Part shown: positions 1-64,000 of the stretch, one piece after another | How positions within the stretch are numbered: position 1 is the stretch's first letter | Layout of the letters: each line of letters starts with the position of its first letter | Assembly (NCBI GenBank): GCA_044230075.1 | Contig: JBGARS010000005.1 | Span: 52,799-116,798 of the forward strand | Length of the DNA: 64,000 nucleotides | Direction of reading: 5' to 3' | Origin: Planctomycetota bacterium | Lineage (GTDB): Bacteria > Planctomycetota > UBA1135 > UBA2386 | Notes under the pieces: model-generated | Told to the model about the DNA's origin: nothing | Database searches by the model: none | Seen by the model: the letters and a program-made list of their open reading frames with translations, nothing else | Made by a program: the position numbers and the translations under genes

Positions 1-885
1 GGGAGCACGGTCACCCTGATCGACTACGACGGCGACGGCAGGCTCGACATCGTGTTCGGCGCTGGCGGGGGCCAGAGCCTACGGCTGGTGCACAACCAAC
101 TGCCGTCACCGTTCGTCGACGTCACCAACAGCCTGCTGCCGACGATGGCGGCGACCGCTACCACGATCGACGTCGACCGCGACGGTCGCCGCGACCTCTT
201 GTGCATGGACGCCGGTGGACTTCGGGTGTTCCGTTTCGTGGCCGGCGCGTTCGTCGAGGAGACCGCCCTGCGCATTCAACCGCCGTTGTTCGGCAACCTG
301 CCAGCCGTCGCCGACATCGACGCGGACGGTTGGGAGGACTTGGTCGGCCGCGATGCGCCGGTGCGATGCAACCAGAACGGCGTGTTCGTGCCCTACGTCG
401 GGTGGACACCTCTGTCGACGGCTGGTGCGACGGGCCAGCAGGTGCAGGCCTCCGCCTTCGGTGACTTCGACGGGGATGGTGACACCGACATGATCGTCGG
501 CTTCGGCGCACTGCGGAACCGGACTCGTGATCTGTTCGTCGCTCGGCCGTGGCGGCTCGGCATGCAGTCGGAACTGGTGCTGCAGGCGTACGGTGGTGAC
601 GGCATCGACCCGCAGTTCGCGTTGCTGATGCTGGCCAACGAGAAAGCCAACCCGGCGCTGCCGCTCCCGGGCATCGGCACACTGCGGCTGGACCCAGCCA
701 CCCTTCTGCTGCACTCGCTGCACGTATTCCCTGGCACCGGCGGCGAGGTGTCGGTGTTGTGCCACACACCCCTGATGCCGGGTCTGCTCGGCACCGGCTT
801 CTACACGCAGGCCCTGTTCCTGCACCGGCCCAGCACCGGCGAACTCCGGCTCAGCAACCTCTGCGAACAGCGCATTCGACTCTGA
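1..885 (+). CDS. FG-GAP/VCBS-type repeat protein, C-terminal part (5' end outside window)
   Basis: Frame 1 is open from nt 1 (GSTVTLIDYDGDGRLDIVFG...). It carries repeated DxDGDGxxD-type motifs (DYDGDGRLD, DVDRDGRRD, DIDADGWED, DFDGDGDTD). The last ~110 aa resemble the C-terminal module shared with four other proteins in the window. Confidence 0.75.
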   Translation, partial: GSTVTLIDYDGDGRLDIVFGAGGGQSLRLVHNQLPSPFVDVTNSLLPTMAATATTIDVDRDGRRDLLCMDAGGLRVFRFVAGAFVEETALRIQPPLFGNLPAVADIDADGWEDLVGRDAPVRCNQNGVFVPYVGWTPLSTAGATGQQVQASAFGDFDGDGDTDMIVGFGALRNRTRDLFVARPWRLGMQSELVLQAYGGDGIDPQFALLMLANEKANPALPLPGIGTLRLDPATLLLHSLHVFPGTGGEVSVLCHTPLMPGLLGTGFYTQALFLHRPSTGELRLSNLCEQRIRL

Positions 886-1028
886 TCAGAGGGCGGGGCG
901 GTTTGGTGTAGCTCCCGGAACGCGCCCCATCGTGAGCGCGGCAGCCGGATTCGAGGCCCGCCGCCGGAATCCGGTCACATGCAGGGGGGCCTCGGTCGCT
1001 CCAGGGGGAACCAAACCGAGGCCAACCC

Positions 1029-2654
1029 ATGTTCCCACTCGACCAGACCGTCTCCTCCTGCCTGTTCGGCTCGGCGTTGTCGCTGCTGTGCGCACCACTC
1101 GCCGCCCAGACCCATCTGATACTCGACGCCAACCCCGGCAGCGCCGGTTCGAGCACGAATGCGATCGCCGTGCTCGGCGAGCGGGCGATCTTCGCCGCGA
1201 TCGATGCCAGCGGCACGACGCTCTATTCGTCCGACGGCACGGCGGGCGGCACGACCGTCGTGCTGGCGGCGGGCACGATCTCGGCACCGGCGGAGATCGT
1301 GACCGCCGGCGACCGCGTGTTCTTCCCGGCAGGCACTTCGGCGACCGGCCTCGAGTTGTGGTCCTCCGATGGCACGACGGCGGGCACCGGCCTGGTGAAG
1401 GACATCCGGCCCGGCCCGTTCGGCAGCAACCCGCGAGCGCTCGCCGAGGTCGACGGCGTGCTCTACTTCGCGGCCGCCGAAGCAGGTGCCAACTACGAGC
1501 TGTGGCGCTCGGACGGCACCGACTCCGGCACCTGGCTGGTGAAGGAGATCCACACCACGCCGGGCACGGGTTCGAACCCGGCCGGCTTCACCAGGCTCGG
1601 CACGACCGGCAGCTTCCTGTTCGCCGCGACCGATGCGACCAGCGGCCGTGAGCTGTGGATCAGCGATGGCACCGCCGCGGGCACGTCGCTGGTCGCGGAC
1701 ATCGTGCCGGGTCCCGGCGGCGTCGCGTCCAGCAACCCGCTGTTCCTGGTCGCGTTCGGCGATCTCGTGGCGTTCGCGAAGGCGGACGAACTGTGGCTCT
1801 CGGACGGCACCGCCGCCGGCACCCATTCGCTGCTGACGTGTTCGCCGCGCCAGCTGGCGGTGCAGGGCGGCAAGCTGTTCTTCCAGGGCTACGACGCCGC
1901 GCACGGCAATGAACTCTGGGTCAGCGATGGCACGACCGCCGGCACGCATCTGCTGCTCGACATCTACGTCGGTGGTGTGCCGGCCTGGGGCAGCTTCCCG
2001 TTCGTGCTGACGCCGATCGGCAGCCGCTGGGTGTTCTTCTCGGCGTTCGACGCGTTCGGCGAAGAGCTCTGGCGCACCGATGGCGCGGTCACCGAGATGG
2101 TGCAGGACGTCAACGTCGGCTCGGCCTCGAGCTCGCCGCAGGCGAACGGCTATCCCGCCACGCACCTGCTGAACAGCCGCTTCGCCGTGACCGCAGCCGG
2201 CAAGATGTTCTTCGTCGCCAACGATGGCATGCACGGTCTCGAGCCGTTCGTGTTCGACACCGGCCTGCTCGCCGAGAGCACGCCGTTCGGCATCGGCTGC
2301 GGCGGCCTGTCGCTGACGGCGTCGCTGCCCTACATGGGCAGCATGGTGGACCTGACCACGACCGGTGTGCCGGCCACGACGGCGCTGTCGGTGAACCTGC
2401 TGAGTCTCACTGGCTACGACCCACCGATCGACGTGAGCTTCCTCGACATGCCGGGCTGCCACCTGCACTGCGGGCTCGACATCATGACCGTGCTGTTCGG
2501 CACCGGCACCGTGGTGCACACGCTCGACGTGGCGGACGACCCGACCTGGTTCGGCCTGGAGATCTTCAGCCAGACCTTCTCGTTCGTGCCCGGCATCAAC
2601 CCGTTCGGCGCGATCGGCAGCAACGGCGTGAAGCTGGTGGTCGGCGACCTGTAG
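1029..2654 (+). CDS. Secreted ELWxxDGT-repeat protein (541 aa)
   Basis: Signal peptide (…LLCAPLAAQ). At least six repeats of the ELW(S/R/I/V)SDGT(x)AGT…V(K/A)DI motif with 'GxxxSNP' spacers. The shared Cys-bearing C-terminal module is at nt 2286-2651. Confidence 0.85.
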   Translation: MFPLDQTVSSCLFGSALSLLCAPLAAQTHLILDANPGSAGSSTNAIAVLGERAIFAAIDASGTTLYSSDGTAGGTTVVLAAGTISAPAEIVTAGDRVFFPAGTSATGLELWSSDGTTAGTGLVKDIRPGPFGSNPRALAEVDGVLYFAAAEAGANYELWRSDGTDSGTWLVKEIHTTPGTGSNPAGFTRLGTTGSFLFAATDATSGRELWISDGTAAGTSLVADIVPGPGGVASSNPLFLVAFGDLVAFAKADELWLSDGTAAGTHSLLTCSPRQLAVQGGKLFFQGYDAAHGNELWVSDGTTAGTHLLLDIYVGGVPAWGSFPFVLTPIGSRWVFFSAFDAFGEELWRTDGAVTEMVQDVNVGSASSSPQANGYPATHLLNSRFAVTAAGKMFFVANDGMHGLEPFVFDTGLLAESTPFGIGCGGLSLTASLPYMGSMVDLTTTGVPATTALSVNLLSLTGYDPPIDVSFLDMPGCHLHCGLDIMTVLFGTGTVVHTLDVADDPTWFGLEIFSQTFSFVPGINPFGAIGSNGVKLVVGDL

Positions 2655-2751
2655 CGACGGGCACGAGCTCGCGGTTCGATCCGCCGCCGGGCCGACGGTT
2701 GCGGGTCGCGCCCTTGTCTGTGGCTTGCCGTCTCCGGCATAGTCGCACCCG

Positions 2752-4005
2752 ATGGCAGACACCTCGGGCCCCCGGACGTCGCTGGACCGGGCCAGCATCT
2801 CGATCCTTCTGCTCGAAGGCATCCACAAGAGCGCCATCGAGTTGTTCCACGCCGACGGCTACACGCAGGTCGTTGCGCACGAGAAGGCGCTGCCGGCCGG
2901 CGAACTGCAGCGGGCCCTGGCTTCGGTGCACATGCTCGGCATCCGTTCGCGCACGCAGCTCACCGACGAAGTGCTGGCCGCGGCGCCGAAGCTGATGGCG
3001 ATCGGCTGCTTCTGCATCGGCACCAACCAGGTGGCGCTCGACGTCGCGCGCCGGCGCGGCATCCCGGTGTGGAACGCGCCGTTCTCGAACACGCGCAGCG
3101 TCGCCGAGCTGGTGCTGGCGGAGATCGTGCTGCTGCTGCGCGGCATCCCGGCCAGGAACGCAGCCGCGCACCGCGGCGAGTGGATCAAGTCGGCGGCCGG
3201 TTCGCGCGAGGCGCGCGGCAAGGTGCTCGGCATCGTCGGCTACGGCCACATCGGCACGCAGGTCGGCGTGCTCGCCGAGGCCTTCGGCATGCAGGTGCAC
3301 TACTACGACATCGAGGCCAAGCTCGCGCTCGGCAACGCGACCGCGGTGCGCAGCCTCGATGTCTTGCTCGAACAGGCCGACGTGGTCACCTTGCACGTGC
3401 CAGAGACGGCGCAGACGCGCTGGATGATCGGCGCGGCGCAGCTCGCGCGCATGAAACCGGGCGCGTCGCTGGTCAACGCCTCGCGCGGCACCGTCGTCGA
3501 CCTCGACGCCGTCGCCAAAGCACTCGAGTCAGGGCGGCTCGCCGGTGCTGCGATCGACGTGTTCCCGCAGGAGCCGGAGTCGAACGACGCCGGCTTCGAG
3601 TCGCCGCTGCGCCGCTTCGACAACGTGATCCTGACGCCGCACGTCGGCGGCAGCACCGCCGAGGCGCAACAGAACATCGGCGGCGAAGTCGCCAGCAAGC
3701 TGCTGCGCTACAGCGACAACGGCTCGACGCTGACGGCGGTCAACTTCCCCGAGGTGTCGCTGCCCGAGCACACCGGCAAGCACCGCCTGCTGCACATCCA
3801 CCAGAACCGGCCCGGCATGCTGTCGCGCGTCAACGAGGTGTTCTCGAGCCAGCAGGTCAACGTCACCGCGCAGTTCCTGCAGACCGACGCCGAGATCGGC
3901 TACGTGGTGATCGATGTCGACCCGGGTGACCGCGACGACGCGCGGGCGCTGCACGGCGCGTTGGATGCCATTCCGGGCACGGTGCGCACGCGGCTGCTGT
4001 ACTGA
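2752..4005 (+). CDS. serA: D-3-phosphoglycerate dehydrogenase with C-terminal ACT domain (417 aa)
   Basis: Full-length resemblance to E. coli-type SerA: NAD-binding GIVGYGHIGTQVG, catalytic-region motifs SRG and TPHVGGST, and an ACT-like tail (HRLLHIHQNRPGMLSRVN). Confidence 0.93.
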   Translation: MADTSGPRTSLDRASISILLLEGIHKSAIELFHADGYTQVVAHEKALPAGELQRALASVHMLGIRSRTQLTDEVLAAAPKLMAIGCFCIGTNQVALDVARRRGIPVWNAPFSNTRSVAELVLAEIVLLLRGIPARNAAAHRGEWIKSAAGSREARGKVLGIVGYGHIGTQVGVLAEAFGMQVHYYDIEAKLALGNATAVRSLDVLLEQADVVTLHVPETAQTRWMIGAAQLARMKPGASLVNASRGTVVDLDAVAKALESGRLAGAAIDVFPQEPESNDAGFESPLRRFDNVILTPHVGGSTAEAQQNIGGEVASKLLRYSDNGSTLTAVNFPEVSLPEHTGKHRLLHIHQNRPGMLSRVNEVFSSQQVNVTAQFLQTDAEIGYVVIDVDPGDRDDARALHGALDAIPGTVRTRLLY

Positions 4006-4049
4006 GAACGTTCCGCCGGCGCGCACGGGCCGCTACGCTCTCTGCCCCG

Positions 4050-5774
4050 ATGCGCCTGTCCCAGATCCTGATCTCCACCCTGCGCGACGACCCCGCCGAC
4101 GCAGAGATCCCCAGCCACAAGCTGCTCGCCCGCGCCGGCCTGATCGTCAAGACCGCGGCCGGCGTCTACACCTATGCGCCGCTGATGTGGCGCGTGGTGA
4201 AGAAGTTCGCGCAGATCGTGCGCGATGAGCTCGACGCCGAGGGCGCCAACGAAGTGATGCTGCCGATCATCCAGCCGAAGGAGCTGTGGGTCGCGAGCGG
4301 CCGTTGGGAGCGCTACGTGCGCGACGGCATCATGTTCACGCTGAAGGACCGCAAGGGCACCGACATGTGCCTCGGGCCGACGCACGAGGAGGTGATGACC
4401 GCCTACGTGAACGCGCAGGTCAACAGCTACAAGCAGATGCCGGTCAACTGCTACCAGATCCAGGACAAGTTCCGCGACGAGATCCGGCCGCGCTTCGGCC
4501 TGATGCGCGGGCGCGAGTTCCTGATGATGGACGCCTACTCGTTCGACGCCGACACCGCGGGACTCGACGTCGCCTACCAGAAGATGCGCGCGGCCTACTG
4601 CCGCATCTTCGAGCGCTGCGGCCTCCAGTACACCGTCGTGCAGGCGGACAGCGGCGCGATCGGCGGTGCTGGCAGCGAGGAGTTCATGGTGATCGCCGAT
4701 TCCGGCGAGGACTCGATCCTCTACTGCCAGGAGAGCGGCTACGCGGCCAACGTCGAGAAGGCGCAAAGCGTGCTGCCCGACGCGCCCGCCGGCGGCGAGC
4801 CACGGTCGATGCAGAGGATCGCCACGCCCGACGTGAAGACCGTTGCACAGCTCGAAGCGTTCTTCCCCGGCTGGGTCGCGGGCCGCATGGCGAAGACCCT
4901 GATCTACCACGTGACGTGGAAGGACAAGGAGAAGGTGATCGCGGTGATGATGCGCGGCGACCTCGAACTCAACGAGGTCAAGCTGGTCAACGCGCTCGAC
5001 GCGCTGACGGTGCGCCTCGCCACCGACGAGGAGATCAAGGCCGCGACCGGTGCCGACACCGGGTTCGCCGGGCCCGTCGGCCTGCCGGAGTCCGTGCCGC
5101 TGCTCGCCGACGAGTCGCTGAAGGAGCGCACCAACCTGCTGGTCGGCTGCAACGAGACCGGCTTCCACTGCCTCGACGTCAACCTCGGCCGCGACTGCCG
5201 CATGCCGTCGTGGAAGGAGCTGCGCCTCGCGCGCGCCGGCGAAGGTTGCCCGGTGTCCGGCAAGCCGCTGCAGCAGGCGCGCGGCATCGAGGTCGGCCAC
5301 ATCTTCAAGCTCGGCATCAAGTACAGCAAGGCGATGCAGGCGACGTTCATGGACCAGGGCGGCAAGCCCACACCGTTCGTGATGGGCTGCTACGGCATCG
5401 GCGTGTCGCGCACGCCCGCCGCCGCGGTCGAGCAGAACTTCGACGACAAGGGCATCGTCTGGCCGCCCGCGATCGCGCCGTTCGAGTGCGTCGTGGCGAT
5501 GCTCGATCCCAAGCGCGAGGAGCAGGTCGCGCTCGCCGACAAGCTGTATGGCGAGCTGAAGCAGGCCGGCGTCGACGTCTGTCTCGACGACCGCGCGATG
5601 AGCCCCGGCGCGAAGTTCAAGGACAACGAACTGCTGGGGTTCCCGGTACAGGTGTTCGTCGGCAGGAAGGCCGCGGAGGGACAGGTCGAGTTCCTGGTGC
5701 GGCGCGGCATGGTGAAGAGCGAGTGTGCGGCGGGGGAAGTGCGCGCCAAGGTGCTGGCGGCGTTGGGGCGGTAG
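4050..5774 (+). CDS. proS: Proline--tRNA ligase, bacterial type with editing insertion (574 aa)
   Basis: MRLSQILISTLRDDPADAEIPSHKLLARAGLI…, class II motifs (FRDEIRPRFGLMRGREFLMMDAYSF; GCYGIGVSR), and an insertion domain between motifs 2 and 3. Confidence 0.95.
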   Translation: MRLSQILISTLRDDPADAEIPSHKLLARAGLIVKTAAGVYTYAPLMWRVVKKFAQIVRDELDAEGANEVMLPIIQPKELWVASGRWERYVRDGIMFTLKDRKGTDMCLGPTHEEVMTAYVNAQVNSYKQMPVNCYQIQDKFRDEIRPRFGLMRGREFLMMDAYSFDADTAGLDVAYQKMRAAYCRIFERCGLQYTVVQADSGAIGGAGSEEFMVIADSGEDSILYCQESGYAANVEKAQSVLPDAPAGGEPRSMQRIATPDVKTVAQLEAFFPGWVAGRMAKTLIYHVTWKDKEKVIAVMMRGDLELNEVKLVNALDALTVRLATDEEIKAATGADTGFAGPVGLPESVPLLADESLKERTNLLVGCNETGFHCLDVNLGRDCRMPSWKELRLARAGEGCPVSGKPLQQARGIEVGHIFKLGIKYSKAMQATFMDQGGKPTPFVMGCYGIGVSRTPAAAVEQNFDDKGIVWPPAIAPFECVVAMLDPKREEQVALADKLYGELKQAGVDVCLDDRAMSPGAKFKDNELLGFPVQVFVGRKAAEGQVEFLVRRGMVKSECAAGEVRAKVLAALGR

Positions 5775-5870
5775 GGGAAGGGGGGCTTCTCGCGTCGCGC
5801 AGGGGTCGCTACCGTGCGCGGCCTGCATGCGTCGCGATGGGCGAGCGCTGCGTCGAGAAGGACTCCCTCC

Positions 5871-8405
5871 GTGCGATCGAAACCCACCCCTGCGTTGCTG
5901 CCGCTGCTCTGCTTCGTGTTGGTCGCCGGCTTCGCGCCGGCGCAGTGCGACCTGGAGTGGGCGCCGGGTGACGGTTTGCCCGGCACCAACGGTACGGTCT
6001 ACGCGACTACATCGTGGGATCCGGATGGCGCCGGGCCTGCCGACCCGCTGGTGGTCGTCGGCGGCCACTTCGATCGCGTCGGCCCGCTGGCGACCCCGAG
6101 CATCGCGGCATGGGATCCGGCGACTGGCACTTGGAGCGCGTTCGGCAGCGGCATCCTCGGCAGCGTTGCGGCGCTGGCCGTGATGCCGAATGGCGACCTC
6201 GTCGCGGGTGGCTACTGGATCACGCCCGGCGGCACCGTGATCGATCGCATGATGCGTTGGGACGGCACGGGCTGGGTGCCATTCGGCTTCGGCACCGTTG
6301 GCAGCGTGATGTCGCTGCTGGTGACGTCGAGCGGTGACCTGCTGGTCGGCGGTGACTTCGACTTGGCCGGCGGCGTGCCGGCCAGCGGGATCGCGAAGTG
6401 GGATGGCTCGTCGTGGTCGCAGTTCGGCGTGGCTCCGGGCATCACCACCAGCACGGGAACGCGGCTCGTGAATGCGCTCATCGAGTTGCCGACCGGCGAC
6501 ATCGTCGTCGCCGGTCGCTTCACGCACGCTGGCGGTGCTGTGGTCAACAGCCTCACGCGCTGGGACGGGACCACATGGCAGACGTTCGGCCCGGGCCTGC
6601 CGCCGGGCGGGCTCGACCAGATCCGCGTGTTGCACCGGCTGCCGAACGGGGACCTGATCGCCGGTGGCCTGTTCTTCAGCATCGGCGGTGTGATCGTCAA
6701 CCACATCGCGCGCTGGGATGGCGCCACCTGGCACCCGCTCGGATCCGGCGTCAGCTGGGCGATGAACGGCTCGGGTGTGTATTCGGTGAGCGCGCGACCC
6801 AACGGCGACCTCGCGGTCGGTGGTTACTTCACGCAGGCCAGCGGCCAGTCGGCCAACGGCATCGCGCAGTGGAACGGCAGCAACTGGGCGCCGATGGCCG
6901 GCGGTGGCTCCACCAACACGCAGCTCGTGTTGCCGAACGGCGACCTGATCGCCGGCGGTGCGTTCAAGGGCACCGGCGAGGGAGTGTCCCGCTGGGACGG
7001 CACCGCCTGGAATGCCCTGGCGACGGGCTTCAACGATCGGATCACGAGCCTCGCCGTGCTGCCGAACGGCAACGTCGTGGCTGGCGGCTACTTCACCTAT
7101 GCCGGTTCCGGGCCGGTCGGGCGGATCGCCGTCACGGATGGCACCTCCTGGTCATCGCTGGGTTCGGGCATGACATCGACGACGCTGTCCTCTCCCTACG
7201 TGCGGTTGCTTGCGGTGGCACCGAACGGGGACCTGTTCGCGGCGGGCTACTTCACCCACGCGGGGGGTGTGGCTGCTGCGGGCATCGCGCGCTGGGACGG
7301 AACGGCGTGGTGGCCGCTGGGCGCCTTCAACAACTCCTCGCTGAATGCGATGCTGGTGACGTCCAACGGCGACCTGGTGGTGGCGGGCAACTTCAGCACC
7401 ATCGGCGGCGTCACTGCGAAGGGCGTCGCTCGCTGGGATGGTGTTGCCTGGCACGCAATGGGTGCTGGCATGACCTCGACGGTGCGCGCGTTGGCCGTGC
7501 TGCCGAACGGCGATCCGGTTGCCGCCGGCGACTTCCTGATGGCCGATGGCGTGGTGGCCAATCGGGTCGCGAGCTGGGACGGTACGACGTGGGCGCCACT
7601 CGGCGCCGGTCTGCCGGGCAACGCGTCGAGTCTGGTGGTGATGGCGAACGGCGACCTCGTCGCCACCGGTACGTTCGGCATGAACCAGCGATGGAACGGC
7701 AGCAGCTGGAGTTCGCTCGGCTCCGGGCTGGCTGGCGCGCCCAATGCCCTGTTGTCGTTGCCCAACGGCGACCTCTTGGCTGGCGGGTTGTCGTCGCTGG
7801 TGACCGTCTCGGGACTGGTGACGATGGCGCGTTGGTCGGCCGGATCGTGGACGCCGTTGCCGACCTGGCCGGCCGGGAGCGTGCTGGCGATGGTGCGACA
7901 GGTCGACGGCAGCATTGCGGTGGGTGGCACCTTCGCTGCGGTTGGCAGCCAGACGTCGGCGTACCTGGCTCGCCTCACCAGCCCATGCCCTGCGGCGGTG
8001 ACCGGCTTCGCCGCCGGTTGTCCCAGCTCCGGGGGCAGCAATACTCTCACTGCCGTGACCCTGCCGTGGGTCGACAGCACGTTCCGCGCCACCGGCACCG
8101 GTCTGCCGACGTCGGCGATCGTGCTCGCGCTGACCAGCGTGAACGCCGTCGCGCCGCCGCTGGCGCTGTCGTCGGTGTTCGCCGAGGCGCCGGTCGGTTG
8201 CGACCTGCACGTCGCACCCGATATCGTCGAGACGCTGTTCACTGCGAACGGCACCGCGACCTCGCAGCTGTTCCTGCCGAACACACCGCCGCTGGTCGGC
8301 GTGACCTTCTTCCACCAGATGGTGCCGATCGAGGTCGATCCGCTGCTGAACTTCGTCCAGATCACGGCGACCAACGTGCTGCAGCTGACCGCGGGACAGT
8401 TCTGA
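5871..8405 (+). CDS. Secreted protein of ~14 tandem 47-aa Kelch-like beta-propeller blades plus shared C-terminal module
   Basis: The ORF is open from 5814. An in-frame GTG at 5871 preceded by GAGAAGGA gives a clean signal peptide (RSKPTPALLPLLCFVLVAGFAPAQ). The repeat unit is W(D/N)GxxWxxLGxGxxxxVxALxxLPNGDLVAGGxFTxAGG. C-terminal module at 7986-8402. Start uncertain. Confidence 0.8.
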   Translation: MRSKPTPALLPLLCFVLVAGFAPAQCDLEWAPGDGLPGTNGTVYATTSWDPDGAGPADPLVVVGGHFDRVGPLATPSIAAWDPATGTWSAFGSGILGSVAALAVMPNGDLVAGGYWITPGGTVIDRMMRWDGTGWVPFGFGTVGSVMSLLVTSSGDLLVGGDFDLAGGVPASGIAKWDGSSWSQFGVAPGITTSTGTRLVNALIELPTGDIVVAGRFTHAGGAVVNSLTRWDGTTWQTFGPGLPPGGLDQIRVLHRLPNGDLIAGGLFFSIGGVIVNHIARWDGATWHPLGSGVSWAMNGSGVYSVSARPNGDLAVGGYFTQASGQSANGIAQWNGSNWAPMAGGGSTNTQLVLPNGDLIAGGAFKGTGEGVSRWDGTAWNALATGFNDRITSLAVLPNGNVVAGGYFTYAGSGPVGRIAVTDGTSWSSLGSGMTSTTLSSPYVRLLAVAPNGDLFAAGYFTHAGGVAAAGIARWDGTAWWPLGAFNNSSLNAMLVTSNGDLVVAGNFSTIGGVTAKGVARWDGVAWHAMGAGMTSTVRALAVLPNGDPVAAGDFLMADGVVANRVASWDGTTWAPLGAGLPGNASSLVVMANGDLVATGTFGMNQRWNGSSWSSLGSGLAGAPNALLSLPNGDLLAGGLSSLVTVSGLVTMARWSAGSWTPLPTWPAGSVLAMVRQVDGSIAVGGTFAAVGSQTSAYLARLTSPCPAAVTGFAAGCPSSGGSNTLTAVTLPWVDSTFRATGTGLPTSAIVLALTSVNAVAPPLALSSVFAEAPVGCDLHVAPDIVETLFTANGTATSQLFLPNTPPLVGVTFFHQMVPIEVDPLLNFVQITATNVLQLTAGQF

Positions 8406-8470
8406 GTCGCCGGGCGCGGTGCCGCCACACGGTGCTTCCCGCCGGCGGGCCGCCGCGCTGCAATGCGCGC

Positions 8471-9982
8471 ATGTTCCGCGCCTGCCGTTCGGTGCTTCTG
8501 CCCACCCTGCTCGCCGTCGCCGCCGCTGGCTGCACCACGCCGGTGTCGATGGACCAGCCGCCCGCCTACGCGCGCACCGGCCAGGAACAGCTGCCGTATG
8601 AACAGCAGAACCAGGCCTGGCGCTGGCTCGACGTGATGCAGGAGGCGGCGGCGCGCGACGTCGATGCGTTCGGCGCGCGGCCGACGGTGCTGTCGCGGCA
8701 GATGATGTTGTGGGCCGTCGCGATGTTCGACGCGTGGGCGGCCTACGACGCCACCGCCGTCGGCACGTGCTTCGGCGGCGCGTTGCGGCGCCCGTCTGCC
8801 GAACGCACGCAAGCCAACAAGGGGATCGCGGTCAGCTACGCGAGCTACCGCGCGCTGGTCGGCGCGTTCCCGGCGCAGCGAGGCTTCCTGCGGGCGGAGA
8901 TGCAGCGCCTCGGCTTCGATCCAGACGATGCGTCGACCGACGTCACGACGCCGCAGGGCATCGGCAACGTGGTCGCAACCGCTGTGCTCGAGCGCCGGGC
9001 CGACGATGGCGCCAACGCCGATGGTTCCATGCCCGGCGGCGACGGCACGCCGTACGGCGACTACACCGGCTACCGGCCGGTCAACCCGGTCGATCGCATC
9101 GTCGACCCCGACCGTTGGCAGCCGATCGAGTTCACGCGGCCCGATGGCACGAAGTTCACGCCGGGCTTCCTGACGCCACAATGGGGTCTGGTGCGGCCGT
9201 TCGCCTTGCTGTCCGCCGACCAGTTCCGCGCCGAGCCGCCGCCGACCACGAAGTCCGCCGATGCCGAGTTGCGCGCGCAGACGGCGAGGGTGCTGCAACT
9301 CAACGCGACGCTGAGCGAGGCCGACAAGGCGCTCGTCGAGTTCATGCGCGACGGCCCGCGCTCGACCGGCCAGAGCGGCCACTGGCTGCGGTTCGCGCAG
9401 GACGTCTCGCGCCGCGACGGCAACGACCTCGACCGTGACGTGAAGCTCTACTTCGCCGTCGCGGTCGCCGCGTTCGACGCGTTCATCACCTGCTGGGAGA
9501 CGAAGCGGCACTACGACACGTCGCGGCCGTGGACGCTGGTGCGGCACTACTACCGCGGCCAACTGGTGCGCGGCTGGGCCGGACCCGAGGGTGGCACCGT
9601 CGAACTGCCGGCCGAGCAGTGGCACCCGTACTCGCCGTTGCTGTTCGTCACGCCGCCGTTCCCCGGCTACACGAGCGGCCACGCGACTGTCAGCGGCGCC
9701 TGCTCGAAGATCCTCGAGCTGTTCACCGGCAGCGATCGCTACGGCACCAAGGAAGTGCGCCGCTGCTGCGTGCTGACCGAACAACACGCCGGCAGCATCG
9801 CGACGCTGGACCTGCCGACGTTCTCGGCCGTGGCCGAGATGGCCGCACGATCGCGCGCGATGGGCGGCTACCACATCCCGATCGACAACGACGTCGGGCT
9901 GCGCATCGGCCGCGAACTCGCGACCTGGTCGTGGCCGCGCTACCAGCAGTGGTTCGACGGCACGGCGGTGCCGGCGCGCTGA
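8471..9982 (+). CDS. PAP2-superfamily lipoprotein, vanadium-haloperoxidase/acid-phosphatase-like (503 aa)
   Basis: Internal ATG of ORF 6398..9982. Lipobox LLAVAAAGC. All three PAP2 motifs are present: K-x6-RP (ETKRHYDTSRPW), SGH (PGYTSGHATV) and SR-x5-H-x3-D (ARSRAMGGYHIPIDND). Confidence 0.8.
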   Translation: MFRACRSVLLPTLLAVAAAGCTTPVSMDQPPAYARTGQEQLPYEQQNQAWRWLDVMQEAAARDVDAFGARPTVLSRQMMLWAVAMFDAWAAYDATAVGTCFGGALRRPSAERTQANKGIAVSYASYRALVGAFPAQRGFLRAEMQRLGFDPDDASTDVTTPQGIGNVVATAVLERRADDGANADGSMPGGDGTPYGDYTGYRPVNPVDRIVDPDRWQPIEFTRPDGTKFTPGFLTPQWGLVRPFALLSADQFRAEPPPTTKSADAELRAQTARVLQLNATLSEADKALVEFMRDGPRSTGQSGHWLRFAQDVSRRDGNDLDRDVKLYFAVAVAAFDAFITCWETKRHYDTSRPWTLVRHYYRGQLVRGWAGPEGGTVELPAEQWHPYSPLLFVTPPFPGYTSGHATVSGACSKILELFTGSDRYGTKEVRRCCVLTEQHAGSIATLDLPTFSAVAEMAARSRAMGGYHIPIDNDVGLRIGRELATWSWPRYQQWFDGTAVPAR

Positions 9983-9988
9983 CGAGGA

Positions 9989-10021
9989 CCGGCACCACAA
10001 CGTCGTAGTGGTTGGTGCCGG
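9989..10021 (+). terminator. Hairpin after the PAP2-family gene
   Basis: CCGGCACCA (9989-9997) pairs perfectly with TGGTGCCGG (10013-10021) across a 15-nt loop, 7 nt after the stop. There is no U-tract. Confidence 0.4.
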
Positions 10022-10068
10022 ACACCCGCCGATGGTCGGCAGCGACCTTCGCCCGGTATCCTGCCGCG

Positions 10069-10329
10069 ATGGGCCTCGACTCGGTGGAGTTGGTGATGGC
10101 GTTCGAAGACGAGTTCGAACTCACCATCCCCAACGATGTCGCCGCGATGCTGATGTCGATCGGCGACGTCGTGTCCTGGGTCACGGCGCAGCGTGCCTGG
10201 CTCGGCCGGCCACTGCCGCGCGACGAGGTGTTCGATGTCGTGTGCCGGCTCACCTGCGAGCAGTGTGGCACGACCCGCGATCGGCTCACCGGGAACACCT
10301 GCTTCGTCGCCGATCTCGGCATCGATTGA
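10069..10329 (+). CDS. Orphan acyl/peptidyl-carrier-protein-like protein, apparently circularly permuted (86 aa)
   Basis: It begins MGLDSVELVMAFEDEFELTIPND… (phosphopantetheine-site DS(L/V)xxxE helix II) and ends …EVFDVVCRLTCEQCGTTRDRLTGNTCFVADLGID*, which looks like carrier-protein helix I running into the next DLG(I/L)D. The 10012 start of the ORF track overlaps the upstream hairpin, so I prefer ATG 10069. Confidence 0.55.
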   Translation: MGLDSVELVMAFEDEFELTIPNDVAAMLMSIGDVVSWVTAQRAWLGRPLPRDEVFDVVCRLTCEQCGTTRDRLTGNTCFVADLGID

Positions 10330-10591
10330 CCCGGTGTCACACCGCGCGCCGCGGCTGGCGTCGCACAGGCCCGATCGAGTTGGCGCCTGCGGCGCAACCT
10401 CGCCACGGACCCTTCCGGTGCTCGGCGGAGCTCGACGTCGGTCGTACGCACGGCCATCATTTGGTCGGCCGCATTCGCACGGTGGTTAGGTGGTTGCATG
10501 GAGTGCGCGCCAGGGCGCACGACCGCTAGACTCGCGCGCGAGAAGGGTGCCCAGCCCCTCGGTTCTCGTCCCGAAGGTGTAGTTGCCAACC

Positions 10592-13114
10592 ATGAAGTCC
10601 TTGCCACCGCTGCGTACGCAGTTCGTCTCCTTGTTGTGGATGGTGTTGTTCGTGGCCGCCGTGGTCCGGCCGGTCCGCGCCCAGTGTGACACGCCGTGGT
10701 TGCCGATCGTGCCCGGTGTCGGCGGCGACGTGTTCGCCACCGCGCTGTGGGATCCCGATGGTCCAGGTCCCGCACCGCTGCGCCTCGTCGTCGCGGGTGC
10801 CTTCAACGTCGCTGGCGGTGTCACCGCCAGCAACATCGCCAGCTGGGACCCGCTGACTGGCGCCTGGTCGCCGCTCGGCCTCGGCACCAACGGTACGGTC
10901 GTCGCGCTCGTCGAACTGCCGAACGGTGACCTCGTCGCCGCCGGCAGCTTCACGACCGCGGGCGGCATCGGCGCGTCGCGCGTCGCGCGCTGGGACGGCA
11001 CCAGCTGGGCGCCGCTCGGCAGCGGTGCCAACAACGACGTGCGCGTGTTGCGGGTGCAGTCGAACGGCAACCTCGTCGCGGGCGGCTTCTTCACCAGCGC
11101 CGGCGGCGTCGCCGCGAACCACATCGCGTCGTGGGACGGCGTCGCCTGGTCGCCGCTCGGTGCCGGCACCGACGGCTTCGTCTACACGATGACGCTGCTC
11201 GGCAACGGCGATCTCGTCGCCGGCGGCTTCTTCTCGAGCGCCGGCGGCAACCCCGCCGAGCGCGTCGCGCGTTGGGACGGGACCGCATGGTCGGCGCTCG
11301 GCGCCGGCGCCACCGCGCCGGTCTATGCGTTGGCGGCGATGCCGAACGGCGACGTGGTCGCCGGCGGTGCGTTCACGATCGCCGGCGCTGCGCCGGCCAG
11401 TCGTGTGGCGCGTTGGAACGGCAGCGTGTGGCAGCCGCTCGGCACGGGCGTCAACAACCTGGTGCGATCGCTCGACGTGCTGCCCAACGGCGACCTGGTC
11501 GCGGGCGGTACCTTCACCACCGCGGGTGGTGTGGCCGCAGACCGCGTGGCGCGCTGGAACGGCACCGCGTGGGCGCCGATGTCGGGCGGCATGAACAGCG
11601 CCGTCTACACGCTGACGTCGATCGGCGGCGGCTACCTGGTGGCGGGCGGCAACTTCTCGTCCGCGGGCGGACTCGCGGCCAACCGCGTCGCGTTCTGGAC
11701 CGGCTTCGAGTGGGTGCCGTTGGGCTCGGGCATGAACGGGTCGGTGCTGGCGCTCGGCGTGCAGCCGAACGGCGGCCTCGTCGCCGGCGGACAGTTCCTG
11801 ACTGCCGGTGGTGCGGTCGCCAACCAGGTGGCGCGTTGGAACGGTGCCTCGTGGTCCGCGCTCGGCGCGGGCACCAACGACGTCGTGCGCGCCCTGACCG
11901 TCACCAGCAACGACGACGTCTTCGCCGGCGGGGACTTCACCGCGGCCGGCGGGTCGGCGGCGGCGTTCGTGGCCAGGTGGGACGGCGCTGCCTGGTCGAC
12001 GCTCGGCATCGGCACCAACCAGCCGGTCGAGGCGCTGCTGGCGCTGCCGACTGGCGACGTCGTCGCCGGTGGAGCGTTCACGCTGGCGGGCGGCGTCGCG
12101 GCGGCGCACGTGGCACAGTGGGACGGAACCTCGTGGTCGGCGCTCGGTGCCGGCACCGACGGCACCGTGCAGGCGCTGGTGCGCATGCCGAACGGCGACC
12201 TCGTGGCCGGCGGCTCGTTCGCCAATGCCGGCGGCGGCGCCGCCGCCAACATCGCACGCTGGGACGGCGCGGCCTGGTCGCCGTTGGGGCTCGGCACCGA
12301 TGGCTCCGTCGAGGCGCTGTTCGTGCTCGGCAACGGTGACCTCGTCGCGGGCGGCGCGTTCACCAACGCCGGTGGCGCGCCGGCCCAGCACGTCGCCCGC
12401 TGGAACGGTGTCGCCTGGGCGGCACTCGGCAGCGGCGTCAGCGACAACGTGCAGGCATTCAGCGTGCTGCCGAACGGCGACCTGGTCGTCGGCGGCCGCT
12501 TCACGATCGCCGGCGGCGCCGCTGCCGAGCACGTCGCGCGCTGGAACGGAGCCGCATGGTCGACCTTCGGCTCCGGCATGGACGCGGACGTGTCCGCGCT
12601 GATCGCGCTGCCGAGCGCCGAGATCGCGGCCGGCGGCGCCTTCACCCTCGCCGGCGGCAATCTGTGCGCCTACATCGCGCGGCTGACGACGACCTGCCCG
12701 GCAACCGCGGCCACGTTCGCGAACGGCTGCCCGAGTTCTGGCGGCAACAACCTGCTGACGGTCACGGGACTGCCCTGGGCCGACGGCACGTTCCGCACCC
12801 ATGGCTCGGGCCTGCCGAGCCTCGCCTTCGTGGTCGGCGTCGTGAGCCTGGCGCCGCTGGTGCCGGCGCTGCCGTTCACGCAGGTGCTGGCCGAAGGCGT
12901 GCCCGGCTGCTTCCTGCACGTCGAGCCGGACATCCTCGATGCGTCGTTCACGACCAACGGCATGATCGACACGGCTCTGTTCCTGCCCAACGCGCCGCCG
13001 CTGGTCGGCGTGCAGTTCCACTACCAGCTCGTGCTGCTCGAGGTCACGCCGTCGCTGGCGTTCGTTGCGGTCACCAGCACGAATGCGCTGCAGCTGACGG
13101 TGGGTTCGTTCTAG
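10592..13114 (+). CDS. Paralogue of 5871..8405: secreted ~14-blade Kelch-like repeat protein with shared C-terminal module (840 aa)
   Basis: ATG 10592 gives the signal peptide MKSLPPLRTQFVSLLWMVLFVAAVVRPVRAQ. It has 13-14 units of (A/V)ARW(D/N)GxxWxxLGxG…LPNGDLVAGGxFTxAGG. The C-terminal module at 12695-13111 is ~50% identical by eye to that of the paralogue. Confidence 0.8.
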   Translation: MKSLPPLRTQFVSLLWMVLFVAAVVRPVRAQCDTPWLPIVPGVGGDVFATALWDPDGPGPAPLRLVVAGAFNVAGGVTASNIASWDPLTGAWSPLGLGTNGTVVALVELPNGDLVAAGSFTTAGGIGASRVARWDGTSWAPLGSGANNDVRVLRVQSNGNLVAGGFFTSAGGVAANHIASWDGVAWSPLGAGTDGFVYTMTLLGNGDLVAGGFFSSAGGNPAERVARWDGTAWSALGAGATAPVYALAAMPNGDVVAGGAFTIAGAAPASRVARWNGSVWQPLGTGVNNLVRSLDVLPNGDLVAGGTFTTAGGVAADRVARWNGTAWAPMSGGMNSAVYTLTSIGGGYLVAGGNFSSAGGLAANRVAFWTGFEWVPLGSGMNGSVLALGVQPNGGLVAGGQFLTAGGAVANQVARWNGASWSALGAGTNDVVRALTVTSNDDVFAGGDFTAAGGSAAAFVARWDGAAWSTLGIGTNQPVEALLALPTGDVVAGGAFTLAGGVAAAHVAQWDGTSWSALGAGTDGTVQALVRMPNGDLVAGGSFANAGGGAAANIARWDGAAWSPLGLGTDGSVEALFVLGNGDLVAGGAFTNAGGAPAQHVARWNGVAWAALGSGVSDNVQAFSVLPNGDLVVGGRFTIAGGAAAEHVARWNGAAWSTFGSGMDADVSALIALPSAEIAAGGAFTLAGGNLCAYIARLTTTCPATAATFANGCPSSGGNNLLTVTGLPWADGTFRTHGSGLPSLAFVVGVVSLAPLVPALPFTQVLAEGVPGCFLHVEPDILDASFTTNGMIDTALFLPNAPPLVGVQFHYQLVLLEVTPSLAFVAVTSTNALQLTVGSF

Positions 13115-13121
13115 GCGACCG

Positions 13122-13814
13122 TCAGCGCTGCGTGGCCTTGCTCATGGCCACGAGCCAGGCGCGCACCTCCTCGTCGGTGAGCTGCGCGCGGTAGAGCGGC
13201 TGCATCAGCTCGGCGATCGCGTGCTTGCCGCGGCTGGCATCGGTCCAGGCACTGCCTTCGAGCAGCTTCGTCAGGGCGGCTTCGAGCCGCTGCATCAGGT
13301 CGGCGGTCGCCATCGGCGGTGCCGGCGGCACGACCGTGGTGCCGTGCGTGGCGAACAGCTCGGCGCCGAAGACGCAGACGGCCTGCGCGAGGTTCAAGGA
13401 CGACTGTTCGGCGGCGGTCGGGATCGTCGCCACCGCGTGGCAGCGCAGCAGCTCGGCCGGCGCGAGGCCGTTGATCTCACCGCCGAACAGCAACGTCGGC
13501 GCGCCGCGGTGCAGCGCCTCCGCCGCGACCTCGCGGGGCGACAGGACCCGCATGCCCGCCGGCGCATGGTTCGTGGTGCCGACGATCCAGGCGGATGGCG
13601 CCAGCACCGCCTGCAGGTCGTCGGCGCGCACCGCCGCCTCGAGGATGTCGTTCGCCTGCACGGCCATGCGCCACGCGTCGGTCCACGAGCCGATGCGCGA
13701 GTCGACGATCGACAGCCGGCGCAGGCCGAAGTTCTTCATCGCCCGGGCGACGGAACCGAGGTTCTGCGCCCAGCGCGGACGCAGCAACACGACATGGACT
13801 TCGTCGATCAGCAT
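13122..13814 (-). CDS. SpoU/TrmH-family RNA 2'-O-methyltransferase (TrmJ-like, 230 aa)
   Basis: VHVVLLRPRWAQNLGSVARAMKNFG…LLFGGEINGL…IPTAAEQSSLNLAQAV are SPOUT motifs. The ORF extends to 13910, but codons upstream of Met at 13814 lose the GC3 bias. Confidence 0.8.
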   Translation of the reverse strand: MLIDEVHVVLLRPRWAQNLGSVARAMKNFGLRRLSIVDSRIGSWTDAWRMAVQANDILEAAVRADDLQAVLAPSAWIVGTTNHAPAGMRVLSPREVAAEALHRGAPTLLFGGEINGLAPAELLRCHAVATIPTAAEQSSLNLAQAVCVFGAELFATHGTTVVPPAPPMATADLMQRLEAALTKLLEGSAWTDASRGKHAIAELMQPLYRAQLTDEEVRAWLVAMSKATQR

Positions 13815-14231
13815 GGGATGTCGGCGATCTGGCGAGCCATCGGTGGCAAGGGCCATCAGCCGGCCAGCAGTGTCACGGTGAGCTCTGGGAAGCTCGGTGT
13901 CTACGTCCATTCCTCCTCAAGGAACGCCTTCCGGCGGGATTGCGCGGTGTCGACGCTGATCCACACCGATCGCCCGTTCACGGTGTTCCGCACCGATCTG
14001 AGCGCCGGGCGAGCGCACACGCTGGTGCGGGAATTGTGCGTCGGATCGGGGCGGCCTGAGGCGCCGACATGGCTGTGGGCGAGCGGGCCTGAGGCCGCAA
14101 CCGCCGCTGCGATGGGTGCCGCCGCCACCCGGGCCGCCTGCAGGTTGTCCCCTATCAAGAAATGCCGGCGGACCTCCCGATTCGAGCCATGTTGGGCCGG
14201 CACGCCAGGTGTCCTGCCAACGTCGGTTGCC

Positions 14232-15785
14232 ATGACCCTCGGTAGTCGCAAGATCCTGATCGTCGACGACGGTGAACTCACGCTCGATGCGTTCTCGCAG
14301 GCGCCCGCCGACCGCTTCGAGGTGCGCCGGGCGAACTCGGGCGCGACCGCGCTGCTGGCACTTCGCGACTACCCCGCCGAGATCGTGCTGCTGGACGTCG
14401 ACCTGCCCGGCGTCGACGGCTACGCGACCTGTCGCCAGATCACTTCGGATGCGTTCACCCGGGGCATGATGGTGGTGCTGGTCTCTGCGCGTGGCGGCAC
14501 CAAGGACCGCATCCGCGGCTATCGGGCCGGTGCCTGTGACTTCCTCGTCAAGCCGGTCGATGCCGAGGAGCTGGCGATGAAGGTCGAAGTCTTCCTGGCA
14601 CTGAAGGCGGCGCAGGACGAATCGGCTGCGAAGAGCGAGTTCGTGGCCAACATCAGCCACGAGATCCGCACGCCGATGACCGCGATCCTCGGCTACTCGG
14701 AGAACCTGCGCGATCCGTCGCTGTCGGAGGCGGCGCGGCAGGAGGCGATCGACACCATCTGGCGCAACGGCCAGCACTTGCTCGAGCTGATCAACAACAT
14801 CCTCGACCTGTCGAAGATCGGGGCCGAGCGGCTCGGCATCGAGCAGCTCGAGTGCCGACCTGCCGACATCCTCGCCGAGGTGGTGGCGATGATGCGGCCG
14901 CGTGCCGCGGCGCTCGGGCTCGGCCTGACGGCGGAGCTCGAGGGCGAGGTGCCCGTCCGCATCCTCAGCGACCGTACCCGCATCAAGCAGGTGCTGGTGA
15001 ACCTGGTCGGCAACGCGTTGAAGTTCACCAACCAAGGCGGCGTGCGCATCGTGGCCCGCATGGGCGCCGACCAGCTGTCCGAACCGCTGCTCGCCATCGA
15101 CGTCGTCGACACCGGCATCGGCATCGACCCGGCCGTCATCGACACGCTGTTCCAGCCGTTCGTGCAGGCGGACGCGACGGTCACCCGGCGCTTTGGCGGC
15201 ACGGGTCTGGGATTGTCGATCAGCCGGCGGCTCGCGCGCATGCTCGGTGGGGAGATCACGGTGCGCAGCGAACCCGGCCGCGGCAGCACGTTCACGTTCA
15301 CCGTGGCGACGGGCTCGTTGGCGGGTGTCGCCTCCTGCCACGAACTCGACGTCGACCAGGCCACCCGCACATTGGCGCGGAGCCACACCGGCGGACTGCA
15401 GATCCCGTGTCGCATCCTGCTGGCGGAAGACGGGCAGGACAACCAGCGCCTGATGTCGTTCGTGCTGCAGAAGGCCGGTGCCGACGTGACGCTCGCCGAG
15501 AACGGCAGGGTCGCGGTCGACAGCGCGTTGGCGGCGACCGCGGCGGGTCAGCCGTTCGACGTGATCCTGATGGACATGCAGATGCCGGTGCTGGACGGCT
15601 ACTCGGCGACGACGATGCTGCGCCAGTCCGGCTACCAGGGCGCGATCGTCGCCGTCACGGCGCACGCGATGGCCGAGGATCGGCAGCGCTGCCTCGACAG
15701 CGGGTGCGATGGGTTCGCGTCCAAGCCGGTCGATCGCTCCGCCCTCGTGCGCACGATCCACGAACTGCTGGTGCGCGAACGATGA
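14232..15785 (+). CDS. Hybrid sensor histidine kinase REC-HisKA-HATPase-REC (517 aa)
   Basis: Internal ATG of ORF 13221..15785. N-terminal receiver (ILIVDD…LLDVDLPGVDG…KP), H-box SHEIRTPMTAILGY, N/G boxes (NLVGNALKFT, DTGIGI, GGTGLGLSI), and a C-terminal receiver (ILLAEDGQDN…DMQMPVLDG…KP). Confidence 0.9.
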   Translation: MTLGSRKILIVDDGELTLDAFSQAPADRFEVRRANSGATALLALRDYPAEIVLLDVDLPGVDGYATCRQITSDAFTRGMMVVLVSARGGTKDRIRGYRAGACDFLVKPVDAEELAMKVEVFLALKAAQDESAAKSEFVANISHEIRTPMTAILGYSENLRDPSLSEAARQEAIDTIWRNGQHLLELINNILDLSKIGAERLGIEQLECRPADILAEVVAMMRPRAAALGLGLTAELEGEVPVRILSDRTRIKQVLVNLVGNALKFTNQGGVRIVARMGADQLSEPLLAIDVVDTGIGIDPAVIDTLFQPFVQADATVTRRFGGTGLGLSISRRLARMLGGEITVRSEPGRGSTFTFTVATGSLAGVASCHELDVDQATRTLARSHTGGLQIPCRILLAEDGQDNQRLMSFVLQKAGADVTLAENGRVAVDSALAATAAGQPFDVILMDMQMPVLDGYSATTMLRQSGYQGAIVAVTAHAMAEDRQRCLDSGCDGFASKPVDRSALVRTIHELLVRER

Positions 15786-16687
15786 ACGGGCCGCCGGACT
15801 ACGACGCGATCATCGCCGACGACAAGCTGCCGTCGCCAGGCGCGGTGGCGGTCGAGTTGGTGAACCTGACCCGCGATCCGGATGCCGGGCTGGAGGACGT
15901 CGTGCGCCTGGTCGCCATGGACCCGGCGATCTGTGCGCGAGTGCTACGGGCGGTGAACTCGGCGAAGGCGGGCGTGCGCCAGCGCATCGTCGCCGTGGAG
16001 CAGGCCGTGACGATGCTCGGCATGCGCTCGGTCGCGCGCATGGCGGTCGAGGTCTCGGTGTTGGAGCGCACCCGCGCGGGGCTCACCGAGTTCGACTACG
16101 GGTCGTTCTGGGCCGAGTCGTTGGCGCGGGCCGTGGCGGCACAGGTGCTCGCCACGAGGACGAGGTACGTGCCTGCCGACGAGGCGTTCACCTACGGGTT
16201 GCTCGCCGGTATCGGGCGCCTCGCGCTGGTCTCCGTGCACCCGCGCCAGTACCGCGAGTTGCTGCTGACCCTGGGCCGGCACACGCGGAGCGAGCTCGAC
16301 GAGGCCGAACGTGCGGTCTTCCAGATCGATGCCGAGACCCTGTCGGCGCGCATGCTGCAGGCGTGGGGGCTGCCGTCCTACCTCGACGCGATGCTGGCGG
16401 AACAGGCCGGCGGTGCGGTCGTGAGCCGCGATCAGCTGCTGCTCCGCACGTGCCGCGCTGCTGGCCTGGTCGCGCGCATCATGATCGAGACGCAGGTGAC
16501 CCGCGACCAGATCGCAACTGCGATGCAGGCGATGGCAGCGCTCGGCGTCGGCGCCGAAGTCGTCACGCACCTGTTCCCGGACATCGTCGCGAGCCTGCAC
16601 GAGGCGGGAGCCGTCTTGCAGATCTCCACCCGGTCCGCGGACTCGCTGGCCGAGGTCTACGCCAACGCGATCGACGTGGGCGGATGA
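15782..16687 (+). CDS. HDOD-domain signalling protein (301 aa)
   Basis: Its ATG overlaps the kinase stop (ATGA). LPSPGAVAVELVNLTRDPDAGLEDVVRLVAMDPAICARVLRAVNSA…AVTMLGMRSV matches the HDOD pattern. Confidence 0.85.
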   Translation: MNGPPDYDAIIADDKLPSPGAVAVELVNLTRDPDAGLEDVVRLVAMDPAICARVLRAVNSAKAGVRQRIVAVEQAVTMLGMRSVARMAVEVSVLERTRAGLTEFDYGSFWAESLARAVAAQVLATRTRYVPADEAFTYGLLAGIGRLALVSVHPRQYRELLLTLGRHTRSELDEAERAVFQIDAETLSARMLQAWGLPSYLDAMLAEQAGGAVVSRDQLLLRTCRAAGLVARIMIETQVTRDQIATAMQAMAALGVGAEVVTHLFPDIVASLHEAGAVLQISTRSADSLAEVYANAIDVGG

Positions 16688-16750
16688 CTTGCGTGCATCT
16701 CGATGCGCGGCGTTGACGAGGGGCGGCGCCAGCGGTTGTCTTGACCTTGT

Positions 16751-17476
16751 TTGTGGTGCCGCCCCGTGGATGCCCACCCGAGCCATCAGTCCCCGTTGAG
16801 CGTCGGCTCGCCACCCGACCCCGGCGCGGCCGCCGCGGGCAACCTGCTGCGCCCCGCACTGCTGCTCTGGTTGGTGACGCAGGTCGCCCTGGGACTCTAC
16901 GTGCAGGCGATGGCGTTCCTGTGGCGGCCGGAGATGGATCCCGACACCTACCTGATGATCTGGGAGGTCGGTTACCTGCTGATCTGCGGCGTCGTGTTGT
17001 GGTTCGTCTGGCCCGATCCGGACGCGCGGCGCGTGTTCGCCAGGCCGCGACCACGCATGGTCGAGCTGTGCCTGCTGGTCGGCGTGCTGACGGCGCTGCT
17101 GTTGTCGATGTGGGAGAACCAGATCCCCAGCGCCTGGTCGAAGGGATCGCCGATCGTGTTCGAGAAGGAAGCAGGCTGGCCCGTGTGGGCGTCGTTGATC
17201 GCCAGCAGTGTCGCGCCGGCGCTGTTCGAGGAGTGGATGTACCGGGGCCTGCTGCTGCAACGGTTCCGCCGGGTGCTGTCGCCGGCGCTGGCGGTCGCGG
17301 TGCAGGCGATGCTGTTTGCGGTCATGCATCGCGACGAAGTGATGCTGCTGCCGCACTTCGTCTTCGGCATCGTCGCCGGTGTGCTGCGCATCGCTGCCGG
17401 TTCGCTGTGGCCGTGCATGCTGATGCACCTGCTGTGGAACGCCCACATCGTGCTGCTGGTCTACGGACTGCTCTGA
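16751..17476 (+). CDS. CPBP-family (CAAX-type) intramembrane metalloprotease (241 aa)
   Basis: Multi-TM protein with EExxxR (FEEWMYRG), FxxxH (FAVMH) and a distal H (HLLWN). The start is uncertain (TTG 16751 or GTG 16766). Confidence 0.82.
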   Translation: MWCRPVDAHPSHQSPLSVGSPPDPGAAAAGNLLRPALLLWLVTQVALGLYVQAMAFLWRPEMDPDTYLMIWEVGYLLICGVVLWFVWPDPDARRVFARPRPRMVELCLLVGVLTALLLSMWENQIPSAWSKGSPIVFEKEAGWPVWASLIASSVAPALFEEWMYRGLLLQRFRRVLSPALAVAVQAMLFAVMHRDEVMLLPHFVFGIVAGVLRIAAGSLWPCMLMHLLWNAHIVLLVYGLL

Positions 17477-18374
17477 TCGCAACACCGCAGGCCTGGGAAC
17501 AGGCGCACGAAGTCCGGCTCCTGCATCGCCGTCACCACGATGCGCACGCCGCTCACCGGCTGCGGGAACACCAGCCGGGCGCCGTGCAGCAGCGTGCGGT
17601 CGATGCCGAACGTCGCCCGCGCCGCCGCGTTCGCCACCGGGTCACCGTAGCGCGGGTCGCCGAGCAGCGGGTGGCCGATGGCGGCGAGGTGGGCGCGGAT
17701 CTGGTGCGTGCGGCCGGTCTCGAGCCTTACGCGCACCAGCGTCGCGTCCTTGCGGGTGGCTTCGACGTGCACGTGGGACACCGAGCGCTGGCCGTTTGCA
17801 TCGACGACGGTCTTCGGCCGGTCGCCGCGCGGCTCGTCGGTGACGCGCAGCGCAAGATCGATGGTGCGCCGGCCGTCGGTGATCACGCCGTGCACGATCG
17901 CCAGGTACTCACGCTCGATCGCGCCGCGCTCCATCGCCGCGCCGAGCGCCTGCAGCGCCGCGTGGTCGCGGCCGATCAGCAGCAGGCCCGACGCCTCGCG
18001 ATCGAGGCGCTGCGCCAGTCCGGCGCCGGGCAGTTCGCGCGCGAGCGCATCGGCCACCGAGACAGAGACCAGCGGCCCGCCGTGCACGGCGAGGCCGGGC
18101 GGCTTCTGCAGCACCACGACCTGGTCGTCGGCGAACGCGACCGCGGTGCCGAGCGCGAGCGACAGCGCGGCGAACTCCGGCGCCCACGTCACGGTCTGGC
18201 CGAGCCGCAGGCGCGTGGTGGCATCGGCGCGCACGCCGTCGACCGCGACCGCACCGATGTGGCACAGGTCGCGCGCCTTCTGTCGCGACAGCGGACCCAG
18301 CGTCGGCGCCTCGATGCCGTGCAGCAGCGCATCGAGCCGGCTGCCGTCGAGCTCCGCGCCGACGCAGAGCGGCG

Positions 18375-18381
<7 letters not shown>
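17461..18381 (-). CDS. RluA-family pseudouridine synthase with S4 domain (RluD/RluC-like, 306 aa)
   Basis: C-terminal part of ORF 17461..19608. The GTG at 18381 overlaps the carA stop (GTGCTGA). Motifs: [14 protein letters not shown] (catalytic Asp) and [11 protein letters not shown]. Confidence 0.85.
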
Positions 18382-19516
<1,135 letters not shown>

Positions 19517-19520
<4 letters not shown>

Positions 19521-20317
19521 CGTTCGCTTTGGCTGGTGGGCGGGTGCGGTGGGGTCGTTCGCAGGTTGATCTGGGACGCGAGAATGCCGGCCCCGAACCC
19601 GTTGTCAATGTTGACGACGCCGACGCCGGCGGCGCAGGAATTGAGCATGCCGAGCAGGGCTGTCAGGCCGCCGAACGACGCGCCGTAGCCGACGCTGGTC
19701 GGCACCGCGATCACCGGCCGGTCGACGAGGCCGCCGACGACGGACGGTAGCGCGCCCTCCATGCCGGCGACGACGACGATCGCGTTGGCGCCGCGGATGG
19801 CCGCGAGGTGCGGGGCCAGGCGGTGCAGGCCGGCGACGCCGACGTCGGCGATGCGCAGCGTGCGGCTGCCGGCGTATTCGAGCGTGACCGCGGCCTCGTC
19901 GGCCACCGGCAGGTCGGCGGTGCCGGCGCTGACTACGGCGACGCAGCCGCGCAGGGAGTGGTCCGCAGGCAGCACGGTGAGGCAGCGCGCGCGTCGGTGG
20001 TAGCAGGCCTGCGGCAGCCGCTCGCACACGGCGGCGGCATGCTCGGCGGTGGCGCGCGTCATCAGCAGCCGGTCGGCGCGGGCCAGGATCTCGACCGCGA
20101 TCGTGGCGGCGTCGGCCGGTTCCTTGCCCTGGCAGAACACGACTTCGGGCGAGCCGCAGCGCCGCCCGCGGTCGTGGTCGACGGTGGCGAAGTCGAGTTC
20201 GGCGGCGGCAGTCGGTGGCGTCCGCAGGGTGGCCAGCGCGTCGTCGACGCCGAGCGAACCGTTGCGCACCTGCTGCAACAACTCGCGCAGGCGCCGGGCA
20301 TCGTGCGCCGCACTCAC
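19517..20317 (-). CDS. larB: LarB-type AIR-carboxylase-like protein (nickel-pincer cofactor biosynthesis, 266 aa)
   Basis: The GTG at 20317 overlaps the tsaD stop (GTGA). LarB-type N-terminus ([22 protein letters not shown]…[20 protein letters not shown]) followed by a PurE-like fold ([17 protein letters not shown]…[16 protein letters not shown]). Confidence 0.85.
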
Positions 20318-21360
20318 GGGCGCACCTTCGCCTTGCCGCCCGACTGCGGCGTCGCGATCGCGTCGAGGTCGAGCGGCGCTTGCTTGCCCTCGCGCAGCAG
20401 CAGCGAGCCCAGGCTGGCGATCATCGCGCCGTTGTCGGCGCACAGCGCGAGATCGGGCAGCACCAGGTGCAGCGCGGCGAGCACGGGGTCCGTGGTCAGC
20501 CGTTCGCGCAGCCGCGCATTGCGCGCCACGCCGCCGCCGATGCACAGCGAACGCACCGCGTGCCGTTCGCTCGCGCGCCGCAGCTTGGTGACCAGCACGT
20601 CGACGACGGCCTCCTGGTAGGCGCAGGCGAGGTCGCGCAGGCGGTCGCCGGTCGGCGCCTCGGCGGGGGCCGTGCTGCCCTGCGGTCGCAGCGTGTAGAG
20701 CAGCGCGGTCTTCAGGCCGGAGAACGAGAAGTCGAGCGAGTCGGGGCCGAGCAGCGTGCGCGGCAGGTCGAACGCGCGCGCATCGCCGCCCAGCGCCGCC
20801 TGCTGGATCGACGGGCCGCCCGGATACGGCAGGCCCAGCAGCGACGCGCCCTTGTCGAGCGCCTCGCCGGCCGCGTCGTCGCGCGTGGTGCCGAGGCGTT
20901 CGGTGCGGCCGGGCGCGTGCACGAGGTAGAGCGCGGTATGGCCGCCCGATGCGACCAGCGCCAGCGCCGGCAGCGGCAGGTCGGGGTCGGCGAGGAAGCC
21001 GGTGTGCACGTGCGCCTGCACGTGGTCGACGCCGAGCAGCGGCAGGTCGAAGCGCCAGCACAGCGCCTTCGCCGCCGCGAGTCCGACCAGCAGGCAACCG
21101 ACCATGCCGGGCCGATGGGTCACCGCGACCGCGCTGAGGTCCTGCGGCGTCACGTTCGCCTGTTGCAGCGCCTGCTCGACGATCGGCAGGATGCGCTCGG
21201 TGTGCGAACGGCTGGCGACCTCGGGCACGACGCCGCGGAAGCGGGCATGCAGCGCGATCTGCGAGTGCACGACGTTGCTCAGCACATGGTGGCCATCGCG
21301 CACGACGGCCGCCGCCGTCTCGTCGCAGGAGGTCTCGATGCCCAGGATCAGGTCGTGCAC
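20314..21360 (-). CDS. tsaD: tRNA N6-adenosine threonylcarbamoyltransferase (348 aa)
   Basis: ILGIETSCDETAAAVV…VPEVASRSHTE…GVDHVQAHV… matches the Kae1/TsaD family over its full length. Confidence 0.93.
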   Translation of the reverse strand: MHDLILGIETSCDETAAAVVRDGHHVLSNVVHSQIALHARFRGVVPEVASRSHTERILPIVEQALQQANVTPQDLSAVAVTHRPGMVGCLLVGLAAAKALCWRFDLPLLGVDHVQAHVHTGFLADPDLPLPALALVASGGHTALYLVHAPGRTERLGTTRDDAAGEALDKGASLLGLPYPGGPSIQQAALGGDARAFDLPRTLLGPDSLDFSFSGLKTALLYTLRPQGSTAPAEAPTGDRLRDLACAYQEAVVDVLVTKLRRASERHAVRSLCIGGGVARNARLRERLTTDPVLAALHLVLPDLALCADNGAMIASLGSLLLREGKQAPLDLDAIATPQSGGKAKVRP

Positions 21361-21379
21361 GGGGCGAGCATGCTACCCG

Positions 21380-22852
21380 CTACCGCGGCTCGGGCACGGT
21401 CGCGGCCGCCGCGGCGATGCGTTCGCGCAGCGTCGCCAGGGCCTGCGCCAGCTGCGGGTCGGTGGCGGCATGCGGCGGCGCCGGCACGGGAAAGCCGTAC
21501 TTCGCGGCGACCGCGGTGAAGGCGGCCAGGTGCTTCGCCGGCGGCTCGTGGTTGCCCAGCGTGGCCAGCACCTTCTTGCGCTCGGCCGGGTCGACCACGA
21601 TCGGCACGTCGGGCTCGAGGCCGCCGACCTTCGCCGGTGGCGTCGAGGGGTGCTGCAGCGCAACGAGCGCGTCGTCGATACTGCACGCGCCGACCTGCAC
21701 CTGCTGCAGCAGTTCGCGCAGCCGCCGTGTGTCGTCGCCGACGCCGTGGTCCACCGCGGTGCCGAGGTGCCCGTCGACGTTGCGGCCGTTCGGCGTGAAG
21801 TAGCGCGCGGTCGTCAGCTTCAGGCGGAAGTCGAGGTCCGGCCAGCTGGAGACCGTGTTGACGTAGCCCTTGCCGTAGGTGCGCACGCCGACGAGCGCGG
21901 CGCGTTCGTGGTCCTGCAGCGCGCCGGCCAGCACCTCGCTGGCACTGGCCGAGTACTCGTTGACCAGCACGACCAGAGGCAGGTCGGGGAACCTGCACTG
22001 TTCGGGCTTCGCCTCGAACGCCTCGACGAGCTCGGTGCCGCGGCGGCGCAGCGACAGGATCGTGCCGCTGCGCACGAACAGGCGCGCCAGCGAGACGCTC
22101 TCGTCGAGGCTGCCGCCGCCGTCGAAGCGCACGTCGAGCACGAGGCCACGCAGCGGCTGGTGCGCCTGCAGTTCGGCGATCGCCGCGAGGATCTCGTCGG
22201 TGATGCCGCGGTGGAAATCGCTGAGGTAGAGGTAGCCGAGGCCGGCGTCGCGGTCCTCGAAGTGCACCCACTTGACGACGCTCTTCTCGACGTCGCTGCG
22301 CCGCATCGCCAGCTCGACGGTGCCCGACTCGCGTTCGAGGCGCAGCCGCACCTCGGTGCCGGCTTCACCGCGCACCAGCCGCGACGCGGCCGCGTCGCGC
22401 GTCGCGAGCGGCTCGTTCGCCAGCAGCGTGCCGTCGACGGCGACGATGCGGTCCCCGGGCAGCACGCCGGCGCGGTCGGCCGGACCGCCGGGGGTCGGGT
22501 ACTGCACGACGATGTCGTCGCCTTGCTGCATCATCAGCAGGCCGACCCCTTCGTAGTGGCCGGAGCTGCGTTCGTCGTAGGCCTGCACCTCGCTCGGCGG
22601 CACGTAGGCGCTGTAGGGGTCGAGGCCGTCGACCATCGCGGCGATGGCGCGGTCCAGCAGCTTGTGGCCGTCCTGTGGATCGACGTGCGAACGCAGGATC
22701 TCGGCGTGGATCAACTGCAGCGCCGTGGCCTGGGGTTCGGGCAGCCGGAGCTGGTTTCGACCGCCCAATGCCACGCCGAGAACGAAGGCCGCGACGACCA
22801 GCGCCCAGTTCGCCACCAGGAACCAGAGCGGCAGCCGCGGTTGCTGTTGCAT
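21380..22852 (-). CDS. S41 C-terminal processing peptidase with N-terminal TM, PDZ domain and extended C-terminus (490 aa)
   Basis: Met at 22852 precedes a TM segment (LWFLVANWALVVAAFVLGVAL). PDZ region (GGPADRAGVLPGDRIVAVDG). Catalytic region (LVLDVRFDGGGS…NEYSASASEVLAGALQD…GVRTYGKG). An atypical insert lies before GGLEPDVPI. Confidence 0.88.
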   Translation of the reverse strand: MQQQPRLPLWFLVANWALVVAAFVLGVALGGRNQLRLPEPQATALQLIHAEILRSHVDPQDGHKLLDRAIAAMVDGLDPYSAYVPPSEVQAYDERSSGHYEGVGLLMMQQGDDIVVQYPTPGGPADRAGVLPGDRIVAVDGTLLANEPLATRDAAASRLVRGEAGTEVRLRLERESGTVELAMRRSDVEKSVVKWVHFEDRDAGLGYLYLSDFHRGITDEILAAIAELQAHQPLRGLVLDVRFDGGGSLDESVSLARLFVRSGTILSLRRRGTELVEAFEAKPEQCRFPDLPLVVLVNEYSASASEVLAGALQDHERAALVGVRTYGKGYVNTVSSWPDLDFRLKLTTARYFTPNGRNVDGHLGTAVDHGVGDDTRRLRELLQQVQVGACSIDDALVALQHPSTPPAKVGGLEPDVPIVVDPAERKKVLATLGNHEPPAKHLAAFTAVAAKYGFPVPAPPHAATDPQLAQALATLRERIAAAAATVPEPR

Positions 22853-22876
22853 CGGCACATCGTATTGTCGCCACCG

Positions 22877-24714
<1,838 letters not shown>

Positions 24715-24718
<4 letters not shown>

Positions 24719-25980
24719 TCCGGTGGCGCACGACGCCGGCCGCGGGCCTGCTGCTGCTGTTCGCCTCGGGCTGCACGTCGGTGGCGCCCCCGCCGGGCAT
24801 CGACTCTGCGCTGGCCCGCTTCGTCGCCACCGCGCACGAACTCGGCGGCCGCATCGGTGTCGTCGTCGCCGAGGCCGGCAGTGGAGCGGTGTTGGCGAGC
24901 GTTGCTGCGGACGAGGGTTTCACACCGGCTTCGAACCAGAAGCTGCTGACTGCCGTCGTCGCGCTGCAGACGCTCGGGCCCGCAGCGACGCTGCGCACGG
25001 AGTTGCGTGGCACTGGCGAAGTGCACGACGGCGAACTGAGCGGCGACCTGATCCTGCGCGGCTTCGGCGATCCGACCCTCGGCCTGCCCGTTGGCGGCGA
25101 TCCGCGGCTGTCCGGACTGGCGGCTGCGGTGCGGTCGATGGGGGTGCAGCGCATCGCCGGCGAGGTGCGCGGCGACGGCAGCTGGTTCGGCGACGAACGC
25201 TTCGGCCGCGGCTGGGAGTGGGACGACCTCAACGAGCGCTACGCGGCGCCGTTCGGCGGCCTGTGTTGTGGCGGCAACGTCGAATGGGTGGTCTGCGCCG
25301 ACGGCTCGCGGCGCGAGGTGCCGGTGTCGGATCCGGCGGCGGTCGCCGCGGCGACGTTCGCGGAGGTGCTGCGCAGCAGCGGCGTGGCGGTCGCGGACGG
25401 CGATGTCGAGTCCGCCGACGGCGAGCGACTGGTCGTTGCGATGACATCACCGCCGCTGGCCGAACTGCTGCCGAGACTGCTCGGTGACAGCGACAACCTC
25501 TACGCCGAACAGCTCTGGCGCACCGCGGCGCGCACCGCGACCGGCGACGGCAGCAGTGCGAGCGCCGAAGCGCACGCCAAGGCCGTGCTGGCGCAGTTCG
25601 GCGTCGACACGAAGGGCATGGTGCTGGCCGACGGTTCGGGCCTGTCGCGGCTCGACCTCGTGCGACCAGCCCAGATGGTGGCGTTGCTGCTCGCGCTGCA
25701 CGGCTCGCCGCTGCTGCCACCGGTCATCGCCGCCCTGCCGCAAGGTGGCGCCAATGGCACGCTGCGCGAGCGCTTCACCGACGGCCCGGCATGCGGTCGC
25801 GTGTTCGCCAAGACCGGCACGCTGACGCGCGTCACGGCACTGTCGGGCTACCTGCTGCGGCCGAACGGCGAGCCGCTGGTGTTCTCCGTGCTGTGGAACG
25901 ACTTCCTCTGCGACGACGCCACCGCGCAGCGCGCCGTCGACGCGTTCGTGCAGGAGCTCGCGAGCTGGGCCGGCTGGTAG
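24715..25980 (+). CDS. dacB: D-alanyl-D-alanine carboxypeptidase/endopeptidase, PBP4 (S13) family lipoprotein (421 aa)
   Basis: The TTG start overlaps the upstream stop (TTGA). Lipobox LLLLFASGC. Motifs SxxK (ASNQK), SxN (SDN) and KTG (AKTGTL). Confidence 0.85.
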
Positions 25981-25990
25981 CGCGCGCGAC

Positions 25991-26082
25991 GCGCAGTCTC
26001 GTTCAGAACCGACCCAGTGCTCCGCAGAAGCACTGGGAGCGTCCTGGGCGAGCCTGCGCCGCAGGCGCAGTCTCGTTCAGAA
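25991..26082. repeat. 18-bp perfect direct repeat GCGCAGTCTCGTTCAGAA (25991-26008 and 26065-26082)
   Basis: Read directly from the sequence. The second copy contains the last Phe codon and the stop of the OMP gene on the minus strand. Confidence 0.9.
26013..26037. terminator. Bidirectional terminator-like hairpin between convergent dacB and the OMP gene
   Basis: CCCAGTGCT (26013-26021) pairs perfectly with AGCACTGGG (26029-26037) across a 7-nt loop. A second hairpin is CTGCGCC-GCA-GGCGCAG at 26054-26070. Neither has a U-tract. Confidence 0.5.
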
Positions 26083-26892
26083 GGTCAGCACAAGCCCGAA
26101 CTGGAAGCCGTCGAGTTTCAGGTCGGCGTCGTAGCCGAAACCGTCCGCGCTGCCCTTCGCCGGGAACTCGCTGTAGCGGTAGCCGCCGAAGAAGGTCACG
26201 TCGCGCATCGGGATCCGGTAGCTGAGCCGCGCCTCGAAGTCCTGCTGCGTGCCGCCGTAGTCGCCGCCGAGTGCCAGGTCCGGCGAGATCGCGTAGTCGA
26301 GGTCGAGAGCGACATCGTGCCAGCTCACCTCAGCGCGCACGGCCGGGCAGACGACGTCGCCGTCGACGCTGGCGTTCTGCGTGCGCAGGGTGTCGTCGGT
26401 GCGGACGCGCAGCTTCATCGACCGGTGGGCCAGCACACCGCCGGCGGCGAAACGGAACTTCAGCGGCTGCTCGCGGTACTCGGTCTCGAGGTCGAACAGC
26501 GGTTCGAGGTAGCCCAGGCGCAGGTCGTCCATCTTCGCCTGCAGGGTGACGACGTCGGTGGCGAACAGGCGGCCGAAGTCCGCGGTCAGCGCACCCGGGT
26601 GCGCGCTGCCCATGTCCATCATGTAGTAGTCGAGACGGAAGCCGCCGAACCCGTCGCCGATGTCGACGCGCACGCCGATGTCTTCGTGGTGGTGGTCCTG
26701 GCCGAGCGTACGCGCCGTCTGCGGCGCGTTGTTCTGCAGCGGGCCATTCGCCGCCGGCTGCGACTGCATGCCGAGGCTGCCGCGCAGCTGGTAGACGGCG
26801 AGGTACGGCGACACGAGGACTTGCGGCTCCGCCATCGTCAGTGAGGTGCAGGAGCCCAGGCACAGGAGGCCGATGGTGGCAGCGGTGCGCAT
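26077..26892 (-). CDS. Outer-membrane beta-barrel protein (271 aa)
   Basis: Met at 26892 gives the signal peptide MRTAATIGLLCLGSCTSLTMA. The body shows an alternating beta-strand pattern, and the C-terminus (…FGLVLTF) ends in Phe as in typical OMPs. Confidence 0.7.
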   Translation of the reverse strand: MRTAATIGLLCLGSCTSLTMAEPQVLVSPYLAVYQLRGSLGMQSQPAANGPLQNNAPQTARTLGQDHHHEDIGVRVDIGDGFGGFRLDYYMMDMGSAHPGALTADFGRLFATDVVTLQAKMDDLRLGYLEPLFDLETEYREQPLKFRFAAGGVLAHRSMKLRVRTDDTLRTQNASVDGDVVCPAVRAEVSWHDVALDLDYAISPDLALGGDYGGTQQDFEARLSYRIPMRDVTFFGGYRYSEFPAKGSADGFGYDADLKLDGFQFGLVLTF

Positions 26893-26914
26893 GCGCGGAA
26901 GGCTAGCCGGGAGC

Positions 26915-27655
26915 ATGGCGCGCGGCCTGCTGTTTCGTAGGCTCTCGCGGATGACCGGCGAGTTCCTCGAGCGCGACTTCAAGGCCTACGAAAAGCACCG
27001 TCAGGACGACCCTGAGTACAACGCGCTGCGGCTGAGTGTTCGCCGCAAGCTGAAGTCGATGGTCGACGCGGTGGTCAAGGAGGCCAAGCCGCTCGGTACC
27101 GAGCTGTCGGCGCAGGCGGGGCTGCACCATCCCTACACCTTCAACAGCTACCGCGTGCGGGAGCAGCGCGCGTATGCGTGCCGTGGCGCGAAGGAACGGA
27201 AGCAGCTGGCGGCGTTCTTCGGCGACGCGCTCGGCAAGGATGCCGAGACGCACTACATCCAGACCGTGCTGGAGGTCTGCATGGACGACCAGCTGGTCGA
27301 GGCCGCGCTGCGCATCCACCCGCAGGCGTGGTGGGACGGCGAGAACCTGAAGAAGAAGCTGCTCGCGGACCCGGCGCAGATGGACCAGTTCTGCGTGCTG
27401 CTGAAGGCGCTACCGGGTGGCTTCAACGTCAAACTGCACGACTGGAAGAAGGACCACTGGTGCAGTGCGGTGAAGGCCAGCGAGCTGAAGGAGATGTTCC
27501 AGCACTACACGCCCGGCGAGCACTGGCTGCACGTGCAGCGGCAGCTGCCGAAGGAGGATGCGCTGGAGATGGGGGTGGCGGCGGAGGTGTGGGTGCGCAC
27601 GTCGCTGCTGGCGCTGTTGCCGGTGTACCGGTTCATCCTGTGGGATCCGAGCTGA
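26915..27655 (+). CDS. Hypothetical cytoplasmic protein (about 235-246 aa; start 26915 or 26951)
   Basis: High GC3 throughout. I cannot confidently recognise a family (remotely DUF2461-like in layout). Its 3' end is duplicated downstream at 28331-28414. Confidence 0.65.
   Translation: MARGLLFRRLSRMTGEFLERDFKAYEKHRQDDPEYNALRLSVRRKLKSMVDAVVKEAKPLGTELSAQAGLHHPYTFNSYRVREQRAYACRGAKERKQLAAFFGDALGKDAETHYIQTVLEVCMDDQLVEAALRIHPQAWWDGENLKKKLLADPAQMDQFCVLLKALPGGFNVKLHDWKKDHWCSAVKASELKEMFQHYTPGEHWLHVQRQLPKEDALEMGVAAEVWVRTSLLALLPVYRFILWDPS
27575..27655 (+). repeat. Copy A of the duplicated gene 3' end (…AAEVWVRTSLLALLPVYRFILWDPS*)
   Basis: About 80% nt identity by eye to 28331-28414. Most substitutions are synonymous or conservative. 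Confidence 0.8.
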
Positions 27656-27668
27656 GCGCCGCCGGAGA

Positions 27669-27962
27669 TCAGGGGCGACGACCGAGCCGATGGCTCGGAT
27701 CGCGGCTGCCGTGCAGCACGGCGAGCACGAGCACCTGCTCCTGATCCGCGCGATAGAAGGTGCAGTAGGGGAAGCGCGGTAGCAGCGCGCGCCGCCAGGG
27801 TGCGTGGGCGACGCGGAACCGCAGCGGGTGTTCGAGGATCTGCTCCAGCGCCACGTCGACCGCAGCCACGAACGTCTCTCCAAGTCCCGCCTGCCGAGCC
27901 TCGTACCAGTCGGCGGCCTCCGCGATGTCCGCGGCGGCCGCGTCGGTGACGACGAGCCTCAC
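27669..27962 (-). CDS. parE: ParE/RelE-superfamily toxin (97 aa)
   Basis: The GTG at 27962 overlaps the antitoxin stop (GTGA). …AAADIAEAADWYEARQAGLGETFVAAVDVALEQILEHPLRFRV…RRALLPRFPYCTFYRADQEQVLVLAVLHGSRDP matches the plasmid-stabilisation ParE pattern. Confidence 0.85.
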   Translation of the reverse strand: MRLVVTDAAAADIAEAADWYEARQAGLGETFVAAVDVALEQILEHPLRFRVAHAPWRRALLPRFPYCTFYRADQEQVLVLAVLHGSRDPSHRLGRRP

Positions 27963-28198
27963 GGGTGCGGACGCAGTCGGCCGCGGATCTCCTCCCGCAC
28001 TTCCTGCCACGAACGCGTTCGCATGTCGCCGGCGTCGTAGGCCGCCTGACGGCGGTCTAGTTCGGCGCGCTGCGCGGCCGTGACCGGCAGGGACTGCGGA
28101 TCCTGCTGGAAGCTCTCCCAGACCTGGTCGAGCAGCTGCAGGCGTTCCGCGTCGGTCAGCGTAGAGAGGTCGAGCTTCGGCAAGGCCATGTCGTGCAT
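27959..28198 (-). CDS. Antitoxin, 'addiction module component' type (79 aa)
   Basis: GGAGGA lies 5 nt upstream of ATG 28198. MHDMALPKLDLSTLTDAERLQLLDQVWESF…AELDRRQAAYDAG…SWQEVREEI is typical of the short antitoxins paired with ParE-like toxins. Confidence 0.8.
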   Translation of the reverse strand: MHDMALPKLDLSTLTDAERLQLLDQVWESFQQDPQSLPVTAAQRAELDRRQAAYDAGDMRTRSWQEVREEIRGRLRPHP

Positions 28199-28289
28199 TC
28201 TGTCCTCCTGCAGGAAGTGCGCAACCGGGGGGAGAGGCGCGAAGAGAAAGAGCCGCGCCGGACGATCGGGTGCATGGTGTGCGGGTCCG

Positions 28290-28414
28290 GCGCCGCAGAC
28301 ACCGGAGGAGCACGCGATCGGGTGGAGGCAGTGGCGGAGGTGTGGGTCAGGACCTCGCTGCTCGCGCTGCTGCCGATCTACAAGTTCACGCTGTGGGAGC
28401 CCGACGGCGCGTAA
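28290..28414 (+). pseudogene. Decayed second copy of the 3' end of gene 26915..27655
   Basis: …AVAEVWVRTSLLALLPIYKFTLWEPDGA* at 28331-28414. Upstream similarity (PEEHAIG versus PKEDALEMG) lies in a different frame because of a 1-nt length difference. There is no start or N-terminal body. Confidence 0.65.
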
Positions 28415-28431
28415 GCTGCGCAGGCGAGGCA

Positions 28432-31083
28432 TCAACGCCGCAACGTCCTGGCTGCGCGCAGCCCAAGGCTGCCGCTGCGGAACGCGGAGGGGATGCCGTT
28501 GCGGACGGCGGACTGCGCGTTGTGGGGTGCGAAAACGAAGTTGCCACCTCGGGGGCAGCGGTTGACGGGACCTCCAGAGGGCTCTGGTCGTCGGCCGTCG
28601 CCGACGCGCTCCGCCCCATAGCTCGAGAATTCGTCGAAGCACCACTCCCAGACGTTGCCGCCTGTGTCGAACAGTGCGAAGCCATTGTAGCTCTTCGAGC
28701 CGACAGGTCGCAGAGACCGACTGCCGACGTTCTCCTTGGCCTCGACGCCTTCCTCGTCGCTACCCGTCCACCACTTCGTCGTCGTACCCGCGCGGATGCC
28801 ATACTCCCACTGCAACTCGCTCGGTAGCACGAGCCCATGCGCGTGCAGCACCGGGTCGATGTCGACCCAACTCACCTGCTCGACCGGCAGCGCGAGGTTG
28901 TTCTCTGTCTTGCTGTGGCTCGGGTTCGTGGCCGTCCATCGGAGCCATTGGCCCTGCGTCACCTCGTACTTGCCGAGGAAGAACGGGTCGAGCCGCACGG
29001 TGAGTCGCTTCTTCGCACCCTCGTCGTCCGTGGGCGTGTCCGGGGGCAACGTGCCACCGGGCAACAACACGAACACGATCCCCGTCTCGCCCGTGATCGT
29101 GAGTCGGCCGTCCACGCCGTGTAACGGGATCGGCAGCGTCGCCGGATCCTGCACGCCATCCCAGGCGCTGCGCAGGTCGTAGAACTCCCACAGCTTCGAC
29201 TGCGCGTTCATGCCGATCGGCACGAGGCCCCAGACGTCCTCGTCGCGCAGCGGGATGTCCTGGCCGGCGTAGAGCGTGCTCGCGACGACGCCATCCGCCT
29301 TCGCGATCGCCGCGCGCGCTTCGGCCCAGGTGTGCTTCGCGTTCGGATGCGCGAGGGTCAGGGGGCCAATGTGCCGGGCCCACTGCTGGCGCTTCTCCAC
29401 CTCGGGCAGCAGCCCCTCGAGTTGCGGCAGCTTGCGCAGCAGTTCGCCCAGCGACTTCGCCAGGAACTGCGCCGCGGTCGCCGCGGCAGGATCCGCAGGC
29501 AACAGTTGCCGCGCAGCCGTCATGGTGAGGTCGACGCGTTGTGCGAGCAGGGACCGCGCGTCGCGCAACCACGCGTCGATCGCTTCGACCTGCCCGGGCC
29601 AGCCCGGCGACAGGGTCGGTTCTGCAGCGATCAGCCGCTCGTACGTGACGACCTGGGCAAGTTGGTCGAAGTCCTTCACCTTGCCGGTGAGTTCCGTCCT
29701 GGCGGTTGTCTCAGCGATGGCCCGTTGGTCGGCTTCGCGCGCGTAGGCCGTCGTGCCAGCGATGCCGAGGACCAGGATCAACGCCGCGGCGGCGAGGCTC
29801 GCGGCGAGCGCCTTGTTGCGGCGCATCCACAACTTCATCTCGACGAGCGCGCCGGTGCGGTAGGCCCTGACGACCCGCTGGGCGAGGAACGCGCGCACAT
29901 CGGCGGCCAGCGCCAGCACGTTCGGGTAGCGCGCGTTGCGGTCGCGGGCCATCGCACGTTCGACGATGGCCACCAGTTCGGCAGGCACGCCCTTGTGCAC
30001 GTCCTCGATGCGCTTGCACGGCCCGTCGACGACATCGTTGAGGATGCGATACGCGGGCTGTCGCACGCCGGCCGTCGTGTACGGCGCGCGCCCGGTGAGC
30101 AACTCGTAGAGTATCGCGCCGATCGCGTAGACGTCAGTTCGCTGGTCCAGCTCTTCACTGCGCGCCTGCTCGGGCGACATGTAGCTCGGCGTGCCGAGCT
30201 GCTGGCCGTCCATCGACACCACCGACGACGCGGTGTCCGTCTCGCCGTCGCGCTTGCGCGCCGACTCGATCTTCGACATGCCCGTACTCGCGTCCTGCTG
30301 GATGCGCAGGTCGTGACGGTCCGCTTGCCCGATCACCTTCGCCAGCCCCCAGTCCATCACGTAGACCTCGCCGAACTTGCCGACCATGACGTTCCTCGGC
30401 TTCAGGTCGCGGTGCAGCACACCCTTGTCGTGCGCGTAGGCCATCGTGTCGCAGACCTTCAGCACCACCTCGAGCGCGCGCGTCAGGGGCCAGTCGTGCT
30501 CGCCGACGAACGCATCCGCGAACACCTCGCTCGCGGTGCGCCCCTTCACCAGTCGCATCGTGAAGTACACCTTGCCCGCCGCATCGAGCCCCAGTTCGTG
30601 CACCGGCACCACACCCGGGTGGTCGAGCTGGCTCGTCACCTGCGCTTCTTCGAGGAAGCGCCCGAGCAGCTGACGCACGAGCTGCCGCTCCTCCTCGTCG
30701 CGTGGCGCGGCGCGTTCGATCAGCACCTTCATCGCCAGTCGCCGGTTCAGGAACCGGTCGTGGATCTTCAGCACGACACCCATGCCACCCTGCCCGACCT
30801 CACCCTCGAGCACGAACCGCTGCGCATCGAGCTTCGGCGCCGTCGCCAGCTTCGCCAGCAGCTCGCTGGTCGCCGTCGACTGCACCTTGTCGTTGGGCGT
30901 GGGCGTTGGCGTTGGCGAGGGGGTGTCGATGGCTTCCTCCGGATCGGCGAAGTCGGGAGTCTGCCGGGTCCACGGCCCGGTTGCCATGCACGCGAGTGCC
31001 TGGCGGACGGTTGGCGACATCGGCATCCGGGCTGCGGCGTCGGGCGGGGTCCTCGTCCCATGGGCCGCGAGCCGATTCCGCAC
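28432..31083 (-). CDS. Membrane Ser/Thr protein kinase with extracytoplasmic FGE-sulfatase (SUMF1-like) domain (883 aa)
   Basis: Hanks kinase motifs (GQGGMGVV, AMK, HRDLKPRNVMV, DWGLAK, SPEQ). One TM segment (ALAASLAAAALILVLGIAGTTAYA). C-terminal FGE-like domain (FLGKYEVTQGQW…GNVWEWC…RGGNF…). Confidence 0.88.
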   Translation of the reverse strand: MRNRLAAHGTRTPPDAAARMPMSPTVRQALACMATGPWTRQTPDFADPEEAIDTPSPTPTPTPNDKVQSTATSELLAKLATAPKLDAQRFVLEGEVGQGGMGVVLKIHDRFLNRRLAMKVLIERAAPRDEEERQLVRQLLGRFLEEAQVTSQLDHPGVVPVHELGLDAAGKVYFTMRLVKGRTASEVFADAFVGEHDWPLTRALEVVLKVCDTMAYAHDKGVLHRDLKPRNVMVGKFGEVYVMDWGLAKVIGQADRHDLRIQQDASTGMSKIESARKRDGETDTASSVVSMDGQQLGTPSYMSPEQARSEELDQRTDVYAIGAILYELLTGRAPYTTAGVRQPAYRILNDVVDGPCKRIEDVHKGVPAELVAIVERAMARDRNARYPNVLALAADVRAFLAQRVVRAYRTGALVEMKLWMRRNKALAASLAAAALILVLGIAGTTAYAREADQRAIAETTARTELTGKVKDFDQLAQVVTYERLIAAEPTLSPGWPGQVEAIDAWLRDARSLLAQRVDLTMTAARQLLPADPAAATAAQFLAKSLGELLRKLPQLEGLLPEVEKRQQWARHIGPLTLAHPNAKHTWAEARAAIAKADGVVASTLYAGQDIPLRDEDVWGLVPIGMNAQSKLWEFYDLRSAWDGVQDPATLPIPLHGVDGRLTITGETGIVFVLLPGGTLPPDTPTDDEGAKKRLTVRLDPFFLGKYEVTQGQWLRWTATNPSHSKTENNLALPVEQVSWVDIDPVLHAHGLVLPSELQWEYGIRAGTTTKWWTGSDEEGVEAKENVGSRSLRPVGSKSYNGFALFDTGGNVWEWCFDEFSSYGAERVGDGRRPEPSGGPVNRCPRGGNFVFAPHNAQSAVRNGIPSAFRSGSLGLRAARTLRR

Positions 31084-31110
31084 CCGGGTGGGTGCGAGGG
31101 TCTGCCGCGG

Positions 31111-32075
31111 TCAGTCCCCGAACACGGCAGCGAATGTCGGTGCGGTGAGCACGGCGCACGCGATGCGGTCGAGCTCTTCTGGCGTGCTGGCGCAGAGGCG
31201 TTGGATCGCGGCTTCGGGGAGTGGGCCGAAGCGCTGTTCGAGTTGGCGCTGCAGCATCTGGGCGATGCCCTCGGCGCGGCCGAGCTGCATCAGTTGTTCG
31301 GCGGTGGTCATGTACTTGGCTTCCATCGCGGGTTCGAGGTCAGCGAAGGCGAGGCGCAGGCGCTCTGTCGGCTCGTTGCTGACGGCGGCGGTGTAGGAGA
31401 CTAACCGATAGGCGATCTCGCGTCCGCCGGGCACGGCGAGCAGTGTCCGGTAGAGCGTCTGCCAGGTGCGCATCAGGTTGGCGGTGTCCGCGCGGCGGCG
31501 CAGTCACTGCAAGTGCAGCAGCGGCAGCAAGGCGCGCACGGCCAATCGGCGCGCGTGCAGGTCCTGGTTCTCCGGCGCGGTCAGGTCGTCGAGGTCGAAC
31601 GCGAACGCCGGCTGGCGCGAGAGCAAGTGCTCGGGCAGGCCGTCCAGGTCGATCAGGGCACGCAGGTCGCGCGGTCCCGACCACGGGCGCTGACCGTGGT
31701 GCAGGACCAGCGGCAGCACCGGCGGCAGGCGGCGTTGCTCGGGGTGTTCGCGGCGGTAGCGCGGCCAGATCGCGACGACGTAGGCCAGCAGCTGGAGCGG
31801 GGTGAACGGGTCTGCCCCGGACTTGTGCTCGAGCAGCAGATACAGCAGGGTCGGGCGGTTGCCAGCCTCTGCCGCGAACAGCAGATCGGCCTGCTGCCCA
31901 CGCAGCGCTTCGTCGATGAAGGATCCTTCGAGCCGGCGCAGCGTGCGCCAGTCGATCGCGGCGACCACATCCACGGGCAGGGCGCTGCGCAGCAGCTCCC
32001 CGCGGGCCCGGGCTTGCCGAACACGCCGCGGAACAGGGCGTCGTGCGGATTCTGGATGGCGTGCAGGTCGTCCAC
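31111..32075 (-). pseudogene. Rpn-family (YhgA-like, PD-(D/E)XK) recombination-promoting nuclease, disrupted by one frameshift and one in-frame TGA
   Basis: GTG 32075 (GGAG upstream) opens …NPHDALFRGVFGKPGPAG. A frame change in the G/C run near 31990 is then needed to continue ELLRSALPVDVVAAIDW…ADLLF…LLLEHKS (the D…ExK core). An in-frame TGA at 31504-31506 follows. The same frame then continues as an intact 120-aa ORF (31111-31473) encoding the C-terminal helical domain. Confidence 0.7.
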
Positions 32076-32148
32076 GGATGTCTCCGTGGAGGAAGTGCGC
32101 GATGGGGGGGGCAGGCGGTGCGTGTCTACTGCCTCGACCGTACCGAAC

Positions 32149-33387
32149 TCACTGGCTCGGATAGGTCGCCTTGACCCACTCGATCCACTTCTCGTCGAAC
32201 TGCAGCACCGAGATGCCGTACGCATCCTGGATCGCATCGCGCATCGCCCCGACCAGGTCCGTTTGGTCCGGCGCCCACGTCTTCGGGTCGACGCGGCCCT
32301 TCACCGCGAACAGGAACTTGCGCCACTTCTCGGGGCCCTGCGACATCATCCAGTCGACGCGCGACCAGACCGCGACGTGGTCGTCGAACTTGATGTCGCC
32401 GAAGTCGCGCCACTTGTAGCTCTCGGCGAAGCTCGCGAACTTGCCGGTCCCCGACACCATCGCGCGGCAGTACTGCGCCCACTTCGCCGTCGTCTTCATG
32501 TCGGCGATCGAGCCTTCGTTCTGGTCGAAGTCGTTGTACTTGATGTCGACGCGGCGGGCGACCCAGTGGCCGAAGCCTTCGCGGATCCAGACCGGCAGGT
32601 CGTAGCCGTAGAAGCGGAAGCCATCGAGCAGGTTCTGGCTGACGTTGAAGGCGAGCGAGCAGTGCAGGGCCGTGTCGTGCTTGCGCGGGAACTCGCCGGA
32701 CTCGGTCGCCAGCGCGATCAGCAGCGTGCCGGTTTCCTTGAAGTGCCAGCGCTGCGGGTACTTCGTGTCGCGGCCGATGAAGCCCTTCATGTACTGCTGG
32801 TACGGTCCCAGCTTCTCGAACACCAGCACGAGGAACTTGTCCTTCATGCCCATGTAGGGCCCGTAGCCCATGTAGCGCGCGCCCGGCGTCAGCACGACGT
32901 TGTTGGGATCCGGTGGGAAGTCCGCGTCCTTGACGCCGAACAGTTCCTGCGTCTCCGCGTACAGCTTCTCCATGCGGTACGCGGTCAGGTGCGCGCGCAG
33001 CCACGGGTCGAGCGTCTTCGGCTTCGGGTTGATGCCGGGCAGCTTCTCGGCCAGCTCGGTCAGTTCACCTCTGAGCTTGGTGCGCGTCTCGAGGTCGACC
33101 GGCACCGGCCACGCCGGCAGGTTGGTGCCGATGCGGAAGTGCGCGGTCTCGATCCAGAGGATCTGCACGTAGTCGATCGCCGCGTCGATGTCGGAGCTGC
33201 TGACCGGGTTGTCGGCCTTGTTGCCGAACGGGAACGGCCCGAACGACACGTAGCCAGCCTTCTTCATCAGCTCCGGGTCGTTCTTGGTGTACGGATCGAT
33301 GCGCCACTTCGGCAGCTTGTCCTTGTCGCCCTGCGCGAGCAGCGGCGTGCCGAGCAAGCAGGCGAGCAGCAGGGAGATGGTGCGCAT
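32149..33387 (-). CDS. Secreted protein with degenerate gluzincin (peptidase-MA-like) core (412 aa)
   Basis: Met at 33387 gives the signal peptide MRTISLLLACLLGTPLLAQ. HCSLA occupies the HExxH position and is followed by LPVWIREGFGHW (the PxWxxEG motif of MA-clan or DUF1570-like proteins). GC3 is high. Confidence 0.7.
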   Translation of the reverse strand: MRTISLLLACLLGTPLLAQGDKDKLPKWRIDPYTKNDPELMKKAGYVSFGPFPFGNKADNPVSSSDIDAAIDYVQILWIETAHFRIGTNLPAWPVPVDLETRTKLRGELTELAEKLPGINPKPKTLDPWLRAHLTAYRMEKLYAETQELFGVKDADFPPDPNNVVLTPGARYMGYGPYMGMKDKFLVLVFEKLGPYQQYMKGFIGRDTKYPQRWHFKETGTLLIALATESGEFPRKHDTALHCSLAFNVSQNLLDGFRFYGYDLPVWIREGFGHWVARRVDIKYNDFDQNEGSIADMKTTAKWAQYCRAMVSGTGKFASFAESYKWRDFGDIKFDDHVAVWSRVDWMMSQGPEKWRKFLFAVKGRVDPKTWAPDQTDLVGAMRDAIQDAYGISVLQFDEKWIEWVKATYPSQ

Positions 33388-33431
33388 GCCGCGCACGACG
33401 ACGTGGTCGGGGGTCGGGTTCGTCACGGCAC

Positions 33432-34316
33432 TCACAGCTTCTGCAGCCACTGCTTCGACATCTCGATCGCCTGGAACACCGACAGGTTCTCCAGCGGTTC
33501 TTCGCCGTGCAACACGCGCGCCGTGTTGACCGCCTCCTTCTTCACCGTGTGGTCGGTGGCCTCGAGGTAGCGGTGCAGCAGCGACGCCTGCTCCTTGGTG
33601 GCGAGGTAGCGCAGCAGGCGCAGCCCCGCCATCTGGTCGGCGGGCGGTGCCTTGGTGATGGCCTCGAACAGCCACAGGCCGGTGTCGGTGCTGCGCCCGG
33701 CGGGCAGCACCGTGGCGACGAAGTCAGAGACCTCCTTCCAGTGCACCTTGGTGTAGGCGAGCACCGGCGCCACGGCTTCGCGTTGGCGCAGCGCCAGCAC
33801 CCCGAGCTGGGAATAGAACGCCGTCAGCTCGTCCTTGTCCTTGGTGGTCGCCTGCAGCACCGGCAGCACGTCGGGGTCGGCGAACGCACACAGCCGTTTG
33901 ATCAGGTAGCGGCGCAGCTCGACGCGCGGCTTCTTGCACTCGCGCGCCATCAGCGCGGCGTGGCGGCGATCGAGCATCGCGTCGAACACGGTGAACAGCT
34001 GGGCGTTGCCGTTCTCGGCCCGGTCGGCGACCTGTTGGAACAACAGCGGCGCGCCGCCGGCGCCGATCTCGATCAGCTCCTTCGACGCCGCGGCCTGCAG
34101 CTCCGGGTCCGCTTTCTTGAACTGACCGACCAGCGGCAGCAGGCGGTTCTTGTCGGCCTCCTTCAGCTCCGGCCATTCGGCGAGCTTCTTCGGCTGCTCA
34201 CCCTGCGGCTCGGCCTTCGGCGGCGCCGGCGGTTCGGCCTGGGCGGTCGCCGACGGCAGCAGGAACAGCGCGCAGCACAGGGCGGCGAGCGGGAGCTTTC
34301 GGTGGTGGTCGTTCAC
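33432..34316 (-). CDS. Secreted all-alpha HEAT/ARM-like repeat protein (294 aa)
   Basis: The GTG at 34316 overlaps the upstream stop (GTGA). Signal peptide (LPLAALCCALFLLPSATAQA). Helical-repeat composition. Confidence 0.68.
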   Translation of the reverse strand: MNDHHRKLPLAALCCALFLLPSATAQAEPPAPPKAEPQGEQPKKLAEWPELKEADKNRLLPLVGQFKKADPELQAAASKELIEIGAGGAPLLFQQVADRAENGNAQLFTVFDAMLDRRHAALMARECKKPRVELRRYLIKRLCAFADPDVLPVLQATTKDKDELTAFYSQLGVLALRQREAVAPVLAYTKVHWKEVSDFVATVLPAGRSTDTGLWLFEAITKAPPADQMAGLRLLRYLATKEQASLLHRYLEATDHTVKKEAVNTARVLHGEEPLENLSVFQAIEMSKQWLQKL

Positions 34317-35011
34317 GGCAGTTTGGGCAGTTGCAGCCAGCTCGGCATGGCCTCGCGGTAGTCGGGATGCACGTAGGTCACGAGTTCGCCGATGCGCTTC
34401 TGCTCGGCTGCGAGCCACGGCACCCAGGTCTCGACGTCGTGCGTCATGAAGCCGACCTGCAGCGCGTCGACGTAGTCGCTGAGCACGACCGGTGACTTGT
34501 CGTTGAGGTCGAACGCGGCGGCGACCATGAAGCCGCGCGGCACCGGGATCGGCGGGCTGACGGAGCCGATGCGCAGTGGGTCGAACAGGAACATCGCCAC
34601 CGGCAACCACGGCTGCAGGCGCGCGATGTTGCGGCGCGACCGTTCCGGCAGCAGCTGCGACCGCTGGTCGAGTTCGACGACGTTGGTCGCGACCTCGGTC
34701 AACGCGGTGGCGCGTGCCAGCGCCAGCTTGCGCTCGGCCGGGAAGGCGCGCTCGGCCAGCCGCAGCGGCAGCAGGTGTTCGTCGAGCACGCGCAGGATCT
34801 TGCCCTTGTGACCGCCTTCGGGCAGGAAGGAGTCGAGGAACGCGACGTACGGCTCGACTTCGCTGAGCTTGATCTCGATGCCGTCGACGCAGAGCAGGCG
34901 GTCGTCGTTCGCCGGCACCTTCTCGCTGCAGCCGCCGCCGGCGAGCAAGGCGACCGCGACGACGAGGCCGAGCACGCCGAGAGTCTGGAGGGAGCGTCGC
35001 GTTGCGTTCAC
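34313..35011 (-). CDS. Lipoprotein, SurA-N/parvulin-like but degenerate (232 aa)
   Basis: The GTG at 35011 overlaps the upstream stop (GTGA). Lipobox LLAGGGC. The family assignment is a weak impression only. Confidence 0.65.
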   Translation of the reverse strand: MNATRRSLQTLGVLGLVVAVALLAGGGCSEKVPANDDRLLCVDGIEIKLSEVEPYVAFLDSFLPEGGHKGKILRVLDEHLLPLRLAERAFPAERKLALARATALTEVATNVVELDQRSQLLPERSRRNIARLQPWLPVAMFLFDPLRIGSVSPPIPVPRGFMVAAAFDLNDKSPVVLSDYVDALQVGFMTHDVETWVPWLAAEQKRIGELVTYVHPDYREAMPSWLQLPKLP

Positions 35012-35691
35012 TGCGTGTCGAGGGAGGCCAGGAAGTCGCCCACCGGCCCGGTGAGGTAGCGGTAGGTCTCGTAGAGTAGCTCGGCGAGCTGGGGTGCGTC
35101 ACTGGTGCCGATCGGGCCGGTGAAGCTGCCGGTGTTCTCGATCCAGACCGAGCGCGCGTCCTGTGGCCAGGACTCGACCCGCACGTGGAAGGTGCCCTTG
35201 GCGCCGGCCGGCGGCGGCAGCACCAGCCGCACGCCCAGCGACTGCAGCGGTCGGCCGAGCACCTGCCAGGCTTCGGTTCCGGGCGCCACCAGGCGTTTGC
35301 TCAGGAACTCGCGGCCGTCCCGGAACTGCCGGGGCTGGATCAGCGACCGCACCACGAACTGCTGCGCCAGCGACGCCTGGATGCCGAGGGTCTGGAAGGC
35401 GGCAGTGGCGACGTTCACGGTCCGGCCGGCGAAGTCCTCGACCGAGGTGCCGCGCAGCTCGTCGCGCAGGACCAGCCGGTCCCAGGTGAAGGTCGCCGAC
35501 GAGATCTGGCCCGGTGCCATCGGCAGGTTGGTCAGGTGGATGCCGTCGGGGGCGACCTGGAAGTTCTGGAAGCCGATGGCAGGCTGCCGGTAGAGCGTGT
35601 TGTGCAGGCTCTGCACCAGATCCGCCCGCAACTGCTGCGGCGGGTAGAGGATCTCGGCGGTGAAGGCGATCGTGCGGGGGTCGTAGCTCAT
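35008..35691 (-). CDS. Hypothetical cytoplasmic protein, first gene of a four-gene operon (227 aa)
   Basis: Met at 35691. High GC3, no signal peptide and no family I can name. Confidence 0.65.
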   Translation of the reverse strand: MSYDPRTIAFTAEILYPPQQLRADLVQSLHNTLYRQPAIGFQNFQVAPDGIHLTNLPMAPGQISSATFTWDRLVLRDELRGTSVEDFAGRTVNVATAAFQTLGIQASLAQQFVVRSLIQPRQFRDGREFLSKRLVAPGTEAWQVLGRPLQSLGVRLVLPPPAGAKGTFHVRVESWPQDARSVWIENTGSFTGPIGTSDAPQLAELLYETYRYLTGPVGDFLASLDTQ

Positions 35692-35815
35692 GCGGCCGGG
35701 CGGGCATGCTAGAGGCGCGGCACGGCATTGTGGGAGGAATCCCCGGGCCGGTTCGTTTCGCCGCGCCCGCACGGTAAGCTGCCGCGCCCTTTTCTTCCTC
35801 CGACCCTCGATTCCG

Positions 35816-37414
35816 ATGCATCGTCCTTCCCTCCTGGCTGTCGTGCTGGCGGCCGTCGCCGGCCCCTCCCTCCTGGCGCAGGATCTCGCCCAGCAGATCA
35901 AGACGCTGCACCGCGAGGTGGACAACCTCGATCAGACCCTGGTCCAGGAGCGGTCCAAGCTGCTCAGCAGCATCAAGGTCAATGGCCAGCAGCTCGATCC
36001 GCGCGAGGTCATGCGCGAGGCGGTGTATCTCGCCGGCGGCAAGCTGGTCGAGTCCAAGGTCGCGAACTTCTTCATCCTCGAGGAGCTGAAGAAGCAGGTC
36101 GAGGCCGGCGGCAAGAAGCCGCAGGAGTTCCTGGTCACCGACGAGGACGTGATGACCCAGCTCGCGCCGATGAAGGCCGAGTTCGAGTCGAAGAACCCCG
36201 GCGTCGACTTCTGGGAGGTCGTGCGGTCGCAGTACGGGCTCAGCAAGGAGACGTTCCTCGAGCAGCGCAAGGAGGCGATCCTGTTCGACCGCGTCTTCTT
36301 CCCCGGTTCGCCGAAGGACTGGCCGGACATCACCAAGGAGGCGATCAAGGGCCAGACGCAGAGCGATCAGGGGCCGCGCTTCCTCGAGCAACTCGAGAAG
36401 GCCGCCGAGGGCACCGACGCGAACGGCCAGCCGAAGAAGCTGCCCGAGTTCTGGATCTCGATGATGCGCAACTTCGTGCAGAAGGGCCTGCGCAGCTGGA
36501 GCGACATCCGCTACGCGTCGCATGGTCTGCCGCCCGAGGTCGTGCTGCAGGTCAACGACCTGACGTGGGGCACGGAAGAGGCGTTCGACTTCATCAAGAA
36601 GGGCCTCTACGCGCAGGACCTCGAGCGTGCGATCCAGGAGGTCGTCGCCCGCGAGGCGCTGCGCCAGGAGCTGGTCAAGGCAGGTGCCTACCTGAGCGAC
36701 GAGGAGTTCCTGCGCCGCTACGACGAGTATCGCGCGCCGTTCGACTCGACGCCGTTCACGGTCGAGATCATCGCCACGCGCTTCAAGGGCTACCCGTGCC
36801 TCGAGGCCTTCCGTTCGCGCTGGCGCCTGGTCGCGTCCTATGCCGAGATGATCAAGGACGAGATCACCGACGAGAACCTGCAGGCGCACGCCGACAAGTT
36901 CGCGCCGTTCTTCGCCGACGGCCAGACCGGCATCGACGTGATCCCGTTCATGGCCAAGGACCCGAAGACGGGCGCCTGGCAGCCGGACGGCATGGACCAG
37001 GCCAAGGCGCGCTGCGAGGCGGCCTTCGCGGCGATGGAGAAGGGCACGCTCACCTTCGACCAGACACTGACGCGGCACACCGAGTTCTACCAGAACGACG
37101 AGAAGAAGGGCCGCCTGGGCCTGCTGCCGCTGAACCAGGTCAAGCAGCAGCTGCGCGAGAGCGAGTTCACCCAGCTGCTCGACGGCTTCTCGCTGGCCGA
37201 CTACCTGTTCTTCGAGGCGCCGCTCGGCAAGACCGTCGGCCCGCTGCCCGGCCCCGACGGCTGGTTCCTGGCCCGCGTCAACACGCGCACGCCGGCGCGC
37301 AAGAAGATCGACGTCAAGAACGAGCGCGAGCGCCAGCTGGTGCGTGAGGACTACGTCAACCGTCGCTTCTTCGACTGGGCCAACGAGGTTCTCGCCCACG
37401 TCAAGCTCGACTGA
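35816..37414 (+). CDS. Secreted SurA/PpiD-like chaperone (532 aa)
   Basis: Met at 35816 gives the signal peptide MHRPSLLAVVLAAVAGPSLLAQ. Long helical chaperone-like body with a parvulin-like C-terminal segment (GKTVGPLPGPDGWFLARVN). Confidence 0.72.
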   Translation: MHRPSLLAVVLAAVAGPSLLAQDLAQQIKTLHREVDNLDQTLVQERSKLLSSIKVNGQQLDPREVMREAVYLAGGKLVESKVANFFILEELKKQVEAGGKKPQEFLVTDEDVMTQLAPMKAEFESKNPGVDFWEVVRSQYGLSKETFLEQRKEAILFDRVFFPGSPKDWPDITKEAIKGQTQSDQGPRFLEQLEKAAEGTDANGQPKKLPEFWISMMRNFVQKGLRSWSDIRYASHGLPPEVVLQVNDLTWGTEEAFDFIKKGLYAQDLERAIQEVVAREALRQELVKAGAYLSDEEFLRRYDEYRAPFDSTPFTVEIIATRFKGYPCLEAFRSRWRLVASYAEMIKDEITDENLQAHADKFAPFFADGQTGIDVIPFMAKDPKTGAWQPDGMDQAKARCEAAFAAMEKGTLTFDQTLTRHTEFYQNDEKKGRLGLLPLNQVKQQLRESEFTQLLDGFSLADYLFFEAPLGKTVGPLPGPDGWFLARVNTRTPARKKIDVKNERERQLVREDYVNRRFFDWANEVLAHVKLD

Positions 37415-37481
37415 GATCCGGGAGCATATTGCGCCGCCGCAGCGGGGGCTCCGGTGAGGAGTCTTCGCTAGCATCTCGCCC

Positions 37482-39350
37482 GTGACTCAGACACCCGACA
37501 CCAGCGCAGGCTCCAGACCCCTCCTGCGCCGGTTGTGGTCCGCGATCGTGCACTACAAGAGCACGGTCTTCGCGATGATCGCGTTCGGCTTCCTCGAAGC
37601 CGTCTTCACGAAGCTGCCGCTGGTGCTCGTGAAGCCGCTGATGGCCGAGATGGGCACCGCCGACCATCAGCAGGCGGTCACGGCGCCGGGCGTGGCGGAT
37701 CGTTGGGCTGTGGACTTCAACGCCTGGTTCCGTGCGTTCGCCAACGACCTGCTCGGTTGGTTCGGCATCGGGTTCGACCACCGGGGCATGAACGTCGTCG
37801 TCGCCTGCGGCGTCGTCGCCGTGGTTTGCGGCCTGCTGGGCGCCGTGACGATCTACTTCGTGCAGACGATCTCGCGCCTGTTCGCGATCCGCATCGTCGC
37901 CGACCTGCGCTGTGAACTGGCGCAGCACTTCCTGAACCTGCCGCTGCGCTTCTTCGGCCGCCAGCGCATGGGCGAGATGATCAGCAAGGTCACCAACGAC
38001 ACGCAGGTCATGCAGCGGTCGTTCGAGCTGGCGGCCGACAACATCGTCGTCGATCCGCTGATGATCCTCGGCAACCTGGCGATCCTGGCCTGGTTCGTGC
38101 CGCAGGCCATCTGGGTGCTGTTGGCGATGGTGCCCCTGATGGCGATCCCCCTGTATCGGCAGGGCAAGGCCGTCAGCCGGCGCAGCACGAAGAGCCTGCG
38201 CGCCATGGGGGAGACCACCGAATCGCTGAACCAGATCCTCACTGGCATCCGCACCGTGAAGGCCTTCCAGCTCGAACGGCATCGCATGGCGGAGTTCGAG
38301 GCGAACACGCACACCTTCCTGGACCGCACCCACAAGATGCTGCGCGCGAAGGGGCGTTCGATGGCGCAGACGTTCGTCAGCTACCAGATCGGGTTCGCGG
38401 CCCTGCTGATCCTGCTCGGCTACGTGGTGCTCATCGAGAAGGGTATCGCCTTCGACGACGTCGCCCTGGTCATCGCGCCGCTCGTGACCACCTACCAGCA
38501 CGTCAAGCGCCTGACGCGCTCGTACCACGTGCTGATGGAGTCGGCGGGTGCGCTGACCGGCATCGACGCGATCCTCGCCAGCGAGACCGACCAGACGGCC
38601 ATCGGCGGCGAGCCGATGCCCCGCGTGCGCGGCGACGTCGAGATGCGCGACGTCTGGTTCGCCTACGATGCCGAGCCGGTGCTGCGTGGCATCGACCTCG
38701 TGGTCAAGGCCGGCCAGACGGTGGCGTTCGTCGGCCCCTCGGGCGGTGGCAAGTCGACCACGCTCGACCTGCTGCTGCGCTTCAACGATCCTGATCGCGG
38801 CACGATCCTGGTCGATGGCATCGACCTGCGCAACATGCGCCTGGCCGACTTCCGCGCCCACACGGCGGTCGTCAGCCAGCAGGCGTTCCTGTTCAACACG
38901 ACGATCCGGCAGAACATCGCCTACGGCAAGCCGGATGCGACGCAGGCCGAGATCGAAGCGGCGGCGCGAGCGGCCAACATCCACGACTTCATCGCCTCAC
39001 AACCGAACGGCTACGACACACTGGTCGGCGAACGCGGTTGCAACCTGTCGGGCGGGCAGATGCAGCGGCTGACGATCGCGCGCGCGATCGTGCGCGACCC
39101 GGCGCTGCTGTTCCTCGACGAGGCGACGTCGGCGCTCGACTCCGAGAACGAGGAACTGGTGCAGCGCGCGCTCGACAACCTGCGTCGTGGCCGCACGTCG
39201 TTCGTGATCGCGCACCGGCTGTCGACGATCGTGTCGGCCGACATCATCGTGGTGCTCGACCACGGCCGCGTCGTCGAGACGGGATCGCACGGCGACCTGC
39301 TCGAACAGAACGGCGCCTACCGGCGCATGTACGAGCTGCAGTCGGTGTGA
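37482..39350 (+). CDS. ABC exporter, fused permease/ATPase, MsbA-like (622 aa)
   Basis: Six-TM N-terminal half. Walker A GPSGGGKST, signature LSGGQMQR, Walker B LLFLDEATSALD. GTG start. Confidence 0.9.
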   Translation: MTQTPDTSAGSRPLLRRLWSAIVHYKSTVFAMIAFGFLEAVFTKLPLVLVKPLMAEMGTADHQQAVTAPGVADRWAVDFNAWFRAFANDLLGWFGIGFDHRGMNVVVACGVVAVVCGLLGAVTIYFVQTISRLFAIRIVADLRCELAQHFLNLPLRFFGRQRMGEMISKVTNDTQVMQRSFELAADNIVVDPLMILGNLAILAWFVPQAIWVLLAMVPLMAIPLYRQGKAVSRRSTKSLRAMGETTESLNQILTGIRTVKAFQLERHRMAEFEANTHTFLDRTHKMLRAKGRSMAQTFVSYQIGFAALLILLGYVVLIEKGIAFDDVALVIAPLVTTYQHVKRLTRSYHVLMESAGALTGIDAILASETDQTAIGGEPMPRVRGDVEMRDVWFAYDAEPVLRGIDLVVKAGQTVAFVGPSGGGKSTTLDLLLRFNDPDRGTILVDGIDLRNMRLADFRAHTAVVSQQAFLFNTTIRQNIAYGKPDATQAEIEAAARAANIHDFIASQPNGYDTLVGERGCNLSGGQMQRLTIARAIVRDPALLFLDEATSALDSENEELVQRALDNLRRGRTSFVIAHRLSTIVSADIIVVLDHGRVVETGSHGDLLEQNGAYRRMYELQSV

Positions 39351-39360
39351 GGCCTGCAGG

Positions 39361-39849
39361 TCAGCGCGGGCCGAGCAGCGCGACGACCGTGGCGCGCAGC
39401 GCTTCGCCGCGGCCGATCGCATCGACCTTCTCACCGGACTTGCCCTTCAGGTTGACGCGATCCGGCGGCAACTCGAACAGCCCAGCGATTCGTTCGCGCA
39501 TCGCCGCGCGGTGCGGCGCCAGGCGCGGTACTTCGGTCTCGACGACGACGTCCAGCGACAGCACACGGAGGCCGCGTTCGTGCACGAGGCGCGTCGCCTG
39601 GCGGCAGAAGTCGGCGGAGTCGCGGTCGCGATGCTGCGGGTCCTGGTCCGAGAACAGCGTGCCCAGGTCGTCGAGACCGGCCGCGCCGAGCACGGCATCG
39701 CAGGCCGCGTGCAACACGGCGTCGCCGTCGCTGTGGCCGATCGGGCCGACCGGAGCGCCATCGAAGGGGATGCCGCCGAGCACGCAGCGCCGGCCCGGTT
39801 CCAGGCGGTGGACGTCGATACCGAGACCGATGCGCAGGGCGTCGTTCAT
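39361..39849 (-). CDS. ispF: 2-C-methyl-D-erythritol 2,4-cyclodiphosphate synthase (162 aa)
   Basis: IGLGIDVHRL…GHSDGDAVLHA… matches the family over its full length. Its ATG overlaps the ispD stop (ATGA). Confidence 0.93.
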   Translation of the reverse strand: MNDALRIGLGIDVHRLEPGRRCVLGGIPFDGAPVGPIGHSDGDAVLHAACDAVLGAAGLDDLGTLFSDQDPQHRDRDSADFCRQATRLVHERGLRVLSLDVVVETEVPRLAPHRAAMRERIAGLFELPPDRVNLKGKSGEKVDAIGRGEALRATVVALLGPR

Positions 39850-40556
39850 GGTTGGCAGCGGTCGAACAGGGCCTCGGCGAGCGGCAGGTCGTCTCTGTGG
39901 GTGATCTTCAGGTTGCCCGGCGACCCTGGCACGACCTCGACCGGCAGGCCGAGGTGCTCGACCAGGGACACGTCGTCGGTGCCCTCGAAGCCATCGGCGC
40001 CCGCGGCGGCCAGGGCGCGCAGCAGCAGGTCGCGGCGTACGACCTGCGGCGTCTGCGCCTGCCAGATCGAACTGCGATCGAGCGTTGCCTCGACGCGTCG
40101 GTCGCGCACCTGCTTCAGCGTGTCGGTGGCGGGGATCGCGAGCAGCGCGGCGCCGGTCCGGGCGGCGGCGGCGATGCAGGCGCGGGTGGCGGCGATCGGC
40201 AGCAGCGCGCGCGCCGCGTCGTGCACCAGCACCAGTTCGACGTCGGCGCTGGCGGCGGCTAGGCCGCGCTGCATCGACTCCTGGCGCGAGCTGCCGCCGT
40301 CGACGATGTGCAGTCGGCAGCGCGTGTCGGTGATCGCCTGCAGCTCCGGCAGGTGCGGCGCGAGATGGGGTTCGCGGTCGTGTGAGTGCACGACCAGCAC
40401 CAGTTCGCAGCCGGTGCCGGGCTCGACCGCGGCGCACAGGCGCTCGGCGGCGTGCAGCAGCAGCGGGCGGCCGCGCAGGCGCAAGAACGCCTTCGGCACC
40501 GGGCCGCCGAAGCGGGCGCCGCGGCCGGCAGCGAGCAGCAACATGGCGACCTTCAC
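39846..40556 (-). CDS. ispD: 2-C-methyl-D-erythritol 4-phosphate cytidylyltransferase (about 232-236 aa)
   Basis: LLLAAGRGARFG…VLVHDAARAL…TPQ… are the expected motifs. The start is GTG 40556 or ATG 40544. Confidence 0.9.
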   Translation of the reverse strand: MKVAMLLLAAGRGARFGGPVPKAFLRLRGRPLLLHAAERLCAAVEPGTGCELVLVVHSHDREPHLAPHLPELQAITDTRCRLHIVDGGSSRQESMQRGLAAASADVELVLVHDAARALLPIAATRACIAAAARTGAALLAIPATDTLKQVRDRRVEATLDRSSIWQAQTPQVVRRDLLLRALAAAGADGFEGTDDVSLVEHLGLPVEVVPGSPGNLKITHRDDLPLAEALFDRCQP

Positions 40557-40581
40557 GCGGCGTGACCTTACACTCGCGCGC

Positions 40582-41229
40582 ATGGCGGTGGTGCGGATTC
40601 TGGGCATCGACCCAGGCACGTTGGTGGCCGGGTTCGGCTGCCTCGAGGCGGACTTCGGCGTGCCGCGTCGCGCGGCCGGCGCGGTGCCGTTGGCCTTGCG
40701 GGCCGGCAACGTCGTGCGGCTCGACACCCGTGGCGCCGGCGACGTGCGCGTGCTCGAACTCGGCGTGCTGCGCCTCGGCGCCAAGGACGCGGCGGTGCCG
40801 CTGCGGTTGCTGGCGCTCGCGGACCAGTTCCGCGTGCTGCTCGAACGGCTACGGCCGACCGAGATCGCGCTCGAGGAGGCCTTCTACGGCAAGAGCGTGC
40901 AGGCGGCGCTGCGCATCGGGGAAGCGCGCGGCGTCGTGCTGGCGGAATCGGCGCGCTTCGGCCTGCTGGTGCACCAGTTCGCCCCGGCGCGGGTCAAGCG
41001 CAGCGTGACCGGCAACGGCGCGGCCAGCAAGCAGAGCGTCGCGGCCATGGTCGGGCACCTGCTGCCGGCGGGGCGGCAGGCGTTCGCCGGCGTGCCAGCC
41101 GATGCGACCGATGCGATCGCGGTGGCGCTGGCGCGCCTCGAGCAGCGCCGTTCACCGCTGCAGCAGCTCGCGGCCGCTCAGTCCGGCTTGCACAGCGAGA
41201 AGAAGTCGTGTTCCTCGCCTTCTTCGTAG
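40582..41229 (+). CDS. ruvC: Holliday-junction resolvase RuvC (215 aa, with an internal insertion)
   Basis: ILGIDPGT…EEAFYGKSVQAALRIGEARGV…DATDAIAVALA carries the catalytic D/E/D residues. The last ~20 codons look weakly coding. Confidence 0.87.
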   Translation: MAVVRILGIDPGTLVAGFGCLEADFGVPRRAAGAVPLALRAGNVVRLDTRGAGDVRVLELGVLRLGAKDAAVPLRLLALADQFRVLLERLRPTEIALEEAFYGKSVQAALRIGEARGVVLAESARFGLLVHQFAPARVKRSVTGNGAASKQSVAAMVGHLLPAGRQAFAGVPADATDAIAVALARLEQRRSPLQQLAAAQSGLHSEKKSCSSPSS

Positions 41230-41745
41230 GCCAGCGCGTGCAGTGGATGATGCGCGTGGCGCCCGGCGGGCACTCCATCAGCGACGCGTGCGGCACGATG
41301 GATGGATCGGGTAGCAGTCGTAGGGCAGTTCCTCACCAGCCAGCAGGCCACCTCGATGGAGCGCCCACGCAATGCCAGCGTGGTCTGCGGCCAAGCCGCT
41401 TGGCCCGCCACCGAGGGCAGACGTCGGTATCGACCACTGGGTCGACCGCCAGCGGTCGTTGGCGTCCGGCCATTCGCTGCCCCTCTCGCCGGCAGGGTAG
41501 CCTGGGCGGGGTTGCTTTCGCGCTGCCGCGCAAGTCTAATCCCGCGGCGGTTCGTGAGGCGCCCAGCAATTGCACCGACCTAGGCGGTTGGAAGGCGCGG
41601 CCAATGGCTGTGTTCTTCAGCGGTCAGATCGCCGAGACGGCTTGTCGCGGCGGTTCGCGAGTGCACCGCCGGCGCCGATGGTCACGCCGCCGCGAGCGAT
41701 CCTGGCGTGGCGCGCGCCTTTGTCATGGCGGATGGGAGGTGGCAG

Positions 41746-42837
41746 ATGATCCGAGGGCCGGTGTTGCCGCAATTGCGGGCTAGTTTGTGGGCGCAGATGG
41801 CGCGGCGGCTCGACAGCCTCGAACGTGGCCTGACGCTCGTTCTGCAGGGCGTCGACTGCAGCGCCGGCCAGTTTGGGCTCGTCGAGGGCCTCGCGCGCGA
41901 TGCGATGGGTGCCCCCGTGCTCGTGCTGGTGGCGGTCGATGGCGATGGCCTGCTGACGGCGCGGGCCCACGCTGCGTGTGAGTTCCTGGCGCGGATCGGC
42001 GACGCGCTGCCGACCGCCGTGCCCGAGGCGAACCTGGTTGCCGGCGCGCGCGGCCGCGTGCTCGTGCTCGGCACGGACGCCGGTGCGGGCAGCCTCGACC
42101 TGCTGCGCCGGCTGCCCCTGCCCGGCCTCGAAGTCTGCCGGCTGGAAACGTTCCGGATCGCCGGCAGTGAGCGCCTGGCGGTGCGCTGGCTCGACGTCGA
42201 TGGCCCCGGTCGGGTGGTGCAAGGCGCTGCACCTGGCGCCCGGTCGCCCGAGTTCGACGTTCCGTCACCACGGCGGCAAGCGTGGGACGAACTGCGCCGA
42301 CTGTGCGAACGCATCGATCCGGGCATCGCCTGGGATGGTGATCGTTTCTCACGCCGGATCACCTGGCAGGGCCGGGTGCTCGGCAGGGTCACCGTGGTCG
42401 CGGGGGAACTGTGGGGCTTCGATGTGTGCGACGGGCGCCATGCGCTGCAAGGTGCCGGCGAGATCCACCGCTTCGTCGATCTCCTGTTGCGGCGCTACTC
42501 GTGCCTGACGGGCCTGATCGCCGAGGTGGCGGGCAGCGAGGTCGGCGGCGGCGACGACGATGGCCGCGGGCCGATCCCGGCGAGCGATGACGAGGCGGTC
42601 GGGGATGCCGATCCGGTCTCCCGCACGGGATCTTCGCCGTCACGCCCCGCCAGCGTGGACTCGCTGCGTGCGACGTTGTCGACGGCGCGGCTGTCAGCCG
42701 AGGAGTACTCGGCGCTCGGCGAGCCGACGGCTGTCAGTCCATCCGACGGGGATCCCGGCGACAGCCGCTCCGACGATGTCGCCAGGATCGTCACCGCCCA
42801 GAGCGTGCCGTGGCACGCCCAGCGACGCACCGATTGA
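41746..42837 (+). CDS. Hypothetical protein: degenerate NucS/DUF91-like (PD-(D/E)XK-fold) N-domain plus acidic Ser/Pro-rich tail (363 aa)
   Basis: GGGAGGTGG lies 6 nt before ATG 41746 (the ORF is open from GTG 41707). The layout LERGLTLV…GLVEGLARDAMGAPVLVLVAVDG…RGRVLVLGTD… mirrors NucS-type nuclease domains, but the catalytic D/E/K positions are substituted. Confidence 0.6.
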   Translation: MIRGPVLPQLRASLWAQMARRLDSLERGLTLVLQGVDCSAGQFGLVEGLARDAMGAPVLVLVAVDGDGLLTARAHAACEFLARIGDALPTAVPEANLVAGARGRVLVLGTDAGAGSLDLLRRLPLPGLEVCRLETFRIAGSERLAVRWLDVDGPGRVVQGAAPGARSPEFDVPSPRRQAWDELRRLCERIDPGIAWDGDRFSRRITWQGRVLGRVTVVAGELWGFDVCDGRHALQGAGEIHRFVDLLLRRYSCLTGLIAEVAGSEVGGGDDDGRGPIPASDDEAVGDADPVSRTGSSPSRPASVDSLRATLSTARLSAEEYSALGEPTAVSPSDGDPGDSRSDDVARIVTAQSVPWHAQRRTD

Positions 42838-42910
42838 TCGACCGCACTGCGCGCGGGTGCAGGCGGTTCCTTTGCCTTGCCGATTGCGAGCCCCAGGGCT
42901 CGAGGAGCAC

Positions 42911-43810
42911 TTGGAACCAGAGCTGAACGGCTTCGACTCCGGACGCGGGCTGCTGCGGCGTCTGTTCCGCCGGGTCGGTGCGGCGGAGGCGCAATCGTCG
43001 GAGGCCGTCGTGCTGGCGTTCGCGAGTGGCAAGGGGGGGACGGGCAAGTCGTTCCTGGCCACCAACGCGGCGATCGGACTGCACGCCGCCGGCAAGCGTG
43101 TCGTCGTGGTCGACTGCGACTTCGGGCTCGCGAACGCGCACCTGCTGTTCGGCGTCAACCCGCGCTTCTCGATGCAGCACCTGCTCGACGGAGCGGTCTC
43201 CGCGGCAGAAGCGATCGTCACCACGCCGCACGGCCCCAACCTCGTCGCCGGTGGATCCGGCATTGCCAGCCTGGCCGAGCTCGGGGCGCGGCACATGCAG
43301 GCCCTCGCCAAGGCCCTCGACTGGCTGGCCGGTTGCCACGACTACGTGTTGCTCGACTGTCCTGCGGGGTTGGCGCCGCAGTCGATGATCACCGTGCTCG
43401 CCGCGCAGCACGTGATCGTCGTCACCAACCCCGAGATCGCTGCGCTGACCGATGCCTATGCGCTGATCAAGTGCCTCGCCAGGCAGCCGGCGCGGCCCAA
43501 CGTGCAGCTGATCGTCAATCGTGTGGTCAGCCCAGGACTGGGGAAGGCGACGTTCGATCGACTCGCGGACGTTTCTCGCCGATTTGCGGGCTGTGAGATC
43601 CACTACGTCGGCGAGGTGCCAGAGGATGCGTCGGTGACGCACCGGCGCCTCGGGCAACCACCTTTGTTGGCGAACCAGCCTCGATGCCCGACCTCCCAGG
43701 CGATCCTCTCGGTGCTGCGCAACGTCGAGTGGCAGGTGGGCAGCCGCGCCCACCTGTCGACGGGGCAGGGAGTGGCGCACCGCATGCTGGCGCAGATCCG
43801 CCGCTGGTGA
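42911..43810 (+). CDS. MinD/ParA-superfamily ATPase, FlhG (YlxH)-like (about 299 aa; start uncertain, TTG 42911 or GTG 42857)
   Basis: Deviant Walker A SGKGGTGKS. DCDFGLANAHLLFG, …LVAGGSGIASL…, and Walker B VLLDCPAG. GAGGAG lies just upstream of TTG 42911. Confidence 0.82.
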   Translation: MEPELNGFDSGRGLLRRLFRRVGAAEAQSSEAVVLAFASGKGGTGKSFLATNAAIGLHAAGKRVVVVDCDFGLANAHLLFGVNPRFSMQHLLDGAVSAAEAIVTTPHGPNLVAGGSGIASLAELGARHMQALAKALDWLAGCHDYVLLDCPAGLAPQSMITVLAAQHVIVVTNPEIAALTDAYALIKCLARQPARPNVQLIVNRVVSPGLGKATFDRLADVSRRFAGCEIHYVGEVPEDASVTHRRLGQPPLLANQPRCPTSQAILSVLRNVEWQVGSRAHLSTGQGVAHRMLAQIRRW

Positions 43811-44151
43811 ACTCGGCACGTTCGCGCCTGCTGCTGGGGTTCTGGGCGCTGCTCGTGATGGGGCTGGCGGTTCGCGCCCTGGGTCGCGGCCTCGTCGGCG
43901 ATCGCTGGGGGCGGGAACTGAGCCTCCGGCCGACGGTCATCGACCTCAATTCCGCCTCGGTCGCCGAACTGTCGACCTTGCCCGGCATCGGCGCCGTGCG
44001 GGCCGAGGCGATCGTGCTGGACCGGATCCGACGCGGTGCGTTCCGCACGGTCGAAGACCTCGATCGTGTGGACGGTTTGGGAGCGGGCACGCTCGATGAC
44101 CTGCGCCGCTTCGTCGAGTGCCGCCGCAGCGGCCGCGATGCGGTCCGCTGA
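43807..44151 (+). CDS. ComEA-like membrane-anchored helix-hairpin-helix DNA-binding protein (114 aa)
   Basis: The GTG overlaps the ATPase stop (GTGA). N-terminal TM segment (LLLGFWALLVMGLAV), then IDLNSASVAELSTLPGIGAVRAEAIV…FRTVEDLDRVDGLG (HhH motifs). Confidence 0.8.
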   Translation: MNSARSRLLLGFWALLVMGLAVRALGRGLVGDRWGRELSLRPTVIDLNSASVAELSTLPGIGAVRAEAIVLDRIRRGAFRTVEDLDRVDGLGAGTLDDLRRFVECRRSGRDAVR

Positions 44152-44206
44152 CGGCCTCGAAGGCCCAGTGTGCGCCGATGCGGCTGGGTTTGCTTTCGGG
44201 TAGCCT

Positions 44207-45106
44207 TTGCCGCACCCCATGCACGGTCGAGCCGCCACGCTGCGTGATTGTGTGCGACGAGCGCTCGCGGAGGATCTCGGGTCCACGGCGGTCGATGCTG
44301 CGGCGGACGTGACGACGCGCCTCGCCGTGATGGCGGACGTTCCTGGGCGTGCGCGGCTGATCGCCAAGTCGTCGGGGGTGCTTGCCGGCTCCGACTGTGC
44401 GGTGCAGGCGTTCCGCGAACTGGCGCCCGATTGCCAGGTCGAGTCCCTGTGCCGCGATGGCGACGCGTTCGCGCCCGGGGATCTGATCCTGCACGTCGCT
44501 GGCAGCATGCGGGCGCTGCTGGTCGCCGAACGCACCGCGCTGAACTTCGTGCAGCGGCTGTCGGGCATCGCCACGCTGACGCGTGCTTTCGTCGCGGCGA
44601 TCGCCGGGACCAAGGCACGGATCCTCGACACCAGGAAGACCACGCCGGGGCTGCGGTTGCTCGAGAAGGCGGCCGTGGTCGCGGGTGGCGGCTGCAACCA
44701 CCGCATCGGGCTGTACGATCAGGTGCTGCTGAAGGAGAACCACTTCGCCTTCGCGCAGCCGTCGAGCTACGAGCAGACGGTGCGGCGTTGCGTCGATGGC
44801 CAGTCGGCACCGGTGATCGCCGAGGCCAGGGACGTCGCCGAGGCGCTCGCCGCCGTGCGGGGCGGAGCCGCCGTCGTGCTGCTGGACAACTTCGCTCCGG
44901 GCGACGCGCTGCGGGCAGCGGTTGCCGCCGTTCGCAGCGCGGCCGCTGCGCAAGGCCGCGCCGTGGAGATCGAGGCGTCCGGCGGCATCGACCTGCGCAC
45001 GGTGCGGGCGTTCGCCGAATGCGGCGTCGACCGGATCTCGGTGGGGGTGATCACCCACTCGGCGCCGGCGGTCGATCTGTCGCTGCTCGTCGAGGGCGTG
45101 ACGTGA
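44207..45106 (+). CDS. nadC: Nicotinate-nucleotide pyrophosphorylase (quinolinate phosphoribosyltransferase, 299 aa)
   Basis: …ERTALNFVQRLSGIAT…ILDTRKTTPGLRLLEKAAVVAGGGCNHRIGLYDQVLLKENH… matches the family. Confidence 0.92.
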   Translation: MPHPMHGRAATLRDCVRRALAEDLGSTAVDAAADVTTRLAVMADVPGRARLIAKSSGVLAGSDCAVQAFRELAPDCQVESLCRDGDAFAPGDLILHVAGSMRALLVAERTALNFVQRLSGIATLTRAFVAAIAGTKARILDTRKTTPGLRLLEKAAVVAGGGCNHRIGLYDQVLLKENHFAFAQPSSYEQTVRRCVDGQSAPVIAEARDVAEALAAVRGGAAVVLLDNFAPGDALRAAVAAVRSAAAAQGRAVEIEASGGIDLRTVRAFAECGVDRISVGVITHSAPAVDLSLLVEGVT

Positions 45107-45534
45107 CGGATCATCGCCTCACGTTCCCGCCGCGGCCCAGCGTGCTCACGCAGCTGCGGCTCCGGGTGCGCGCGCTGGCGATCCAGATGGGGGCGCCGGC
45201 CGAAGTCGGTGACAAGCTCGCGTTGGTCGTCGACGAATTGGTGAACAACGCCGTCGAGCACGGCGCCGCCTACCGGCGACGCGGTCTCGACCTCGCCATC
45301 GAACTGCACGTCGTGGGCGACCGCACCCGGATCGAGTTCTTCGATCAGGAGATGCCGGTGGAATGGGTGCGGGAGCTGGCGCGGGCGTTGGCGGCTTCGT
45401 CGACGGGCATGCCTTCGCTGGACAGCGAGCGCGGTCGCGGCCTGTTCTTGATGTCGGTCTACCTCGACGATTTGTGCGTCGAGGTGGCCGCGACAGGCGG
45501 CCTGCGCCTCGTCGGCACGGTGCAACGCCAGTGA
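45103..45534 (+). CDS. RsbW/SpoIIAB-like anti-sigma-factor Ser kinase (HATPase_c_2, 143 aa)
   Basis: The GTG overlaps the nadC stop (GTGA). N-box VDELVNNAVEHG and G-box ERGRGLFLM. Confidence 0.7.
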   Translation: MTDHRLTFPPRPSVLTQLRLRVRALAIQMGAPAEVGDKLALVVDELVNNAVEHGAAYRRRGLDLAIELHVVGDRTRIEFFDQEMPVEWVRELARALAASSTGMPSLDSERGRGLFLMSVYLDDLCVEVAATGGLRLVGTVQRQ

Positions 45535-46019
45535 CCCGTTGGTGCGAGGCGGTGCTGGATTGGTGGCTGCGCTGCCCGGTCGGCGTGCGGAGCCTCGCAC
45601 CGATCGCGGTGATGGCGTTCTTGTGGTGGTCGTCGTCGCGGCGCCCCGATGTGCAGGAGGCGAGTGCCTTCAGCGCCGTGCTGCACAATGGCGCCCACGT
45701 CGTGGCCTATGCCACCCTCGCCGGCAGCTTCCTGTTGGTCCTGGCGCGAATCGATCGACCGGCGTCCCGCCAGCGCACCATCGTGGTCAGTTTCCTGCTG
45801 GCCGTCGCCTACGGTTTCGTCGACGAACTGCACCAGTCGTTCGTGCCGGGCCGCGTCTGCTCGATCGCCGACGTGATGACGGATGCTGCGGGTTCGGTGC
45901 TCGCGCTGATGGTGCTGGGGACGCGGCTGGGCGCCGCCCCGGTCTCCTGGCGCAGTCTGGCGATCGCCGTGGTCGTGTGCCTGCTCTGCGTGGCATTCGC
46001 GACCTGGGGGCCGCTGTGA
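45531..46019 (+). CDS. VanZ-like family membrane protein (162 aa)
   Basis: The GTG overlaps the upstream stop (GTGA). Four TM segments and the VanZ signature DELHQSFVPGRVCSIADVMTDAAG. Confidence 0.8.
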   Translation: MTRWCEAVLDWWLRCPVGVRSLAPIAVMAFLWWSSSRRPDVQEASAFSAVLHNGAHVVAYATLAGSFLLVLARIDRPASRQRTIVVSFLLAVAYGFVDELHQSFVPGRVCSIADVMTDAAGSVLALMVLGTRLGAAPVSWRSLAIAVVVCLLCVAFATWGPL

Positions 46020-46129
46020 CCTGCGCGCGAGACACTCGCACCGCCGCATGACAACGGGGTCTCGGGGCGGCCCCTGGCGCGGGAGCTGACTCGCATCGCC
46101 GCCACGCGCACTGCGCTCTGGTGGGTGCC

Positions 46130-46531
46130 ATGATGCGATTCCCTCTGTTCTGCGTGGCGACCCTGCTCGGGGCCGCCGTCTCGGTGCCCGCCCAGATCTC
46201 CATCGAGGGAAGGATCGGTCGCCACGTCACCGCCAGCGTCGTCGTCGGCCAGCGCGACCACGACCAGGGCCGGAACACCCGCGGCTCGCGCCGCCACGTG
46301 GAGCCGGTCCGCCGGATCCCTGCGCCGCCGCGCGGCCACTGGGACACGGTGCAGGAGCAGTATCTGGTGCCAGGCTTCTGGAACGAAGTGCAGGTGCCGC
46401 CGACCTACGGCTGGAGCTTCGACTCCTGTGGCCACCGCCGCTGGGGTGTCGTGGATGCCGGTGGTTGCCGGCGCGAGTGGGTGCCGGCCCGTTGGGAGAC
46501 CCGATGCCGCCGCGTCTGGGTTCCCTGCTGA
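46130..46531 (+). CDS. Small secreted Arg/Trp/Cys-rich protein with W-x-(V)P-x-(x)-W type repeats (133 aa)
   Basis: Signal peptide MMRFPLFCVATLLGAAVSVPAQ. High GC3. Motifs HWDTV…VPGFWNEVQVP…REWVPARWE…RVWVPC. Confidence 0.7.
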   Translation: MMRFPLFCVATLLGAAVSVPAQISIEGRIGRHVTASVVVGQRDHDQGRNTRGSRRHVEPVRRIPAPPRGHWDTVQEQYLVPGFWNEVQVPPTYGWSFDSCGHRRWGVVDAGGCRREWVPARWETRCRRVWVPC

Positions 46532-46556
46532 CATGACGGGGGCAGCCGCCCCTTCC

Positions 46557-46593
46557 CGCGAGCCGGGTCGCCCTGCAGGCGAGCCGGCTCGCG
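46557..46593 (+). terminator. Strong hairpin terminator after the small secreted-protein gene
   Basis: CGCGAGCCGGGTCGCC (46557-46572) pairs with GGCGAGCCGGCTCGCG (46578-46593) at 15 of 16 positions across a 5-nt loop, followed by TCGTTTC. Confidence 0.65.
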
Positions 46594-46672
46594 TCGTTTC
46601 CGGGCTGCACCAAGGCGCTGGCCCCCCGGCGAAGCGTGGCGCCGCGATGGGTGGCCTGCTAGACAGGCACGC

Positions 46673-48109
46673 ATGACCGACCGCGGCGACCGGTTCGACC
46701 ATCCGCTGATCGAGCGATACGCCAGCCGTGAGATGGCTCGGCTGTTCTCGCCGCGCGAGCGCCACACGGCCTGGCGCGACCTGTGGATCTGCCTCGCCGA
46801 AGCCGAGCACGAACTGGGCTTGCCCGTCACCCGGGAGCAGATCGACGAACTGCGGCGCCACCGCGACCAGTTCGACTGGGACCGGGTCGCACAGCTGGAG
46901 AAGGAGCTGCGCCACGACGTGATGGCGCACGTGCACCACTACGGCGAATTGGCGCCGAAGGCCCGACCGATCCTCCACCTGGGTGCGACCAGCTGTTTCG
47001 TCACCGACAACGGCGATCTGCTGCTCTACCGGCGGGCGCTGCGCATGCTCGAGCAGCGCCTCGGTGCGGTCCTGTCGGCGCTCGCCACGTTCGCGGCGAC
47101 ATGGAAGGACCAGCCGTGCCTCGGCTACACACACTTCCAGGTCGCCCAGCCGGTGACCGTCGGCAAGCGCGCGTGCCTCTGGGCGCAGGACTTCGCGCTC
47201 GACCTCGACGAGGCGCAGCGCGTCGCCGACTGGCTGCCGTTCCGCGGCGTCAAGGGCACGACCGGCACGCAGGCGACCTTCCTGATGCTCGCCAATGGCG
47301 ACCATGACAAGGTCGAGGAACTGGACCGGCGCGTCACCCGGGCGATGGGGTTCGGCAGGTCGATCCCGGTCAGCGGCCAGACCTACACGCGCAAGATCGA
47401 CTGGACGATCCACCAGCTGCTGTCCGCGATCGCGCAATCGGCCAGCAAGTTCGCGACCGACGTGCGGCTGTTGTCGCACGAAGGCGAACTCGAGGAGCCG
47501 AGTGAGTCGAAGCAGATCGGCAGTTCGGCGATGGCCTACAAGAAGAACCCGATGCGCTGTGAGCGTGTCTGTTCGCTGGCCCGCTACGTGATCGAGGTCG
47601 CGACCACCAGCGCGCACACGGCCGCGAACCAGTGGCTGGAGCGAACGCTCGACGACTCCGCAGTGCGCAGGATCGCGCTGCCGGAGGCGTTCCTGGCGAT
47701 CGACGGCATCCTGATGCTGGTCGAGAACGTCGCCAAGGGGCTGGTCGTGTATCCGCGCGTGATCGAGAAGAAGCTGCGCGAACAGCTGCCGTTCCTGGCC
47801 ACCGAGGAGATCCTGATGGCCGGTGTCGCGGCCGGCGGCGATCGCCAGGACCTGCACGAACGGGTGCGCGTGCACAGCCGCGCCGCCGCGCAGGCGGTGA
47901 AGGCCGAGGGCCGCGACAACCCGTTGATGGAGCTGATCGCGAAGGACCCCGCCTTCGCGGCGATCCACGGCGCGCTGCCGAGCCTGATGGACCCGAGACG
48001 CTTCGTCGGTCGGGCGGCAGAACAGGTGGTGACGTTCGTGCGCGACGAGATCACGCCGCGTCTGGCACGGCTGCCGCAGGGTCGCCTCGACAGCGACGTC
48101 CGCGTGTGA
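46673..48109 (+). CDS. purB: Adenylosuccinate lyase (478 aa)
   Basis: …LHLGATSCFVTDNGDLL…GVKGTTGTQATF… plus the signature SSAMAYKKNPMRCE. Confidence 0.93.
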   Translation: MTDRGDRFDHPLIERYASREMARLFSPRERHTAWRDLWICLAEAEHELGLPVTREQIDELRRHRDQFDWDRVAQLEKELRHDVMAHVHHYGELAPKARPILHLGATSCFVTDNGDLLLYRRALRMLEQRLGAVLSALATFAATWKDQPCLGYTHFQVAQPVTVGKRACLWAQDFALDLDEAQRVADWLPFRGVKGTTGTQATFLMLANGDHDKVEELDRRVTRAMGFGRSIPVSGQTYTRKIDWTIHQLLSAIAQSASKFATDVRLLSHEGELEEPSESKQIGSSAMAYKKNPMRCERVCSLARYVIEVATTSAHTAANQWLERTLDDSAVRRIALPEAFLAIDGILMLVENVAKGLVVYPRVIEKKLREQLPFLATEEILMAGVAAGGDRQDLHERVRVHSRAAAQAVKAEGRDNPLMELIAKDPAFAAIHGALPSLMDPRRFVGRAAEQVVTFVRDEITPRLARLPQGRLDSDVRV

Positions 48110-48113
48110 ACGC

Positions 48114-49109
48114 CTACTCCATGCGGTAGGTCTGCAGCGTGCGCATGTAGTTGACGCGCTCGAATGCCTTCGGGTCCGGCGTGCGGCTGCTGTCCATGCT
48201 GCCGCGCATCTGTCGCAGCGACTCGTAGTCGTGCGCTTCGAGCCACTGCGACATCTCGTTGCACAGCGTCGCCACCTTGCCGACGCCGCCTCGCAGCAGC
48301 GCCGTGACGAGCTGCACCGCGTGCGCTCCACACATCACCGCCTTGATGGCATCGGTGGCGGTCTGCACGCCGCCCGACACCGCGAGATCGGTGCGCAGCT
48401 GACCCGACAGGAGCCCGAGCCAGCGCAGGCGCAGCAGCAGTTCGTTGCGGTGCGAGAGTTCCAGGTGGGTGCTCATCTCGAGGGCGTCGAGATCGACGTC
48501 GGGTTCGAAGAAGCGGTTGAACAACACGAGGCCCGCGGCGCCCGCATCCTGCAGCCGCAATGCGAAGTGCACGAGCGAGGTGTAGAACGGCGACAGCTTG
48601 ACGGCGACGGGAATGCGCAGCGACTGCGTCACTTGCCGCACGATCGCGACCGCTCGATCTTCCAGTTCGGCGCTGCTCTCGCCGGGGTCCGTCGCGACGG
48701 CGTAGAGATTCAGCTCGAGTGCATCGGCGCCGGCTTCTTCGATGCGCCTGGCGTAGTCGATCCAGCCGCCTTCGGTGTAGCCGTTCAGCGAGGCGATCAC
48801 CGGCACCTGCACGGTGGCCTTCACCAGCTGCAGATGCGCCAGGTACTCGTCGGGGCCGAAGACGCTGTCGTCGGCTGCCGGCAGGTACGACCGCGCTTCC
48901 CCGTGCGCCTCGGTGTGGCCGAACACCGATTGGTGGTGCGCCAGGGCCTCGAGATCGATCTGCTCTTCGAACAGGGAGCGCAGCACGATCGCGGCGATGC
49001 CGGCATCGGCGAGGCGCTGACAGCGCTCGACCGTGTCGGCGAGCGGCGAGGCGCCGGCCACGAAGGGATGCGGCAGCGACAGACCGAGGTACTTCGTCGA
49101 CAGGTCCAT
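48114..49109 (-). CDS. Dihydroorotate-dehydrogenase-like protein (331 aa)
   Basis: MDLSTKYLGLSLPHPFVAGASPL…IVLRSLFEEQI… matches the DHOD-like TIM-barrel family that is commonly annotated next to PFOR. It starts 2 nt after the PFOR stop. Confidence 0.85.
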   Translation of the reverse strand: MDLSTKYLGLSLPHPFVAGASPLADTVERCQRLADAGIAAIVLRSLFEEQIDLEALAHHQSVFGHTEAHGEARSYLPAADDSVFGPDEYLAHLQLVKATVQVPVIASLNGYTEGGWIDYARRIEEAGADALELNLYAVATDPGESSAELEDRAVAIVRQVTQSLRIPVAVKLSPFYTSLVHFALRLQDAGAAGLVLFNRFFEPDVDLDALEMSTHLELSHRNELLLRLRWLGLLSGQLRTDLAVSGGVQTATDAIKAVMCGAHAVQLVTALLRGGVGKVATLCNEMSQWLEAHDYESLRQMRGSMDSSRTPDPKAFERVNYMRTLQTYRME

Positions 49110-49111
49110 GA

Positions 49112-52717
<3,606 letters not shown>

Positions 52718-52850
52718 GCGGTTCCTCGAGCTGTGCGCCGTGCGACGCGATGGATGCGCCCATGGTCCCCCCGGTCTGGGTCGGTTTCGTGTGGGTCGTG
52801 GGGCGTAGGCCATATTGGCGCGGCCCGGGCCGACGGAGAGAATCCGGCGC

Positions 52851-53441
52851 ATGCTCGAGGCTGTGCACATCCCGTTGTCGACGCAGCCGGTGATGCCGTG
52901 GGCCAACGGTGGCGGCACCACGCGCCAGATCGCGATCGACCCGCCGACTGGTTCCCTGGCCACTGGGTTCCGCTGGCGTGTCAGCACCGCGCAGGTCGCC
53001 CGCGACGGCCCGTTCTCGCGGTTGCCGGGGGTCAACCGATCGATGTGGCTGCTGCGCGGCGCGGGCATGCGGCTCGACGTCGGCGGCCGCGAGGTGCGGT
53101 TGGATCGGCCGCTGCAGCGCTTCGACTTCGCCGGCGAAGTGCACGTCGTCGCGCATCTGATCGACGGTCCGGTCGCCGACCTCAACGTCATGGTCGCCCG
53201 CGATCAGGTGCGCGCCGACGCCGCCTTGCGCGCATTCGCACAGGGCGCAGCGATCGACGTCCAGGCCGGGGCGCCCGCCTTGCTGTGGCTGTTGGATGGC
53301 CGCCTGGCGACGCCTGGTGGCGCGGTCGCGAGTGGCGGCGACGCGTTCCGCCTCGATGGCTCAGAGCCGCTGGTCCTGCGTGCCGAAGCGGCCGGGCGAC
53401 TTCTGGTCGTGCGATTCTCCGGGATCGGTGCACGACCGTGA
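52851..53441 (+). CDS. hutD: HutD/Ves-family protein (196 aa)
   Basis: …[18 protein letters not shown]… (the W-x-NGGG-x-T-x-x-I motif). ATG 52851 is preferred over TTG 52815. Confidence 0.78.
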
Positions 53442-53631
53442 GCTCCGATCATGTCAACATGGCGCGTCAATACACTGTCATGCCAAGATGGCGGTGCCAG
53501 GGTCTCGAACGCGGCCGCACCCGCAATCCCAAACCAACGGTGGCAAAGGGGTAACCACCATCTGGCCGCCGGGCACGTGTTCTGCTCTCGGCGCCGATAC
53601 TCACCGCATCACCCAGCCGAGGAGAACCCAC

Positions 53632-56256
<2,625 letters not shown>

Positions 56257-56354
56257 CGCTGCAGCGGGCTCGGCGACTGGCTGTGGTTGCCATCACGCCT
56301 GACAGCTCGCGAGGGCGCCGGACCGTGGGCCGCCGACTGGTGGCGTCGCCGCCG

Positions 56355-57479
56355 TCAGTCGACGCGGATGGCGACGCCGTTCGACCACGACATGCCGCCG
56401 GGCACGTTCTCGAGGCAGACGTGCTGCACGTGCACCAGCGAGGGCCCGGCCGAGGCCGGCCACGTGAAGCCGAACTGCATCTGCGCCGGCCCCGTCGGCC
56501 CCGACACCATCACGAAGGAGCCGTCGATGCTCGTGTAGAGCGTGCACCCGAGGGTGCCGAACACCGGATCGAGCAGCAACGGCAACGGCACGCCGAGATA
56601 CTGCAGCGAGTCGCCGCCGAAGACGATCAGCCCGACCGAGTTGGCGGCGTGGTTCGTCGACGTCGTGGCCAGGTAGCCGCCGATGTGCGGCGTTCCGGTC
56701 ACCGACAGGACGACCGGTCCATACTCGCCGTCGCAGCCCTGGCCGTACGGCGCGATGTAGGCCCCGAGCGGCTCGATGCCCCGGAAGTCGACGGGGCCGC
56801 CCCCGCCGCCGCTGGTCATCGGCCCGAGCAGGGTCGTTGCGCCGGTCGCCACGTCGACGACGTAGAGCGAGTCGACGCCGGCGCTGTCGCCGCCGCCGAC
56901 CAGCAGTCGGCCATCCGGATGCGAGCACAGCGACTGCAGGTATGGGGGCACGACGCCGCCGGGGAACGGGTCGGTCGCCGCGCCGGTCGTCGGGTTCACG
57001 ACCAGCAGCCCATCGAACACATCCCAGGCGTAGAGCACGCCCTGGTGCGTGGCGAGGCCCTGGATCCCGGTGAACCCGCAGGCGCCGATCGTCGTGACCA
57101 GGCCGTTCGAGGTGTTGATCCGCACCAGCAGATCGGAGCTCGCGCCGTCGCGCACGCCGTACAGGTCGCCGCCGGGCCCCTGCGACAGCCCGCGGATGTC
57201 GTAGCACCCGGAGAAGAACGTGCCCGCGCCGGTGTTCGGATCGACCGTCACCAGCGCGAACGAGGTGCTGGAGAGGCGCTGCACCGACCAGTAGGTGCCG
57301 CTGGCCGAGCGGGCGAGGCAGTTGAGCCCCGCCAGGCCCGACCCGACCGGCACGGTCGCACCGCTGTGCGAGTCGATGCGCACAACCTGGCCGCCCCAGG
57401 CGACGCCGAGCAGGTCCTGGGCCGACACGGGCGCCGCGGCGCAGAGCACGGCGACGAAGAGATCACGGATTGCTGTCAT
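56355..57479 (-). CDS. Secreted beta-propeller repeat protein ending in the shared C-terminal module (374 aa)
   Basis: Met at 57479 gives the signal peptide MTAIRDLFVAVLCAAAPVSAQ. Repeats of the type (L/V)Y(G/A/V)V…L(V)(R/V)(I/V)N…TG…T. C-terminal module at 56358-56747 (…YGQGCDG…GTLGCTLY…WSNGVAIRVD). Confidence 0.75.
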   Translation of the reverse strand: MTAIRDLFVAVLCAAAPVSAQDLLGVAWGGQVVRIDSHSGATVPVGSGLAGLNCLARSASGTYWSVQRLSSTSFALVTVDPNTGAGTFFSGCYDIRGLSQGPGGDLYGVRDGASSDLLVRINTSNGLVTTIGACGFTGIQGLATHQGVLYAWDVFDGLLVVNPTTGAATDPFPGGVVPPYLQSLCSHPDGRLLVGGGDSAGVDSLYVVDVATGATTLLGPMTSGGGGGPVDFRGIEPLGAYIAPYGQGCDGEYGPVVLSVTGTPHIGGYLATTSTNHAANSVGLIVFGGDSLQYLGVPLPLLLDPVFGTLGCTLYTSIDGSFVMVSGPTGPAQMQFGFTWPASAGPSLVHVQHVCLENVPGGMSWSNGVAIRVD

Positions 57480-58150
57480 GGGTCTGCTGGGCCTTTCGGC
57501 CCATCCTCGGTGGAGCGCGCGTCGGCGCTCCCCGGAACAGCGGCAGCGGGCAGCAAACAACACGCGCGGCCGGCGCACCGGCGGCGAAGACGCGGACGCC
57601 GTGGGCCGGGTCGTGGCAGAGCGAGAATGTCCGGGTGGTGACGCCGTCCGTGCAGGTCTGGCGCCACATCATGGCGCCCAGCCAGTGGATCTCCTGGGCA
57701 CCGCTGACGTTGCCGCAGGTCCACGGGCCGTTGCCCTCGTCCGGGATCGCCGGGACCAACTGGCCTTCCCGCACGACCTCGATCCAGTTGCCGGGCGTGC
57801 CGTAGCGTCCCGCAGCGCGGTGGCAACGAAGCCGATCGTGCCGTTGTTGGATCGGATGCTGGCGGTGGTGAAGCTGCCGAATCGCGCCGCGGCGCTGCCC
57901 GAGAAGCCGGTGAGGTCGTTCTCCTGCACGGCCTTGACGTAGCCGGCAGGGCCGCCGAACCAGATGACCTCGTCGTTCGACGCGGTGATGCCTGGGCCGA
58001 CGACGGACCACCCGAAGGCCATTTCCCGGTCGTTGTTCCAATTGGTCGTGCTGCACGAGTTGGCGCCAGTCAACAGGACGGACGAACGGCAAGCAGCCGG
58101 CGCCAAGGGCGGCGGTTGGGCTGTGGCGCTGCGGCAGCACGGGTCACCAT
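57463..58150 (-). pseudogene. Frameshifted or truncated gene fragment with NxxGxxAF-like repeat motifs
   Basis: Two high-GC3 reading frames abut near 57810-57835: …NDREMAFGW…SNNGTIGFVATAL | GRYGTPGNWIEVVREGQLVPAIPDEGNGPWTC…. There is no signal peptide, and the 3' end overlaps the next gene's start by 17 nt. Confidence 0.4.
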
Positions 58151-58281
58151 CGCACGCACGACCCGTCATGTGCGCATGCGACGCAACTGGTCCGCGCAGC
58201 CGTCGCGCCGACCGATGTCCGTCCGACCGCTTGCGATCGTGGGTTCCGATCCACGAACATGGCAGCCTCCGGGCCGCCACC

Positions 58282-58839
58282 ATGTCCACCTGCTTCTCGC
58301 ATCCAGCCGTGCCGCTCGCGATCGCGTGTTGGTTGCCGTCGCTGCGCACGCCGTCGCTGTTGCTCACTGCCTCGCTGCTGTCGGCGGCGCCGGACCTCGA
58401 TGCGTTGGGCTACTTCGCGGGCGTGCCCTACGAGGCATGGTGTGGCCACCGCGGCTGCTCACACTCGCTCGCGTTCGCAGCGCTGCTCGCGCTGCTGCCG
58501 ACCGGGTGGCTCGCGCGCCGGAACGGCGTGCGGTCTCTGCACGTGTTCGCGTTCTTGTTCGCGGCGTCGGCGTCGCATGGACTGGTCGACATGGCGACGA
58601 ACGGCGGCCTCGGCATCGCGGTCTTGTGGCCGTTCGACGCCACGCGCCATTTCTGGCCGGTGCAGCCGCTCGAGGTGCCGCCGCTGGGCATCCGGGTGTT
58701 CTTCTCGTCCTTTGGCATGCGCGTGCTCGCCAGCGAGGCGCTGTGGTTGTGGCTGCCGGCCCTGGTCGTCGGCACGATCGGGCTCAGGGTGCGCCGCCCG
58801 CCGAAGGCATCGGTGCCGGTGGCACCAGCGACCGGGTGA
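58282..58839 (+). CDS. Membrane-bound metal-dependent hydrolase, YdjM/DUF457 family (185 aa)
   Basis: ATG 58282. MSTCFSHPAVPLAIA…GHRGCSHSLAFAALL…HGLVDMATNGGLGIAVLWPF fits the family pattern. Confidence 0.78.
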   Translation: MSTCFSHPAVPLAIACWLPSLRTPSLLLTASLLSAAPDLDALGYFAGVPYEAWCGHRGCSHSLAFAALLALLPTGWLARRNGVRSLHVFAFLFAASASHGLVDMATNGGLGIAVLWPFDATRHFWPVQPLEVPPLGIRVFFSSFGMRVLASEALWLWLPALVVGTIGLRVRRPPKASVPVAPATG

Positions 58840-58975
58840 CGCCCACGCTGTGAGGGGGCCGCGCTACCCGCGAGGTCGGTGCCACCACCGGAGCGGTACC
58901 TGCGCGTCGCCGCGGTGGGGCCAGGGGAAGTGCTGGCGCCGGCCCCGGCCGCGGCGTTTCCGTCACCGGCGCAAG

Positions 58976-59917
58976 TCAGATCACGCGCAAGGCGAGGCCG
59001 CGCGATGCCACGCGACGCACTTCGGCATCGCGCTCCGTGCACAACAGGTCGCGCACGGCCAGTTCGCTGCGCGGCCCCGGCACGCCCAGCAGTACGTCGA
59101 CCGCGGCCGCGCGCACCGTCGCCTCGGGCGACGACAGCCACCGCATCGCGTCGTCGGCGACGCCGGGATCGTGGGCGCTCGCCAGCGACCGCAGCAGAAC
59201 ACACACGCGGTCCGGCGTCGTCGCCCGGCAGAGTTCGTCGCGCAGTCGATCACAGCATTGCCGGTGCAGGTCTGGCTGCGCGACGGCGAGCGCGCCCGCC
59301 GCTCGGGCGAACGCGAGCACCGCTGCGCGAGCCGTGGGCGACTCCGCGTGCGTGTGCAACCAGAGCATGGCCAGCGTCGCCGTCATCGGCTGCGTCACGC
59401 CACCGAGCGCACGCAGCGCGGACTCCCGCAGCGAGGCCGGTGTCGAGTCGGCAGCAACGATCGCACCGAGCGACGCCTGGCATGCCGGGTCACCCATGCA
59501 CTGCATGGCCTGCAGCAGGCGCACACGGGCGCGTGCCGGCCGCGTCGGCAAGAGGATCGAGCTTGCGAACGCTCGCGCCAGGTCGGGCTTCTCACGCAAC
59601 AGATCTCGCAGTGCGACGACCTGCTCCGCTCCGTCGTCGCCGGCATCGAGCGCCCGCACGAGCGCGGCGAGCCGGTCGTCGGCGGTCGCCACCGCAGCTG
59701 CGCCCGCGGGATCGGCTACCGCCACGTCGTCGCGCACCGAGATCCCCTGCACACACTGCTCGCCGGCGATCGGCAACGGGGTGTGCTCGGGCCGCTGCGC
59801 GGGTTCGCCACGGCCCATCGGCGGCGGCATCGGGTCCGCCGTCTGGACGAATGCGGTCGCGACCGCGCACGCCGTCGTGACGGCGATCGCCGCACCGAGC
59901 AACCGGCGCGCGTTCAC
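58976..59917 (-). CDS. Secreted HEAT-repeat-like protein (313 aa)
   Basis: The GTG at 59917 overlaps the upstream stop (GTGA). Signal peptide (LLGAAIAVTTACAVATA). Repeated helical units with …VR..A…LG motifs. Confidence 0.68.
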   Translation of the reverse strand: MNARRLLGAAIAVTTACAVATAFVQTADPMPPPMGRGEPAQRPEHTPLPIAGEQCVQGISVRDDVAVADPAGAAAVATADDRLAALVRALDAGDDGAEQVVALRDLLREKPDLARAFASSILLPTRPARARVRLLQAMQCMGDPACQASLGAIVAADSTPASLRESALRALGGVTQPMTATLAMLWLHTHAESPTARAAVLAFARAAGALAVAQPDLHRQCCDRLRDELCRATTPDRVCVLLRSLASAHDPGVADDAMRWLSSPEATVRAAAVDVLLGVPGPRSELAVRDLLCTERDAEVRRVASRGLALRVI

Positions 59918-61038
59918 GGTTCGAGCACCATGCCGCCGAAGCCGGGGTTGGATGTCGCACTGGCGACACGCACCGCCGCCTTCGTCTGTTGCGGGCCGGT
60001 GAAACCGAGCTGGGCGGCCGAGAACTGCAGCAGGGCCGAGTCGTTGCCACCCGCGTCGCCGCGTTCCGAGTTGACCCAGAGATTGCCGTCGCGGTCGAAC
60101 ACGAGGCCACCCGGCTTGCGCACGGTGCGCCCCGCGGCCGTGTCGTCGACGTCGGCTTCGAGCGACGCGACCGGCAGCACGTCGCGCGTCGCCGCCGCCG
60201 CCGGCAGCGCGACTGCGGCTGCCGCGAACTTCGCGACGTTCAAGCCGTCGTTGCTCGACACCCACAGCGAACCGCTGGCGTCGAAGCGCAGGCCCTCGAC
60301 CAGCGCGAACGCCGTCGAGCGCAGGCGCAATTGCGGCACCTGCAAGCCGCCCGCCGCCAGCTGCGCCGCCGTGAAGACGACGATGGAGTTGTTGGCGACC
60401 GTGCCGCTCGCGTTCGTCATCCAGAGATTGCCGGCTGCGTCGAAGGTGATGTCGGCCGGCAGTTCGAGCCCGGCGGCCTGCACGGTCCGGTTCGGCGTCG
60501 TCGGCCCCGACTCGTCCAGGTTCTCGGGCGTGTACATCTCGAGCTTGCCCGCGACCGCGACCCACAGGTTGCTGTCGCGGTCGAAGGCGAGACCGATGGC
60601 GTTCGCCAGGCTCGTGCCGTCCGTGTCGATGACCACCTGCGGTGCGGGTTGGCCCGAAGCCTGGATCTGCGCACGGCCGTACAGCAGGATGCGCGCGTTC
60701 TGGTTGTCGGTGACGTAGAGGTTGCCCGTCGCGTCGAACGTCGCCGCATTGGGCCGGCTGCCGTTCGGCAGCCGGATGACGATGTCGGGCGCATCGCTGC
60801 GGTCGGTGAGCAGCGACGCGCGGTTCCAGGCGCGCACTTCACCGGCGTTGAAGTTCGGCAGCCACAGCCGCGCGAACGCCGGTACTGGGGCAGGGGTCGG
60901 GATCGGCACGGGCGCCGGCGGGATGATCGCGCCGGGGGCGGCGCCACCGCCACTGCTGCACGCCGCGACCAGGAGCGCGATGGACCACGAGAGGAGGGGA
61001 ATCCGGCGAGGCCGGCGCGAGCGTGAGGAGAATGCCAT
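59914..61038 (-). CDS. NHL/SMP-30-like beta-propeller lipoprotein (374 aa)
   Basis: Met at 61038. Lipobox LLVAACSSG and a Pro-rich linker. Blades are marked by GNLYVTD, SNLWVAV, GNLWMTN, GSLWVSS and GNLWVNS. Confidence 0.75.
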   Translation of the reverse strand: MAFSSRSRRPRRIPLLSWSIALLVAACSSGGGAAPGAIIPPAPVPIPTPAPVPAFARLWLPNFNAGEVRAWNRASLLTDRSDAPDIVIRLPNGSRPNAATFDATGNLYVTDNQNARILLYGRAQIQASGQPAPQVVIDTDGTSLANAIGLAFDRDSNLWVAVAGKLEMYTPENLDESGPTTPNRTVQAAGLELPADITFDAAGNLWMTNASGTVANNSIVVFTAAQLAAGGLQVPQLRLRSTAFALVEGLRFDASGSLWVSSNDGLNVAKFAAAAVALPAAAATRDVLPVASLEADVDDTAAGRTVRKPGGLVFDRDGNLWVNSERGDAGGNDSALLQFSAAQLGFTGPQQTKAAVRVASATSNPGFGGMVLEP

Positions 61039-61247
61039 GGGGACAGAACAGCGACCCTCGCGTGCGTGTTGCAGTTTCCGCAGCGAGCCAGGTCGCGGCA
61101 GGCTGCCCGGGCCAACCCCACGCGGCGGCGGGCGGGGGAATCCTCCGCTGGCGATGTCCGGTCTCGCCAGGAACGTTGCTGACCGACGGGACTCGGCGTT
61201 CCGCTGAGACGGACCCCGATGCGGCACGCCGCGGAACGGCCAGGCGG

Positions 61248-62189
61248 TCATCGATCGACCGAGCGCACGGTCTCCGGGTGCTTCTTCAGTGCCCGCCACA
61301 GATCCGCGTCGGTGCGCTTGTGCACCGAGGCCGTGCGCAGCGCGGCCGCCTCACACACCAGAACCTGCGTCACGTGCTTGCCCTGCTCCGGGCGGCCGAG
61401 CACGCGCTGCGGCGGCATCGGCACCGCGACCGGCTCGCGTGACAGCGCCAGGAACGAGTACGGCAGCGACCGCGAATCGATGCCGAGCGCGCGCGTCGTC
61501 AGCACCCAGTCGCTGTCGGTGAACGCTTCGTTCGGTGGCGCGGCGAAGAAGTGGCACCAGTCGTCCGGCGTCGCGAGTGCGGGGCACTTCGTTGCATGGG
61601 GGCAGGGTGCGACGACGTGGAACGTGCCGAGCATCGTGTCGCGCAGCACCGACACCCGACGCGCGATGTCGCGGCTGCCGGGTTCGACCAGCACCACCCG
61701 CCGACTGCGGTCGATCAGCGCCTGCAGGTGATGTTCGCCGTCGCGGTCGAGTTCGCCCAGCACGTGGCTGATCAGCAGCACGTCGGGGCGCACGTCGTCC
61801 AGGTTGCCGACTGCCTTCGCCGGCGTGCCTTTGCACTGCGCTCGCACCAACTTCGCCGCGAACGTCGCCGCCGTGCGCGAACGATCGTGGCACAGGACCT
61901 CGCGGGCGCCGAAGTGGCGCACGAAGCACCGCGCCGCGATGCCCGAGCCGCAGCCGAAGTCGACCACGACCTCGTCGTCGGCGCGCAGGAGGCCCCGGTC
62001 GCGGCACTCGGCGAGCGCGGCGTCCCACTTCCAGCCGATGCGGGCGCCGAGTACCCTGTCGTAGGCGGCGACATCGGCTTCGTTGCGCCAGTAGTCGGCC
62101 AGCGCGTTGGCGCCGCGATGCTCGTCGAGGAACAGATCGCGCAGGCGGGTGATGCGGGCGATCAGGTCGCGGGATGGTGGCATTGCCAC
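61248..62189 (-). CDS. Rsm22-like class I SAM-dependent methyltransferase (313 aa)
   Basis: SAM motif VVDFGCGSG and a C-terminal Cys cluster (APCPHATKCP…WCHF), as in the Rsm22 family. Confidence 0.78.
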   Translation of the reverse strand: MAMPPSRDLIARITRLRDLFLDEHRGANALADYWRNEADVAAYDRVLGARIGWKWDAALAECRDRGLLRADDEVVVDFGCGSGIAARCFVRHFGAREVLCHDRSRTAATFAAKLVRAQCKGTPAKAVGNLDDVRPDVLLISHVLGELDRDGEHHLQALIDRSRRVVLVEPGSRDIARRVSVLRDTMLGTFHVVAPCPHATKCPALATPDDWCHFFAAPPNEAFTDSDWVLTTRALGIDSRSLPYSFLALSREPVAVPMPPQRVLGRPEQGKHVTQVLVCEAAALRTASVHKRTDADLWRALKKHPETVRSVDR

Positions 62190-62226
62190 AGCATGCCCGA
62201 TGGCACGCGCGCGGTCGCCAGCGGAC

Positions 62227-63324
62227 TCAGCGCGGCGGCAGCAGGTGCTCGGCGTGCAAACGAGCCAGCAGCCGCTCTGCGACCAGCTGATGACCGCGCG
62301 GCGTCAGGTGGATGGCGTCGACGAACAGCGCCTCGTCGCGATGCGCGAGGAACACCGGCAGCAGGTCGAGCAACGGCAGTCCGCGGGCGGCGCAGAGCGC
62401 CGCGAGCCGCGCTTGCGGTTTTTCGGTGTAGGCCCGGTCGCGCAATCGGGACTCGTCGCGCAGTTGGGGTTCGAACGGCACGGCCAGCACCAACAGCGGC
62501 ACCGAGCGGCTCTGCAGCAGTTGGTGCATGGCACCGATCTCGCTGTCGACCAGCGCCCAGCTGTCGTCGCGCCACGCGGCGGCGAAGGCGGGGTCGTGTT
62601 GCCAGGGGAAGGGCCCGCCATGCCCGTGCTCGAGCGCGAACAGCCGCTGGCGCACCTCCAGTGCCAGGTAGCTCCACCTGCACCATCGCGTCCACGGATC
62701 GTCGCCCTCGGGCAACAACGCCCGGCGGGCCTCGGCCGTGATCAGCCAGTGGCCGTCGCCGGCGAGCTGATGCAGGAAGCGGTGGTTGTCGTTGAGACAG
62801 AATTGCAGCACGACGAGGTCGGGCGCGACCGGCTCGCACAAGCACTCGAGGTGGCACCGTTCCTGATGGGTCGTGTAGCCGGGCACGGCCGCGTTGACGA
62901 CGTCGATGTGCGGCTTCGTGGTCGCCGCGAATGCCTGCTGCAGCAGCGCGGCATAGCCGTCGTCGGGCCACGTCACCGAGTCGCCGATCAGCAACAGGCG
63001 ACGCTCGTCGTCGGGTTTCACCACGGCCAGCTCGGCATGCCGGACACCGAGCGAATTGACGCCGGAGCGACCCGGCCGCAGCACGTAGCCGCGCGCGGGA
63101 TCGGGCACGAGCCAGTCGCCGGTGCCGAGGTTGCGCGGTGTCGGCTGCGATTCGAACAGCGATGCGAGGCCGCCGCCGATGCCGTGCTCGCGCCAGATGC
63201 GCACCGCGAGTTCGCCGACGACGAACAGCACGCCGAACACCAGTGCATTCGCCAGCGCGACCTGCAGCCAGAAGCGGGCGCCGCGGCGGCGGCGTGGCGG
63301 CGTGCGGTGCGGTCGTCCTGCCAT
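62227..63324 (-). CDS. Membrane-anchored SGNH/GDSL hydrolase (365 aa)
   Basis: Met at 63324. N-terminal TM segment. Block I LLLIGDSVTW and block V DAIHLTPRGH. Confidence 0.75.
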   Translation of the reverse strand: MAGRPHRTPPRRRRGARFWLQVALANALVFGVLFVVGELAVRIWREHGIGGGLASLFESQPTPRNLGTGDWLVPDPARGYVLRPGRSGVNSLGVRHAELAVVKPDDERRLLLIGDSVTWPDDGYAALLQQAFAATTKPHIDVVNAAVPGYTTHQERCHLECLCEPVAPDLVVLQFCLNDNHRFLHQLAGDGHWLITAEARRALLPEGDDPWTRWCRWSYLALEVRQRLFALEHGHGGPFPWQHDPAFAAAWRDDSWALVDSEIGAMHQLLQSRSVPLLVLAVPFEPQLRDESRLRDRAYTEKPQARLAALCAARGLPLLDLLPVFLAHRDEALFVDAIHLTPRGHQLVAERLLARLHAEHLLPPR

Positions 63325-63335
63325 GCGCAGCCAGC

Positions 63336-64000
63336 CTACTCGCTGCGTGCGCCCGCTGCCGCAAAGCGACCGAACCTGCGGCAAAGCGCCGGCAGCAGCA
63401 GGAAGTTCAGCAACGTCGACGACACGAGGCCACCGAGGATCACCAGCGCCATCGGTCCCTCGATCTCGCGGCCGGCCTCGGCGCGGCCGAGCGCGATCGG
63501 CAGCAGGCCGAGCCCCGTGACCAGCGCGGTCATCACGATCGGCCGCGCGCGTTCGGCGGCGCCGCGTGCGCAGGTGGCGTCGTTCCACGGCTGGCCTTCG
63601 ACGGCGACCAGGTGCTGGAAGTGGCTCAGCAGCATGATCGAGTTGCGCGCGGTGATGCCGAACAGCGTCACGAAGCCGACCGTGGCGCCCATCGACAGCG
63701 GCGTGCCGGTGGCCCACAAGAGCCAGACGCCGCCGACGAACGCGAACGGCAGGTTGACCAGCAGGATCAGCAGGTTCGGCAGGTTGTGCGCGACTGCGCC
63801 GAGGATCAGCAGCGCGACCAGCGCGCACAGGCCGGTGTGCAGCAGCAGTTCGCCGCGGGCGTTTCTGGCTTCGGCGGCGGCGCCCTCGAACACCAGGTAG
63901 CTCGGCGGCGGCAGCACCACGTCCTCGGCGACGCGTTGCTCGGCGTCGTGCACGACGCTGGCGACATCGCGGCCGCGCGCGTTGCAGGTCACGGTCTGCC
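63336..64000 (-). CDS. RND efflux permease, CusA/CzcA-like, C-terminal fragment (continues beyond window end)
   Basis: …GFVTLFGITARNSIMLLSHF…GAAERARPIVMTALVTGLGLLPIALGRAEAGREIEGPMALVILGGLVSSTLLNFLLLPAL… matches the TM10-12 region of HME-RND pumps. Confidence 0.85.
   Translation of the reverse strand, partial: QTVTCNARGRDVASVVHDAEQRVAEDVVLPPPSYLVFEGAAAEARNARGELLLHTGLCALVALLILGAVAHNLPNLLILLVNLPFAFVGGVWLLWATGTPLSMGATVGFVTLFGITARNSIMLLSHFQHLVAVEGQPWNDATCARGAAERARPIVMTALVTGLGLLPIALGRAEAGREIEGPMALVILGGLVSSTLLNFLLLPALCRRFGRFAAAGARSE

Follow-up and report, generated by a model that had tools for sequence, protein, structure and literature searches.

Within a stretch of 64,000 nt of Planctomycetota DNA (hereafter, the window), a first-pass annotation made by eye had singled out five proteins (P1 to P5) that begin differently and end in one kind of C-terminal module. 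This raises the questions of whether the five tails are homologous, how widely the module is distributed and what it does for the proteins that carry it.

The five module-bearing proteins

The open reading frames and their modules were located at the coordinates given previously, with profile boundaries that differed by about 20-60 nt (Table 1). In line with the earlier proposal, the N-terminal architectures of the five proteins were unrelated, with one homologous module, recognised by the DIV profile described below, at the extreme C-terminus. P3 and P4, at first described as a Kelch-like 14-blade pair, are not Kelch proteins; they carry DUF5122/Rax2-type (delta-60-like) repeats with a 47-aa period, at which W[DN]G motifs recur in P4. 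The N-terminal domain of P5 was weakly DUF6923/DUF4394-like (weak Pfam matches only), and the exact products of both P2 and P5 were present in a public collection.

Table 1. Module-bearing proteins of the window and their C-terminal modules (position 1 is the first nucleotide of the window; values after profile names are E-values)
Feature	Position (nt)	Strand	Matches and remarks
P1, FG-GAP repeat protein	1..885	+	Pfam FG-GAP_3 1.1e-14, FG-GAP 7.2e-10; N-terminus cut by window edge; stop codon 883-885
P1 C-terminal module, divergent	502..882	+	DIV profile 4.6e-9; profile-supported stretch 574-876; lacks the conserved Cys
P2, ELWxxDGT-repeat protein, 541 aa, signal peptide	1029..2654	+	TIGR04534 5e-96, 8 repeats
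P2 C-terminal module	2265..2651	+	K profile 2.3e-13; DIV profile 1.3e-11
P3, ~14-blade DUF5122/Rax2-type propeller protein	5814..8405	+	Pfam DUF5122 1.4e-21, Rax2 3.3e-18
P3 C-terminal module (modelled sequence)	7980..8402	+	K profile 9e-66; DIV profile 2.7e-10; AF2 pLDDT 95.5
P4, P3 paralogue, propeller	10583..13114	+	Pfam Rax2 4e-32, DUF5122 9e-23
P4 C-terminal module	12689..13111	+	K profile 1.3e-59; DIV profile 9.9e-10; 54% identical to P3 module
P5, secreted protein, 374 aa	56355..57479	-	start ATG at 57479
P5 C-terminal module	56358..56765	-	K profile 2.1e-9; DIV profile 5.1e-10

Signal peptides had been assigned to all five proteins. This held for P2-P5, in which a hydrophobic region at the N-terminus was followed by an AxA/Q-type site (the slash marks the cleavage site), namely APA/QC in P3, whose start codon is uncertain, VRA/QC in P4 and VSA/QD in P5; the N-terminus of P1 lies beyond the window edge. 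A lipobox reading of the AQC sequence was rejected, given that the Q at position -1 is unsuited: the lipobox does not take Q at this position, and AxA/Q fits signal peptidase I. The module genes had housekeeping neighbours such as serA, proS and clpB, as well as an ACP-like ORF recognised by eye only. Anecdotally, two predicted lipoproteins in the window are anchored differently and lack the module.

Homology of the five tails

Pairwise comparison of the last 150 aa by BLASTP connected P3 with P4 (55% identity, E 1e-49) and P2 with P3 (36% identity, E 4.5e-11); for P5 and P1, similarity was marginal at best. Two profiles were employed, one (K) built from 144 external P3-like tails and the other (DIV) from seven divergent modules of other Planctomycetota MAG loci, with zero window sequences. 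When 573 six-frame segments of the window were searched with the DIV profile, exactly the five tails were found (E 1e-11 to 5e-9), the next-best segment scoring 0.043, and profile searches of the window yielded no sixth copy. Because this profile scored all five far above window noise, we conclude from profile comparison that all five C-terminal tails are homologous, which places the likeness first aligned by eye on a formally significant footing.

The P1 copy, previously called partial or divergent, is indeed so: both conserved Cys are gone, Q and S-N are kept, and its match covers positions 36-137 of the 139 in the DIV profile, positions 1-35 being unmatched (diverged or missing). Its tail scored E 0.22 with the K profile and 1.6 with a second P3-like-dominated profile, and hhalign against a P3-like-dominated alignment gave a P of 0.066, equalled by 3 of 30 shuffles. 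Against the DIV alignment, hhalign returned a probability of 93% (E 2.7e-7, 97 columns), and L027, an external Cys-less FG-GAP relative, bridges P1 to the family. As far as sequence comparison goes, the family membership of P1 is detectable only via divergent intermediates from MAG loci; a P1-tail scan of metagenomes gave two spurious matches and zero real relatives. An AF2 model of the P1 tail (pLDDT 73, 8 strands) had the family alignment as input and hence is not an independent test. That the resemblance reflects chance, or the composition (rich in Ala, Gly, Pro and Leu) of proteins from a genome of 70% G+C, is effectively refuted for P2-P5 and highly improbable even for P1, for which the non-significant pairwise, P3-like-profile and hhalign values stand against the separation of the five tails from the other 568 segments by the DIV profile, the 93% hhalign match and the link through L027.

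Conserved residues and predicted fold

The Cys pair (G-C ... G-C-x-L), the Q and S/T-N were all present in P2-P5. Among the landmarks listed initially, the G-C near the start, the second G-C-x-L-H/Y, the Q and the terminal S/T-N were recovered, with the Q located ~39 residues, not ~45, after the second Cys. Across the family, few residues are conserved (G-C, G-C, P, G, Q and S-N, with the Q invariant and S-N nearly so), and these are mostly structural-looking; therefore, no conserved recognition surface is demonstrated. The Cys pair is conserved in nearly all subfamilies, the P1/L027 subtype being the exception. The P5 module belongs to a separate subfamily with the pattern GC..LPLLLDP..GTxGC..Q..GGxSWSN, and in most members of the P3 type the junction carries a third Cys (TCPA), accompanied by a Cys located just after the signal peptide (AQC). 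A terminal F/L/Y is limited to the P3 subtype, and the P5 subtype ends differently. The terminal G-x-F was also considered as an outer-membrane beta-signal, a reading rejected on account of this subtype-specific aromatic and of hydrophobic residues that, by eye, lack barrel-strand alternation.

As suggested in the first-pass annotation, the module was searched in Pfam and NCBIfam, and its structure was predicted and compared by Foldseek. Neither database contained a match for any of 14 diverse modules, even at E<=10, characterised sorting and carbohydrate-binding families included; furthermore, no sequence match was found in the PDB and no published description of this domain in literature searches. 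The module therefore constitutes a very large family absent from Pfam and NCBIfam. For the P3 module, AF2 predicted a confident 11-strand beta-sandwich (pTM 0.89; pLDDT in Table 1). Among the structural matches listed, its Foldseek neighbours were generic Ig/FN3-like domains only. All were weak (TM<=0.5, E>=3e-3); they included the carbohydrate-binding domain of Wzt, a putative carbohydrate-binding protein from Bacteroides and concanavalin-like or FN3 domains of phages.

Family size, hosts, position and cargo

At E<=1e-3, the family comprised 7,912 cluster representatives (50% identity), in keeping with the large family that had been predicted from the window. A genome scan with the narrow P3-type alignment A3, whose host picture covers P3-type patterns only, gave genomic matches in Planctomycetota MAGs in 33 of 33 cases, with at least 7-9 loci per MAG and further copies in flanking genes. 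By these searches, the module family has been found so far only in Planctomycetota. As a lead only, the 70% G+C of the window agrees with values for the Saltatorellus/Rohdeia clade (67-70.5%; bioRxiv 10.1101/817700).

The position of the module was constant. In all of the 150 best of the 7,912 representatives, the match ended 0-5 residues from the C-terminus, full-length matches in MAG loci ended 0-9 residues from it, and apparent exceptions in these loci came from alignments that were partial or from ORFs that were fragmentary or split by a frameshift. In every one of ~190 inspected matches, the module was present as a single copy at the extreme C-terminus; none of them showed an intact copy in tandem or at an internal position. 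A signal-like hydrophobic N-terminal run was found in 100 of 108 full-length representatives, 85 of them with [AGS]Q adjoining. Among the cargos, Pfam or NCBIfam supported propellers of five kinds (DUF5122, Kelch, FG-GAP, ELWxxDGT, GSDH), RTX repeats and one subtilase; P0167 (GH-like) and P0205 (a fragment resembling trypsin), both without a Pfam match, were judged by eye. P0058 carries the same module subtype (57% identical) on unrelated cargo, and the cargo regions of P3 and P4 share 42% identity, compared with the higher identity of their modules (Table 1).

Proposed function

The fixed position of the module at the C-terminus suggests a surface-targeting or anchoring handle. Based on this position, copy number, partner range and analogy, we tentatively propose that the module folds in the periplasm, is probably disulfide-bonded and serves as a C-terminal handle by which proteins are targeted to or retained at the surface, a reading to which we give somewhat less than an even chance. 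That it is an autonomous ~135-residue beta-sandwich domain working outside the cytoplasm is likewise a plausible reading held with reserve. Module proteins would leave the cytoplasm by Sec, and periplasmic folding of the module would, in most members, centre on a single disulfide joining the conserved Cys pair. As a common handle, it would set the final location of the cargo, either because the folded module is recognised by machinery for translocation across, or attachment to, the outer membrane or because the module itself retains the cargo on the cell envelope. The T9SS CTD of Bacteroidota would then be a functional analogue, with the module outside that family.

The shuffling of the module onto many unrelated cargos, always last and always single, counts in favour of such a handle, as does a lineage-restricted expansion with five copies in 64 kb of the window. 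The signal-like N-termini and the Cys pair of most members, the confident compact fold, the higher conservation of the module than of its cargo in P3 and P4 and, anecdotally, the two module-free lipoproteins point the same way, and the Akkermansia sulfatase discussed below offers a precedent within the PVC superphylum. Against it count the location of module genes amid housekeeping genes; the failure to identify a translocon, a sortase-like peptidase or an anchor partner as a candidate, with secretion genes missing from those window ORFs that were scanned; the P1/L027 subtype without a disulfide; the predominance among the cargos of beta-propellers, which often have a structural C-terminal Ig-like domain; the mostly structural-looking conserved residues; and the absence of any T9SS CTD chain among the 50 structural matches listed for either model. 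A more specific form of the proposal, in which the module is the recognition and attachment signal of an undiscovered sorting system of Planctomycetota (possibly of the wider PVC group), seems unlikely to us. Such a system would transport cargo, folded and with its disulfides formed, through the outer membrane or onto it, as a functional T9SS counterpart built of unrelated parts; we know of no CTD-type sorting system in Planctomycetota.

A somewhat unlikely alternative, albeit one of appreciable weight, is ligand binding: the module would act like a carbohydrate-binding or adhesion domain, bringing enzymes and propeller proteins to a polymer or surface outside the cell, with no secretion or sorting role. 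Its beta-sandwich fold and the carbohydrate-binding domains among its weak structural neighbours are consistent with this, the polar invariant Q and nearly invariant S-N could line a binding site, and the cargos include some enzymes or enzyme-like proteins (of these, only S8 and GSDH are backed by Pfam). However, CBMs usually also occur in N-terminal, internal and tandem positions, which is at odds with the single, terminal module of the ~190 inspected cases. Moreover, no CBM or lectin model of Pfam matched at E<=10, the structural matches are as weak as described above, and most cargos are non-catalytic propellers, i.e., binding modules in their own right.

We also consider it unlikely that the module has a structural, accessory function, in which it would cap, space, stabilise or oligomerise propeller ectodomains without a targeting role. 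The partners are indeed mostly propellers (DUF5122, Kelch, FG-GAP, ELWxxDGT, GSDH), the P3-type module adjoins the last blade without a linker and, the joint occurrence of the TCPA Cys and the post-signal AQC Cys suggests that a covalent clasp holds propeller and module together where they meet. Nevertheless, non-propeller cargo exists (RTX repeats and, by eye, the trypsin-like fragment), the same subtype occurs on unrelated cargos, the module is better conserved than the cargo, and a large single-lineage expansion would be unusual for a plain structural domain.

To our knowledge, protein delivery and retention at the unusual Planctomycetota cell surface are poorly understood. If the module is a surface handle, it would mark the surface proteins of a clade that is little studied and mostly uncultured, and the search for partner machinery becomes a concrete co-occurrence problem. 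If it is the signal of a sorting system, thousands of module-bearing proteins would be substrates and offer an entry to the machinery via phylogenetic profiling; should it prove to be no more than a binding or structural domain, it would still be a confident new beta-sandwich family deserving a curated entry. Module-bearing proteins are annotated by their repeat domains only, because Pfam and NCBIfam do not cover the module; a profile for this very large family now exists.

Comparison with known systems

LPXTG/sortase, PEP-CTERM/exosortase, GlyGly-CTERM and MYXO-CTERM signals resemble the module in that they are C-terminal on many unrelated secreted proteins and show lineage-specific expansion. 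They consist, however, of ~25-40 aa in which a short motif is followed by a membrane helix and then a basic tail, whereas the module is globular and has 135 aa. Over the final 60 aa, the maximum 19-residue Kyte-Doolittle mean was 0.65-1.40, and the last 10 residues contained 0-2 K/R. Because membrane helix and basic tail are lacking, the module is not a PEP-CTERM/LPXTG-type signal, and NCBIfam sorting-signal models gave zero matches. An autotransporter (type V) beta-domain was also rejected, as there was no Pfam match (the PF03797 barrel has ~250-300 aa) and the module, with 135 aa, was modelled as a soluble sandwich. The initial view that the module is not PEP-CTERM, Por_Secre_tail, LPXTG or an autotransporter is thereby upheld.

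Among accessory domains, galactose oxidase domain 3 and the integrin alpha thigh are likewise beta-sandwiches placed right after a propeller, the cargo type of most modules; they differ in that no sequence match exists and the module is also found on non-propeller cargo. Compared with Ig-like/E-set accessory domains in general, the module family is much larger and confined to one phylum. The Wzt C-terminal domain (2R5O), the best CBM-like structural match and among the top Foldseek matches, shares the general sandwich architecture (TM 0.37, E 8e-3), but the module is strictly terminal and single-copy, unlike a CBM.

The T9SS CTD of Bacteroidota, an Ig-like beta-sandwich on proteins exported by Sec, shares with the module its place at the extreme C-terminus, diverse cargos (enzymes and adhesin-like repeat proteins), a single copy per protein, many per genome, low sequence conservation between subtypes and confinement to one lineage. 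T9SS CTDs comprise roughly 70-100 aa and 7 strands, in contrast to the ~135 aa, 11 predicted strands and conserved Cys pair of the Planctomycetota module. PF18962 and TIGR04183 (Por_Secre_tail) and TIGR04131 (type B CTD) gave zero matches in the five full proteins (E<=1) or in 14 diverse modules (E<=10), and we know of no T9SS in Planctomycetota. A further parallel is the Akkermansia muciniphila sulfatase Amuc0953, which is surface-bound and has a T9SS-CTD-like last domain, and for which an undiscovered CTD-dependent system was proposed (PMC13524802). Likened by this published description alone, Amuc0953 has in common with the module proteins a host of the PVC superphylum and a C-terminal beta-sandwich, here on a Sec-exported surface enzyme (PMC13524802).

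Homology of the five C-terminal tails

The first-pass annotation had proposed that one module closes five secreted repeat proteins of the window (P1 to P5), whose N-terminal parts, hereafter the cargos, differ in architecture. The 'Kelch' label that it attached to P3 and P4 was replaced, since their repeats match the DUF5122/Rax2 type, and no Pfam or NCBIfam hit covered the last ~135 residues of any of the five.

Coordinates of the module-bearing proteins and of other features in the window
Feature	Position	Strand	Description
P1	1-885	+	FG-GAP repeats (Pfam, 1e-14); N-terminus truncated by window edge
P2	1029-2654	+	Eight ELWxxDGT repeats (TIGR04534, 5e-96)
P3	5814-8405	+	Propeller protein, DUF5122/Rax2-type repeats with 47-aa period; paralogue of P4
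P4	10583-13114	+	Propeller protein, DUF5122/Rax2-type repeats with 47-aa period; paralogue of P3
P5	56355-57479	-	Weak similarity only, to DUF6923/DUF4394
Kinase fusion	28435-31110	-	892 aa; Ser/Thr protein kinase domain and C-terminal FGE-sulfatase (SUMF1-like) domain
Oxidoreductase	49115-53203	-	Single-chain pyruvate:ferredoxin/flavodoxin oxidoreductase, 1,363 aa; adjoins clpB
clpB	53296-56256	+	
Exported protein without module	8480-9979	+	Lipobox-like signal peptide
Exported protein without module	59917-61350	-	Lipobox-like signal peptide

When the last 150 residues were compared pairwise by BLASTP, P3 and P4 were 55% identical (1e-49) and P2 and P3 36% identical (4.5e-11), with P5 and P1 being marginal. 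With 144 external P3-like tails as its sole input, a profile gave full-length C-terminal matches to P2 (2.3e-13) and P5 (2.1e-9) and a value of 0.22 for P1, which was likewise unsupported by a mixed profile and by hhalign, its score falling inside the shuffled controls. Scanning six-frame ORFs of fetched Planctomycetota loci revealed divergent modules in neighbouring genes, such as a module devoid of cysteines that closes a 1,294-aa FG-GAP protein (locus L027). The divergent-module profile, made of seven external sequences from such loci, matched the five window tails alone (P2, 1.3e-11; P3, 2.7e-10; P5, 5.1e-10; P4, 9.9e-10; P1, 4.6e-9), with the next best of 573 segments at 0.043, and hhalign of the P1 tail against the seven-sequence alignment yielded 93% probability (E 2.7e-7). 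The shared module was therefore confirmed for all five proteins. P1 represents a divergent subtype, in which both cysteines are absent and the first ~35 profile positions are unmatched. Profile searches found no sixth copy in the window.

Fold and conserved positions

AlphaFold2 modelling of the P3 module with a 12-sequence alignment predicted, with very high confidence (pLDDT 95.5, pTM 0.89), a domain of 11 beta-strands with a single short helical turn. With the family alignment as input, the P1 tail gave a model of eight strands at pLDDT 73, which is compatible with the family fold but does not test it independently. Throughout the family, strand 1 is followed by a conserved G-C, and a conserved G-C-x-L lies at strand 6; further conserved positions are a Pro and a Gly that precede strand 9, the invariant Gln of that strand and an S/T-N ahead of the last strand. 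Because both cysteines are conserved and the context is extracytoplasmic, we infer that they form a disulfide.

Size and distribution of the family

An exhaustive profile search across 1.84 billion representatives retrieved 7,912 proteins at E ≤ 1e-3, 2,755 at ≤ 1e-10 and 180 at ≤ 1e-30, none with an informative name. In all 150 best representatives of the 7,912, the match stopped 0-5 residues from the C-terminus. Scanning genomes for P3-type peptide patterns, on which alone the host taxonomy is based, identified 33 loci, 33/33 in Planctomycetota MAGs; three MAGs carried 7-9 loci each, and flanking genes held further copies.

On MAG contigs, module genes often lay side by side or a short distance apart, as in L020/L023 (CAZIFB010000005.1, 31770-44452), L005/L007 (JAEUHR010000016.1) and L027, and four copies in the window are likewise clustered within 13 kb, which suggests local duplication. 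At L010 (minus strand, 1688-2749 and 1839-4844) one module runs over two frames (…GCDLLVAPD… / …HQLVPIELG…), the result either of a frameshift in the gene or of faulty assembly of MAG JAEUHQ01. The representative P0003 (176 aa, from a 924-nt JGI contig) joins the last third of one module directly to a complete second one; it is probably an assembly chimera and, if real, would be the sole tandem arrangement seen.

Cargo range and export

Partners supported by Pfam or NCBIfam comprised DUF5122 (one- and two-propeller), Kelch, FG-GAP, ELWxxDGT and GSDH propellers, RTX repeats and a subtilase-propeller fusion. Two further partners, one GH-like protein and one fragment of trypsin-like appearance, were assigned by visual inspection alone. 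One module subtype, 57% identical, occurs on unrelated cargos, and P3 and P4 share more identity in the module (54%) than in the cargo (42%); thus, the module acts like a mobile unit under its own selection.

A signal-like hydrophobic N-terminal run was present in 100 of 108 seemingly full-length representatives, and each of P2 to P5 has an AxA|Q-type site after a hydrophobic N-terminal segment. The mature N-terminus of P3-type proteins starts with Q-C (signal peptide ...AxA|QC) in 88/108 full-length representatives. These proteins have a third cysteine at the propeller-module junction, in T-C-P-A (P3 and P4 in the window; representatives P0049-P0194), and three cysteines lie in the last 140 aa of 112/146 P3-type tails. 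The odd cysteine count might reflect a disulfide clasp from N-terminus to junction that would close the propeller.

Comparison with known families and signals

With 14 diverse modules at E ≤ 10, Pfam gave no match and NCBIfam only two isolated chance-level models, and a PDB sequence search with the module returned nothing. Neither the five proteins nor the 14 modules matched T9SS CTD, autotransporter, dockerin, PPC or CBM profiles. Because neither a membrane helix (maximum KD19 1.40) nor a basic tail occurs in the last 60 residues, PEP-CTERM, LPXTG and GlyGly-type signals were excluded. These results agree with the first-pass annotation, which had not recognised the module as PEP-CTERM, LPXTG, Por_Secre_tail or an autotransporter; the two outcomes that it named as damaging, a match to a characterised sorting or carbohydrate-binding domain and non-significant similarity, were not observed. 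The terminal G-x-F/L/Y characterises the P3 subtype, in which 145/146 tails have F/L/Y/W as last residue; the P5 subtype lacks it, and it was thus ruled out as a general outer-membrane beta-signal. Despite its very large size, the domain family has no entry in the current releases of Pfam and NCBIfam, nor any relative of solved structure.

Genomic surroundings

Module genes of the window stand amid housekeeping genes, and no machinery gene was found; nor were secretion genes found near the oxidoreductase and clpB (49115-56256), which likewise form a housekeeping context. The two exported proteins without a module (..AAAGC.., ..LVAAC..), one of the DUF6851 plus VCPO/PAP2-like type and the other an NHL/SGL-type propeller, form a small sample of predicted lipoprotein-anchored proteins lacking it. 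Products identical to the P2 and P5 gene models exist in public collections, and that of P2 is also recorded from the ENA metagenome contig ERZ27275390. Long antisense or out-of-frame ORFs of 600-940 aa across real genes (e.g., 975-2837, 3900-6734 and 7247-10000, all minus strand) were rejected as artefacts of the 70.0% G+C of the window; real frames were mostly told apart by third-position G+C (0.81-0.98 in retained frames), a criterion that also admits a few short out-of-frame ORFs.

Possible role of the module

Sec-type signal-peptide-like N-termini, a compact fold, a strictly terminal single copy, shuffling across cargos, massive expansion and the placement of all genomic hits in one phylum are the basis on which we tentatively favour a common handle that would fix the final location of the cargo. 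An outer-membrane system for translocation or attachment would recognise the folded module or, alternatively, the module may itself bind an envelope component. That it is instead a ligand- or carbohydrate-binding module seems unlikely to us, given its invariant terminal single-copy placement and a complete lack of CBM signals. A structural role as accessory domain to propeller ectodomains would suit the predominance of propellers among cargos and the likely cysteine clasp at the junction, but non-propeller cargos exist and the module is shuffled across cargos, so that we rate this somewhat lower still. Chance resemblance is highly improbable in view of the seven-sequence profile.

The module would be considerably more interesting if linked to a dedicated sorting system, a link that we regard as doubtful. 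It is similar in kind to the known C-terminal domains that secreted proteins have in common. As a location handle it might act in the manner of the T9SS CTD, although it did not group with that family in the profile searches. A surface-bound Akkermansia sulfatase reportedly has a T9SS-CTD-like last domain, and a comparable system has been suggested in that PVC bacterium (PMC13524802, 2026), which offers a lead for the module rather than a test.

Follow-up and report, generated by a model that had tools for sequence, protein, structure and literature searches.

Homology-facilitated illegitimate recombination (HFIR) was reportedly described by de Vries and Wackernagel in 2002 and by Prudhomme et al. 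in the same year. Displaced C termini and orphan 3' ends are likewise said to have been described, by Jackson et al. in 2009, for Rhs, CDI, and T6SS effector-immunity loci. In HFIR, homology anchors one end of the incoming DNA, and the opposite end is joined at an unrelated site; genes at the junction are truncated, and no dedicated recombinase takes part. In the Rhs/CDI/T6SS loci, a working 3' end is followed by a displaced homologous fragment, with a small toxin-related module in between, and hot spots carry arrays of such scars; there the toxin is the variable 3' end itself, and its immunity protein comes from the small gene, on the same strand. HFIR has been documented experimentally, including in Escherichia coli conjugation (PMC3240628), and it has also been put forward as an explanation of 3' ends displaced at Rhs and T6SS loci (PMC5361080).

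Here we describe a locus with a similar appearance in a 64-kb stretch of planctomycete DNA (the window), in which a ParE-type toxin-antitoxin (TA) cassette lies between two copies of the 3' end of a conserved gene (gene X). Loci of relatives are given as L numbers. The features are as follows.

26951 to 27655, plus strand: gene X, intact, encoding a conserved hypothetical protein (234 aa) found in Planctomycetota MAGs
26915, plus strand: alternative start of gene X, giving 246 aa
27548 to 27655, plus strand: copy A, the functional X 3' end, ending in ...PKEDALEMGVAAEVWVRTSLLALLPVYRFILWDPS and the stop codon; 89.5% identical to L070 and 91.4% to L077 (105 nt)
27660 to 31105, no strand: block of TA cassette, copy B, and kinase, replaced by 12 bp in the closest relative, L070 (blastn breakpoints and junction sequences)
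27669 to 27962, minus strand: ParE-family toxin gene, 97 aa, GTG start (PF05016, 45.5 bits)
27959 to 28198, minus strand: antitoxin gene, 79 aa, "putative addiction module component" family (PF09720, TIGR02574)
28199 to 28264, minus strand: upstream region of the TA operon, with its presumed promoter and operator
28265 to 28301, no strand: junction interval of the inferred illegitimate join, where L075 homology fades; X homology starts at 28302
28302 to 28414, plus strand: copy B, the dead 3' remnant of another X allele, ending in ...AVAEVWVRTSLLALLPIYKFTLWEPDGA and the stop codon, 17 nt from the kinase stop codon
28432 to 31020, minus strand: Ser/Thr kinase fused to an FGE-sulfatase domain (P0147, 862 aa, PF00069/PF07714/PF03781), convergent with copy B
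31111 to 32075, minus strand: Rpn/YhgA-like (Transposase_31) gene, decayed (PF04754)
From about 32148: gene Y, the next shared gene to the right of the hot spot

Gene X is highly conserved. Its 277 homologues include a top 120 with 71 to 94% identity and lengths of mostly 233 to 234 aa, and dN and dS over the whole gene against L070 were 0.032 and 0.224, respectively. Profile and PDB sequence searches for its function yielded no Pfam, NCBIfam, or PDB relative. A preliminary description, made by eye from the window alone, held that the 3' end of X recurs downstream as a dead remnant and that the two copies evolved in different lineages; formal comparison bears out each of these points. Positions 27548 to 27648 and 28302 to 28401 are 76% identical with one 1-nt gap, and the alignment score of 80 far exceeds those of 500 shuffles (20.2 ± 2.8; maximum, 40). 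The similarity was also recovered by blastn between the copies (E = 1.7e-14), by tblastn of X residues 222 to 245 against positions 28331 to 28402 (79% identity, E = 1e-8), and by a repeat search, which returned a gapless 79-nt pair (78%). The copies form direct repeats with a spacing of 753 bp, and their longest common exact run is 15 nt (GGCGGAGGTGTGGGT). Neither blastn nor tblastn detected a third copy of the X tail within the 64 kb, and a degenerate candidate in the spacer at 28232 to 28301 was not significant. Because the 1-nt gap at 28322/28323 puts positions 28302 to 28322 out of frame relative to 28331 to 28414, copy B is a dead fragment. The differences between the copies had also been called mainly synonymous or conservative, which overstates them: pS (0.40) exceeds pN (0.185), yet the Nei-Gojobori counts are 10.5 nonsynonymous and 8.5 synonymous differences, a suggestive contrast (Fisher P = 0.075).

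In place of that ratio, we used a diagnostic-site test against the X tail of L078, a truncated tail that is the best match of copy B (84.6 to 86% identity versus 75 to 76% to copy A, an affinity measured over about 100 nt) and that shares with it the DAIG and IYKFTLWEP motifs. Copy A and the L078 tail differ at 25 sites. Copy B has the L078 nucleotide at 16 of them and the copy A nucleotide at 6, a pattern with P = 5e-12 under neutral decay from a copy-A-like sequence. These sites indicate that copies A and B come from different X lineages. The PDGA end of copy B, with its stop codon, is also found in the intact X of L004. A full-length X with a copy-B-type tail (...IYKFTLWEPDGA) beside a window-type kinase was present in no genome found; the donor is unsampled. 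In situ tandem duplication of the X tail with neutral decay of copy B, or else an assembly chimera, is extremely unlikely. Direct repeats at this spacing would suit a duplication, but the agreement with L078 at the diagnostic sites does not; as for a chimera, two further sequencing runs, assembled independently (L073 and L074), span the order X-TA-copy B-kinase at 99.6 to 99.9% identity, and the junction is therefore not an assembly artifact. The population of the window strain is represented in runs SRR30350725 and SRR28480387.

Only the TA operon and its upstream region lie between the copies, and the sequence elements reported earlier were all confirmed: the Shine-Dalgarno motif GGAGGA (reverse complement of 28203 to 28208), the palindrome TCCTGCAGGA (28205 to 28214), and the GTGA stop/start overlap (27959 to 27962), in which the antitoxin comes first, as expected for translational coupling, and which has the same layout in L075 to L077. 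The toxin scores well above the PF05016 cutoff of 23 bits over profile positions 2 to 89 of 89, as a member of the ParE/RelE superfamily, and it resembles ParE2 of PDB entry 8c26 (E = 4e-4). The antitoxin exceeds the cutoffs of both PF09720 (56.5 bits versus 23.3) and TIGR02574 (57.5 bits versus 31.9). Upstream of the operon, the block at 28204 to 28231 is conserved in L075, L076, and L077, and no match to the sigma-70 consensus was found in this region. An antitoxin-first bicistronic operon with a 4-nt overlap, small proteins, profile scores above curated thresholds, and variable presence among close strains are traits of ParDE-type type II modules. The ParE/PF09720 pair is a genuine compact ParE-type operon, although its antitoxin is of the "putative addiction module component" family rather than a ParD/RHH protein. 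The cassette is under purifying selection, with dN/dS values of 0.32 (versus L076) and 0.47 (versus L077) for the toxin and 0.13 and 0.29, respectively, for the antitoxin, values that lend indirect support to a putative gyrase-poisoning toxicity that the antitoxin would neutralize. A metagenome scan with X added one 1.3-kb strain variant with ParE beside X (L080) and no new long haplotypes; with the antitoxin alignment as the query, the scan yielded no relative.

TA modules stabilize integrated elements. This role, together with direct repeats that contain a 15-nt identical run, would suit a site-specific integrative element (with an integrase and attL/attR sites) that decayed to its TA module, an origin that we consider very unlikely. 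The two TA genes are the only genes between the repeats, and no integrase or integrase remnant was detected between or near them. A single repeat is present at the occupied sites (L075, L076, and L077) as well as at the empty ones (L070, L071, and L072). Close relatives of the cassette with known context occur at this locus only, never elsewhere; the base composition of the locus is that of the genome; and no terminal direct or inverted repeats or GC anomaly were found around the TA cassette or around the 3.4-kb block. An integron gene cassette was considered and rejected, as no suitable inverted repeat bounds the TA genes and no integrase ORF is present.

Comparisons with relatives revealed how the locus varies. 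Window positions 26077 to 27659 and 31106 to 33000 align with L070 (89% nt identity) on either side of the 12-bp stretch, so that the TA cassette, copy B, and the kinase form one indel. L077 and L071, with both flanks 96% identical, are separated by a clean 680-bp TA indel. The TA-less sites (L070 and L071/L072) carry one X tail each; the preliminary description had predicted this, and it fits the model of that description and the alternative favored below equally. In L075, L076, and L077, the cassette directly follows the X stop codon, with an exact junction that varies by a few nucleotides, and a second X tail is absent. To the right of the cassette, L075 and L076, known from contigs of 0.9 to 1.6 kb and of strain types represented in runs SRR31893881 and SRR33423587, have a truncated HRDC-like ORF instead of copy B, and L077 (X-TA-Rpn, with no X remnant) has a 118-bp TA-Rpn spacer without a window counterpart. 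Three right junctions (X tail, truncated HRDC-like ORF, and 118 bp plus Rpn) therefore correspond to one left position, the constant-side/variable-side arrangement of HFIR. The TA cassette is most likely a resident, strain-variable module of about 570 to 680 bp directly after the X stop codon.

Within the window, 585 nt (27641 to 28225) are identical to L075, whereas the 109 nt of X tail just to the left contain six mismatches, a contrast with P = 4e-15 at uniform divergence; copy A is also polymorphic at 27567 to 27640 between near-identical strains. A like scar was found in L004, where an MNT/HepT-like pair is flanked by kinase fragments. The mismatch contrast shows recombination to be active at the locus, and the interval from X to Y, with at least six configurations among close relatives, is a hot spot of recombination in this clade of planctomycetes. 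Known core-gene hot spots resemble it in having conserved flanks (here X and Y) and several contents, here at least six among relatives of 75 to 96% nt identity, drawn from two TA types, Rpn, a kinase, and an HRDC-like gene. It differs from them in its very small size (0 to 3.4 kb) and in lacking any sign of integrative mobile elements. What emerges is a very small and very active hot spot in uncultured Planctomycetota, anchored by the highly conserved gene X, in and out of which two TA types, a nuclease gene of the YhgA/Rpn kind, and mosaic alleles of the kinase are swapped. An unlikely alternative is that the ParE cassette is itself a recombinase-free selfish unit, with the conserved X tail as its sole homology arm and the other end joining anywhere. 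Such joins would yield a truncated HRDC gene, an Rpn neighbor, or a duplicated tail that leaves X intact, and the window would then record the "replacement-end" insertion that the preliminary description proposed.

The right-hand copy of the repeat belongs with the kinase. X and the kinase are convergent neighbors, 12 to 45 nt apart, in many relatives, and copy B is therefore physically linked to the kinase. Positions 28302 to 29369 of the window align unbroken with positions 6598 to 7672 of L003, through the X tail, the spacer, and the kinase 3' end, and similar alignments were obtained with L002, L004, and L007; these alignments indicate that the kinase and copy B are one block. The locus is a patchwork. 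Copy A, the gene upstream of X, Rpn, and Y place the window with L070, L071, and L077; by its kinase, the window groups with L004, L078, and L079 (78 to 84% aa identity, from 78% for L078 to 84% for L004, the closest, versus 63 to 69% for L002, L003, and L007). The window kinase is a mosaic, and both C-terminal allele types of the kinase occur beside either neighbor, an X tail or the HRDC-like gene.

In L078, a kinase paralogue is followed by the truncated X tail, 64 codons (192 nt) long; directly next to this tail lies the C-terminal part of a Y2 transposase of the IS91 family (PF04986, 54.5 bits). This block is a second locus of MAG-22, on a different contig from its normal X-kinase locus (L002). 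A gene and a neighbor fragment at a second locus beside a Y2 transposase fragment are what IS91/ISCR mobilization would leave, and one-ended rolling-circle transposition of this type could have moved an X-tail-plus-kinase block beside the TA cassette, with later loss of the insertion sequence. We judge this improbable. Remnants of IS91, ends resembling oriIS or terIS, and terminal repeats are all absent from the window block and its surroundings; X is cut at a different point in each case, leaving 113 nt in the window and 192 nt in L078; without guidance by homology, an arrival 650 bp away from the resident X would be a coincidence; and the two MAG-22 contigs possibly come from different strains that were binned together.

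The main proposal of the preliminary description was that a TA element had integrated within the 3' end of X and brought along a new end for the gene, an event that would place foreign sequence beyond a crossover in the gene-proximal repeat. The comparisons speak against it. Copy A looks like the resident end of X rather than an imported one, because its identity to L070 and L077 (about 90%) is as high as that of the rest of X (the block of X and its upstream gene is 87 to 89% identical to the nearest relatives), and L075 to L077 have the cassette without a second tail. Copy B is continuous with the kinase, as at the intact X-kinase junctions of L003, L002, and L007, and it recurs with a kinase paralogue in L078. 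Neither an integrase nor terminal repeats nor a compositional anomaly was found. As for the accompanying statement that no transposase is present, it holds between the copies, but the decayed Rpn nuclease gene is of the Transposase_31 type; it is the nearest recombination-related gene, 2.7 kb off, and is also found at empty sites. Gene conversion of copy A by copy B was considered separately and is unsupported, since the window-specific variants at 27617, 27628, and 27640 match copy B inconsistently.

A recombinational form of the same proposal does better, and we regard it as unlikely rather than remote. A donor segment of the 3' part of X plus the TA cassette would have entered an X-kinase recipient by a homologous crossover within X and an illegitimate join 113 nt before the recipient X stop codon, so that copy A would be imported and copy B would be the displaced native end, much as C termini are displaced at Rhs and T6SS loci. 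The geometry fits, since the direct repeats flank the TA cassette only; one left position with several right junctions is what X-anchored insertion would give; the complete identity of the TA cassette between the window and L075, with differing flanks, is expected after recent transfer; and the kinase, positioned as in L002, L003, and L007, could be native. However, copy A, the rest of X, Rpn, and Y are all L070/L077-like; it is copy B and the kinase that stand apart. An L075-like donor also predicts a copy A as identical as the TA cassette, contrary to the six mismatches noted above, and copy B is absent from the TA-bearing relatives. A join upstream of the homologous crossover would in addition produce a duplication and need two recipient copies, which is mechanistically rarer than simple replacement.

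We therefore lean, with restrained confidence, toward copy B as the hitchhiking end of a kinase-bearing segment that came from another X lineage and was joined illegitimately beside the resident TA cassette. A segment from a related lineage, starting 113 nt inside its X and running into or through its kinase, would have replaced the DNA to the right of the cassette (the truncated HRDC-like gene in L075 and L076). One end would have been resolved by homologous recombination inside the kinase gene or beyond, and the other by illegitimate joining at about 28265 to 28302, a process of HFIR that needs no integrase. The imported X fragment would have lacked a start codon and a function, and the frameshift would have been acquired afterwards. 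X homology begins at 28302 against copy A and against the L078 tail alike, which, with the fading of L075 homology, brackets the join to 28265 to 28301. No convincing microhomology was identified in this interval, in which the score of a 10-nt repeat (CGATCGGGTG) was reached by 105 of 1,000 shuffles and is not significant.

That the kinase segment rather than the TA cassette was imported, and that the kinase served as the homologous anchor, we infer from the comparative data, and the direction is not settled. Presence/absence parsimony does not separate import of the kinase segment from an ancestral window arrangement with deletions in the other lineages. Under the latter, X-TA-X'-kinase-Rpn would be original, L077 would have deleted X' and the kinase, and L070 and L071 would have deleted the TA cassette too. 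The event count is similar to that of import, the position of the kinase between X and Y is that of the outgroups, and Rpn would be a simple extra insertion between the kinase and Y. Nevertheless, deletions would have had to occur independently at least three times with nearly coincident endpoints, the origin of copy B would be left unexplained, nothing in the window corresponds to the 118-bp spacer between TA and Rpn in L077, and the kinase groups with L004, L078, and L079, against the X/Y tree. We hold this arrangement to be as improbable as IS91/ISCR transposition.

Import of the kinase segment by HFIR agrees with the three right junctions of the TA cassette and with the truncated X, HRDC, and kinase pieces at this locus; it departs from described HFIR in that its anchor and direction come from comparative data only and its join has no clear microhomology. 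Relative to the Rhs, CDI, and T6SS loci, the locus shares the working 3' end, the downstream fragment, and the small toxin-related module between them. Here, however, the X tails are near-identical and nonpolymorphic, the ParE operon is independent and on the opposite strand, and the evidence suggests that the remnant came with the kinase and not by displacement. Direct repeats flanking a cassette can thus be a misleading footprint, as the repeat here most likely came with the neighboring gene. No new kind of mobile element emerges from this locus, and its biology is ordinary.

Copy B has a bearing on annotation and should be labeled a pseudogene fragment. A 46-codon ORF at 28274 to 28414 keeps the C-terminal helix of X in frame and has been called in other assemblies, and such 46-aa ORF calls deserve suspicion; divergent expression of this ORF from the TA promoter region may occur, as a weaker side possibility. 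Retention of copy B as a terminator of the kinase was considered and rejected, as there is no terminator-like site and the folding energy is ordinary (z = -0.32). In the Rpn gene, the decay consists of a frameshift near codons 26 to 34 and a TGG-to-TGA stop at about 31504 to 31506. Its N-terminal ORF matches PF04754 with 103.9 bits, its C-terminal ORF gives a hint of DUF4351, and the intact proteins of L070 and L077, used as tblastn queries, recover the locus in two frames with an internal stop.

The end of gene X, a conserved gene, recurs beyond a ParE-type toxin-antitoxin (TA) operon. This feature is a recombination scar, of ordinary mechanism; the small hypervariable interval around it is also home to the TA operon, a locus-resident module. 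The interval reaches from X to the next shared gene (Y, from ~32148), and its features are as follows.

26951-27655, +: gene X (234 aa; 246 aa from an alternative start at 26915)
27669-27962, -: ParE toxin (97 aa; PF05016, 45.5 bits; PDB ParE2 8c26, E = 4e-4)
27959-28198, -: antitoxin (79 aa; PF09720, 56.5 bits; TIGR02574, 57.5 bits)
28302-28414, +: copy B, a recurrence of the last ~105 nt of X
28432-31020, -: Ser/Thr kinase-FGE-sulfatase gene (the kinase), convergent with copy B and 17 nt beyond it
31111-32075, -: Transposase_31/Rpn-like gene (Rpn), with DUF4351, beyond the kinase

X is strongly conserved across Planctomycetota MAGs (277 homologues, the best 120 of them at 71-94% identity), and its 234-aa product had no relative in Pfam, NCBIfam or PDB searches. 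If the longest ORFs are used, its long form overlaps head to head (26915-26982) with the divergent gene to its left (26077-26982, -; a 301-aa ORF, putative lipoprotein/outer-membrane protein). Shorter starts are favored by homologues, which suggests that X begins at 26951. The G+C content of the window is 70%.

The repeat, noticed by eye in the preliminary description, was significant on formal alignment. The 3' end of X (copy A, 27548-27655) aligned with copy B with a score of 80, versus 20.2 +/- 2.8 in shuffles, at 76% identity (blastn E = 1.7e-14). The single 1-nt gap, also seen earlier, puts the upstream third of copy B out of frame. The view that the differences were mainly synonymous or conservative was borne out weakly: synonymous differences numbered 8.5 and non-synonymous ones 10.5 (pN/pS 0.46; Fisher p = 0.075). 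A third copy was not found anywhere in the window. The order X-TA-copy B-kinase was reproduced at 99.6 to 99.9% identity in independent assemblies from other sequencing runs, which rules out a chimera; assembly error is effectively excluded by the recurrence of the junctions. A predicted 46-codon ORF (28274-28414, +; ATG start), divergent from the TA upstream region, enters copy B in frame and retains 27 C-terminal X residues. It was annotated by gene callers in Logan contigs (L073 565-705; L numbers denote loci or contigs of relatives) and was seen in the same strain only.

Copy A looks like the resident end of X: it shares 89.5 to 91.4% identity with the L070 and L077 X tails, similar to the whole block of X and its left neighbor (87 to 89%). 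Copy B had no close match among ~120 X genes (best full-length matches, ~80%); its best match overall was a truncated X tail in L078 (86%, same register). Of the 25 sites separating copy A from the L078 tail, 16 have the L078 nucleotide in copy B, 6 the copy A nucleotide and 3 neither. Decay of a copy A duplicate would be expected to yield ~2 agreements with L078 (P = 5e-12), and duplication in situ is effectively excluded. A two-codon extension (...PDGA*) is also common to copy B and the intact L004 X. The site pattern and these affinities indicate that the copies descend from different X lineages, as first proposed; however, the imported-looking one is copy B, not copy A, which had been taken for a replacement end supplied by an integrating TA element.

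A single alignment stretch matched window 28302-29369 to L003 6598-7672 (X tail, short spacer and kinase 3' end), and the same collinearity was seen with L002, L004 and L007. The window kinase groups with those of L004, L079 and L078 (78 to 84% aa identity, versus 63 to 69% to L002, L003 and L007), in disagreement with the X/Y tree. In L078 (3131-3956), the last 64 X codons, in frame and ending ...IYKFTLWEPAE*, are convergent with a kinase paralogue 78% identical to the kinase of the window. Collinearity, kinase clustering and the L078 block thus indicate that copy B travels with the kinase. Directly adjoining the L078 fragment is the C-terminal portion of an IS91-family Y2 transposase, itself split by a frameshift. 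An unlikely alternative history, IS91-style mobilization of an X-tail-kinase block, is suggested by this one locus only. It lies near an end of JAEUHR010000039.1, a second contig of MAG-22, the MAG in which the normal X-kinase locus L002 is also found.

The TA operon, compact and on the minus strand, lies 13 nt past the X stop codon. The GTGA stop/start overlap, the GGAGGA SD and the TCCTGCAGGA palindrome spanning it were all present as previously read. The palindrome (28205-28214), a candidate operator for autoregulation, is unchanged in L075, differs at one position in L077 (TCCTGCAAGA) and persists as CCTGCAGG in L076. Among 5.8 billion sequences searched, ParE matches of >60% identity were limited to the window's own and three others; two of these three had readable context (L076 and L077), both directly after X, and the third (P0123) is encoded on a 549-bp contig. 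The dN/dS values (0.32 to 0.47 for the toxin and 0.13 to 0.29 for the antitoxin) show purifying selection on the cassette. On the left, the cassette joins 4 to 8 nt past the X stop; on the right, the junction differs in each haplotype, each time truncating another sequence. The cassette was accompanied by neither terminal repeats nor an integrase, nor by a compositional anomaly, in line with the earlier remark on the missing integrase, and an integrase-borne element is effectively excluded.

We compared 69 loci from reference genomes, 49 from metagenomes and ten obtained via exact-protein look-ups. Among relatives with 75 to 96% nucleotide identity in the flanks, at least six arrangements of the X-to-Y interval were seen.

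Forms of the X-to-Y interval
(a) X-Rpn-Y, 21 nt separating both stop codons: L070/L001, L071, L072
(b) X-TA-Rpn-Y: L077
(c) X-TA-copy B-kinase-Rpn-Y: window, L073, L074
(d) X-TA-truncated HRDC-like ORF, then kinase in L076: L075, L076
(e) X-kinase-Y, directly convergent genes: L002, L003, L007/L083
(f) X-(HRDC ORF fused to kinase 5' fragment)-MNT/HepT-like pair-internally deleted kinase-Y: L004

Trees from X with its left neighbor and from Y both gave ((window, L070), (L071, L077)), with L002, L004 and L003 outside. L071 and L077, 96% identical in both flanks, are set apart by a clean 680-bp TA indel; L070 has 12 bp in place of the whole TA-copy B-kinase block (27660-31105). Sites lacking the TA exist (e.g., L070 and L071), as expected of an integrated cassette and equally of the alternative. 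TA-bearing relatives have no second X tail adjoining it, local alignments there being no better than shuffles. Rpn is a clade-specific insertion between Y and the kinase (or X), intact in L070 (321 aa) and in L071, L072 and L077 (317 aa); the window copy is a pseudogene (frameshift near codons 26-34; TGG to TGA at ~31504-31506). The Rpn/YhgA-like family promotes RecA-independent recombination in E. coli (PMC5350276). A role for the adjacent pseudogene in recombination at this locus would be pure speculation.

Over 27641-28225 (585 nt, the entire TA) the window does not differ from L075; the 109 nt of X on the left hold 6 differences, and alignment is lost 40 to 75 nt to the right (chance under uniform divergence, 4e-15). 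L073 differs from the window in copy A only, and three of its variants are common to L075. The kinase C-terminal domain has two allele types (~50% mutual identity), either of which occurs beside either neighbor (X tail or HRDC-like gene). These patterns are evidence for ongoing recombination at the locus.

Homology-facilitated illegitimate recombination (HFIR) is the most likely source of the scar. Sequence from a relative with neighboring X and kinase genes would have taken the place of the right flank in a TA-bearing, L075- or L076-like haplotype. By chance, the imported DNA would have begun 113 nt inside the donor X, with an illegitimate join at ~28265-28302 and homologous recombination at the opposite end, within the kinase or beyond. 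Which way the exchange ran and where the homologous crossover fell are inferred, the L075 and L076 contigs being short. HFIR has been documented experimentally (PMC3240628) and has been put forward to explain the displaced 3' ends of T6SS and Rhs loci (PMC5361080). It would account for a foreign affinity common to copy B and the kinase and another common to X, TA, Rpn and Y, for the kinase at its usual position, and for the lack of copy B in other TA-bearing strains, and it requires no recombinase. The replacement-end proposal, recast as HFIR anchored in X with the join inside X, is unlikely: besides the resident look of copy A, the TA has 0 mismatches to L075 but copy A has 6, and a duplication-forming topology would be needed. 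An ancestral window-like arrangement with repeated deletions elsewhere is also unlikely; it is compatible with parsimony, but it leaves the source of copy B unexplained.

The locus is mildly notable as a very small, very busy hot spot, with two TA types, an Rpn nuclease gene and mosaic kinase alleles, and for a direct-repeat geometry at the TA that misleads. The kinase gene is a mosaic (window 28435-31083, compared with L002-L004, L007, L076, L078 and L079): the N-terminal kinase domain is nearest L004 (88%), the middle L078 (87.5%) and the C-terminal domain L079 (75%); the kinase-FGE-sulfatase family is hugely expanded (6916 matches). In L004 (6675-8448), the other TA-like pair, a nucleotidyltransferase (PF18765/PF01909) and a HepT-like protein (PF20797, under the curated cutoff), lies between X and the kinase. 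On one side of it is an HRDC-domain ORF fused to an N-terminal piece of a kinase and on the other a kinase lacking residues ~626-806, a second case here of a cassette between gene fragments. Several haplotypes (L075 1-250, L076 670-800 and L079 2909-3014) have, downstream of the kinase, the conserved start of a small ORF (MRAKVLTLRFSPQLGRFDDAPLIALQQKVV...), which is presumably the N-terminus of the L004 HRDC-domain protein; beside the TA in L075 and L076 it is cut to 56 or 29 codons.

What the first reader, a model, noticed from the sequence alone, without database searches (positions are those of the whole stretch)
31111..32075. Rpn (YhgA-like) nuclease gene split so that its C-terminal domain is a separate intact ORF
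Reading the minus strand, the N-terminal Rpn signature (…NPHDALFRGVFGKP…) is in one frame. The PD-(D/E)XK core (…ADLLF…LLLEHKS…PLVLHHGQRPW…) needs a 1-nt frame change in a G/C run near 31990. The core ORF then ends at an in-frame TGA (31504-31506: …LHLQ*LRRRADTANLMRTWQ…). The same frame continues into an undamaged 120-aa ORF (31111-31473) that encodes the helical C-terminal domain (…AEGIAQMLQRQLEQRFGPLPEAAIQRL…). In E. coli, Rpn proteins have been reported to act as toxic nucleases neutralised by a short C-terminal isoform made from an internal start in the same gene. Here the stop codon physically separates the two parts. The locus may be a decaying toxin whose antitoxin-like part is retained, or a bicistronic version of that intragenic arrangement. 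It lies 27 nt upstream of the kinase gene and about 3 kb from the ParE cassette.
Basis: partly seen in the sequence, partly recalled or inferred. Interest (0 to 1): 0.55.

Follow-up and report, generated by a model that had tools for sequence, protein, structure and literature searches.

The report
Recently inactivated Rpn nuclease pseudogene
This is an ordinary, recently broken copy of an Rpn (YhgA-like) toxin-nuclease gene in a Planctomycetota genome; its "intact" 120-codon tail is most likely what is left of the old reading frame, not a separately kept antitoxin gene.

Summary
Minus strand 32075-31111 encodes an Rpn/YhgA-like PD-(D/E)XK protein (PF04754, E=2e-39 after repair). It is broken by a 1-nt deletion at 32003-31998 and by a TGA at 31506-31504. 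A 120-codon ORF (31473-31111) follows.

Both lesions are real. The deletion is in all five near-identical assemblies. The TGA is in three of them; the other two have TGG, as intact homologues do. The ATG that opens the 120-aa ORF is also new (CTG elsewhere) and has no Shine-Dalgarno-like sequence upstream.

Related Planctomycetota carry an intact 317-321 aa gene at the same position.

Since the frameshift, the locus has gained 10 nonsynonymous changes, 1 synonymous change and 1 extra indel. The neighbouring gene shows 5 synonymous to 1 nonsynonymous (Fisher p=0.005). In the last 81 codons the pattern changes from 11 syn:2 nonsyn before the clade to 0:3 within it (p=0.018).

So the toxin half died first and the whole gene now looks unconstrained. 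Nothing indicates a bicistronic design or selective retention of the tail. By homology with E. coli RpnS, the antitoxin-equivalent would be only the last ~66 aa. Separate RpnS genes are already known. Interest is low.

The parts
32082..32085 (-). Shine-Dalgarno-like GGAG, 6 nt upstream of the native GTG start of rpn
   Evidence: Read directly. The upstream leader is conserved in the second rpn copy of L012.
32001..32075 (-). N-terminal remnant of rpn in the original frame: 25 codons (VDDLHAIQNPHDALFRGVFGKPGPA) carrying the family-invariant H11, D12 and F15
   Evidence: H11, D12 and F15 are invariant in 37 homologues.
31998..32003 (-). Frameshift site: a 1-nt deletion in GCGGGG (ancestral GCN GGG GAG). 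It is shared by all five near-identical assemblies and absent from intact homologues.
   Evidence: Alignments. The alignment of L011 with the window has no gaps.
31507..32000 (-). PD-(D/E)XK core of rpn in the -1 frame (ELLRS...ADLLF...LLLEHKS...LLPLLHLQ). The mechanical 156-aa ORF 31504-31974 (GTG start) lies inside it.
   Evidence: In one search the 156-aa ORF matches PF04754 at 103.9 bits. D64, E83, H84 and K85 are conserved.
31504..31506 (-). Nonsense codon TGA. It is TGG (Trp191) in L001, L011, L004, L008 and P0001-P0003, and is derived in the window/L010/L013 lineage only.
31471..31473 (-). ATG that opens the 120-aa ORF. It is CTG (Leu) in L001, L011, L004 and L008, so it is a lineage-specific substitution. 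No Shine-Dalgarno-like sequence lies upstream (gcgcggacaccgccaacctg).
31111..31473 (-). 120-aa ORF: part of the middle helical region plus the C-terminal DUF4351-like helical bundle of the former Rpn protein
   Evidence: In one search it matches DUF4351 at 22.6 bits, below the cut-off of 25. The AF2 model of the homologue P0003 shows helices 198-247 and 249-309.
31111..31311 (-). Candidate RpnS-equivalent (66 aa, MTTAEQLMQLGRAEGIAQ...), starting at the family-conserved Met. GGAAG lies 8 nt upstream (31324-31320), and the hypervariable 4-residue-repeat segment begins about 11 residues after the Met. This is an inference by homology; expression is untested.
   Evidence: layout of E. coli RpnS in PMC10400941.

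Best explanation
The locus is a young pseudogene of an Rpn (YhgA-like, PD-(D/E)XK) toxin-nuclease gene.

Proposed history:
1. In related Planctomycetota the gene at this position is intact (317-321 aa). It has the same layout as the E. coli RpnL/RpnS intragenic toxin-antitoxin genes.
2. In the species-level lineage of this window, a 1-nt deletion after codon 25 disconnected the invariant N-terminal PHDxxF helix from the D...E-H-K core. This step is shown.
3. Ribosomes starting at the native GTG now read 116 out-of-frame codons and stop at 31655-31653, so no RpnL can be made. This step is inferred from the sequence.
4. The dead gene then drifted. This strain acquired TGG>TGA, CTG>ATG and three further amino-acid changes. 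A sister strain (L001) acquired a second 1-nt deletion.

The 120-aa ORF is the still-unbroken tail of the old frame. Its start codon arose by chance. It is most likely neither a designed second cistron nor under selection.
For: - Family identity: PF04754 at 135.6 bits on the repaired protein. 293 homologues were found; the listed full-coverage ones (about 300-400 aa, typically 317-360) are single ORFs.
- Conserved residues: H11, D12, F15 and D64 invariant, E83 nearly invariant (>=90%), followed by invariant H84 (EHK motif).
- Synteny: both flanks are collinear with L004 (MAG Planctomycetota JAEUHS010000019) and L008. There an intact rpn lies directly after the same upstream gene.
- Lesions are real and ordered: the deletion is in the window, L010, L013, L001 and L011. 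The TGA and ATG are only in the window, L010 and L013. L001 and L011 keep TGG and CTG.
- Relaxed constraint between the window and L011: 5 syn:1 nonsyn in the upstream gene against 1 syn:6 nonsyn in rpn (Fisher p=0.029).
- Relaxed constraint over the three lineages: 1 syn:10 nonsyn plus 1 indel (p=0.005). This fits neutrality (p=0.17) and not the omega of 0.30 measured between the intact copies L004 and L008 (p=0.002).
- Tail: in the last 81 codons, 11 syn:2 nonsyn on the branch to L012a against 0:3 within the frameshifted clade (p=0.018).
- Translation signals: none recognisable before ATG 31473 or GTG 31974.
Against: - Counts are small: 11 substitutions in all, and 3-4 in the tail.
- With the tail's own baseline omega of 0.39, 4 nonsynonymous out of 4 gives only p=0.07.
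- Some L001-specific differences are mostly transversions on a 1-kb Logan contig and could be assembly errors.
- An excess of nonsynonymous change would also fit diversifying selection on an RpnS-like module, which Zhong et al. describe as hypervariable.
- The candidate RpnS-equivalent (31311-31111) and its GGAAG are intact, so expression of a small protein cannot be excluded from sequence alone.
- The window's assembly may come from the same project as the SRR303507xx runs. Those runs would then be independent assemblies but perhaps not independent samples. L011 is from a different JGI study.
Confidence: 0.8

Rival explanations
1. Orphan antitoxin. RpnL is dead, but the RpnS-equivalent is still transcribed from an internal promoter and translated. 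It could be the last ~66 aa from Met 31311 or the 120-aa ORF from the new ATG. It would serve as a free-standing DUF4351-type antitoxin, for example against a paralogous or incoming Rpn toxin.
For: - The reading frame 31473-31111 is open.
- The conserved Met at 31311, with GGAAG 8 nt upstream, is identical in intact homologues that are about 80% identical in DNA overall.
- The Met-then-4-residue-repeat layout matches E. coli RpnS (PMC10400941).
- Free-standing RpnS genes exist in E. coli (ypaA).
- A stop codon and a new ATG 10 codons later arose in the same lineage.
Against: - There is no synonymous change in the tail since the frameshift, against 3-4 nonsynonymous changes. The older branch is 11 syn:2 nonsyn.
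- Two of the changes (R>L in the dimerisation helix, L>F near the C terminus) hit positions that are conserved among close homologues.
- RpnS acts specifically on its cognate RpnL, which is dead here.
- No second rpn copy lies in the 64-kb window.
- No Shine-Dalgarno-like sequence precedes ATG 31473.
- An open tail is expected by chance after so few mutations.
Confidence: 0.12
2. Functional split or bicistronic Rpn system. The nuclease core would be made by programmed frameshifting or from the internal GTG 31974, and would be neutralised by the separately translated C-terminal ORF.
For: The core motifs D64 and E83-H84-K85 are still encoded. The family was once annotated as transposases, some of which use -1 frameshifting (background knowledge).
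Against: - There is no X XXY YYZ slippery heptamer in the zero frame at 32010-31996 (read).
- Intact homologues need no frameshift.
- The sister strain L001 has a second, different 1-nt deletion in the core.
- A product from GTG 31974 would lack helices 1-3, which carry the invariant H11, D12 and F15, and no SD-like sequence precedes that GTG.
- The core accumulates nonsynonymous changes as the rest does.
- The TGA removes everything after the helix ending at residue 191, which full-length homologues keep fused.
Confidence: 0.03
3. Sequencing or assembly artefact: the gene is actually intact.
For: The indel lies in a short G run (G4 against an inferred G5), a typical site of homopolymer errors.
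Against: - The same deletion is in five assemblies from at least four read sets and two sources (NCBI/window, three Logan runs, one JGI metagenome). The alignment with L011 is ungapped over 2415 nt.
- The TGA is a substitution seen in three assemblies and is polymorphic against TGG in two others.
- The substitution pattern of the locus is that of an unconstrained sequence.
Confidence: 0.02

Closest known systems
E. coli RpnA-E / RpnP2 intragenic toxin-antitoxin genes (RpnL nuclease + RpnS from an internal start; Zhong et al. 2023, PMC10400941)
   Same: - Same Pfam family (PF04754) and the same PD-(D/E)XK D...E-x-K core.
- C-terminal helical DUF4351-like module.
- In the Planctomycetota homologues, a conserved internal Met is followed after about 10 residues by a segment that varies in length by 4-residue (Q/R)EG(R/L)-type repeats. 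This is the RpnS layout.
- AF2 of the homologue P0003 gives one long helix plus two short ones at the C terminus, like the RpnA_S three-helix bundle described in the paper.
   Different: - Only distant sequence similarity to the E. coli proteins: the RpnA equivalog model scores 63 bits against a cut-off of 583.
- The toxin reading frame is destroyed here by a frameshift and a stop.
- Neither RpnS expression nor nuclease activity has been tested in this clade.
Free-standing RpnS genes (rpnE_Ss = ypaA, rpnC_Ss; DUF4351 proteins)
   Same: A C-terminal Rpn module exists as its own ORF next to, or instead of, the nuclease part.
   Different: - The known genes arose by duplication downstream of an intact rpn gene and are shown to be expressed.
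- Here the ORF is the undisrupted tail of a broken gene.
- It is twice as long as a typical RpnS.
- It has a newly arisen ATG without an RBS.
- It shows no purifying selection.
Decaying type II toxin-antitoxin loci (toxin inactivated first, antitoxin ORF transiently intact)
   Same: The order of events is the same: inactivating mutations fall in the toxin part and the antitoxin-like part is still open. The setting is also similar: a variable region next to another TA pair (Unstab_antitox/ParE).
   Different: Toxin and antitoxin share one reading frame here. The 'antitoxin ORF' therefore only became a separate ORF through the nonsense mutation.

Membership tests
Rpn / YhgA-like (PF04754, COG5464) | Significant match to the PF04754 profile | tested here: met
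   135.6 bits against a cut-off of 21 for the repaired protein (profile 1-194 of 203), and 103.9 bits for the 156-aa ORF alone.
Rpn / YhgA-like (PF04754, COG5464) | PD-(D/E)XK catalytic signature (D ... E-x-K) and the N-terminal PHDxxF motif | tested here: met
   H11, D12, F15, D64 and H84 are invariant and E83 nearly invariant across 37 homologues. All are encoded in the window, but H11, D12 and F15 are in a different frame from the core.
Rpn / YhgA-like (PF04754, COG5464) | One uninterrupted ORF of about 290-360 aa encoding RpnL | tested here: not met
   a 1-nt deletion at 32003-31998 and a TGA at 31506-31504. This is a pseudogene of the family, not a functional member.
Rpn / YhgA-like (NCBIfam TIGR01784 subfamily; RpnA equivalog NF007361) | Score above the curated cut-off | tested here: not met
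   TIGR01784 scores 32.6 bits against 52.1, and NF007361 scores 63.4 bits against 583. This is a distant family member, not an RpnA equivalog.
RpnL/RpnS intragenic toxin-antitoxin | C-terminal DUF4351 / three-helix RpnS module | tested here: inconclusive
   PF14261 scores 22.6 bits, below the cut-off of 25, although many homologues carry a precomputed PF14261 hit. The AF2 model of P0003 shows helices 249-283, 288-295 and 299-309. Neither Foldseek nor sequence search against the PDB gave a significant match.
RpnL/RpnS intragenic toxin-antitoxin | Hypervariable 4-residue repeats starting 8-20 residues after the RpnS initiator Met | tested here: met
   homologues differ in length exactly here (for example P0009 and P0016 with (Q/R)EG(R/L) repeats), about 10 residues after the conserved 'YM'. 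The window has GRAEGIAQ. This is shown for the clade, not for function.
RpnL/RpnS intragenic toxin-antitoxin | Internal promoter and iTIS that produce RpnS; RpnS binds and blocks the cognate RpnL | not testable with these tools
   Only a conserved ATG (31311) with GGAAG upstream was seen. The sigma-70 scan found nothing in this 69% GC DNA.
RpnL/RpnS intragenic toxin-antitoxin | Intact toxic nuclease partner | tested here: not met
   The frameshift precedes the core, and no second rpn copy lies in the window.

The most novel reading that the evidence does not exclude
The nonsense mutation and the CTG>ATG change 10 codons downstream arose in the same lineage. Together they would have converted the tail of a dead rpn gene into a free-standing, expressed RpnS/DUF4351-type antitoxin gene. 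This would be a route to orphan RpnS genes by degeneration of the toxin rather than by duplication, possibly giving immunity against related Rpn toxins.
Probability: 0.07. Interest if true: 0.4.

Novelty: new member of a known kind. Interest (0 to 1): 0.15.

Why it matters
It matters little in itself. It is a dated example of how an Rpn toxin-antitoxin gene decays: the toxin frame breaks first, the stop comes later, and the TGA/TGG alleles are still polymorphic among near-identical strains.

The useful by-product is comparative. Planctomycetota Rpn homologues show the same conserved internal Met followed by a 4-residue-repeat hypervariable helix that defines RpnS in E. coli. This extends that gene-within-gene layout to another phylum and names a testable internal start.

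For annotation, the 156-aa and 120-aa ORFs called at this locus by gene finders should be merged into one pseudogene.

Tried and rejected
- Paralogue search in the window: tblastn found no second rpn or DUF4351 copy.
- PDB sequence search with the repaired protein: no relevant hit, and the RpnA_S crystal chain was not recovered.
- Foldseek of the AF2 model against the PDB: nothing at E<=0.001. There were only weak, thematically consistent PD-(D/E)XK hits (XisH, MGME1, MspJI, Cap4, CinB). I do not use them as evidence.
- Promoter and terminator scan of 30900-32300: no hits, which is uninformative at this GC content.
- Scan of JGI metagenome contigs for other alleles of the frameshift site, allowing 5 or 6 bases: it returned only the contig already held as L011. 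No intact allele of this gene type was found.
- GTDB genome scan: it returned only one close relative (L002 = L004) and not the source genome, so the organism stays 'Planctomycetota, related to GCA_016794035.1'.
- Programmed -1 frameshifting: rejected, because there is no slippery heptamer in frame, intact homologues have no shift, and L001 has a second indel.
- Sequencing error: rejected on the five concordant assemblies.
- Literature search for DUF4351: nothing beyond Zhong et al. 2023.

Full report
**1. What is in the sequence**

On the minus strand, a GTG at 32075 is preceded by GGAG at 32085-32082. It opens a frame that reads VDDLHAIQNPHDALFRGVFGKPGPA. From about 32000 the homologous reading continues one base out of register: ELLRSALPVDVVAAIDW...QADLLF...LLLEHKS...LVLHHGQRPW...LLPLLHLQ. 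It ends at TGA 31506-31504. The same frame then continues (LRRRADTANL), and an ATG at 31473 opens a 120-aa ORF that ends at 31111.

With one base restored and the stop read through, the 321-aa product matches PF04754 (Transposase_31, YhgA-like) at 135.6 bits, E=2.2e-39, over profile positions 1-194 of 203. The tail gives a sub-threshold DUF4351 match of 22.6 bits against a cut-off of 25. NCBIfam places it only loosely with RpnA and TIGR01784, below their cut-offs. The only correction is that the frameshift lies at 32003-31998 rather than 'near 31990'.

**2. The lesions are real, and their order can be read**

The protein search found 293 homologues. The closest full-length ones are single ORFs of 317-321 aa from Planctomycetota MAGs and metagenomes, at 68-75% identity. 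All of these read ...LLPLLHLQ**W**LRRR..., so the stop is a TGG>TGA change.

Four further assemblies are 99-100% identical to the window:

| Locus | Source | Identity to window | Frameshift | Codon 31506-31504 | Codon 31473-31471 |
|---|---|---|---|---|---|
| L010 | Logan SRR30350725 | 1 mismatch in 2041 nt | yes | TGA | ATG |
| L013 | Logan SRR30350711 | 1 mismatch in 647 nt | yes | TGA | ATG |
| L001 | Logan SRR30350712 | 99.0% | yes | TGG | CTG |
| L011 | JGI 3300012956 | 99.13%, ungapped over 2415 nt | yes | TGG | CTG |

- All five assemblies share the same missing base: CCCG-CGGGGAG, against GCC GGC GAA in the intact copies L004, L008 and L012b.
- L001 also has a second 1-nt deletion of its own in the core.

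The frameshift is therefore the older event and is common to the whole species-level clade. The stop and the ATG are recent, lineage-specific and still polymorphic. A sequencing artefact is very unlikely.

**3. Genomic context**

The window is collinear on both sides with L004 (MAG Planctomycetota JAEUHS010000019, GCA_016794035.1) and L008 (JGI 3300048838). Window 38063-32147 and 27659-21585 match their flanks, and an intact rpn gene sits directly after the same upstream 410-413-aa gene.

What follows rpn varies:
- L004: nothing extra.
- L008: an Unstab_antitox/ParE pair.
- The window: a Pkinase + FGE-sulfatase gene (28432-31083) and then the ParE pair.

L012 carries a window-type rpn tail (93% identical). 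It is followed by a 75-nt remnant of the kinase 5' end, then a fragment of the next gene's 3' end, and then a second, L004-type rpn copy. The same roughly 100-nt fragment is present in the window at 28302-28401.

This looks like the trace of a tandem duplication of an rpn-containing unit, the kind of event Zhong et al. report for rpn arrays. It also means the window's gene may be a close paralogue, rather than the strict orthologue, of the L004/L008 gene. That does not change the argument.

**4. Selection**

Between the window and L011:
- The upstream gene differs at 5 synonymous and 1 nonsynonymous sites.
- rpn differs at 1 synonymous and 6 nonsynonymous sites, counting the stop and the ATG. 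Fisher p=0.029.

I polarised the changes with L001 and the outgroups. The three frameshifted lineages together carry 10 nonsynonymous changes, 1 synonymous change and 1 indel. Against the upstream gene this gives p=0.005.
- Ten or more nonsynonymous changes out of 11 is compatible with neutrality (p=0.17).
- It is not compatible with the omega of 0.30 measured between the intact copies L004 and L008 (p=0.002).

The 120-codon tail taken alone has 4 nonsynonymous and 0 synonymous changes.

In the last 81 codons, which hold the RpnS-equivalent:
- The older branch to L012a shows 11 synonymous to 2 nonsynonymous differences, which is strong constraint.
- Within the frameshifted clade the count is 0:3 (Fisher p=0.018).

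The numbers are small, and some L001 differences could be assembly noise. Every comparison nevertheless points the same way: constraint was lost over the whole gene, tail included, after the frameshift.

**5. Structure and the real RpnS-equivalent**

An AF2 model of the intact homologue P0003 (pLDDT 92.8, pTM 0.87) shows the following:
- Helices 2-40 precede the beta-sheet core: strands 41-48, 64-71 (with D64), 74-83 (leading into E83-H84-K85) and 120-126.
- The frameshift falls at residue 25-26, so the invariant H11, D12 and F15 are cut off from the core.
- W191, the position of the stop, ends helix 180-191.
- A middle helical region (198-247) follows.
- The protein ends in one long helix (249-283) and two short ones (288-295, 299-309).

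Zhong et al. (PMC10400941) report these points:
- E. coli RpnA_S starts at M244 of 292 and is 49 aa long.
- Its RBS lies in the K240/E241 codons.
- It is a three-helix bundle with a long first helix.
- The 4-residue repeats begin 8-20 residues after the initiator Met.

In the alignment of Planctomycetota homologues, a well-conserved Met ('YM-T-x-AE') lies about 10 residues before a segment whose length varies by (Q/R)EG(R/L)-type units. In the window that Met is at 31311, with GGAAG 8 nt upstream. These 21 nt are identical in L004, L008 and L011.

By homology, then, the antitoxin-equivalent is the last 66 aa and not the 120-aa ORF. The 120-aa ORF exists only because list-type ORF finding starts at the first ATG after the new stop. 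That ATG is a fresh CTG>ATG substitution with no Shine-Dalgarno-like sequence. Without it, a GTG at 31434 would define a 107-aa ORF instead.

**6. Mechanism (best explanation, about 0.8)**

The ancestral gene most likely worked like the E. coli RpnL/RpnS systems: a toxic DNA endonuclease held in check by its own C-terminal module made from an internal start. This is inferred from family membership and layout. In this lineage the toxin frame was broken by the 1-nt deletion, which is shown.

Translation from the native start now yields 25 native residues plus 116 out-of-frame residues and stops at 31655-31653. That is about 180 nt upstream of ATG 31473, so translational coupling to the tail is not possible; this is read directly from the sequence. 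The gene then drifted, as shown by the substitution pattern, the second indel in L001 and the nonsense mutation here. The open tail is what chance predicts after about five substitutions.

**7. Rivals**

- Orphan antitoxin (about 0.12): this cannot be excluded, because the candidate internal start and the frame are intact and free-standing RpnS genes exist. The tail shows no purifying selection, RpnS is specific for its cognate RpnL, and no partner is visible.
- Functional split or frameshifted system (about 0.03): there is no slippery site, the N-terminal motif is lost, L001 has a further indel, and the core is unconstrained.
- Artefact (about 0.02): five concordant assemblies argue against it.

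**8. Novelty and verdict**

The locus is a pseudogenised member of a known family, in a known kind of setting (a variable region next to another TA pair). Separate-gene RpnS arrangements are already published.

The one modestly useful observation is that the RpnS layout (internal Met followed by a 4-residue-repeat helix) is recognisable in Planctomycetota. Interest 0.15.

Noticed in passing
window 28432-31083 (minus strand): An 883-aa Ser/Thr kinase with a C-terminal FGE-sulfatase domain lies between rpn and the ParE cassette. It is absent from this position in the otherwise collinear relatives L004 and L008. Its 5' end is present in L011, and a 75-nt remnant is present in L012. The spot downstream of rpn is a variable insertion site.
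   Followed up: partly
window 28302-28401; compare 27548-27648: A degenerate copy of about 100 nt (76% identical) of the 3' end of the 269-aa gene at 26846-27655 sits between the kinase gene and the Unstab_antitox/ParE pair. The same fragment occurs in L012 (398-490), just upstream of a second rpn copy. This suggests a past tandem duplication of an [rpn ... start of next gene] unit, followed by deletions.
   Followed up: partly
L012 1-1005 (JGI 3300048592): Two rpn genes lie in tandem on one 1-kb contig: the tail of a window-type copy (93% identical) and the head of an L004-type copy (95%). Only about 250 nt of remnants separate them. It is either a real rpn array or a chimeric assembly.
   Followed up: partly
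window 27669-28196 (minus strand): An apparently intact type II TA pair: a 79-aa Unstab_antitox protein (PF09720, E=3e-15) followed by a 97-aa ParE toxin (PF05016, E=1e-11). It is present in L008 and L009 but absent from L004.
   Followed up: partly
alignment A2, columns about 318-350; window 31281-31258: Planctomycetota Rpn homologues vary in length by runs of 4-residue units, (Q/R)EG(R/L), directly after a conserved 'YM-T-x-AE'. This is the same hypervariable-helix feature reported for E. coli, Bacillus and Clostridioides RpnS.
   Followed up: partly
L001 (Logan SRR30350712) against window 32110-31110: All 9 substitutions between L001 and the window are nonsynonymous, and 7 of the 9 are transversions. 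L001 also has one extra 1-nt deletion. The transversion excess is odd and could reflect low-coverage assembly errors rather than biology.
   Followed up: no
window 32149-33384 (minus strand): The conserved upstream gene encodes about 412 aa with a signal-peptide-like N terminus (MRTISLLLACLLGTPLLAQ). It has no Pfam match, yet it is 84-93% identical in L004 and L008 and under clear purifying selection (5 syn:1 nonsyn against L011).
   Followed up: no
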